A stretch of 32,000 bases of DNA from Geotalea daltonii FRC-32 (GCF_000022265.1 NC_011979.1:1470001-1502000), one strand, 5' to 3'; shown: positions 1-32,000, counted from the stretch's first letter. The notes: generated from the sequence alone by a model not told the origin. Made by a program: numbers and translations.

Positions 1-168
1 CCCTGCAAGGGCCGGCACCGATACAGCCGGGGATACTGCGGCACCAGGACAAGAAGGTACATCCCAATCAAAAAACAAGACGCAAGTTCGCATTGAATGG
101 GCACAGCCCCTGGAATGAGGATTCCGGCATTGGGTTGTGCAACTACTAACTCTAAAGGAGATTTTGTA

Positions 169-501
169 ATGAAAAGAATGATTACGAAACTGGCCACCAT
201 CTTCGTTTTGGCCGCCTTTGCGACGGCCGCCTTTGCGACGGCCGCCTTTGCTGCCGGATCCGTTACCGGAAAAGTAACCGCCATCGACGGGGAAAAGGTA
301 TCGGTGACGGTAGAAAAAGAACTCCCCGCCTGGCTGAAGAAGGGTGACTCTGTTCAGGCCATGGGTGGGTCTCCCACCGTTGTCGACGTCAAGGGAAACG
401 TGGTCGTACTGAAATTCGGCAAGGCCAAGGCAGCAAAGATCAAGGCCGACAGCAAAATGACCATCAGTGAATCGGCCGGCGACGAGCTCCAGGGATGCTG
501 A
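169..501 (+). CDS. small secreted protein (occupies the position of ExtJ, immediately upstream of the ExtKL-like cytochrome)
   Basis: ATG at 169 lies 8 nt after AAAGGAG (154-160). The track ORF from 97 has no RBS. Signal peptide MKRMITKLATIFVLAAFATAAFATAAFA, then a beta-rich body ending ...GDELQGC. The ExtJ assignment rests on gene order only. Confidence 0.7.
   Translation: MKRMITKLATIFVLAAFATAAFATAAFAAGSVTGKVTAIDGEKVSVTVEKELPAWLKKGDSVQAMGGSPTVVDVKGNVVVLKFGKAKAAKIKADSKMTISESAGDELQGC
211..251 (+). repeat. 15-bp tandem repeat (gccgcctttgcgacg, about 2.7 copies) encoding AAFAT repeats in the signal-peptide h-region
   Basis: Direct reading: 211-225 and 226-240 are identical, and 241-251 is a partial third copy. 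Confidence 0.9.
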
Positions 502-553
502 AACCGGCAGAAAAAGCTTTGCACCCAGCATATGATCTATTTATGGGGAGAAT

Positions 554-1909
554 ATGATGAATCAATGCTTAATTGGCACCCTGGTCCTTCTTTCGGCTGC
601 TGCCCTTCTGGCCGGCCCGGCATCTGCCGGCGGCAAGGCGGGAATCGGCTTGCAGGAGACCATTGCTGCAAAATCGGGCAAGGCGAAAACCCTTGCCGAA
701 CTGGCAAAGATGTACGATTCCAGCTCCTGCATCGAATGCCACCAGGATAAACATGACGAAGCGCAGAAATCCATACATTCGCGCTCCATTTATGGAACGG
801 GAAGAACGGCGTCGACCATAATGTCCGCCATCGAGAATGGCCTTATGGAACAGCCCTATTCTGGGGTCAAGAGCCCGAAGGATGTCAAGGTGGAACACCT
901 GATGGGGTGTGCCAAGTGTCACCTGCCGCAGCTGTCCGATGCCGAGGACTCGGTGGCCCAGGAGCTCGTCAGCACCCTCTACAGCTGGAAGGATGCCCTG
1001 AAGAAGAAGGACAAGGCAGTGGCCAAGCGCGAGGAAGACAAACTCAAGAGCGTCAACATCAACTGTCTGGTCTGCCACAATCGCAATGCCATCACCCACA
1101 AGTGGCAGGACGGCTATCCCAAGGCGGGAGTGGTCTACGGATCGAAGGACGGTGATCATCCTTCAGACAAGTTCCCCAAGATGGCAATCAGCCCCATCAT
1201 GAGCGAATCGATCCAGTGCGGTCAATGCCATGGTATGGGTCCGAATATGGAGCTCGATGAGCCGACCCAATGCTGTACCTCCTACGGTAGTTATCTCTGG
1301 TCCTACAAATCGGAAGGTGGCCAGGAGAGCTGCCAGGAATGCCACATGAAGAAGAGCAAGCTCGGCCACAACATCCAGTCCTACCGTGATCCGGCCATGG
1401 CCAAGGCAGCGGTGGATTTCAAGATGGAATCCTACGGCTATCACTGGCGCGACGGCGCCGAAATAAAGCCTAAGGCGGTGGTCAAGGTAGAAATGACCAA
1501 CCGGGCCGGACACTCCATCCCCGATGGCTGACCGACCCCCAACCGACTGGTTCTGTCGGTCATAGCAAAAACGAAGGATGGCAAGGAAGTTTTCAACCAG
1601 GAAAAGATTTACATGCCGGTTCCGCAGCAGTTGGGCCGGGGTGACCGGATGGGGCGCGGCCCCTACGAGAAGAGCGGCATCATTGAGGATACCGGCTTAC
1701 CGCCGGGAAAAACGGTCCATGAAAGATTCGACATCATGTTCCCCCTTGAGGAGATGGAGGTTGACGGCAAATTTGTCAACAAACCGACCTCCTACGATCT
1801 GGATGTGACCGTTCAGCTCTGGTATCTCCCCTTCGGCACGAAGAAAACCGATCCATTCCTCTGGCACGAAGCGAGCAAGACAATCAGCATCAGCAAGAGC
1901 GGCAAATAG
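554..1909 (+). CDS. extKL: pentahaem c-type cytochrome with in-frame UGA (probable selenocysteine), ExtKL-like
   Basis: Track ORFs 554..1531 and 1613..1909 share a frame. No other stop lies between TGA 1529-1531 and 1613; the gap translates as PTPNRLVLSVIAKTKDGKEVFNQEKIY. There are 5 CxxCH motifs (CIECH, CAKCH, CLVCH, CGQCH, CQECH), a signal peptide ending ASA, and GGGGAG upstream of ATG 554/557. A hairpin lies 10 nt after the TGA. The name is from my recollection of a multihaem cytochrome (seleno)protein ExtKL in Geobacter. Confidence 0.7.
1542..1560 (+). promoter_or_regulatory. SECIS-like hairpin downstream of UGA 1529-1531
   Basis: ACCGAC (1542-1547) pairs perfectly with GTCGGT (1555-1560). 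The loop UGGUUCU contains GGU. The stem starts 10 nt after the UGA. An alternative 5' arm, GACCGAC (1530-1536), can pair with GTCGGTC (1555-1561). Confidence 0.55.
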
Positions 1910-1939
1910 CAACAATCGTTGTACCTCCTTCCTCGTAAT

Positions 1940-1969
1940 GGCCGGCGAACCGTTCGCCGGCCTTTTTTT
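1940..1969 (+). terminator. rho-independent terminator after the ExtKL-like gene
   Basis: GGCCGGCGAAC / GTTCGCCGGCC inverted repeat (1940-1950 / 1952-1962) followed by T7 (1963-1969). Confidence 0.85.
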
Positions 1970-2090
1970 GGGGTCGATGGGCAGAATGCGCATGGTGAAT
2001 CCAGGGGACACGTGCAAAGCGAAAGGTGACGGAGACAGGGGGAATTGCAGCGCGGCCAGGACTGCAGCCCACTCCCGGAAACGTGGAAAC

Positions 2091-2115
2091 AAAAAGGCCG
2101 CCCCAGAGGGTGGCC
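2091..2115 (-). terminator. rho-independent terminator for the minus-strand MCP remnant
   Basis: GGCCGCCC (2096-2103) pairs with GGGTGGCC (2108-2115), with one G-U pair and loop CAGA. A5 at 2091-2095 gives a U-run on the minus transcript. Confidence 0.7.
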
Positions 2116-2135
2116 TCGTAATAGTGCCGGTGGTT

Positions 2136-2393
2136 TTATGATGCCAGATGAAACTGGCCGATGAGATGCTGAAGCTCGCTGGAGAGGTTGGAGAGTTGGC
2201 GGGCCGCAGCCGCCGTTTCCTGGGCGCCCCGCGCCGTACTCACGTCGGTGATCTGCTGGATGTTGCCGCTGATTTCGGATGTGGTGGCGGTTTGCTGCTC
2301 GGCGGCAGTGGCCATCTGATTGACCTGCATGGTAACGCTCCCTACCTGCGTGATTATGTGGCAGGGAGGCATTTTTTTTCGTATGCCGGGCAA
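2136..2393 (-). pseudogene. 3' remnant of a methyl-accepting chemotaxis protein gene (C-terminal signalling-domain arm only)
   Basis: QVNQMATAAEQQTATTSEISGNIQQITDVSTARGAQETAAAARQLSNLSSELQHLIGQF matches only the last ~60 residues of MCP cytoplasmic domains. The N-terminal ~20 residues are unrelated. There is no TM, HAMP or hairpin tip. Confidence 0.7.
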
Positions 2394-2458
2394 GCAGCTG
2401 GATATTTCTGCATGGTTGAATTATAGTGACCTATCACGAAAGCATCTATCCATAGGCC

Positions 2459-4312
2459 ATGTCAATCAAACCCAACAATACCGGCAAACTGATTCTGCTG
2501 ATCTCTCTCATGCTGCTTCTTCTGCTTACCGGATGCGGCCGTGGGAGGTCAACTTGCGAATCATGTCACCGGGGAATCGAAAAGACTTCCGCCAGCCACA
2601 CATCCTGCATGTCCTGCCACGGTGGCGATGACAAGGCACGAAACAAAAATATCAGCCACAGGACCATGTTCGGTCCGAAAAACCCTGCCGATCCCGAACA
2701 CTGGGAGAAGAGCTGCGGGGCCTGCCACGCTCACCAGCTGGGGCGGATGCGCTCCAACCTCATGTATACCAATACCGGCATGATCAAGAATATTCAGTTG
2801 ACCTGGGAAGGGGAGAACGGGCGTCTCTACGGGGGGCGTGGTGACAAGGTTTTTGACGCCGGGGGGCAGGAGCTCCACCTGGATGAGGTTGCCAAGCTCG
2901 ACCACCTGTCGGGGGAACTCTACCGTAAATTCTGCTCCCAGTGCCATGTGGGAAGCGAAACCGGCAATGTGTACAGCGCCAGTCACGGCGCCGGCTGTAC
3001 AGCCTGCCATTTTCCCTATAACGATACGGCAACCTACGAGGGGAAGGACCCCTCGATGAAAGGCAAGACCCCCTATTCCGCCAGCCATGCCATGGAGAAG
3101 CTGCCCGATAATCGGGTCTGTTTCCGCTGCCACAATCGCAGCGGTCGCATTGCCCTTTCCTACGAAGGGTTGTACGATGGCAATAACGGCCTTGTGCCGA
3201 CCAGAAAGGGGTTGCCGGGACCGGTGATGGCCAGCGGCAGACGCAACCTGGTTCATATTGCTCCCGATGTCCACTTCGCCGCCGGCATGGACTGTATCGA
3301 CTGTCACACTTCACGGGACGTGATGGGAGATGGCTATGCCTACGAAAACATGTACCAGCAGACTGAAATAAGCTGCGAAGACTGCCATGGGGGGGCTAGC
3401 AGGCCACGTTGGCAGACGATCAGCCGGGAAAGCGATGCGGCCATAAGGGAATCGAAAAGCTACCGGATGCAGATGCGCCATGGCATGCACATGGTGCTGA
3501 CTGCCAAGGGGCGACCCTACTCCAATGTTTTTTACCAGGACGGGGCGGTTTACGTCCTTGGGAAGCGGAGCGGCAAATTGTTCAAGAGCAAGGTGATAAC
3601 CGGTACTCCGGAACATGCTGTAATCGGCCACCAGCGCATGGAATGCTATGCTTGCCATTCCCGGACCGTGGTCCAGTGCTATGGCTGCCATACCACCTAC
3701 GATAAGGGGGAGATGGGCACCGATTTCATCCGCCAGGAAGAAACTCCGGGGCGGTTCAGTGAAAAGGAAGACTACCGCATGCTCTATCCCTTTCCCCTTG
3801 CCATCAACCAGCGGGGGAAGATCTCCCCGGTTACGCCGGGTTGTCAGACCTTCGTCACGGTGGTCGAGGAAACAAAGCTGAAGTCGAAGGATGAGTATGT
3901 TGCCCGCTATAAGGGAAAGAAACAATTGCGCTTTGCCCCGTTCTATTCCCACAATACTGGTAAAAAGGCCATCGGCTGCACGGAATGCCACGGTAATCCG
4001 GCCTTCCTCGGCTTCGGTCAGCACGTTGTTGAGGGCAGCAGCATCGACGGCACCCAGATCTGTGAGAAATCCGCAGATAAGCCATTGGACGGATTCCTGG
4101 CACTGCGACAGGGAAAGGTAAAGGCGTACTCTGCAATCACCCGGGAGCGTTCCAGGCCCATGAACGGCAGGGAGGTGAAGAGAACCCTTGCCGTCAACCT
4201 TTGCCTTGTATGCCATGGTAGCGCCAAGGACCCCATTTACCGAAAGGAGTTGGATTATCGTGCGCTGGATGATGCCCTTCATCGCCGCTTGCTTTCTGAT
4301 CGCAGCCGCTAG
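2459..4312 (+). CDS. extM: dodecahaem c-type cytochrome lipoprotein (ExtM position)
   Basis: 12 CxxCH motifs counted. Lipobox LLLTGC with Cys26. 617 aa. The symbol is from synteny with the recalled ext cluster. Confidence 0.85.
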   Translation: MSIKPNNTGKLILLISLMLLLLLTGCGRGRSTCESCHRGIEKTSASHTSCMSCHGGDDKARNKNISHRTMFGPKNPADPEHWEKSCGACHAHQLGRMRSNLMYTNTGMIKNIQLTWEGENGRLYGGRGDKVFDAGGQELHLDEVAKLDHLSGELYRKFCSQCHVGSETGNVYSASHGAGCTACHFPYNDTATYEGKDPSMKGKTPYSASHAMEKLPDNRVCFRCHNRSGRIALSYEGLYDGNNGLVPTRKGLPGPVMASGRRNLVHIAPDVHFAAGMDCIDCHTSRDVMGDGYAYENMYQQTEISCEDCHGGASRPRWQTISRESDAAIRESKSYRMQMRHGMHMVLTAKGRPYSNVFYQDGAVYVLGKRSGKLFKSKVITGTPEHAVIGHQRMECYACHSRTVVQCYGCHTTYDKGEMGTDFIRQEETPGRFSEKEDYRMLYPFPLAINQRGKISPVTPGCQTFVTVVEETKLKSKDEYVARYKGKKQLRFAPFYSHNTGKKAIGCTECHGNPAFLGFGQHVVEGSSIDGTQICEKSADKPLDGFLALRQGKVKAYSAITRERSRPMNGREVKRTLAVNLCLVCHGSAKDPIYRKELDYRALDDALHRRLLSDRSR

Positions 4313-5510
4313 TACGGCGATGGCGGAAGAAAATTGCCGGGTCTGCCACCGGGTCGCTACCAGCGGTATCCATGCCGCCCTTGCCTGCAAGGACTGTCAT
4401 GGCAATGATGGGACAACGACTCCCGATCCGGCCTCTGCTGCACATAAAGCCAAAGGCTGTACCAGTTGCCACAACGGCTACGGCCGGCTGTTCGACCATG
4501 CCATGGCTACCCGGACCAGGGAAAAGCAGTTTGTAAAGAAGACGTTCGCCAAGGCCGACCCGCATTTTTTTGACAGAAACTGTCAATCCTGCCACCTGCG
4601 GGGGTGCACCGACTGTCATGGCGGCAGCGGCCATTCCTTGGCCCAGGCACGGGACAGGAATTGCTTTGCCTGCCATCGGGGCTACTTTGTCGGCAGCGAA
4701 TATTACGGCATGGCGCCCAGGGAGGACAGTCTCCGCTATCAGCGGGGGGAGACCGCCTATGGTGAGACTTTCCTCAAGATGCTGCCCGATGTCCACGCCG
4801 AGGCGGGCATTGCCTGCAGCAGCTGCCATACCATGCAGAGCCTGATCGCGGGGGCCAGGACGGCAAAGGGTTGTCTGGATTGTCACAAGCCAAGTAAAAA
4901 AGTGTTGGAACACCGGATAAAAGGACACCTGGAGCGAATGGAATGTTATGCATGCCACTCGGCGTGGGGGGCGCAGGAATACGGCACCTTCTATCTGCGT
5001 TTTACCGACAGCCCATCCCAGCAGGATTATCGCCTGAAAACTGTTAATGGCAATTATGTGAAGAGCGCCTACCTGAAAAAACAGGATGCGCCGCCGCTGG
5101 GGGTCAACGCCAGGGGCATGGTCACTCCGATCCGTCCCCAGTTCATCGCCTACTTCAGCGATATCCGCAACGATATGGTGGTGGGAGAGGAAAACCGGCT
5201 ACTGACAGCGTCATGGAAGGCGTTTTTTCCCCATACGGTGCGTCGGGGAACTGTCATGTGCGATGGCTGCCATGACGCACCGCGGCGCTTTATCATGGAA
5301 GGAAAAGAGGACCGTATCTATCGGCTGCAGGATGATGGCATGAAACTTCCATCCTTCTGGGACAGGACCGGTCAAAAGGTCATGAACGGGGATTTTCTCA
5401 GCCCCGCCCGCTACCGGGCCATGACGGAGAAAAACGCAGCTTATCAAAGGGCATATGTGGAAAAATGGAAAAAACTGACCGATCGCGTCGAAAATTCATC
5501 ATTGCCCTGA
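4260..5510 (+). CDS. extN: decahaem c-type cytochrome (ExtN position)
   Basis: 10 CxxCH motifs. Signal peptide (M)RWMMPFIAACFLIAAASTAMA-EE. GTG 4260 lies 10 nt after AAGGAG (4244-4249); alternative ATGs are at 4269/4272. It overlaps the end of the preceding gene. The track start at 4188 is unsupported. Confidence 0.8.
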   Translation: MRWMMPFIAACFLIAAASTAMAEENCRVCHRVATSGIHAALACKDCHGNDGTTTPDPASAAHKAKGCTSCHNGYGRLFDHAMATRTREKQFVKKTFAKADPHFFDRNCQSCHLRGCTDCHGGSGHSLAQARDRNCFACHRGYFVGSEYYGMAPREDSLRYQRGETAYGETFLKMLPDVHAEAGIACSSCHTMQSLIAGARTAKGCLDCHKPSKKVLEHRIKGHLERMECYACHSAWGAQEYGTFYLRFTDSPSQQDYRLKTVNGNYVKSAYLKKQDAPPLGVNARGMVTPIRPQFIAYFSDIRNDMVVGEENRLLTASWKAFFPHTVRRGTVMCDGCHDAPRRFIMEGKEDRIYRLQDDGMKLPSFWDRTGQKVMNGDFLSPARYRAMTEKNAAYQRAYVEKWKKLTDRVENSSLP

Positions 5511-5863
5511 TCGCCCTTTTAGCGGGCTTTTTCATCCTGCGGAAATACCTGGTGACTGGTCTGGCGCGAAAAAAAGTACTGCTTTCCATTGCCAAGGCCG
5601 ATATTCCCCCACACGGAGCCCTGGTCTACAAGCAGTCGAGGGTTGCCGTCACCAGGGGGAATGACCGCATTACCGCCATAAGCTTGGTCTGCACACACCT
5701 GGGGTGCACTGTGACGGTGACCCCCAGGGAATTTGCCTGCCCCTGTCACGGCAGCACCTTCGACCGGCAGGGCAGGGTAATCAAGGGTCCGGCTGATCGC
5801 CCCCTGGCCCATTTGCCGGTTGAGGACCGGGGCGACCATATCGTAGTTCTGGCTGGGAGTTAG
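5465..5863 (+). CDS. extO: Rieske [2Fe-2S] subunit of a cytochrome bc/b6f-type complex
   Basis: CTHLGC ... CPCHGS Rieske boxes. Tat-like SRRKFI plus an N-terminal TM segment. Confidence 0.9.
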   Translation: MEKTDRSRRKFIIALIALLAGFFILRKYLVTGLARKKVLLSIAKADIPPHGALVYKQSRVAVTRGNDRITAISLVCTHLGCTVTVTPREFACPCHGSTFDRQGRVIKGPADRPLAHLPVEDRGDHIVVLAGS

Positions 5864-5864
5864 C

Positions 5865-6485
5865 GTGGTCAAGGAATTTCTCAAGCATCTCTTCCCACGG
5901 GTCGTGCTGAAGGACAACCTTCGCCTGACCTACACCTTCTGTCTCGGCGGCATGGCTTTCACCGCCTTCTCCTTACTCCTTGCCTCCGGAATGCTGCTTC
6001 TTTTTTACTACCAGCCATCCCCGGACAAGGCCTTCGGTTCCATTCTCTTTCTCGAATCATCGGTCTATGGCGGCCGCTATCTGCGTAGTCTGCACCGTCT
6101 TGCTTCCCATTTCTTTCTCGTGCTCATCTTTCTCCATACCCTGCGCGTCATTCTCACCGGCGCCTATCAAAAGCCACGGCACCTGAACTGGATCGTCGGC
6201 TTCATTCTGCTCTGTCTGTCCGTTTTTGCAGCTTACACCGGCTACCTTCTGCCCATGGACCAGCTTGCCCTCTGGGCAACCCAGACCGGCATGGAACTGC
6301 TTAATACGGCATATTTCGGCGGAATGATCAGGGATATCCTCGTTCCTGATGGGGTCGGCCAGTCCCTGTCGCTGCTTCGCTTCTATGTGCTGCATATTGT
6401 GCTGGTGCCGCTGGCCATTCTGCTCCTCTCGTTTCTCCATTTTTACCGTATCAGGAAAAACAAGGGAATTCTGCCTTACCTGTAA
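5865..6485 (+). CDS. extP: cytochrome b6-like subunit (N-terminal half of cytochrome b, four haem-ligand His)
   Basis: GTG start lies 5 nt after GGGAG. Motifs RSLHRLASHFFLVLIFLHTLR and LRFYVLHIVLVPLAILLLSFLHFYRIRK match the b6 His pairs. Confidence 0.9.
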   Translation: MVKEFLKHLFPRVVLKDNLRLTYTFCLGGMAFTAFSLLLASGMLLLFYYQPSPDKAFGSILFLESSVYGGRYLRSLHRLASHFFLVLIFLHTLRVILTGAYQKPRHLNWIVGFILLCLSVFAAYTGYLLPMDQLALWATQTGMELLNTAYFGGMIRDILVPDGVGQSLSLLRFYVLHIVLVPLAILLLSFLHFYRIRKNKGILPYL

Positions 6486-6506
6486 ACCGTCACTATCGGG
6501 GGAAGT

Positions 6507-6920
6507 ATGAAGGAATACGTGAAGAGTTCGCCGCAGTTCTTTCGCCTCATTAAAATATCGACCGTCGTTGTCGTCGCGGTGATTTCGCTCCTGGCAATCC
6601 TTATCACTGCCCCCCTTCAGGAACCAGCTGACTTGGCCAAAGTGCCCAACCCTGTCAAGTCGGCCTGGTTTCTCCTCTGGATCCAGGAACTGGTCAGCTA
6701 TTCCAAATACCTGATCTATGCAGTGGCCCTGACAGCCGCCTTTTTCTTCATCCTTCCCTGGTTTCCTTCCGCCAGCACGACGGAAAAAGCCCGTTGGTTC
6801 GCCACGGGGCAGCCGGCGGTGAACGTCATAACTATCATTGTCTTCATAGCCATAACCGCTCTCACCATTATCGCCATGTTCTTCAGAGGTGCCAACTGGT
6901 CGCTGGTCGTCTTTTCATAA
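6507..6920 (+). CDS. extQ: subunit-IV-like membrane protein (C-terminal half of cytochrome b)
   Basis: GGGGGAAG RBS. PNPVKSAWFLLWIQELV aligns with the PEWYF region of PetD / cytochrome b C-terminal domains. Three TM segments. Confidence 0.8.
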   Translation: MKEYVKSSPQFFRLIKISTVVVVAVISLLAILITAPLQEPADLAKVPNPVKSAWFLLWIQELVSYSKYLIYAVALTAAFFFILPWFPSASTTEKARWFATGQPAVNVITIIVFIAITALTIIAMFFRGANWSLVVFS

Positions 6921-6931
6921 TCCTTGCCCTG

Positions 6932-7711
6932 ATGCTGCTCTTCCCTGCCATGGTATCGGCGGGCCGGAAAAGTGCCTGTCTAACCTGTCATCCATCCCAC
7001 CATACCGGCCGCGGCAGCTGCACCGGCTGTCATCGTGGGAACGATCGTAGCGAGAGGAAAAATATTGCCCATCACGGCTTGATCGGCGGCCGCTATGCCC
7101 ACTTCACCATCCCGGGCAGCAAGGTTGTAGAAGAAGGCAAAAAGCTGATCGGTGCTGGAGGCTGCCGGCGCTGTCACACGACGGGAGACCGTGGTAATCG
7201 GCTGGCTGCCGATCTGGACAAGCTTTTTCCGGGCGCATCACCCGAGGACGTCTTCAAGGCGATCAAAAACCCGGTGCTCTATATGCCTGATTTCCATTTT
7301 GTCGATACCGAAATCGTCTCCCTGGTCAATGCCATTGCCAGCGGCGCCAGGCAGGAAACGGACCGCCAGAGAGAAATTGTGCAGGTGGTTCATTTTATAG
7401 ATGATGGCTTGGCCAGGGAAAACAGCTTCGTCAGACTGTGCGGCTCCTGTCATAAGCTGTTGAGCCACCGCTACGGCGGCCTGGGCAGCGGCCATATGGG
7501 GCCTAGCCTCTCGGGGCTTTTTAGTGAGTTTTATCCCGCCACCTTTGCCGGCAAGACCAGGTGGCGGGAGGATAACCTGAAAAGGTGGCTGAAAAACCCC
7601 CGCAAGGTTCGGCCAAATGCCTTGATGCCACCTGTTGCAGTCACGGCAGCCGAGTTGGAACAACTGACAGACGCCATGGTTGTCCCCTACCAGGAAAAGA
7701 ATTCACGCTAA
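6932..7711 (+). CDS. extS: tetrahaem c-type cytochrome with a C-terminal class-I cytochrome c domain
   Basis: CLTCH, CTGCH, CRRCH and CGSCH. The C-terminal CGSCH...ALMPP is class-I-like. The start is uncertain: ATG 6932 has no clear RBS and gives a very short signal peptide, and the TTG 6794 of the track would overlap the previous gene by 127 nt. Confidence 0.75.
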   Translation: MLLFPAMVSAGRKSACLTCHPSHHTGRGSCTGCHRGNDRSERKNIAHHGLIGGRYAHFTIPGSKVVEEGKKLIGAGGCRRCHTTGDRGNRLAADLDKLFPGASPEDVFKAIKNPVLYMPDFHFVDTEIVSLVNAIASGARQETDRQREIVQVVHFIDDGLARENSFVRLCGSCHKLLSHRYGGLGSGHMGPSLSGLFSEFYPATFAGKTRWREDNLKRWLKNPRKVRPNALMPPVAVTAAELEQLTDAMVVPYQEKNSR

Positions 7712-7741
7712 AATCAAGCAGAATGAAGACCTGTTCCCGAC

Positions 7742-7759
7742 TTGACAGCAAGTTGTCAA
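7742..7759. promoter_or_regulatory. perfect inverted repeat TTGACA-N6-TGTCAA overlapping the ferredoxin promoter
   Basis: Read directly at 7742-7747 and 7754-7759. Candidate operator. Confidence 0.4.
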
Positions 7760-7780
7760 TTATTAAACACATGCTAATCT
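7753..7780 (+). promoter_or_regulatory. sigma70-like promoter (-35 TTGTCA, 16-nt spacer, -10 TAATCT)
   Basis: Hexamers at 7753-7758 and 7775-7780, about 50 nt upstream of ATG 7832. Confidence 0.45.
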
Positions 7781-7831
7781 TTCTGTAGCAGGCTGACTAA
7801 CAACAAATAATTTTGGGGCGGAGGTTGAGCT

Positions 7832-8026
7832 ATGGCAAAAATAGCGTGGGTCGATGAGGACGTCTGTATCAGCTGCGGTTTGTGCGTTAACAACCTTTCG
7901 GGGGTGTTTCGCTTCAATGATGATGGCAAGGCCGAGTGTTACAATCCGGAAGGGGCAGCGGAAGATGAGATCCAGCGGGAGGCCATCGATGCCTGCCCGG
8001 TTTCATGCATCCATTGGAAAGAGTAA
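7832..8026 (+). CDS. small single-cluster ferredoxin
   Basis: CISCGLC ... CP cluster motif, 64 aa. GGCGGAGG RBS 7 nt upstream. Confidence 0.85.
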   Translation: MAKIAWVDEDVCISCGLCVNNLSGVFRFNDDGKAECYNPEGAAEDEIQREAIDACPVSCIHWKE

Positions 8027-8074
8027 CCCGGGTGGCGGAAGACCGGCAACCAAGCTGTCAAGGAGACGACGTTT

Positions 8075-8239
8075 ATGGAGACGGCGAGGATCAATGAAGT
8101 CCTGGCGCAGCAGATAGCAGTAGTAAGGGGACAGGCGGACCGTCTCGATAACAGGGACGTGCCGCGGTTGCGGATTGAGGTTGCGGAGATGGAGAAGTCG
8201 GTGGGTAGATTGAAAGAACTTGTCGACGCCCTGCCATGA
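8075..8239 (+). CDS. 54-aa coiled-coil protein, hypothetical (below the ORF-track size cutoff)
   Basis: My own translation: METARINEVLAQQIAVVRGQADRLDNRDVPRLRIEVAEMEKSVGRLKELVDALP, stop TGA 8237-8239. AAGGAG (8060-8065) lies 9 nt upstream of the ATG. Confidence 0.5.
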   Translation: METARINEVLAQQIAVVRGQADRLDNRDVPRLRIEVAEMEKSVGRLKELVDALP

Positions 8240-8292
8240 GTTGTTGCGAAGCTTTGCAAAACAAAAGTAGATCAGGAAGCCTGACCGGGAAA

Positions 8293-8322
8293 GGCGGGGC
8301 AGAAATGCTCCGCTCTTTAATT
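8293..8322 (+). terminator. candidate terminator hairpin (GGCGGGGCA-GAAA-TGCTCCGCT, then CTTTAATT)
   Basis: 9-bp stem with two G-U pairs and a GNRA loop. The T-tract is weak. Confidence 0.35.
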
Positions 8323-8693
8323 ACCAACCCCGACTCCATACGGCAGAATGAGGATGATTGAGCAGACCCTGGAAAGGTCCAGGGCGTTGACCTGAGATGC
8401 GTCGCCTAACGCTGGCCGGTTTTTTTGACAGATGCCTCGGTATAATTCCCCGCAGAGACCACCATTAGACCTCAGAACCTCGTCAGTACCGAATTTTTAT
8501 CAACTTTATTTTCATAAAATCCTTATAACTCAAGCAGATGCAAACTGTCAATTGCACTCTGCAGCGGATCGTGCTATTTATCGGCTGCCAGGATTAGAAA
8601 CGATTATTCGAAAGTGAGTCGATTGCCACCTTTGTGTGGCCGAGGGGGCGGTAATCCGTTGTTTCTTAATGGCCTAAATTACAGGAGGGGTAG

Positions 8694-9449
8694 ATGGAAA
8701 AGGACATTTTAATAGTCATGCAGGAAGACCTTGAGCGTGCCCTGAAAAAACCTGCGGAAGAGCGCCGTTGGGCCATGCTCCTTGACCTGCGCAAGTGTGT
8801 TGGCTGTCATGCCTGCACCATTGCCTGCGTCTCGGAAAACAAGCTCCCACCGAAACTTACCTATCGCCCTGTGTTCGAGTACGAGCAGGGAAAATACCCG
8901 AAGGTAAACCGCAGCTATTTGCCCAAGCCGTGCATGCAGTGCGACAAGCCGCCTTGCGTTGCCGCTTGTCCGGTTAAAGGCCCGGATGGTGCCACCTGGA
9001 AGGAAACCAAGGGGATCGGCAACGGCATCGTTCCGGTCAATTACGCCAAATGCATCGGTTGCGGCAATTGTGTTCCCGCCTGCCCCTATCAGGCCAGAAC
9101 CATGGATGACGGTTCCTTTCACACGGCAGGCACTCCCCAGCTGCAGGTCTACGAAACACTTCCCGCATTCGAGTATGGCAAAAAGTGGCCGCGCAAGGAG
9201 AATACTCTTCCCATCGGCAAGGCGCGTAAGTGTCACTTCTGTATCCATCGCCTTGCCAATGGCATGCTGCCCCAATGCATCACCACCTGCATCGGCAGGG
9301 TCGGCTACTTCGGCGATGAGAGTGATCCAAAAAGCCTTATCGCCCAGGTGAAGAAGGGGAACAAGATTCAGATCCTGAAGAAAAAGCTCGGCACGGCGCC
9401 TCGTGTTTATTACATCGCCAATGAGAAGCTGGAGGTAATCTATGGATAG
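8694..9449 (+). CDS. 4x[4Fe-4S] electron-transfer subunit of a molybdopterin oxidoreductase (TtrB/PsrB/DmsB family)
   Basis: Four Cys groups: CVGCHACTIAC, CMQCDKPPCVAACP, CIGCGNCVPACP and CHFC...CITTC. AGGAGG lies 5 nt upstream. The stop overlaps the next start by 8 nt. Confidence 0.9.
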   Translation: MEKDILIVMQEDLERALKKPAEERRWAMLLDLRKCVGCHACTIACVSENKLPPKLTYRPVFEYEQGKYPKVNRSYLPKPCMQCDKPPCVAACPVKGPDGATWKETKGIGNGIVPVNYAKCIGCGNCVPACPYQARTMDDGSFHTAGTPQLQVYETLPAFEYGKKWPRKENTLPIGKARKCHFCIHRLANGMLPQCITTCIGRVGYFGDESDPKSLIAQVKKGNKIQILKKKLGTAPRVYYIANEKLEVIYG

Positions 9450-12400
9450 GCATGAAGATAAAGAACTTCTTGAAAATGAAGAACTTCTTGAAAATAAAGG
9501 TATGAGCCGCAGAAAATTTCTCAAGACCAGTGCCATGGTCGGTTGTGGCGCGCTGGTGGCTGCCCAGCTGGACTTTGCCAAAGGGTTGATAGCCCGTGTC
9601 GAAGCAGGCGAAATTACCGAAGCCGAGGCGTACGAGCTGATGAAGGCGGAAAACACTCTCTACACGGTTTGTCTCAATTGCAACACCGGTTGTGGCATCA
9701 AGGTGAAGATTTTTGAGGGAGTGGCGGTCAAGGTGGACGGCAACCCGTACAACCCTTTTACTCTCCATCCGCATTTGGAGATGAAAGAAGACATCGCCAG
9801 GGGAGCCAAGATTGATGGCGCCATCTGTCCTAAGGGGCAGTCAGGCCACCAGGGGGCATACGATCCCTACCGAATCCGCCAGGTCTTGAAGAGGGCCGGC
9901 AGGAGGGGAGAGGGAAAATGGCAGTCGGTTCCCTTCGATCAGGCGGTCAGCGAGATCGTCAATGGCGGTCTCCTCTTCAGCCATGTTCCCGGAGAAGAAA
10001 ACCGCCACGTGGATGGTTTGAAATCCCTTTATGTCCTCACCGACCACAAGGTCTATGAGGAAATGGGGAACGATGTTGCCAAAATCCGCAAGAAAAAGAT
10101 GACGGTTGCCGAATTCAAGACCAAGCATGCCGCCAATCTGGATAAGCTCATCGACCCCGACCACCCGGACTTCGGCCCGAAGAACAACCAGTTCGTCTAC
10201 TGGTGGGGACGGAAGAAAGGGGGGAGAAGCGATTTTGCCAAGCGCTTTACCGAGCAATTCGGCACAGTCAACACCCACGGCCATACCACGGTCTGCCAGG
10301 GCTCCCTCTACTTTGCCTGCAAGGCCATGAGCGAGCAGTACGTGGGGGACACCTTCAAGGACGGTCAGAAATTCTACTGGCAGCCCGACCAGGAGAACTC
10401 CGAGTACATCCTTTTTGTCGGCTCCAACCTCTTCGACGGCAATTACGGACCTCCCAACCGGACACCTCGAATGACCCAGCGTATGGTGGAGGGAAAACTG
10501 AAGACCACGGCCGTCGACCCGCGCTTCACCAAGCTGGCTGCCAAGGCCAACCGCTGGCTGCCGATCCAGCCGGGCACCGATGCCGCCCTTGCCATGGGAA
10601 TGACCCGCTGGATTCTGGAAAACAAGCGTTTCGATGCCAAATATCTGGCCAATGCCAACAAAGCAGCTGCCGCAGCCGACAAGGAGACCACTTGGAGCAA
10701 CGGCGCCTGGCTGGTCAAGCTTGACAAGGATGGAAAGCCGGGGGTTTTCCTCCGGGCCTCGGAAATAGGCCTGAAGGCCAAAGAGGTACGCAAGGACAAG
10801 GATGGCAAGGATTTCGATTTCGAGTACCTGGTGGCCATGAAGGACGGCAAACCGGTTGCCTTCGATCCCAATGACGAGAAAGAGGCCGTGGAAGGGGAGC
10901 TGTTTGTTGCCGCCGAACTGACGGACAAGGACGGCAAGCCGGTCAAGGTGAAGAGCGGCCTGCAGGTAATGCTGGAAACTGCCAAGGAGAAAACCCTCGC
11001 CGAATACGCCAAGATTTGCGGCCTTGAAGCCAAGGTCATCGAGGAGGTGGCGAGGGAACTGACCAGCTATGGCAAAAAGGCTGCCGTCGATGTTCACCGC
11101 GGCCCGGCCCAGCATACCAACGGCTTCTATAACATTGCTTCTCTGATGAACCTGAACCTGCTTCTGGGCAACTTCGACTGGAAGGGGGGCATGATCGTCG
11201 CTTCCACCTATAACACCGACGGCACCAAGAGCGAAAAGCAGCCTTTCAACCTGAAGAAGATCAGCCCGAAAGGGGCAAAACCCTTCGGACTGTCCATTAT
11301 CCGTCACGATGCCAAATACGAGGAATCGACCCTTTTCGAGACGGCCAAATATCCGGCCAAACGCAACTGGTGGCCGCTCTCTTCCGACGTTTATGAGGAA
11401 ATCCTCCCTTCCATGGCCGATGCCTATCCCTATCCGGCCAAGGTAGTCTTCTCCTATATGGGTGCGCCATCCTACTCGCTACCTGCAGGCCACACCATGA
11501 TCGAGGCGCTGGTCAACACCGACCGCATTCCTCTCTACTTCGCCAGCGATATAACCATCGGCACTACAACCATGTATGCCGACTATATCTTCCCCGACCT
11601 TCACTACCTGGAGCGTTGGGAGATGCAGGGATCGCACCCCAACATGCCGGTCAAGGTGCAGCCGATCCGCCAGCCGGTCATTCCTTCCCCCAATGAGGTG
11701 GTCAAGGTTTTCGGCGAGGAGCAGCCCATATCCTATGAGACTCTGTGGCTGGCCCTGGCCGAGAAACTGGGACTGAAGGGATTCGGTCCCAACGGCTTCG
11801 GTGAAGGGAAGCCCCTTACCCGTCCCGATGATTTCTACATCCGAATGGTCGCCAACGTGGCTGGAGACGGCAAGGAGCCGGTGCCCGATGCCGGTGCGGC
11901 GGAGATTGAGACCTTCCTCAAGGCCCGAAGGCACCTGCCGAAGAATGTTTTCGATGTGGATCGTTGGCAGAAGATCGCCGGACCCGCCTTTGCCAAGGTG
12001 GTGTATGTGCTGAACCGTGGCGGGCGCTTTGACAGCCAGGCCAATACCTACAAGGGAGATCATGTGGCCAACAAGTACGGCAAGCAGATCAACCTCTATC
12101 AGGAAAAGACCTACAAGTGCAAGGATGCTTTCACCGGCAAACATTACTACGGCATGGCCCGCTACATGCCGGTTGTGGATACCCTTGACCGGCCGCCCGT
12201 GGAGCAGTCGAAGGGGTACGACCTGCACCTGATCACCCAGCGGGACATTCGCATGACCAAGTCCCGCACTATCACCAATCAGTACTTGACCGACTCCATC
12301 CCGGAAAACAGCATCATCATCCATACCAGGGACGCCAAGCGGCTGGGCCTGAAGGCCGGGCAGAAGGTGAAGGTGGTTTCGTCCACCAATCCGGCAGGGG

Positions 12401-12693
12401 AGTGGGATCTGAAGAACGGGACGAAAGTGCCTATGATCGGCAAGGTGCAGATTACCGAGACTATCCGCCCGGGTGTTGTAACCTTTACCCTTGGCCACGG
12501 CCATTGGGCTACCGGCGCCGGCGACGTGACCATCGACGGCAAGGTGATCAAGGGGGATCCCAGGAGGGCTGCCGGCATCCATGCCAATGCAGCCATGTGG
12601 ATCGACCCGCACCTGAAGAACACCTGCATGATCGACAAGGTGGGGGGAAGCGTGTCGTTCTATGATACAAAAGTGAAGTTGGTGAAAGTGTAA
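9442..12693 (+). CDS. Tat-exported bis-MGD molybdopterin oxidoreductase catalytic subunit, large TtrA/SrdA-like type (copy 1)
   Basis: 1083 aa. Twin-arginine SRRKFLK. N-terminal CxxCxxxC...C [4Fe-4S] motif (CLNCNTGC...CPKG). GHTTVCQGS is the candidate Cys Mo ligand. GNPYNPF and KRAGRRGEGKW resemble TtrA as I recall it. GGAGG lies 6 nt before ATG 9442; alternative start ATG 9502. Confidence 0.85.
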   Translation: MDRHEDKELLENEELLENKGMSRRKFLKTSAMVGCGALVAAQLDFAKGLIARVEAGEITEAEAYELMKAENTLYTVCLNCNTGCGIKVKIFEGVAVKVDGNPYNPFTLHPHLEMKEDIARGAKIDGAICPKGQSGHQGAYDPYRIRQVLKRAGRRGEGKWQSVPFDQAVSEIVNGGLLFSHVPGEENRHVDGLKSLYVLTDHKVYEEMGNDVAKIRKKKMTVAEFKTKHAANLDKLIDPDHPDFGPKNNQFVYWWGRKKGGRSDFAKRFTEQFGTVNTHGHTTVCQGSLYFACKAMSEQYVGDTFKDGQKFYWQPDQENSEYILFVGSNLFDGNYGPPNRTPRMTQRMVEGKLKTTAVDPRFTKLAAKANRWLPIQPGTDAALAMGMTRWILENKRFDAKYLANANKAAAAADKETTWSNGAWLVKLDKDGKPGVFLRASEIGLKAKEVRKDKDGKDFDFEYLVAMKDGKPVAFDPNDEKEAVEGELFVAAELTDKDGKPVKVKSGLQVMLETAKEKTLAEYAKICGLEAKVIEEVARELTSYGKKAAVDVHRGPAQHTNGFYNIASLMNLNLLLGNFDWKGGMIVASTYNTDGTKSEKQPFNLKKISPKGAKPFGLSIIRHDAKYEESTLFETAKYPAKRNWWPLSSDVYEEILPSMADAYPYPAKVVFSYMGAPSYSLPAGHTMIEALVNTDRIPLYFASDITIGTTTMYADYIFPDLHYLERWEMQGSHPNMPVKVQPIRQPVIPSPNEVVKVFGEEQPISYETLWLALAEKLGLKGFGPNGFGEGKPLTRPDDFYIRMVANVAGDGKEPVPDAGAAEIETFLKARRHLPKNVFDVDRWQKIAGPAFAKVVYVLNRGGRFDSQANTYKGDHVANKYGKQINLYQEKTYKCKDAFTGKHYYGMARYMPVVDTLDRPPVEQSKGYDLHLITQRDIRMTKSRTITNQYLTDSIPENSIIIHTRDAKRLGLKAGQKVKVVSSTNPAGEWDLKNGTKVPMIGKVQITETIRPGVVTFTLGHGHWATGAGDVTIDGKVIKGDPRRAAGIHANAAMWIDPHLKNTCMIDKVGGSVSFYDTKVKLVKV
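9460..9495 (+). repeat. 18-bp tandem duplication (17/18 identical) in the Tat signal n-region
   Basis: aaagaacttcttgaaaat / gaagaacttcttgaaaat, giving KELLEN-EELLEN. Confidence 0.9.
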
Positions 12694-12723
12694 AGATCAT
12701 CTGAAAATTCTTTTTTAACCCTC

Positions 12724-12757
12724 AGCGGGCTGCCGGAAACGGTAGCCCGCTTTTTTT
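12724..12757 (+). terminator. rho-independent terminator after the ttrBA-like operon
   Basis: AGCGGGCT (12724-12731) pairs with AGCCCGCT (12744-12751), followed by a T-run through 12757. Confidence 0.85.
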
Positions 12758-12840
12758 GGGACCGGACTCATGAAATCAACTAAAGGGTATACCTCACATG
12801 CCGATACGTTGGAACATATGCTATCTAAAGGAGGATACTG

Positions 12841-13614
12841 ATGAAGAAGACATGTGCTGTGCTATGCGGAATTGCTCTGCTAACCATGGGAGGGGCACTT
12901 GCCCAGGCTGAGGTCGTCAAGCTCCACGGTTCGACTACCTGCCAAAAGCGGATCTTCGAACCGGGCAAGGATGCTCTGAAAAAAGCCACCGGTATCGACC
13001 TCGAACTGGTGGGTAACGGTACCGGCAACGGCCTTGAAGACCTGGTAGCCGGCAAGGCTGATGCCTCCATGGCCTCTGAAGAATTGGTCGATGCCGTAGC
13101 CAGCATGAAGGCTGCCACCGGCAAGGATGCATCGGCTGACCTGAAACCGAATGTCATCACAACGGATGTCATCAAGGTAATAGTCAACCCGGCCAACCCG
13201 GTGAGCAAGCTCTCAAAGGACCAGCTAAAGGGGCTTCATACCGGCGCTATCGACAATTGGAAGTCGGTTGGCGGACCTGACCAGCCGGTTATTGTCGTTA
13301 CTTCCCACTCGGGATCTGCAACCCGGAAAGTATTCTCAAAACTGATGATGGACAACGCCAAGTATGTTGATGGCGCCATTGAGGTGAAGACCACGAGGGA
13401 GGAAATAGACAACGTCGGCCAGCTCTCCGAGGCGATCGGCGCGGTCAGCATGGGGTTCATCAACCTGCCGGGCAACAAGGAAAAAGTAAAAATTGTCGAG
13501 ACGTCGGAAATCAGCCGTCCTTTGATGCTGATAACCCGGGGCGAGCCGTCGGCCAAGGTGAAGAAGGTGCTTGATTTTTTCACCGGCGAGGGAAAGAAGT
13601 ATATCAAGGACTAG
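12841..13614 (+). CDS. periplasmic PstS-family (PBP_like_2) substrate-binding protein, orphan (PBP-1)
   Basis: Signal peptide ...GGALAQA. HGSTT, GNGTGNG, LSKDQLKGLHTGAIDNWKSVGG and HSGSATRKVF motifs. AAGGAGG lies 6 nt upstream. No transporter genes nearby. Confidence 0.85.
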   Translation: MKKTCAVLCGIALLTMGGALAQAEVVKLHGSTTCQKRIFEPGKDALKKATGIDLELVGNGTGNGLEDLVAGKADASMASEELVDAVASMKAATGKDASADLKPNVITTDVIKVIVNPANPVSKLSKDQLKGLHTGAIDNWKSVGGPDQPVIVVTSHSGSATRKVFSKLMMDNAKYVDGAIEVKTTREEIDNVGQLSEAIGAVSMGFINLPGNKEKVKIVETSEISRPLMLITRGEPSAKVKKVLDFFTGEGKKYIKD

Positions 13615-13637
13615 GTAAAGCTTTTACTCAACAAAAG

Positions 13638-13659
13638 GGGGGCGCAGGCCCCCTTTTTT
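13638..13659. terminator. hairpin GGGGGC-GCAG-GCCCCC flanked by A4 and T6, between PBP-1 and MCP-1
   Basis: Read directly. The T6 run is at 13654-13659. It could attenuate rather than fully stop readthrough into MCP-1. Confidence 0.65.
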
Positions 13660-13687
13660 ACCCTGTTGAAGTGAGGACATATCCCGC

Positions 13688-16171
13688 ATGACCATCAAGA
13701 CCAAACTCTTTGCCAATATGTTTCTGACCATTGCCGGTATTTTAATTATTGCCGGTTTCAGCCTGGGGGGCATGCGGTTCGTGCAGAGCAAACTGGCTGT
13801 TCTCACGGAGAAGTCCACCCCCTATCAGTTGAAGACCATTGAGCTCCAACGGGCAGTGCAGGAGCACACTTCGAACCTGCTCAAGCTGGCTACCGCAACA
13901 ACGGCCCAGGAACTGACAGCAGCACGCGGGGAGCTGGAAAAAACATTGGCGGATGTGAAGAGCCTGTCAACGGAACTTTCATCGTTCAAAGGGAGCAATA
14001 CTGCCGATGGAGCAGAAAAGCAGCACCTTGACGAACTTGCCTCCATCACTGCCGAATTGGTCCGAACTGTAGATGAGAAGCTGAAAGCCCGGGATGAGGC
14101 AAAAAAAGCCGACACCGAGACGAAAGGGAAGTTGCAGCAGATCGGCCAGAAGCTGAAGGAGATGGACGGGGCGATGAAGAAGCTGCAGAAGGGCTCCATG
14201 GGCCAACTCTCCACCTCCAACGAGAGCGTCAAGCAGATCAGCCAACGGGTCAAGATTGTGCAGGCGACGATGAATTCCATCAATGATGTGAAGATTTCGC
14301 TCCTCGAGATTGCCGCCGCTGAGAACAAGGCCGGCGTAACCGTCGCCCGTAGCCACTTTACGGTAGCTTCACGCTGGATAACGACCGGCGCCCTGGCCAA
14401 AGCCGAAAAAGACAGCGCTGCGGTGAAAAGCCTCATTGATGGTATTGGTGAAATAACCAAGCAGGTCACCGGCGCCGGCGGGCTGATCGAGACCAAAAAT
14501 GCATTGCTTGCCACCCCGACCGATGATCTGAGAAAGCAGTTCAGCGAGACGAATGCTTCTGCCATGCAGAAACTTGCCCAGATGACGGTCCTGATGGGTG
14601 ATCTGGTGGAAAAGGCTGCCGAGACCAATACCTCGGAAAACAAACGGTTTGAAGAATCATTGAAGGGCTCGGAATCAGCCAGTACCGTCATGGGGATGAA
14701 CTCGGACCTGGTGGGCATAGGTGGTGACATTCGCAGTCTTACCAAAGAACTGTTCGATGCCGACAATCCCCAGGAACTGGATACCATACGGAGCGAACTG
14801 GAGCAGGAGTTTGCTCAGGCGGACGGGGTGCGAAACCGGATGCGCTCGGGCAAGAAAGGACAGGAACTGCGCCAGCTCGGCCAGGTGACGGCTGCACTGC
14901 AGGATATCCGCGGGCTGCTCCTGGCCAAAGACGGTGTGGTGGCGAAGCTGAAGCACTCCCTGGAGGTTACGCGACAGGCGCAAGCCCTCAACGAAAAGTT
15001 GAAAGGTGTCGTTGCTGCCCAGCGCGAGGAGGGTAAAAAAGGGATGAGTAGTGCTCAGCAGGAACAGAGCAAGGCGGTCAAATCTGTGAACAGGGTCTTC
15101 AAGACCAGCATAACCTCTGTTACCATCATAGCTCTGGCTGTTCTCGTGCTGGGTATCGTTTTCAGCACCGGCCTGGTCAGATCGATCACTGCCCCTATCA
15201 AGGAGCTGACAAGCATTTCCGAGAAATTCGGCAACGGCGATTTCAGCAGCAGACTGGACGAAAAACGCAAAGATGAATTCGGTACTCTTGCCGTACATTT
15301 CAACCAGGCCACGGTCAAACTGAAGGAAATAACTTCCCAGATACGGGGCGCCATCGGCAACCTTGCCCATAGCGCTAATGCGCTGACGACAACGGCCGAG
15401 GAACTCAGCGCCGGTGCCCGCCAGCAGGCTACCCAGACAGATCAATCGGCTTCAGCCATGATCGAGATGAGCCAGACCATTCAGGATGTGGCACGTAATG
15501 CCCATGAGGCGGCCGCCGAAACGAAAAACACCCTTCTGTTGGCGGCGAACGGGCAAAAAACAGTGGGTGAAACGGTGCGCGGCATGGAGGAAATAGCAAG
15601 CTCCGTGAAGGAAACAGCTGATACGATACGGCAGCTTGGGGAAAATTCAGCGAGAATCGGTTCGGTTGTGGATGTCATTAACGAAATTGCCGACCAGACC
15701 AACCTGCTGGCTTTAAATGCGGCCATAGAAGCGGCACGTGCCGGTGACGCCGGTATGGGGTTTGCCGTTGTTGCCGACGAAGTAAGAAAGCTTGCCGAAA
15801 AAACGGCCGAGTCCACCAAGGAAATAGCCCAGATGGTAGCCCAGATACAGGCAAACACCAGCAAATCAGTGGTGGCGATGGAAAAGGGCACGGTGAAGGT
15901 TGAGGAGGGGATGCAGCGGGCGACTGAGGCGAATCGATCACTGGATGAAATCGTCAATGCTTCAGATAAAGGTGTTGCCATGGTTCAGACTATTGCCACA
16001 GCCTCTGAAGAGCAATCGGCAGTCGCCGCAGAGGTCTCCACCAGCATGGAACACATTGCATCCATAACCCGCGCAGCGGAGACGTCAACCAACGATATTA
16101 CCCGCTCCGCCGAAGAACTGAACCGCCTTGCTGAAGATTTGAATAACATGGCTGCATGGTTCAAGGTTTAA
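13688..16171 (+). CDS. methyl-accepting chemotaxis protein with ~445-aa helical periplasmic domain (MCP-1)
   Basis: TM1 is about residues 8-29 and TM2 about 475-497, followed by a HAMP domain. Hairpin tip [41 protein letters not shown]. About 136 residues per cytoplasmic arm, consistent with the 40H class. Confidence 0.9.
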
Positions 16172-16194
16172 GGTGAAAATGCCGGAAAGGCAGG

Positions 16195-16227
16195 AAAAAG
16201 GGCTGCGGACAACGCAGCCCTTTTTTT
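16195..16227. terminator. bidirectional rho-independent terminator shared by the convergent MCP genes
   Basis: A5, then GGGCTGCG (16200-16207), loop GACAA, CGCAGCCC (16213-16220), then T7. Confidence 0.9.
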
Positions 16228-16229
16228 GA

Positions 16230-18461
16230 TCAGGCCGTTTCGGTGAGCACCACCGTTTCGCCGTCAATGTCCTCTATATTTTCTGCAATGCCAGTTTCAT
16301 CTTCCATTTTAAAGACATTCATCTCTTTTTGCAGGATATCGGTCTGGTCTGAGAGGCTGGAGACGGCGGTGTTGAGGATCTGGGTCGCTTCCAGATTTTT
16401 CCCGGTCGACTTTTCTATTTTTGCCACAGCCTGAACTATTTTGGCACTGGACTCGGTCTGGACGTCGCAGGCAGATTTGATGCTGCTGATCATCTCCGTC
16501 ATGCTTTCAGTGGATTTGGCGATGCTGCTGCTGGCTCTTGCCTGCTCCCTGGTGGACGAACGGACCTGGTTGGCGAAACCGGTCATGCGTTCCACCGTTG
16601 CGACGATGAAATCGCTGACCTTGGCCTGTTCCTTGGTTGCGCTGCCGATCTGCTGGACCATGGAAGAAACATTTTCCATTGCTTCATTGATGATACGGCT
16701 GCCCCCGGCCTGTTCCACTGCTGTGCGTGCGATGGCACGCATGCGGTCGGTGGACTGTTTGACGCCGCTGACAATCTTTTCCAGGGCCTCGCCGGATAGT
16801 CTGGAGAGATGTGCACCTTCCTGGATGTACTTTTCTGCAGAGCCTATTGCACTTACCGCCTTTTCGGTCTCCAGTTGCACACCCTTGATCAACGTGGTTA
16901 TCTCTCCTGTTGAGCTCTTGGTTCTTTCGGCAAGCTCCTTTATCTCATCGGCGACAACGGCGAAACCCTTGCCGTGTTCACCGGCCTGGGCGGCAATGAT
17001 GGCGGCATTCAGGGCCAGCAGGTTGGTCTGTTCAGTCACATCATCGATAACCCTGATAATGGCCCCGATATTCTCTGTTTTTTCTGAAAGGGCTGTTATG
17101 ACTTCTGCCGTAATAAGCGATGCGGAGCGGATCTGATCCATGCCGGCGATGGTTGCCCCCACGGAATCTTTGCCGATTTCCGCGTCCTTCAAGACTTCTG
17201 CGGCGATGGAAGCTGTTTCTTGTGAATTCCTCTCGATCTCCTTTATGGAGGAGTCCATCTGGGAAACGGAGGAGGCCGTTGCCGCGGATGTATCCATCAA
17301 GGCCGATGCACTTTCACTGATCTGTTTTATGGCAGCGGCAATTTCGGTAATGGAGGAGCTGACTTCCACCACCGATTCGACCAGCGATTCCATGTTTCCT
17401 GCCACTTCTTCAACGCTGGCGGCCATTTCCAGAATGGAAGAAGAGGTCTCGGAAGCCGAAATGGACAGGCTGTCCACGCCATGGGCTACGTCCTTCACCG
17501 AGGTATTGATGGCCTGTACTGCCAGGGAAGTTTCTCCGATGTCGTTTGCCTGCAGGTCTGCAGATTCCGATACGGAACTGGATGCCTGGTAGATCTGCCC
17601 GGACACTGTGGCCAGATCCCGAGCCGAGGCGCTGATACGCTTAACCATATGGCTCAGGCTTGCCACCATCCTGTTGAGCGCTGCGGAAAGTTCACCGATC
17701 TCATCACTTGAACTGACGGCAACTGTCTCGGAAAGGTTGCCTTCTGCCACAGATTGGGCAAAGTTGACCCCCTTGACCAGGGGACTGGTAATGGAACGGG
17801 CAACCCAAGTGATCGCCAGGAGTACTACCAGGAACAGCCCGGCGCTGACACTGCCGGCAATGATGATCTTTTGTCTGATCAGCTTGGCCGTAACAGCCTC
17901 ACGTTCCTCGATCTCCATGCGCAGCGTATCCACAGTGCTGCCAACCTGCTCGATAAAGCGGTCATAGCGCATTTTCTGCACATTCTGGGCAAGCTCAAGG
18001 GCCACGGCTCTGTTACCCTGCCGGGCGGCAGGAATCTGTTCATTCTGCATGGTATCCAGGAATTCCTGCCATGTTATTTGCGCATCCTGAACGGCTAGCT
18101 TTTTTTCTTCCGAATCAAGCTTGTTGATGATGGCAGTGAACTGGTCGTTGATCTCTGTGGTGATCTGCTGGATATCCCCGACAATAACTTCCTGTTCATC
18201 GCCATTTTCCTCGCTGATCAAGGTGATGACCTCGGCCCTCACCCGGTTAAGGTCGGATTTGAGAAAGGCGATCTGCTCAATGGTGTCTCTGGAATTCTTG
18301 ATGTCCGTATAAATTCTGCTGCCAACCTTTACCTGGTTGATGGTGTAGTAACTCATGCCGAGGGAGACGGCAAAACCGAAAAAGACAACTGCCATGATAA
18401 GCAGCATCTTGGTTTTTATTTTCATGTGGCCGATGAAATTCAACCTCTGTCCCAGTTTCAA
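16230..18461 (-). CDS. methyl-accepting chemotaxis protein, 4HB-type sensor, very long cytoplasmic hairpin (MCP-2)
   Basis: TTG 18461 lies 8 nt after AAGGAG; alternative start ATG 18425. TM1 is about residues 18-37. The periplasmic domain is about 160 aa. TM2 is about 199-221, followed by a HAMP domain. Tip [39 protein letters not shown] near residue 496. About 220 residues per arm, consistent with the 64H / 40+24H class. Confidence 0.9.
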
Positions 18462-18487
18462 GGTTTGACTCCTTATGCAGTATTAAA

Positions 18488-18512
18488 GCGCCGCACAGAT
18501 AGCATGCGGCGC
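18488..18512 (-). promoter_or_regulatory. 8-bp GC-rich hairpin between PBP-2 and MCP-2 (weak terminator or attenuator)
   Basis: GCGCCGCA / TGCGGCGC with a 9-nt loop. On the minus transcript only UUUAAUA follows it. Confidence 0.5.
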
Positions 18513-18529
18513 TTTGGGCAAAAATTGAG

Positions 18530-19351
18530 TTATTTTACCTTCCGGACCGGGACGAAATTTTTGCCGACAATCGCCTGACCTTCGCTGGAGAGCATAAAGG
18601 AAATAAACTCTTTGACTTCCCCTTTTGCAACACCCTTGGTTATCAGGTTAAGGGGCCTGGAGATGAGATAGGCGCCGGAACGGACATTCTTGTCATCGGG
18701 GGCGGTGTTGTTGACGGAGATAGGTTTCACCTTTCCCTTGATGTCCCCTGGAAGGGTCGCGTAGAGGCCGAGGCTGACGCTGCAGATGCCATTTTCATCC
18801 TTTGCCACTTCAATGATCTGATCGCGGGGAAGGTCGATCTGCTTGAACTTGGCGTGGGGGGCGCCATCCAGGACGTGCTCCTGGAACATTTCGATAGTGG
18901 CCCGCTTGCCATCGAGAATTTCCGTATTGGGAACGATGGGTGCATTTTTCCCACCGACTTCCTTCCAGTTTTTGATCTTGCCGGTAAAAATACCCTTGAG
19001 CTGTTCCTTGCTGAGGTTTTTGATGGGGTTGTTCTTATGGACGAAGACGGTAACGGCATCATAGCCTATGGTGGTGGAAGAGAGCCTTTCCTTCTTCTCC
19101 TCAGGCTTCAGGGGCCTGGATGCTCCGGCCACCATGACCTTGCCCTCGATCAGGGCCTTTACCCCCTTACCCGAACCTGGAATTTCGATGGAGGACAATT
19201 TTTTGCCTGTTTTGTTCGCAAAGGCGTCGGCTGCACCGGCATTCAGTATACCGGTGCCGATTGTGGATGAGCCGCTGTAGGTGATATCTGCCAAGGCAAA
19301 GGTGGGAAGAATGAAGAGGGCGGAAAGGACCATACAAAACTTTTTCAACAT
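18530..19351 (-). CDS. periplasmic PstS-family (PBP_like_2) substrate-binding protein, orphan (PBP-2)
   Basis: Signal peptide ...PTFALA. SGSST, GSGKG, GASRPLKPEE and LSKEQLKGIFTGKIKNWKEVGG motifs. AGGAGG lies 5 nt upstream. Confidence 0.9.
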   Translation of the reverse strand: MLKKFCMVLSALFILPTFALADITYSGSSTIGTGILNAGAADAFANKTGKKLSSIEIPGSGKGVKALIEGKVMVAGASRPLKPEEKKERLSSTTIGYDAVTVFVHKNNPIKNLSKEQLKGIFTGKIKNWKEVGGKNAPIVPNTEILDGKRATIEMFQEHVLDGAPHAKFKQIDLPRDQIIEVAKDENGICSVSLGLYATLPGDIKGKVKPISVNNTAPDDKNVRSGAYLISRPLNLITKGVAKGEVKEFISFMLSSEGQAIVGKNFVPVRKVK

Positions 19352-19383
19352 GAAAACCTCCTGAGCATAAAATGGTGCAGATA

Positions 19384-19403
19384 GTGAAATATATCTATTT
19401 CAC
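19384..19403. promoter_or_regulatory. perfect inverted repeat GTGAAAT-N6-ATTTCAC in the divergent PBP-2 / ttrA-like-2 control region
   Basis: Read directly. It lies 33-52 nt upstream of the PBP-2 start codon. Confidence 0.45.
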
Positions 19404-19475
19404 AGTTGATTCTAATCGTGTTTTCTGCTCGAACAATACTGCTGATGAGCAATAATTGCACCATTTTTATTAAAG

Positions 19476-19504
19476 TTCACGTTTGCGGATAAATAGCCTA
19501 TGCT
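19476..19504 (+). promoter_or_regulatory. candidate sigma70 promoter for ttrA-like-2 (-35 TTCACG, 17-nt spacer, -10 TATGCT)
   Basis: Hexamer matches are 4/6 and 4/6. Located about 200 nt upstream of ATG 19702. Confidence 0.3.
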
Positions 19505-19701
19505 GCAGCTATTTGCGTATTTCCATGGCCGCCAGGGTTACTGCCGGATCACGTAGTTGCAGTGTGGAAATGGGGCAATAACGTATTTTGCTTATCCTGG
19601 GCGCAGGCAAAAGTCTTTGGTTGTCTTTATCGGCTTTTTTGCTATCTTAAATCCGGTCCAGGTTGCCATGGGCATCATTAAATCCCAGCCGGAGTACATG
19701 C

Positions 19702-22700
19702 ATGAGTGAAGGGAGCAGGAGACATAAAGGGGGCGGCATCACCCGTCGCGAGTTTCTCAGAAACAGCGCCCTGGCCGGTTGCACTGCGCTGGTAGCATCG
19801 CAGCTGGAATTTATCCATGGCCTTATTGCCCTGGTCGAGGCGCAGGAACTGACAGAGATGGAGGCCTACGAGCTGATGCGATCCGATCGCACCTTGTTTA
19901 CCGCCTGCCTTAACTGCAATACCGGATGCGGCCTCAAGGTGAAGATGATCGACGGGGTCATTGTCAAGATCGACGGCAACCCTTACAACCCATTTGCCCT
20001 CCATCCCCATCTTCCCATGTCGATGTCGCCATATAAAACCTCTAAGACCGATGGCGCCATCTGCCCCAAAGGTCAGTCTGCCCACCAGGGGGCATATGAC
20101 CCTTACCGGATTCGCAAGGTTCTGAAACGGGCCGGCAGGCGGGGCGAAGGGAAATGGATTTCCATTCCCTTTGACCAGGCTGTCACTGAGATTGTCAACG
20201 GCGGGGTTATCTTCAGCCATGTGCCGGGGGAAGAAAAGCGGCAGATTACCGGTCTCAAGGAACTGCATGCCATGCATGACCCTGCGACATTTGCGGCGAT
20301 GGCCGGGGATGTGGAGATGATCTGCAAGAAAAGGATGACCGTTGCCGAGTTTAAAGCCAGGCACGCCGAAAACCTGCATCTGCTCATCGATCCCGACCAT
20401 CCCGATTTCGGGCCGAAGAACAACCAGTTCGTCTATTTCTGGGGGAGGATCAAGGGGGGACGGAGCGATTTCGCCAGGCGCTTTACCGATGCCTTCGGGA
20501 CGATCAATACCCATGGCCATACCACCGTCTGCCAGGGATCTCTCTACTTTGCCTGCAAAGCCATGAGCGAACAGTACGCCGGCAACGGCTTCAGGGGGGG
20601 GCAGAAATTTTATTGGCAGGCGGACCAGGAGCATGCGGAATATATACTCTTTGTGGGCGCTAACCTGTTCGACGCCAACTACGGCCCTCCCAACCGCACG
20701 CCACGGATGACGGAACGGCTGGTGACGGGAAAGCTGAAGATGACGGTCATCGACCCGCGCTTCACAAAGCTTGCGGCCAAGGCCCAGCGCTGGGTGCCCA
20801 TCAGGCCGGGGACAGATGCCGCCTTTGCCATGGGGATGACCCGCTGGATTCTGGAAAACAGACGCTTCGATGCCACCTATCTGGCCAATGCAAACCGGGC
20901 GGGGGCGACCAAGGATCAGGAACCGACCTGGAGCAACGCCACCTGGCTGGTGAAAATTGACGATAATGGTGAGCCCGGCGCCTTTCTCCGTGCCTCGGAG
21001 ATAGGATTGAGGCCGAAAGAGGTGCGTAAGGACAAGGAAGGCAGAAGCTTCGAATTTGAATTCCTGGTGGCGATACGGGACGGGGAGCCGGTTGCCTTCG
21101 ATCCCAATGATACCCGATTGCGGGTTCGGGGAGAATTATTCGTCGATACCGTGCTCAAAGGGGAGCATGGCCCGGTAAGGGTGAAAAGTTCCCTGCAACT
21201 CATGCTTGAGGCGTCACGGGAGCGGACGCTGGCGGAATACGCGGCCGTCTGTGGCATCGAGCCGGGAATAATAGAGGCCGTGGCAAGGGAGTTCACCTCC
21301 CACGGCAAGAAAGCCTGTGTAGAGGTTCACCGCGGCGCCGCCCAGCATACCAATGGCTTCTACGCCGTTTCGGCCCTGATGAACTTGAATCTGCTCATGG
21401 GCAATTTCGACTGGAAAGGGGGCATGATTGCTCCTGCCACCTTCAACTATGATGGCAGCAGTAATGACAGGCAGCCCTATAATTTGAAAAAGATGTCGCC
21501 CAAAACCGGCAAGCCCTTCGGCCTGTCCGTCATCCGCCACGGTACGGCCTATGAAGATTCGACCATCTTTGCCGGCTATCCGGCCAGACGCAACTGGTGG
21601 CCCCTTTCTTCCGACATTTACCAGGAAATTCTTCCCTCCATCGCCGACGCCTATCCATACCCGATCAAGGCCCTGTTCTCCTACATGGGGAGCCCATCCT
21701 ATGCCCTTCCCGCCGGAGATGCGGGCATTGCCGCCCTGACCGATCTGGAGCGGGTGCCACTCTATTTTGCCAGCGACATTACCATCGGCAGCACCAGCAT
21801 GTATGCCGACTATGTTTTTCCAGACCTTCACTTTCTGGAACGATGGGAATTCCAGGGCTCTCACCCCAATATGCCGGTAAAGGTGCAGCCGGTCCGGCAT
21901 CCCGTGATCGTCTCCCCCAATGAGGTGGTCAAGGTATTCGGTGAAGACCAGCCCATCTCCTTTGAGACCCTCTGGCTGGCCCTGGCGGAAAAACTCGAAC
22001 TCCCCGGCTTCGGCAAGGACGGCTTTGCCACCGGACTTGACTTGAAAACGCCGGAGCAGTTCTATTGGCGCATGGTGGCGAATTTGGCCTATGACGGCAG
22101 TGTCCCGGTCGCCGATGCCGGTTCTGAAGAGGTGGGGCTTTTCTATGAGAGCCACAGGCACCTTCCCACCAGCGTTTTGAGGATCGATCAGACCGGAGAC
22201 CTGGATACGGTGCAGTTGAGCAAGGCAATCCATATCCTCAACCGGGGTGGCCGCTTCGATACCCAGGAATCTGCCTATGACGGCGATTATGCAGCGAACA
22301 GGTACGGTCGTCTCATCAACCTTTACCAGGAAAAGACGGCGCTGGTTAAGGATGCCTTTACCGGCAGGCATTTCCATGGCCTGCCAGGGTACCAGCCGGT
22401 GGCCGACACCCTGGACAGGGCGCCGGTGGCCATTTCAAAGGGCCATGACCTCCACCTTATCACCCAGAAGGACATCAGGATGACCAAGAGCAGGACGGTC
22501 AGTAACCAGTATCTGACCGGACTCTTTCCGGAAAATGCCATTATGGTCAATGCCGCCGACGGCAAAAGACTGGGACTGAAACAGGGCCAGAAGGTCAAGG
22601 TGGTCTCTGCCACCAACCCGAGCGGGGAGTGGGTTCTGGGCAACGGCGTGAAAAAACCGATAATCGGGCGGGTGCAGCTGACCGAGACCATCCGCCCAGG

Positions 22701-22920
22701 CGTCATAACCTTTACCCACGGCCACGGTCTCTGGGCAAGCGGTGCCACCGACATGGTAATTGACGGCATATTCATCAAGGGGGATCCCCGCCGGGCCGGG
22801 GGTGTCAATGCCAACGCCGCCATGTGGCTTGATCCCCATCTGAAGAACACCTGCATGATCGACAAGGTTGGGGGGAGCGTGTCATTCTATGATACGAAGG
22901 TCAGATTGGTAATGGTTTAG
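19702..22920 (+). CDS. Tat-exported TtrA/SrdA-like molybdopterin oxidoreductase catalytic subunit (copy 2, no adjacent Fe-S subunit)
   Basis: ATG 19702 lies 7 nt after GGAG. Twin-arginine TRREFLR. Same CLNCNTGC...CPKG and GHTTVCQGS motifs as copy 1. It is collinear with copy 1 over the full length and roughly 70% identical by eye. Confidence 0.85.
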   Translation: MSEGSRRHKGGGITRREFLRNSALAGCTALVASQLEFIHGLIALVEAQELTEMEAYELMRSDRTLFTACLNCNTGCGLKVKMIDGVIVKIDGNPYNPFALHPHLPMSMSPYKTSKTDGAICPKGQSAHQGAYDPYRIRKVLKRAGRRGEGKWISIPFDQAVTEIVNGGVIFSHVPGEEKRQITGLKELHAMHDPATFAAMAGDVEMICKKRMTVAEFKARHAENLHLLIDPDHPDFGPKNNQFVYFWGRIKGGRSDFARRFTDAFGTINTHGHTTVCQGSLYFACKAMSEQYAGNGFRGGQKFYWQADQEHAEYILFVGANLFDANYGPPNRTPRMTERLVTGKLKMTVIDPRFTKLAAKAQRWVPIRPGTDAAFAMGMTRWILENRRFDATYLANANRAGATKDQEPTWSNATWLVKIDDNGEPGAFLRASEIGLRPKEVRKDKEGRSFEFEFLVAIRDGEPVAFDPNDTRLRVRGELFVDTVLKGEHGPVRVKSSLQLMLEASRERTLAEYAAVCGIEPGIIEAVAREFTSHGKKACVEVHRGAAQHTNGFYAVSALMNLNLLMGNFDWKGGMIAPATFNYDGSSNDRQPYNLKKMSPKTGKPFGLSVIRHGTAYEDSTIFAGYPARRNWWPLSSDIYQEILPSIADAYPYPIKALFSYMGSPSYALPAGDAGIAALTDLERVPLYFASDITIGSTSMYADYVFPDLHFLERWEFQGSHPNMPVKVQPVRHPVIVSPNEVVKVFGEDQPISFETLWLALAEKLELPGFGKDGFATGLDLKTPEQFYWRMVANLAYDGSVPVADAGSEEVGLFYESHRHLPTSVLRIDQTGDLDTVQLSKAIHILNRGGRFDTQESAYDGDYAANRYGRLINLYQEKTALVKDAFTGRHFHGLPGYQPVADTLDRAPVAISKGHDLHLITQKDIRMTKSRTVSNQYLTGLFPENAIMVNAADGKRLGLKQGQKVKVVSATNPSGEWVLGNGVKKPIIGRVQLTETIRPGVITFTHGHGLWASGATDMVIDGIFIKGDPRRAGGVNANAAMWLDPHLKNTCMIDKVGGSVSFYDTKVRLVMV

Positions 22921-22954
22921 CAGGGTTCGCAACAGGAGGCATAATTAATGCCGG

Positions 22955-23539
22955 TCAGGCAGGATCGACTTTCATGCGGGGTGCGGCAAATTTACGGCCG
23001 ACGATGGCAGAATGGCGCAGGCGCAGTTCGTCCATGCCCCCTTCCAGAAATGCCAGAAGTGATTTTTCTTCCAGCCCATGGATATGGGTATCGACCAATT
23101 TTCCCATCAGGGCGTTGTACTTCTTCGTTGAACTGCCGTGGGCGAAATTCCTGCCGGGGAAGCGGCGGAGGTCGCCATTGAAAAGCGGCGAGACGTGGTA
23201 GAGCTCGTGGAAGACGGTGATCAGCTTTTCCCGCAGGGGCAGGTTGAGAAAGCGCGGGACGAGAAAATAGATGAGGTAGAGAATCTGGGTGCCGCCATAC
23301 TCCACCTCAGGCATGGTGCAGGTGAAGGTGCGCCGGCCGCGCCTGGCGGTGGTGGTCCTGGCTCCCCCTTCGAAGCGTAAGGGGTGGATCTTGGCATAGG
23401 TGCCGTGGATGCCGCCATTGCGGGTGGTCGAGATGCAGACGAGGAGCTGTTGCGGGTCGATGTGGCTGAATTCAGGCACCAGCCGGACGATGCCCCCGAT
23501 CAGTCGCTCCAGCTCCCCGGTCAGGTTGAGGGTGGTCAT
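22955..23539 (-). CDS. HExxH-motif protein (putative zinc metallopeptidase-like), function unknown
   Basis: FHELYH motif. ATG 23539 forms an ATGA overlap with the stop of the cytochrome gene. The track extension to 23656 is rejected. Confidence 0.65.
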   Translation of the reverse strand: MTTLNLTGELERLIGGIVRLVPEFSHIDPQQLLVCISTTRNGGIHGTYAKIHPLRFEGGARTTTARRGRRTFTCTMPEVEYGGTQILYLIYFLVPRFLNLPLREKLITVFHELYHVSPLFNGDLRRFPGRNFAHGSSTKKYNALMGKLVDTHIHGLEEKSLLAFLEGGMDELRLRHSAIVGRKFAAPRMKVDPA

Positions 23540-23829
23540 TTTCCGGCTTTTTGCAGCTTGTGGCAAAACAGGCAGCGCATGGGGCCATCCTTCGGCTTCA
23601 CTGGATGCTTTGGCGGAAAGGAGATTCCTCCCTGCTCGTTGTGGCAGGCCGGGCAACCCTTGTCGGCCTCCATCTTGCTGCCGGTCTTGGCTACGATCTC
23701 ATAGAACGGCTTGTGTGTGTCATCCAGGGGAACCTTCTTTGTTTTCTCTTCGCCGGAAATGGCGATGAAGATGATGGCGACGATACCGATCAGGCCGATG
23801 AACAACCAGTCTTTTTTGCCTATTTTCAT
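23536..23829 (-). CDS. membrane-anchored dihaem c-type cytochrome
   Basis: N-terminal TM segment WLFIGLIGIVAIIFIAI. CPACH and CLFCH. GGAGAC RBS. Confidence 0.8.
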   Translation of the reverse strand: MKIGKKDWLFIGLIGIVAIIFIAISGEEKTKKVPLDDTHKPFYEIVAKTGSKMEADKGCPACHNEQGGISFPPKHPVKPKDGPMRCLFCHKLQKAGK

Positions 23830-23845
23830 ATGGGTCTCCGTTTTT

Positions 23846-24628
23846 TCATTTTTCTATGGCGGCACAGCCGATGGCGCCGTTATGCTGGGGATGGGGTGGG
23901 ACGATGACGGTACTTCCCATCTCCTTCTCCAGTAGTTTCACAAGAGCCGTGTTCAGGGCGACGCCCCCCGTCAGGACCAGGTTTTCGGCCGGAAATCTTT
24001 TCAGCATGGGGATGACCCTCTTCACCAGGGTCTGGTTGACCCCGGCGCAGAGCTGTTCCACGGGAAAGCCGCGCAGGATCTGGCCAATCAGTTCCGACTC
24101 GCCGAATATGCCGCAGGTTGCATCCAGCGGTACCGGCTCTTCCCAGTGGGAGGAAAGCTCTTCGAGGCTCACCTCCAGAATGGCGGCCATATTTTCCAGA
24201 TAACGGCCGCTGCTGGCGGCACACTTGTCGTTCATGACGAAATCGGCCAGTTTGCCTCCGGTGACCAGGGCAACCTTGGTGTCCTGCCCTCCCATGTCGA
24301 GCATGGTGAAGTTCTTCAGCCCGGTCTGCTTCAGGGCGCCGGCAACATGGGCACGGATCTCCGAAATGACCTTGGCGCCCCGCATGGACAAGGTGTTGCG
24401 GCCATAACCGGTAACGGTCACCGCTGCCGTCGCCAGTTCTTCTGGCGAGAAAAGTTCACTGGCTTTCAGGTCGAGCAGGAGCTCTTCTCCTTCGAGCCTG
24501 CCGAAGCGTTTGTAGAAGGTGACCGTATCCCGGTCCGCCAGCCTGGATACAATGCCGTCGACGAGCAGGGCGAATTTGGCCTTTCTGCTTCCCAGGTCGA
24601 TGCCGATTCTGCTGCTACGGACAGCCAT
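23846..24628 (-). CDS. HgdC/BcrAD_BadFG-type ATP-dependent [4Fe-4S] activase
   Basis: From MAVRSSRIGIDLGSRK, 261 aa. GGQDTKV, NDKCAASSGRYLE and DATCGIFGES motifs. TGATG overlap with the upstream gene. The Pro/Arg-rich 89-aa track extension is rejected. Confidence 0.85.
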   Translation of the reverse strand: MAVRSSRIGIDLGSRKAKFALLVDGIVSRLADRDTVTFYKRFGRLEGEELLLDLKASELFSPEELATAAVTVTGYGRNTLSMRGAKVISEIRAHVAGALKQTGLKNFTMLDMGGQDTKVALVTGGKLADFVMNDKCAASSGRYLENMAAILEVSLEELSSHWEEPVPLDATCGIFGESELIGQILRGFPVEQLCAGVNQTLVKRVIPMLKRFPAENLVLTGGVALNTALVKLLEKEMGSTVIVPPHPQHNGAIGCAAIEK

Positions 24629-25626
24629 CAATCCTCCGCCATTGCCTGTTTGTCGGCAAGCATCTCGACGAAGCCTTCCAGCCTGATCCTGGTCCGGGCA
24701 TCCAGCCGCGCCGGCTTGTCCCCTTCCAGGGTGAGGATGGGCAAGGACAGCTTCTTGCGTATGACCATGTCTTCTATCTGGCGGAAACAGAAGGACTGGA
24801 CATAATGGATGACGCCGTCCACCTGCCGTTGGGCGATTTCCAGCTGGATGTCGGCAATGCGGTGAAAAATGTCGTAGGGATAGGTATAGCGGCAATACTG
24901 GTCCACGAGGTCTTCGACGTCGTAGGGCATGGCGTACTGCCGTTGCGTTTCATTGAAGACGACCCGCGCCCCGAGCGTTTCCATGAATGGGTAAAGCTCG
25001 CTGAGGATCGGCGGCACCCCCAGGTAGGCGAGTCTTATCTGTCTGCCGAAACTTCGTCGGGCTGCTGCCTCCCCAAGAAAGGCGTCCACTTCCCTCTCGA
25101 AGGCTTCAGGGGCACTGTTGAAATCGGAAGTACAGACCTGGAAGTAGTGATTCTCCTCGCCGGTAACCTTGTTTTCCTGCCAAGTGAGACGGTCTATCTC
25201 CCTGACCTTCCGCCGGATGGCATCGAGACGCTCTTTTGCCGAATTGACCTCAGTCCATCCCACACCGAAGTGGTCCATCAGCTTTTCCATCTCTGCCTTT
25301 AGGGTTTGCGGGTTACGGTCGATTGGATAGGCAAAGGGGACGACCCGGATGCCGGCCATGGAGAGGACCTCCATAAGGGCTTTTGTATAACTGCAGTCTC
25401 CCTCGGTGACGGCAATCATTTCGTCAATGCCGCTTTCCAGGACGGTGGCGTAAATTCCCTTGATCCAGCCGCAGACATTGCGCGGGAAACCGGCAACTTC
25501 GGCCTCTTCAATGAGCTGGCCGCTCCTGTCGCTGGTAATGAAGATATTGTTGAGGTCTACCGGGATTTTTCCTGCAGCTACCAGGATTTCTACGGGTATG
25601 GTTGTGGTAAAACCGACTCGGGACAA
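24628..25626 (-). CDS. 2-hydroxyacyl-CoA dehydratase family (HgdB / double-cubane-cluster-protein-like) protein
   Basis: SRVGFTTTIPVEIL N-terminus typical of the family. Conserved Cys in RNVCGW, EGDCSY and QSFCFR. The proposed TTG start at 25626 lies 10 nt after GGAG and is uncertain. Confidence 0.75.
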   Translation of the reverse strand: MSRVGFTTTIPVEILVAAGKIPVDLNNIFITSDRSGQLIEEAEVAGFPRNVCGWIKGIYATVLESGIDEMIAVTEGDCSYTKALMEVLSMAGIRVVPFAYPIDRNPQTLKAEMEKLMDHFGVGWTEVNSAKERLDAIRRKVREIDRLTWQENKVTGEENHYFQVCTSDFNSAPEAFEREVDAFLGEAAARRSFGRQIRLAYLGVPPILSELYPFMETLGARVVFNETQRQYAMPYDVEDLVDQYCRYTYPYDIFHRIADIQLEIAQRQVDGVIHYVQSFCFRQIEDMVIRKKLSLPILTLEGDKPARLDARTRIRLEGFVEMLADKQAMAED

Positions 25627-25633
25627 GGACAGG

Positions 25634-25975
25634 CTACTCCGTCTTGATGAAAATGAAGTAAATGAGTGCTCCACCGATGGCCAGTCCGCCGAAGGCGAAG
25701 GGGAGAGTGGAGCTGAGGGTGAGCTCGTTGCCGCTGTCGGCAGGGAGCGTGAAGCGGACCAGGAGCATGATGGAGATGGCGGCAAAGAGGGAGGCGAGGA
25801 CGAATTTGGAACGCTTGATCACTGCATAAAAGGCGAGTACCAGGAAGAAGCCGATGATCCAGGGATTCTCCATGGCATTTTTCATGGTCAAGTTCTGAAT
25901 GAAATGAACGATATTGCCGGTTTCGAAGGGAGAGAGGGTTTCCACCGTCTTGTTGAGCAGTTCCTGTTTTTCCAT
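25634..25975 (-). CDS. small integral membrane protein (about 3 TM), hypothetical
   Basis: GGAGAC RBS. Hydrophobic segments WIIGFFLVLAFYAVI, FVLASLFAAISIMLLV and FAFGGLAIGGALIYFIFI. First gene of the minus-strand operon. Confidence 0.65.
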   Translation of the reverse strand: MEKQELLNKTVETLSPFETGNIVHFIQNLTMKNAMENPWIIGFFLVLAFYAVIKRSKFVLASLFAAISIMLLVRFTLPADSGNELTLSSTLPFAFGGLAIGGALIYFIFIKTE

Positions 25976-26068
25976 AGGGTCTCCAATGGTGACAGATTAC
26001 CCGGAATACATAACAGATTTTCTTGGAAAATTAAAGATTTATTGTATTCATAAAGTAAAGCAAATGCC

Positions 26069-26098
26069 TTGACAATGGGGGTATGGCTAAAATACTAT
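26069..26098 (+). promoter_or_regulatory. sigma70-like promoter (-35 TTGACA, 18-nt spacer, -10 TACTAT) upstream of murI
   Basis: Hexamers at 26069-26074 and 26093-26098. Confidence 0.5.
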
Positions 26099-26140
26099 TA
26101 AACGTTTTCATTCATGATAACGGCGGTTTCGGGAGAAAAA

Positions 26141-26992
26141 GTGGCTTGGAAAGCTATCGGCGTATTTGATTCGGGTGTAGGAGGACTGACGGTCCTCAAA
26201 GAAATCATGAAGGTCCTTCCCCAGGAAGACACAATTTACCTCGGTGATACGGCCCGCGTTCCCTATGGGACCAAATCCCCGGAGACCGTTGTCCGTTACT
26301 CGCGCCAGATCACCTCTTTTCTCGTCAGCCGCGACATCAAAATGCTGGTCGTTGCCTGCAATACTGCTTCTGCCGTATCCCTGACCGCATTGAAAAAAGA
26401 GTTTTCCATTCCCATTGTCGGGGTGATCGAGCCTGGCGCCCGGCGTGCCGCCGCCGTTACCCGCAGCGGCAAGGTAGGGGTTATCGGTACGGCAGGAACT
26501 ATCAAAAGCAGCGCCTATGCCAAGGCGATCAAGCGCATCAATCCCGGGATAGAGGTGGTGACCAGGGCCTGTCCGCTGTTCGTACCGCTGGCCGAAGAGG
26601 GGTGGATCGATAACGAAATTGCCCGGCTAACCGCACAAACCTATCTCAAGGGGCTTAAAGAAGAGTCTGTCGACACCCTGGTCCTTGGCTGCACCCATTA
26701 TCCCATTCTCAAGGGGATCATTGCCGAGGTCATGGGCGATGGGGTCACGCTTGTGGACTCTGCCGAGGAAACCGCCTTTACCGTGGCTGAGATACTGGGC
26801 AAAAAGTCGCTGCTGCGTCCTACCTCTGAAAAGGGCAACCACCATTTCTTTGTTACCGATGTTCCGGCCGGATTCATCCGCGTTGGCAGCCGCTTTCTCG
26901 GCGAACGCCTTGGCGATGTATATCAAGTGAACCTGGACGATGAAGCCCATGAAGAGGAGCAGGCCGGTGAAGACAAACAGACAGCCCCGTAA
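26141..26992 (+). CDS. murI: glutamate racemase
   Basis: GVFDSGVGGLTV, LVVACNTAS and GCTHYP motifs. GTG 26141 lies 5 nt after GGGAGA; alternative start ATG 26114. Acidic C-terminal tail. Confidence 0.9.
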   Translation: MAWKAIGVFDSGVGGLTVLKEIMKVLPQEDTIYLGDTARVPYGTKSPETVVRYSRQITSFLVSRDIKMLVVACNTASAVSLTALKKEFSIPIVGVIEPGARRAAAVTRSGKVGVIGTAGTIKSSAYAKAIKRINPGIEVVTRACPLFVPLAEEGWIDNEIARLTAQTYLKGLKEESVDTLVLGCTHYPILKGIIAEVMGDGVTLVDSAEETAFTVAEILGKKSLLRPTSEKGNHHFFVTDVPAGFIRVGSRFLGERLGDVYQVNLDDEAHEEEQAGEDKQTAP

Positions 26993-27536
26993 AGGGATGA
27001 GGTTCATTATCATCGCCTTCCTGGTTTTCGCCGCAATTGTCGGCGCTCTGGTGGCGAAAAAATATCACATCAGCACAAGACCTCAGGTGCCCCCTCCGGC
27101 GGAACAAGCCGGGACTATCCTGGTAACGCTGTTCTTTGCCGATGAAAGTGGGGACGGCTTGGTGCGGGAAGGGCGCGAAATAGAGGCAGGCTCCGATCCT
27201 GCCGAGTCCATAGAGGCTGTTGTCGGTGAGCTGATCAGTGGCCCTGTGGGAGACCATGGACCGGTTTTGCCGGACAGTACCCAGGTGCGCAAGGTTGAAG
27301 TACGGGGAGACCAGGTGACCGTGGATTTCGGCAGGGAATTTTACGACGATCTGCCTGCCGGAAGCTCAGCCGAGATGACGGCCATTTATGCCGTCATCGA
27401 CACCATTGCCGTCAATTTCCCCCAGGTGAAAAAAGTGCTCTTTCTCAAGGAAGGCCAGCAGGTGGAAACCGCAAAGGGGCACCTGGACCTGCGCCAATCC
27501 CTTTCCCCCGACTTCAGCCTGGAAAAAAAACAGTGA
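26940..27536 (+). CDS. GerM-domain membrane-anchored protein
   Basis: TM segment FIIIAFLVFAAIVGALV, then a GerMN-like body (LVTLFFADESGDGLV ... VLFLKEGQQVE). The alternative start ATG 26997 would remove the overlap with murI. Confidence 0.75.
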   Translation: MKPMKRSRPVKTNRQPRKGMRFIIIAFLVFAAIVGALVAKKYHISTRPQVPPPAEQAGTILVTLFFADESGDGLVREGREIEAGSDPAESIEAVVGELISGPVGDHGPVLPDSTQVRKVEVRGDQVTVDFGREFYDDLPAGSSAEMTAIYAVIDTIAVNFPQVKKVLFLKEGQQVETAKGHLDLRQSLSPDFSLEKKQ

Positions 27537-27604
27537 TGGGGCCGGACCGGTACCATGATCGCTGACGGTTTATGCAAATACATTACATTCGAGAGGGTAT
27601 ATCA

Positions 27605-30028
27605 ATGAAACAGCCTTTCTTGCAGTCCATAAAAGACCGGGTGCTGGTGCTGGACGGAGCCATGGGGACCATGCTTCAGCAGCGGGGGCTCAAGGCTGGG
27701 CAATCGCCTGAAGAGCTGAATCTTACCCTGCCGGAGGTGGTGGCAGGGGTTCACCAGGAATATCTTGATGCCGGTGCCGACATCATCGTCACCAATACTT
27801 TCGGCGGCAGCAGGGAAAAGCTCTCCCATTACGGGCTTGAGGGCAAACTGGCAGAAATCAATGCCAGGGGGGTGGAAATTGCCCGCCAGGTTGCCGGGGC
27901 CCGGGCGTACGTAGCTGCCTCCATGGGGCCTACCGGCAAGTTTGTGGAACCGGTAGGTGATATGACCTTCGACCGGATGGCCGCCCAGTTTCGCGAGCAG
28001 GCTGAGGCCCTGGTGGGAGCCGGCGCCGATCTCATCACCCTGGAGACTTTCCTGGACATCAAGGAGATTCGTGCTGCGATCATCGCCATCCGGGAGGTTT
28101 CGGCCGAAATACCCATCATTGCCATGCTTACCTTCGATGATAAGGGCCGCACCGTCCTGGGTACGCCCCCCGAGGCTGCCGCCATAACCCTGGAGGCGGT
28201 GGGTGCCGACATCATCGGCTCCAATTGCGGCCTGGGTGTTGAGGGCATCTATGAAATCCTCTCTGCCATGCGCCGTGTTACCAGCCTCCCCCTGATCTCG
28301 CAGGCCAATGCAGGGCTGCCGGTGCTGAAGGAAGGAAAGACCATTTTCCCGGCCACGCCTGACGAAATGACAGCCTACCATGACCGGATGCTCCAACTGG
28401 GGGTGCGGATCATCGGTGGCTGCTGCGGTACAACTCCCGCCCACATCGGTGCCATGAAGGATGCTCTGGCGGGAAAGAATCAGTCTCTGCCGGACATTGC
28501 TTCCTCAGGGGGAACTACCTGGCTTTCCAGCCGCGGCGGCCATGCTGCCCTCGGCAACGGCCGGCCAGTCGCCATCATCGGCGAGCGGATCAATCCAACC
28601 GGCAAGAAAGCGTTTGCTGCCGAGTTGCGGGAGGGGAAGGTTTCTTACATCCGCCGCGAAGCCATGGAGCAGGTGGTTGCCGGGGCGACACTGCTTGATG
28701 TCAATGTTGGCGCGCCCGGTATCGACGAACCGGCGGCTATGGAACAGGCCGTTTTCTGCGCCGCGGGGGCTGCCTCCGTTCCGCTGGTCCTTGACTCCTC
28801 CAACCCGGAAGCGCTGGAGCGGGGCCTCAAGTCCGCCGACGGCAAGGTGCTGATAAATTCCGTCAATGGCGAAGAGAAGAGCCTGGGGCGCATCCTGCCG
28901 TTGGCGAAAAAATATGGTGCGGCTGTTATCGGTCTCACCCTCGATGAGAACGGTATTCCCGAAACTGCCGAAGCCCGGACCGCCATTGCGGCAAAGATAG
29001 CCAACAGAGCAGTTTCACTGGGGATCAGGAGAAACGATGTGATCATCGACTGTCTGACGCTGGCTGTCAGCGCCGAGCAGAAACGGGCCTTGGAGACCCT
29101 TGAAGCCATCCGCCGGGTCAAGGGACAACTCGGGCTCAGTACGGTGCTCGGCGTGAGCAATATCTCCTTTGGCCTGCCGTGCCGGCCCCTGATATCCTCG
29201 GCCTTTTTCGCCATGGCCATGGAGGCCGGTCTCGATGCCGCTATTATCAACCCGAAGGAACAGGCAATGATGGACGTCTGGCGTTCAGTAATGGTGCTTC
29301 TCAACAGGGATGCCAATGCTGCCACCTATATCGATGCCTATAAAGGAGCAGTTGCGGCAAGCGCCGGGCAGGTTGAGGCCGCCCCCCAGGACATTCGAGG
29401 TATTCTGGCCAGGGCGGTCATTGACGGCGATGTGGAAAATATCGTCGTCCACGTGGAGGCTGCCCTTGCCCAGGGTTTAAGCCCGCTGGAGATCAGCAAC
29501 AATGGCTTATTGCCGGGGTTGGAGGAGGTAGGGCGCCGTTTTGAGAAGAACATTGTCTTTCTTCCCCAGGTAATGCTCTCTGCGGAGACCATGAAGACCG
29601 CTTTTTCCCGGCTGAAGCAGGAAATGCAGGGGATGAAGCTCGAGAGCTCGGGCAGGATACTCATGGCTACCGTGGAAGGGGATATCCATGACATCGGCAA
29701 GAATATTGTCTGCACCCTCCTTGAAAACCACGGTTTTGAAGTCATCGACCTGGGCAAGAATGTTCCTGCGGCACGCATCGTCGCCGAAGCCAAGGCCCAT
29801 GATGTGGATGCGGTCGGCCTTTCCGCCCTGATGACCACGACCATGTCCGAAATGGAGACCGTTGTGCAGCAATTGCGGACGGCGGGAGTGAAAACCTTCA
29901 CCATGGTGGGAGGGGCTGTCCTGACCCAGGATTACGCCATTGAAATCGGTGCGGATATTTATGCCAAGGATGCCATGGAGGCCGTGTCAAAGATCAAGGC
30001 GATAATTGGGAAAATCAAGCGGAGCTGA
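27605..30028 (+). CDS. metH: cobalamin-dependent methionine synthase, short form (Hcy, pterin and B12 domains; no AdoMet reactivation domain)
   Basis: LDGAMGT and GGCCGTTP (Hcy S-methyltransferase domain), a pterin-binding region, and DIHDIGKN (DxHxxG B12 motif). The protein ends about 130 aa after that motif. ATG 27605 has a GAGAGGG RBS. Confidence 0.9.
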   Translation: MKQPFLQSIKDRVLVLDGAMGTMLQQRGLKAGQSPEELNLTLPEVVAGVHQEYLDAGADIIVTNTFGGSREKLSHYGLEGKLAEINARGVEIARQVAGARAYVAASMGPTGKFVEPVGDMTFDRMAAQFREQAEALVGAGADLITLETFLDIKEIRAAIIAIREVSAEIPIIAMLTFDDKGRTVLGTPPEAAAITLEAVGADIIGSNCGLGVEGIYEILSAMRRVTSLPLISQANAGLPVLKEGKTIFPATPDEMTAYHDRMLQLGVRIIGGCCGTTPAHIGAMKDALAGKNQSLPDIASSGGTTWLSSRGGHAALGNGRPVAIIGERINPTGKKAFAAELREGKVSYIRREAMEQVVAGATLLDVNVGAPGIDEPAAMEQAVFCAAGAASVPLVLDSSNPEALERGLKSADGKVLINSVNGEEKSLGRILPLAKKYGAAVIGLTLDENGIPETAEARTAIAAKIANRAVSLGIRRNDVIIDCLTLAVSAEQKRALETLEAIRRVKGQLGLSTVLGVSNISFGLPCRPLISSAFFAMAMEAGLDAAIINPKEQAMMDVWRSVMVLLNRDANAATYIDAYKGAVAASAGQVEAAPQDIRGILARAVIDGDVENIVVHVEAALAQGLSPLEISNNGLLPGLEEVGRRFEKNIVFLPQVMLSAETMKTAFSRLKQEMQGMKLESSGRILMATVEGDIHDIGKNIVCTLLENHGFEVIDLGKNVPAARIVAEAKAHDVDAVGLSALMTTTMSEMETVVQQLRTAGVKTFTMVGGAVLTQDYAIEIGADIYAKDAMEAVSKIKAIIGKIKRS

Positions 30029-30142
30029 AAGGCTTTTCTGAACGATAAACCATTGAGATAAACGCTGTTTTTTACTTGTTGCAACTCTCTGTTGCGTGTG
30101 GTAGTTTGACAACTTGTACGTCATTTGGCGGAGAGCGAAAAA

Positions 30143-30523
30143 ATGGTAGGCGGCTTCAACCATAACATCAAATACAAAGGGGAGATTTTCCATGTCCAGA
30201 CCGAGGACAGCGGCATAGCCAACCCCCACATCATTACCCTCCTTTACCGGGGCGGCACTATTCTCGCCTCAATCAAGACCAGCTACGCAGATATCATCAA
30301 GGTGGACAACCTGGAACAGGTGGTTGAAGACCTGATGAAGGAGCAGCACAAGGACATGATGCGCCGGCTGAAGTCGGCCGAGTTCGACCAGCGCATCTTC
30401 AATAAATCTCCGGATAATGCCGCTCCTGCCCCAGTGCCTGAAAAAAAACCGGCTGCCAATGGGGCTGGCACACAAAGTCTTGATGAAATCATCCTTGATT
30501 ATCTCATTACCGACGATGACTAG
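30143..30523 (+). CDS. conserved hypothetical protein
   Basis: ATG 30143 lies 9 nt after GGAG. MVGGFNHNIKYKGEIFHVQTEDSG... with a low-complexity acidic C-terminus. No recognisable catalytic motif. Confidence 0.6.
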   Translation: MVGGFNHNIKYKGEIFHVQTEDSGIANPHIITLLYRGGTILASIKTSYADIIKVDNLEQVVEDLMKEQHKDMMRRLKSAEFDQRIFNKSPDNAAPAPVPEKKPAANGAGTQSLDEIILDYLITDDD

Positions 30524-30550
30524 CCAATTACCTGAAAGGAAGAGCTTTAC

Positions 30551-31378
30551 GTGAACGATCGCAAAACACAACTGGAAGAACAGGCCAGGCAACTCCGCAT
30601 TTCCATTGTCAGGGCACTGCACAGATCCCAATCCGGCCACACCGGCGGATCCCTGTCAGCCATCGACATGGTCACAGCCCTTTATTTTTACAAGATGCGC
30701 CACAATCCCGCCGAGCCGACCTGGCAGGGGAGGGACCGTTTCGTCCTCAGCAAGGGGCATGCTGCTCCTGCCCTCTATGCGGCGCTTTCCGAAGCGGGGT
30801 ATTTCCCGAAAGAGGATATGATGACGCTGCGCCGCCTTGGCAGCCACCTGCAGGGGCACCCGGACAGCAAGGGGACTCCCGGAGTGGACGTGTGCACCGG
30901 TTCCCTGGGACAGGGCTTGTCAATGGCTAACGGTATGGCCCTTGGCCTTAAAGCCGATGGCAAGGACAACAGGGTCTATGCCATCCTCGGCGACGGTGAA
31001 TTGCAGGAGGGGCAGGTATGGGAAGCGGCAATGGCTGCGGCCCATTACAAGCTGGACAACCTCTGTGCCATGGTCGACGCCAATAACCTGCAGATCGACG
31101 GCGAGGTGAGCCGGGTGATGAACGTTGCCCCGATCACCGACAAATTTCGGGCTTTCGGCTGGCATGTGCTCGATATCGACGGCCATGACATGGGGGCAAT
31201 CATGGAGGCCCTCGATGCTGCCGAAACGGTCAAGGGACAGCCGACGGTAATTGTTGCCCGCACGGTAAAAGGAAAAGGGGTGTCCTTTTTCGAAAACAAG
31301 GCTTCCTATCATGGCGTTCCTCCCAGTGACGAAGAACTGCCGCGGGCGCTGGAATGTCTTGGCAGCTTCTGCGAATAA
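30551..31378 (+). CDS. transketolase, N-terminal (TPP-binding) subunit
   Basis: GTG start. SGHTGGSLS, GSLGQGLS and GDGELQEGQVWEA motifs. Confidence 0.9.
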   Translation: MNDRKTQLEEQARQLRISIVRALHRSQSGHTGGSLSAIDMVTALYFYKMRHNPAEPTWQGRDRFVLSKGHAAPALYAALSEAGYFPKEDMMTLRRLGSHLQGHPDSKGTPGVDVCTGSLGQGLSMANGMALGLKADGKDNRVYAILGDGELQEGQVWEAAMAAAHYKLDNLCAMVDANNLQIDGEVSRVMNVAPITDKFRAFGWHVLDIDGHDMGAIMEALDAAETVKGQPTVIVARTVKGKGVSFFENKASYHGVPPSDEELPRALECLGSFCE

Positions 31379-31415
31379 AGCTTGGATCATAAAAATAGAT
31401 GAGGGGATTTTGCAT

Positions 31416-32000
31416 ATGAGTAAGATGATTGCCACCAGGGATGCATACGGTGAGGTTCTTGCGGAACTGGGCGAGGAAAATAAAGATATAGTTGCCCTGG
31501 ATGCTGATCTTTCCGGTTCGACAAAAACCGGGGTGTTTGCCAAGAAGTTTCCGGAGCGATTCTTCAATATGGGCATTGCCGAAGCGAACATGGTCGGAAC
31601 GGCAGCAGGCCTGGCTGCGGTGGGAAAAATTCCATTTCTTTCCACCTTTGCCATCTTTGCTGCCGGTCGTGGCTGGGAGCAGATTCGCCAGTCAGCCGCT
31701 TATCCGAAGGCCAATGTCAAGGTCGTTGCCACCCACGGCGGCGTTACGGTTGGTGAGGACGGCGGATCCCATCAGTCCATCGAGGACATCGCCATCATGC
31801 GTGCCATTCCCAATATGACAGTGGTAGTCCCTGCCGACGGAGTTGAGACCAAAGGGGCAATCCGGGCGGCAGCCGCTGCCAAAGGGCCTTTCTACATCAG
31901 GCTCGGCCGCAACAAGGTTCAGACCATTTTCCCTGAAGACCATGTTTTCCAGATCGGCAAAGGGAGTGAACTTGCCTCGGGCAGCGACATGACCTTCATC
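31416..32000 (+). CDS. transketolase, C-terminal (pyrimidine-binding) subunit, 3'-truncated by the window edge
   Basis: My own translation from ATG 31416: MSKMIATRDAYGEVLAELGEENKDIVALDADLSGSTKT...FNMGIAEANMVG...GEDGGSHQSIEDIAIMRAIPNM. The frame is open to the end of the window. It is absent from the ORF track because it has no stop. Confidence 0.9.
   Translation, partial: MSKMIATRDAYGEVLAELGEENKDIVALDADLSGSTKTGVFAKKFPERFFNMGIAEANMVGTAAGLAAVGKIPFLSTFAIFAAGRGWEQIRQSAAYPKANVKVVATHGGVTVGEDGGSHQSIEDIAIMRAIPNMTVVVPADGVETKGAIRAAAAAKGPFYIRLGRNKVQTIFPEDHVFQIGKGSELASGSDMTFI

Follow-up and report, generated by a model that had tools for sequence, protein, structure and literature searches.

PstS-derived binding proteins paired with chemoreceptors beside TtrA-like molybdoenzymes in Geotalea daltonii: candidate chemosensory modules for arsenic species

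Results and discussion

A seven-gene locus with two binding protein-chemoreceptor pairs

Geotalea daltonii is a metal-reducing bacterium. In strain FRC-32, positions 8694-22920 of the 32,000-nucleotide stretch analysed here (the window) carry seven genes (ACM19711-17), all intact and full-length, and ORF and Pfam calls place them in the order and orientation of the original prediction: TtrB-like, TtrA-like-1, PBP-1>MCP-1, MCP-2<PBP-2, TtrA-like-2. The plus strand opens with a TtrB-like four-cluster 4Fe-4S subunit (ACM19711, 8694-9449; Pfam Fer4_11) and TtrA-like-1, a bis-MGD molybdoenzyme catalytic subunit of 1083 aa (ACM19712, 9442-12693; Pfam, NCBIfam), followed on the same strand by PBP-1, a secreted PstS-family binding protein (ACM19713, 12841-13614; Pfam PBP_like_2, E 1.6e-23), and by MCP-1, annotated 'class 40H' (ACM19714, 13688-16171; HAMP and MCPsignal domains). 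On the minus strand lie MCP-2 (16230-18461; 4HB_MCP_1, HAMP and MCPsignal domains), for which the ATG at 18425 is a possible start, and PBP-2, likewise a secreted PstS-family binding protein (ACM19716, 18530-19351; PBP_like_2, E 7.2e-33). By these coordinates each PBP is directly 5' of, and co-oriented with, its MCP, as had been claimed. The second molybdopterin enzyme, TtrA-like-2, is a plus-strand paralogue of TtrA-like-1 (19702-22920; ORF 19663-22920); translation probably begins at Met14 (19702), which yields a product 100% identical to the deposited protein across 1072 aa. The claimed lack of ABC components within the window also held: Pfam found none across all major ORFs, and Walker A and LSGGQ motifs occur together in no open frame of at least 120 aa.

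A strong intrinsic terminator-like hairpin (12724..12758, plus strand; 12-bp stem with nine G-C pairs, T7 tail) fills part of the gap between TtrA-like-1 and PBP-1, and the convergent MCP-1 and MCP-2 genes have a bidirectional intrinsic terminator in common (16195..16227; A5-GGGCTGCG-GACAA-CGCAGCCC-T7). The PBP-2>MCP-2 and TtrA-like-2 units diverge from a 350-bp promoter region (19352..19701). Terminators part ttrBA-1 from PBP-1>MCP-1, so that enzyme and module may or may not be co-regulated, and a 13-mer common to both ttrA promoter regions was not significant.

Upstream region

The plus strand upstream carries an electron-transfer cluster (554..7711; Pfam and CXXCH counts): a 5-haem cytochrome (554-1531), a 12-haem lipoprotein-like cytochrome (2459-4312), a 10-haem cytochrome (4188-5510), a Rieske protein (5465-5863), cytochrome b (5865-6485), a small ORF (6507-6920) and a 4-haem cytochrome c (6794-7711). 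In the original prediction the neighbouring genes were taken for an ext cluster linked to selenite/tellurite reduction, an assignment that is at most putative: nothing porin-like came up among these cytochrome, Rieske and cytochrome b genes by Pfam or CXXCH counts. Nor did the window yield a TtrC/NrfD-type anchor. The cluster is a possible quinol-to-periplasm electron supply to the TtrBA-like enzyme. Homologues of the 5-haem cytochrome (81-84% identity) adjoin arr/ars islands in two other loci (L082, L088).

Between this cluster and TtrB lies a non-coding leader of 443-454 bp (8240..8693), delimited by blastn and tblastn against the ~95% identical locus of Geotalea toluenoxydans (L029), in which no Rfam family matched. 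At the leader's position G. toluenoxydans has arsR, divergently oriented, and the gene of a c7-type cytochrome (Pfam HTH_5, Cytochrome_C7). By the same searches both are absent 5' of G. daltonii ttrB; the unit has been kept by G. toluenoxydans and lost in the window, which sets G. daltonii apart from all close relatives compared. This loss, a window with no ars gene at all, the terminators that isolate the units and the occurrence of the modules alone in Geomonas subterranea and in Nitrospirota would fit a decaying arsenic-island remnant, in which enzymes that may be poorly expressed or put to other use stand beside modules independent of them. We think such an absence of functional coupling in G. 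daltonii unlikely, as all seven genes are intact and the divergent PBP-2/TtrA-like-2 arrangement is conserved in L029 and L041; in any case it does not conflict with the modules having an arsenic ligand.

TtrBA-like enzymes

The best NCBIfam match of the TtrB-like subunit is TtrB, at 154 bits well under the cut-off of 416. TtrA-like-1 (Tat signal SRRKFL) scores 494 bits with TtrA (cut-off 1750) and 121 bits with ArrA (cut-off 1600). TtrA-like-2 (Tat signal TRREFL) is 70% identical to TtrA-like-1, reaches 471 bits with TtrA, and is an orphan catalytic subunit without its own Fe-S subunit gene, a state kept in L041. For both enzymes the curated models rank TtrA best and PhsA next, and the closest solved structure for the enzyme is the Thermus polysulfide/thiosulfate reductase.

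TtrA-like-1 shares 78% identity with Geobacter sp. OR-1 WP_041969781.1 (L005:6614-9859), a 'TtrA homologue' which, according to PMC11462812, is induced about 6-fold during As(V) respiration and has, by secondary citation there, reported As(V) reductase activity; the same paper credits the arsenate reductase 'TtrA homologue' of OR-1 and Anaeromyxobacter sp. PSR-1 to Tsuchiya 2019 and Muramatsu 2020. Judged by sequence, TtrA-like-1 and its orphan paralogue belong to this clade, which has been put forward as a non-Arr alternative for respiratory arsenate reduction. G. daltonii itself may thus reduce arsenate; no report of its arsenate respiration was found in the literature searched.

These matches could also be taken to mean that oxyanions of sulfur, selenium or tellurium (tetrathionate, thiosulfate, selenite, tellurite) are the substrates of the enzymes, and that the PBPs sense these. 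The authors of PMC11462812 regard substrate specificity across the clade as uncertain and consider that it may include genuine tetrathionate reductases. We nevertheless find this quite improbable: both TtrA scores are far under the equivalog cut-off, Pfam scans of the ORFs found no TtrC, TtrS or TtrR in the window, and the neighbours across genomes are ars/arr and not sulfur or selenium genes, with the same modules adjoining true ArrAB elsewhere.

PstS-derived binding proteins with a remodelled pocket

Both PBPs carry the motifs originally noted, GS[ST]T (HGSTT, SGSST) and LSK[DE]QLKG..TG.I.NWK.VGG (LSKDQLKGLHTGAIDNWKSVGG, LSKEQLKGIFTGKIKNWKEVGG), and both N-termini, read by eye, resemble Sec signal peptides (..ALAQA|E, ..FALA|D). 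Their closest relatives in sequence and structure are all phosphate-binding PstS proteins, and every PDB match of PBP-1 is a PstS; in TIGR02136, the PstS family, PBP-1 scores 105 bits and PBP-2 166 bits, both below the cut-off of 206.6.

Pockets were mapped on the nine phosphate ligands of Clostridium perfringens PstS, among which Arg125 is the sole charged one (PMC5381212). Six to eight of the nine positions are kept, and the hydroxyl (Ser/Thr) cradle is 100% conserved in both families (PBP-1: S31, T32, T33, T61, S79, S159, T161; PBP-2: S28, S29, T30, S60, S78, T152). The Arg125 position holds Ser in 24/24 PBP-1 sequences (S155, with H156 adjacent; invariant in the family), and a neighbouring Arg has become E80, also invariant. 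In PBP-2 relatives it holds Glu (23/24 sequences; E144), together with a two-residue insertion, K149-R150, just before A151-T152, of which R150 is invariant. The PstS hallmarks of the original prediction are thus present as motifs and cradle, but they masked a family-wide loss of the phosphate-binding Arg. The same pocket signatures occur in MCP-less family members within arsR-acr3 operons and arr islands. The predicted structure of PBP-1 is of moderate confidence (pLDDT 65), with its minimum over the pocket motif. The remodelling seen in the sequences does not itself identify arsenic.

Conserved modules with family-specific sensor domains

Among independent loci (at least 60% identity), an MCP lies immediately 3' of PBP-1 in 32/33 and of PBP-2 in 22/22, so that the adjacency does recur in other genomes; the pairing is far beyond chance, and the PBP>MCP pairs are conserved two-gene modules. 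Where no MCP gene follows, the next gene encodes a different transducer (HAMP-GAF-HD-GYP in L108, PAS-GAF-GGDEF in L033). No ABC ATPase gene was found next to the modules in 116 loci, and no pstCAB, phoU or phoBR was seen beside them.

MCP-1 has transmembrane helices at ~6-29 and 470-502, enclosing a periplasmic domain (LBD1) of ~440 aa that is helical throughout, with HAMP and MCP signalling domains C-terminal to it. LBD1 matches no Pfam family (HBM included) and no PDB sequence; a fold search placed TorS-TorT complexes among its top matches, at non-significant scores. The periplasmic domain of MCP-2 (LBD2), again followed by HAMP and MCP signalling domains, is a ~155-aa four-helix bundle (4HB_MCP_1/TarH-like, Pfam E 2.4e-11). 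Tar-type 4HB domains are a class known for docking binding proteins. LBD1 is carried by 34/35 MCPs partnering PBP-1 relatives and LBD2 by 21/25 partnering PBP-2 relatives, and the pairings are never crossed across Geobacterota and Nitrospirota. Near-universal adjacency, family-specific pairing and the lack of adjacent ABC genes therefore support the view, as first proposed, that the functional partner of each PBP is the co-oriented MCP and not a transporter.

Arsenic-island context

Among loci of at least 8 kb, ars/arr/ttr-like genes are present in 18/23 of the Desulfuromonadia-type loci with PBP-1 and in 17/29 loci with PBP-2; the arrangements number at least eight (among them arsR>PBP2>MCP2(>acr3) and PBP2>MCP2>arsR>arsC>acr3). 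The recurring neighbours in Desulfuromonadia are ArsR, Acr3, ArsC and ArsP, plus ArrAB or TtrBA-like proteins, and several loci hold the module genes inside arsR-headed gene strings. In OR-1, the PBP-1 orthologue WP_041969780.1 is directly 3' of the TtrA homologue, with PBP>MCP as in the window, and the TtrBA-PBP unit diverges from arsR-arsC-acr3; Geobacter sp. DSM 9736 repeats this layout. Geobacter-type ArrA/ArrB/TorD-like genes take the place of TtrBA beside the modules in five loci (L007, L011, L012, L018, L030), of which L012 is syntenic with the window's downstream side. In an Acidobacteria MAG, a TtrBA-like pair is embedded among ars genes. PhnD-type PBPs, possibly AioX-like, adjoin TtrBA-like genes in L005 and L122 as a separate component.

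Downstream of more distant PBP-2/PBP-1-like tandems come MoaA, MoaD/E, MobB and MoeA genes, and PBP-2 barely reaches the ModA-type family SBP_bac_11 (25.1 bits, cut-off 25); the PBPs might on these grounds be molybdate or tungstate sensors reporting metal supply for the neighbouring molybdoenzymes. This we judge very improbable, as the cofactor genes belong to arr/ars islands, in which ArrA maturation is a plausible role for them, no ModA or TupA appeared among the PDB sequence matches and no such NCBIfam model matched, and no molybdoenzyme was found near the Nitrospirota modules.

A stronger rival is that the PBPs have kept inorganic phosphate as their ligand, perhaps at an adjusted affinity, and act in phosphate taxis like PstS-CtpL (PMC8050422), their island placement reflecting the dependence of arsenate toxicity on the phosphate/arsenate ratio. 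The nearest relatives in sequence and structure and the ligand positions retained fit this reading, as does the PBP-1>MCP-1 module of Nitrospirota, which has arsenic genes nearby in 0/13 cases and no informative neighbour. Frequent pst/pho genes in arsenic islands count in its favour as well. We hold it to be rather unlikely, given the replacement of Arg125 in every member of both families, scores under the PstS cut-off, modules with no pstCAB, phoU or phoBR seen beside them in 116 loci and arsR-headed strings that include them.

Based on these observations, we favour, with belief and doubt about evenly balanced, the reading that the locus combines enzymes of a proposed arsenate reductase clade with two autonomous chemosensory modules whose ligands are most likely arsenic species. 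The selenium, tellurium or sulfur ligand first guessed at gives way to arsenic in view of the TtrA-homologue clade and the ArsR, Acr3, ArsC, ArsP and ArrAB neighbours. The proposed coupling to the periplasmic molybdoenzymes stands as an association within genomic islands; the modules are not dedicated to the TtrA-like family, being found beside true ArrAB in sister genomes and beside no molybdoenzyme in Nitrospirota. The Nitrospirota module also means that the arsenic link is possibly a lineage-specific placement, and the sensor ligand could be more general than arsenic.

Proposed mechanism and related systems

We suggest that a secreted PstS-derived binding protein, no longer serving a transporter, would capture a periplasmic ligand, a small oxyanion or oxyacid, arsenate and/or arsenite being the most likely candidates. 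The PBP would dock on its cognate MCP at the helical periplasmic domain and modulate CheA signalling, and the cell might thereby navigate gradients of arsenic, approaching an electron acceptor or avoiding a toxic product.

The PstS-CtpL system of Pseudomonas aeruginosa is similar in that a PstS-family protein loads a tetrahedral oxyanion and signals via a chemoreceptor whose periplasmic domain is all-helical (PMC8050422). That PstS, however, is the binding protein of the transporter itself, and its gene accompanies pstCAB and lies away from ctpL, whereas the G. daltonii PBPs have no transporter, are encoded directly 5' of their own MCPs, fall under the PstS-family cut-off and lack the phosphate-binding Arg, and LBD1 does not match the HBM family. 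In AioX-AioS and ArxX-ArxS, as proposed here, a periplasmic binding protein devoted to sensing and not to transport and a membrane transducer are encoded beside an arsenic redox molybdoenzyme, and they sense an arsenic species (arsenite). AioX, though, is a Phosphonate-bd family member whose signal goes to a histidine kinase controlling transcription, while the proteins here are PstS-family, partner MCPs and have behaviour as their proposed output. TorT-TorS (torCAD) likewise joins a transporter-independent binding protein, docking on a stacked helical-bundle sensor domain, to a neighbouring periplasmic molybdoenzyme (TMAO reductase) whose substrate is sensed; its output is kinase-driven transcription and not chemotaxis, and its binding-protein family and substrate differ.

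Binding-protein genes immediately beside those of their cognate transducers are also known from BasB-BasT and CosB-CosT of Halobacterium salinarum, an exception among chemoreceptor-linked binding proteins (PMC8050422), but these are archaeal, belong to the Peripla_BP_6/OpuAC families and have organic ligands and no respiratory-enzyme link. In Agrobacterium tumefaciens GW4, the abstract of PMC5335332 describes a chemoreceptor gene, Mcp, inside an arsenic island and linked to taxis towards an arsenic species (arsenite), and mentions no partner binding protein; GW4 is an arsenite oxidiser, whereas the organisms here are reducers with chemoreception proposed to depend on a binding protein. The TtrA-homologue system of OR-1 and PSR-1 shares with the window, in OR-1, the TtrB-TtrA order and PBP>MCP after it; the G. 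daltonii window differs in having no arsR, acr3 or c7 neighbours and in its second, orphan paralogue. In the text consulted, the OR-1 and PSR-1 studies are not described as mentioning PBP or MCP genes. Of the system once taken to be undescribed, the enzyme half is thus already published, while the half in which a PBP-MCP pair would steer cells by arsenic appears to be new with respect to the literature searched. If true, it would extend binding-protein-dependent chemoreception to arsenic compounds, beside respiratory enzymes.

Conservation of the binding protein-chemoreceptor pairs

The two gene pairs at the centre of this locus, each encoding a secreted PstS-family binding protein (PBP-1, PBP-2) and a chemoreceptor (MCP-1, MCP-2), are conserved, autonomous modules. 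An alignment of PBP-1 scanned against 185,579 species genomes gave 36 loci, and one of PBP-2 scanned against metagenomes gave 80, all of which were mapped by blastp against reference proteins. Conservation of the PBP/MCP neighbourhood, which the original prediction had proposed as a check, is borne out: an MCP gene lies directly 3' of PBP-1 in 32 of the 33 loci with room for one, and directly 3' of PBP-2 in all 22 loci at 60% identity or above. Among PBP-2 relatives below 60% identity, the next gene encodes another MCP (L074; L-numbers denote related loci in other genomes and metagenomes), a HAMP-GAF-HD-GYP transducer (L108, 4635-6890) or a PBP-1-like protein, the last coming with molybdenum-cofactor genes inside arsenic islands. 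The sole PBP-1 exception, L033, has a gene for a PAS-GAF-GGDEF protein (11001-12392) where the MCP gene would be. Since these non-MCP partners are other signal transducers, the PBPs may also feed c-di-GMP signalling.

Sensor domains keep to their own binding proteins. LBD1, the periplasmic sensor domain at about residues 33-472 of MCP-1, is present in 34 of the 35 MCPs encoded 3' of PBP-1 relatives, and LBD2, the four-helix-bundle domain at about residues 43-195 of MCP-2, in 21 of the 25 encoded 3' of PBP-2 relatives; the partners are never swapped. None of the 116 loci has an ABC ATPase gene at 3 kb or less from its PBP gene, there is no pstC, pstA or pstB in the window, and, as had been claimed, no ABC permease or ATPase component was detected among the window ORFs. 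Tandems of PBP-2-like and PBP-1-like genes with the same pocket signatures but no MCP were also observed (L084 3710-5379, L085 2294-3969, L087, L092, L094 and L097); in L084 and L085 they lie in ars islands, with MoaA and MoaD/E genes next in line. Hence both PBP types travel as a pair even without chemoreceptors.

According to the review PMC8050422, chemoreceptor-linked binding proteins usually have their genes alongside those of transporters; it gives the archaeal systems BasB/BasT and CosB/CosT as exceptions, and CtpL-PstS as the only case from the PstS family. Like Tar-MBP and CtpL-PstS, the pairs described here combine a secreted binding protein with an MCP that carries a periplasmic helical-bundle sensor region, and in kind they would be a variant of binding-protein-dependent chemoreception. 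Judged from the strong genomic evidence of adjacency and cognate sensor domains, each PBP would quite probably work together with its MCP in sensing. The MCP-1 sensor is an all-helical periplasmic region of 440 amino acids between two transmembrane helices, for which Pfam returned nothing relevant at E<=10 and a profile search against PDB sequences only coiled-coil noise. A single-sequence AlphaFold model of LBD1 reached pLDDT 52, and its fold search gave no match below E 0.046, the top, non-significant matches being stacked four-helix-bundle sensors.

Organization and transcription of the locus

The ORF listing and Pfam/NCBIfam scans reproduce the gene order read earlier from the sequence. 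Genes for a TtrB-like 4Fe-4S protein (8694-9449, +) and the molybdoenzyme catalytic subunit TtrA-like-1 (9442-12693, +) are followed by those for PBP-1 (12841-13614, +; PBP_like_2, Pfam E 1.6e-23) and MCP-1 (13688-16171, +); then come MCP-2 (16230-18461, -; 4HB_MCP_1, E 2.4e-11), PBP-2 (18530-19351, -; PBP_like_2, Pfam E 7.2e-33) and the paralogous TtrA-like-2 (+), whose ORF spans 19663-22920 with a start most likely at 19702. The deposited proteins of the locus, matched by exact sequence in Geotalea daltonii FRC-32, are ACM19711-ACM19716, and its 3' flank consists of housekeeping genes.

A strong terminator lies 3' of ttrA-1 and a bidirectional one between the convergent MCP genes, so that each PBP-MCP pair has the appearance of a separate two-gene operon. 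Promoter and terminator consensus matches across the region are no more frequent than expected by chance, and terminator evidence was restricted to these two strong hairpins at intergenic positions. No sigma-54-like promoter was detected in the three upstream regions, and the long ttrB leader showed no riboswitch or other known RNA when the complete window was scanned against Rfam at gathering thresholds. A 13-mer, GCTATTTATCSGC / GCTATTTATC(G/C)GC, has exactly two copies in the window, upstream of ttrB (8573-8585, +) and in the PBP-2/ttrA-2 region (19485-19497, -), and hence in both ttrA-like promoter regions. As a common regulatory motif it was rejected: 27% of shuffled sequences contain at least two matches with at most two mismatches, and the motif had been picked post hoc, so we do not regard it as significant. 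The second copy, conserved in G. toluenoxydans, sits within the inverted repeat AAATAGC-N10-GCTATTT. The window offers no sign that the enzymes are co-regulated with the modules.

Upstream, a cluster at 554-7711 encodes 5-, 12- and 10-haem cytochromes, a Rieske protein, cytochrome b and a 4-haem cytochrome, and could be a quinol-oxidising electron supply replacing the missing TtrC/ArrC anchor. Homologues of the 5-haem cytochrome, at 81-84% identity, adjoin arr/ars islands in two metagenomic contigs, L082 (11258-12298) and L088 (15230-16222). A gene for a 64-residue single-cluster ferredoxin (7832-8026, +; Fer4_13, E 1e-14) separates this cytochrome cluster from the ttrB leader.

The TtrA-like enzymes

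TtrA-like-1 and TtrA-like-2 are 70% identical and both carry twin-arginine motifs. They score 494 and 471 bits on the TtrA equivalog model NF011567, far under its cut-off of 1750 bits, although TtrA is still the best-scoring model, and their matches to the ArrA model NF041714 are partial, at 121 and 100 bits. A TtrB-like protein is present, but the ORFs scanned in the window include neither an NrfD/PsrC-type membrane subunit (TtrC) nor a TtrSR-like pair. Because of these low scores and the absence of TtrC and TtrSR, we regard the window enzymes as neither true TtrA nor ArrA. Their closest solved structures are of PsrA, with ArrA more distant.

They belong to the clade of the TtrA homologues from Geobacter sp. 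OR-1 and Anaeromyxobacter PSR-1, which serve as reference proteins in PMC11462812, where similarity above 70% was the collection criterion. The product of L005 6614-9859 is exactly the OR-1 protein, WP_041969781.1, which shares 78% identity with TtrA-like-1. For the OR-1-type homologue, the same paper states second-hand that expression is induced by As(V) and that the enzyme has As(V) reductase activity. By sequence relationship, the enzyme of the window is of an already published type of candidate arsenate reductase, within a large clade (2909 matches at E<=1e-50).

No Fe-S partner gene accompanies TtrA-like-2 (19702-22920), an orphan catalytic subunit for which the TtrB of the first operon may be a shared partner. 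Its gene and that of PBP-2 are arranged divergently in the window, as also in G. toluenoxydans and the metagenomic contig L041 (6222-9503).

Arsenic genes around the modules in relatives

The original prediction had proposed here a candidate island coupling respiration and taxis, with selenium, tellurium or sulfur oxyanions as attractive candidates. Its gene order and its PBP-MCP pairs stand; the chemistry is not supported, the context in relatives pointing to arsenic. In the closest metagenomic relative, L004, both modules lie in tandem, flanked by genes for ArsR, Acr3, ArsP, thioredoxins and methyltransferases; a TtrBA-like pair lies at a distance of 6 kb. Geobacter sp. OR-1 has acr3-arsC-arsR divergent from c7-TtrB-TtrA-PBP1-MCP1, a layout shared by Geobacter sp. 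DSM 9736; the OR-1 PBP is GAM08274. OR-1 is a proven arsenate respirer, and its genome announcement describes the TtrBA/PBP1 locus as a second, "resistance-only" arsenic island; we considered and rejected the idea that L005 is its published "arrA-arrB" island. Modules in L007, L011, L012, L018 and L030 adjoin genes for a Geobacter-type ArrA (full length, 875-1032 bits on NF041714), ArrB, a TorD-like chaperone and a ferredoxin, and L012, being syntenic with the window on the downstream side, has ArrAB in place of TtrBA. PBP-2 modules occur both as arsR>PBP2>MCP2(>acr3) and as PBP2>MCP2>arsR>arsC>acr3. Overall, ars, arr or ttr-like genes accompany 18 of 23 Desulfuromonadia-type PBP-1 loci and 17 of 29 PBP-2 loci of at least 8 kb, in arrangements so many and so different that they argue against simple inherited synteny.

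The enzyme clade itself has arsenic-gene context in OR-1, DSM 9736, L004, L008, L045 and an Acidobacteria MAG, and lacks it in the window and in Geomonas subterranea. In all other close relatives a divergent arsR and a c7-type cytochrome gene lie directly 5' of ttrB; both are absent in G. daltonii, where an unrelated non-coding stretch of about 440 bp (8240-8693) stands in their place. G. toluenoxydans, with about 95% identity on each flank, keeps the unit at the same position (L029 4745-5865). In this draft (JCM 15764, NZ_BBCJ01000019.1), TtrA-1, PBP-1, PBP-2, MCP-2 and the cytochromes are fragmented by apparent frameshifts; full-length versions are present in a newer assembly, and the splits are likely sequencing errors, not pseudogenes.

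The Acidobacteria MAG (L123 7401-17995, JACPUT010000009.1) has its TtrBA-like pair between arsC-aquaporin(MIP)-arsC and genes for an OprO/P-type phosphate-selective porin, TatA, Rrf2, ArsR, ArsD and ArsA. This context is from another phylum and independent of the Geobacter loci, and the dedicated porin suggests entry of arsenate to the periplasm. In Geomonas subterranea the clade enzyme is accompanied by a PhnD-type binding protein adjoining a hybrid histidine kinase, and not by a PBP-MCP module. PhnD-type (Phosphonate-bd) proteins recur beside TtrBA-like enzymes and ArrAB (L005 13522-14487, L122 13996-17590, L041, L082, L084, L088 and L106), resemble the arsenite-sensing AioX/AioS and ArxX/ArxS systems, and may give these islands a separate sensor with a transcriptional output.

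Modules from Nitrospirota point elsewhere. An arsenic gene is nearby in none of their 13 PBP-1 loci, and the only recurrent neighbours (PGI, a radical-SAM protein, an OmpR-type regulator and NfeD, 3 loci each) are uninformative on the ligand, which may for this reason be more general than arsenic. We give arsenic as the ligand of the modules just under or at best an even chance.

A remodelled PstS pocket

PBP-1 and PBP-2, 31% identical to each other, have signal-peptide-like N-termini, the mature proteins being predicted to begin at E24 and D22 respectively, and belong to the PBP_like_2 family with the type II binding-protein fold of PstS; they are distinct in family from AioX/ArxX, which are Phosphonate-bd (PF12974). 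Both match only PstS proteins among PDB sequences, best that of C. perfringens, and an AlphaFold model of PBP-1 (pLDDT 65, moderate confidence) has PstS structures as its top fold matches. The model, weakest at residues 154-204, is unusable for pocket inspection, and our pocket analysis is therefore based on an alignment of 24 members per PBP family and two PstS structures.

Phosphate in C. perfringens PstS is held by nine residues according to its structure paper (Ser11, Thr12, Ser13, Ser41, Ser59, Arg125, Ser129, Gly130 and Thr131). The hydroxyl (Ser/Thr) ligands are fully kept in both PBP families, but Arg125, which pairs with the anion, is replaced in both. Its position holds Ser (Ser155 in PBP-1) followed by His in 24 of 24 PBP-1 sequences, where the neighbouring Arg60 has also become Glu (Glu80 in PBP-1), and Glu (Glu144 in PBP-2) in 23 of 24 PBP-2 sequences, which have a two-residue insertion (K149-R150 in PBP-2) with an invariant Arg. 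These signatures hold down to about 45% identity and are also found in MCP-less relatives, both within arsR-acr3 operons or arr islands and in the PBP-2-like/PBP-1-like tandems. On the PstS family model TIGR02136 (cut-off 206.6 bits), PBP-1 scores 105.3 and PBP-2 165.9 bits. With the pocket remodelled and the scores under the family cut-off, we consider the PBPs PstS-derived but not orthodox phosphate binders. It is no more than a reasonable guess that PBP-1 would bind a neutral or differently charged oxyacid, and likewise that PBP-2 would bind an anion held by the relocated Arg. That the two are complementary arsenic sensors, PBP-2 (Arg relocated) for anionic arsenate and PBP-1 (Arg lost) for neutral arsenite, is a speculative and rather improbable extension.

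Significance

We favour reading the locus as one of arsenic-type respiration, accompanied by two transporter-independent, PstS-derived PBP/MCP modules; the fuller statement, in which these modules would also sense arsenic, we hold to be evenly balanced. Its enzyme part has already been published. The modules were not found described in the literature searched, in which no paper ties G. daltonii to arsenic respiration and a comparative Desulfuromonas paper makes no arr-chemotaxis link. For signal transduction, the pairs are a further and widespread bacterial example in which binding proteins are independent of a transporter and encoded beside a chemoreceptor of their own, and LBD1 is an additional, uncharacterised sensor domain of 440 residues. 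The PstS pocket is famous for its rejection of arsenate, and the two PBP families are natural experiments in which its only arginine has been removed or relocated, which opens the old problem of how phosphate is told apart from arsenate to direct testing.

Geobacter relatives are considered to play a major part in releasing arsenic into groundwater and rice paddies. Transcription of ttrA-type genes exceeded that of arrA in Japanese paddy soils, according to a recent metatranscriptome study (PMC11462812). Were the complementary-sensor reading true, these would be the first proteins of the PstS fold whose evolution has led to a preference for arsenic over phosphate, and theirs the first binding-protein-dependent chemoreception of a respiratory metalloid. 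The two MCPs would let Geobacter-type arsenate respirers read both their electron acceptor and its toxic product, and so find their way along arsenic redox gradients in aquifers and paddy soils; such sensors, if real, would change models of arsenic mobilisation hotspots and provide new marker genes.
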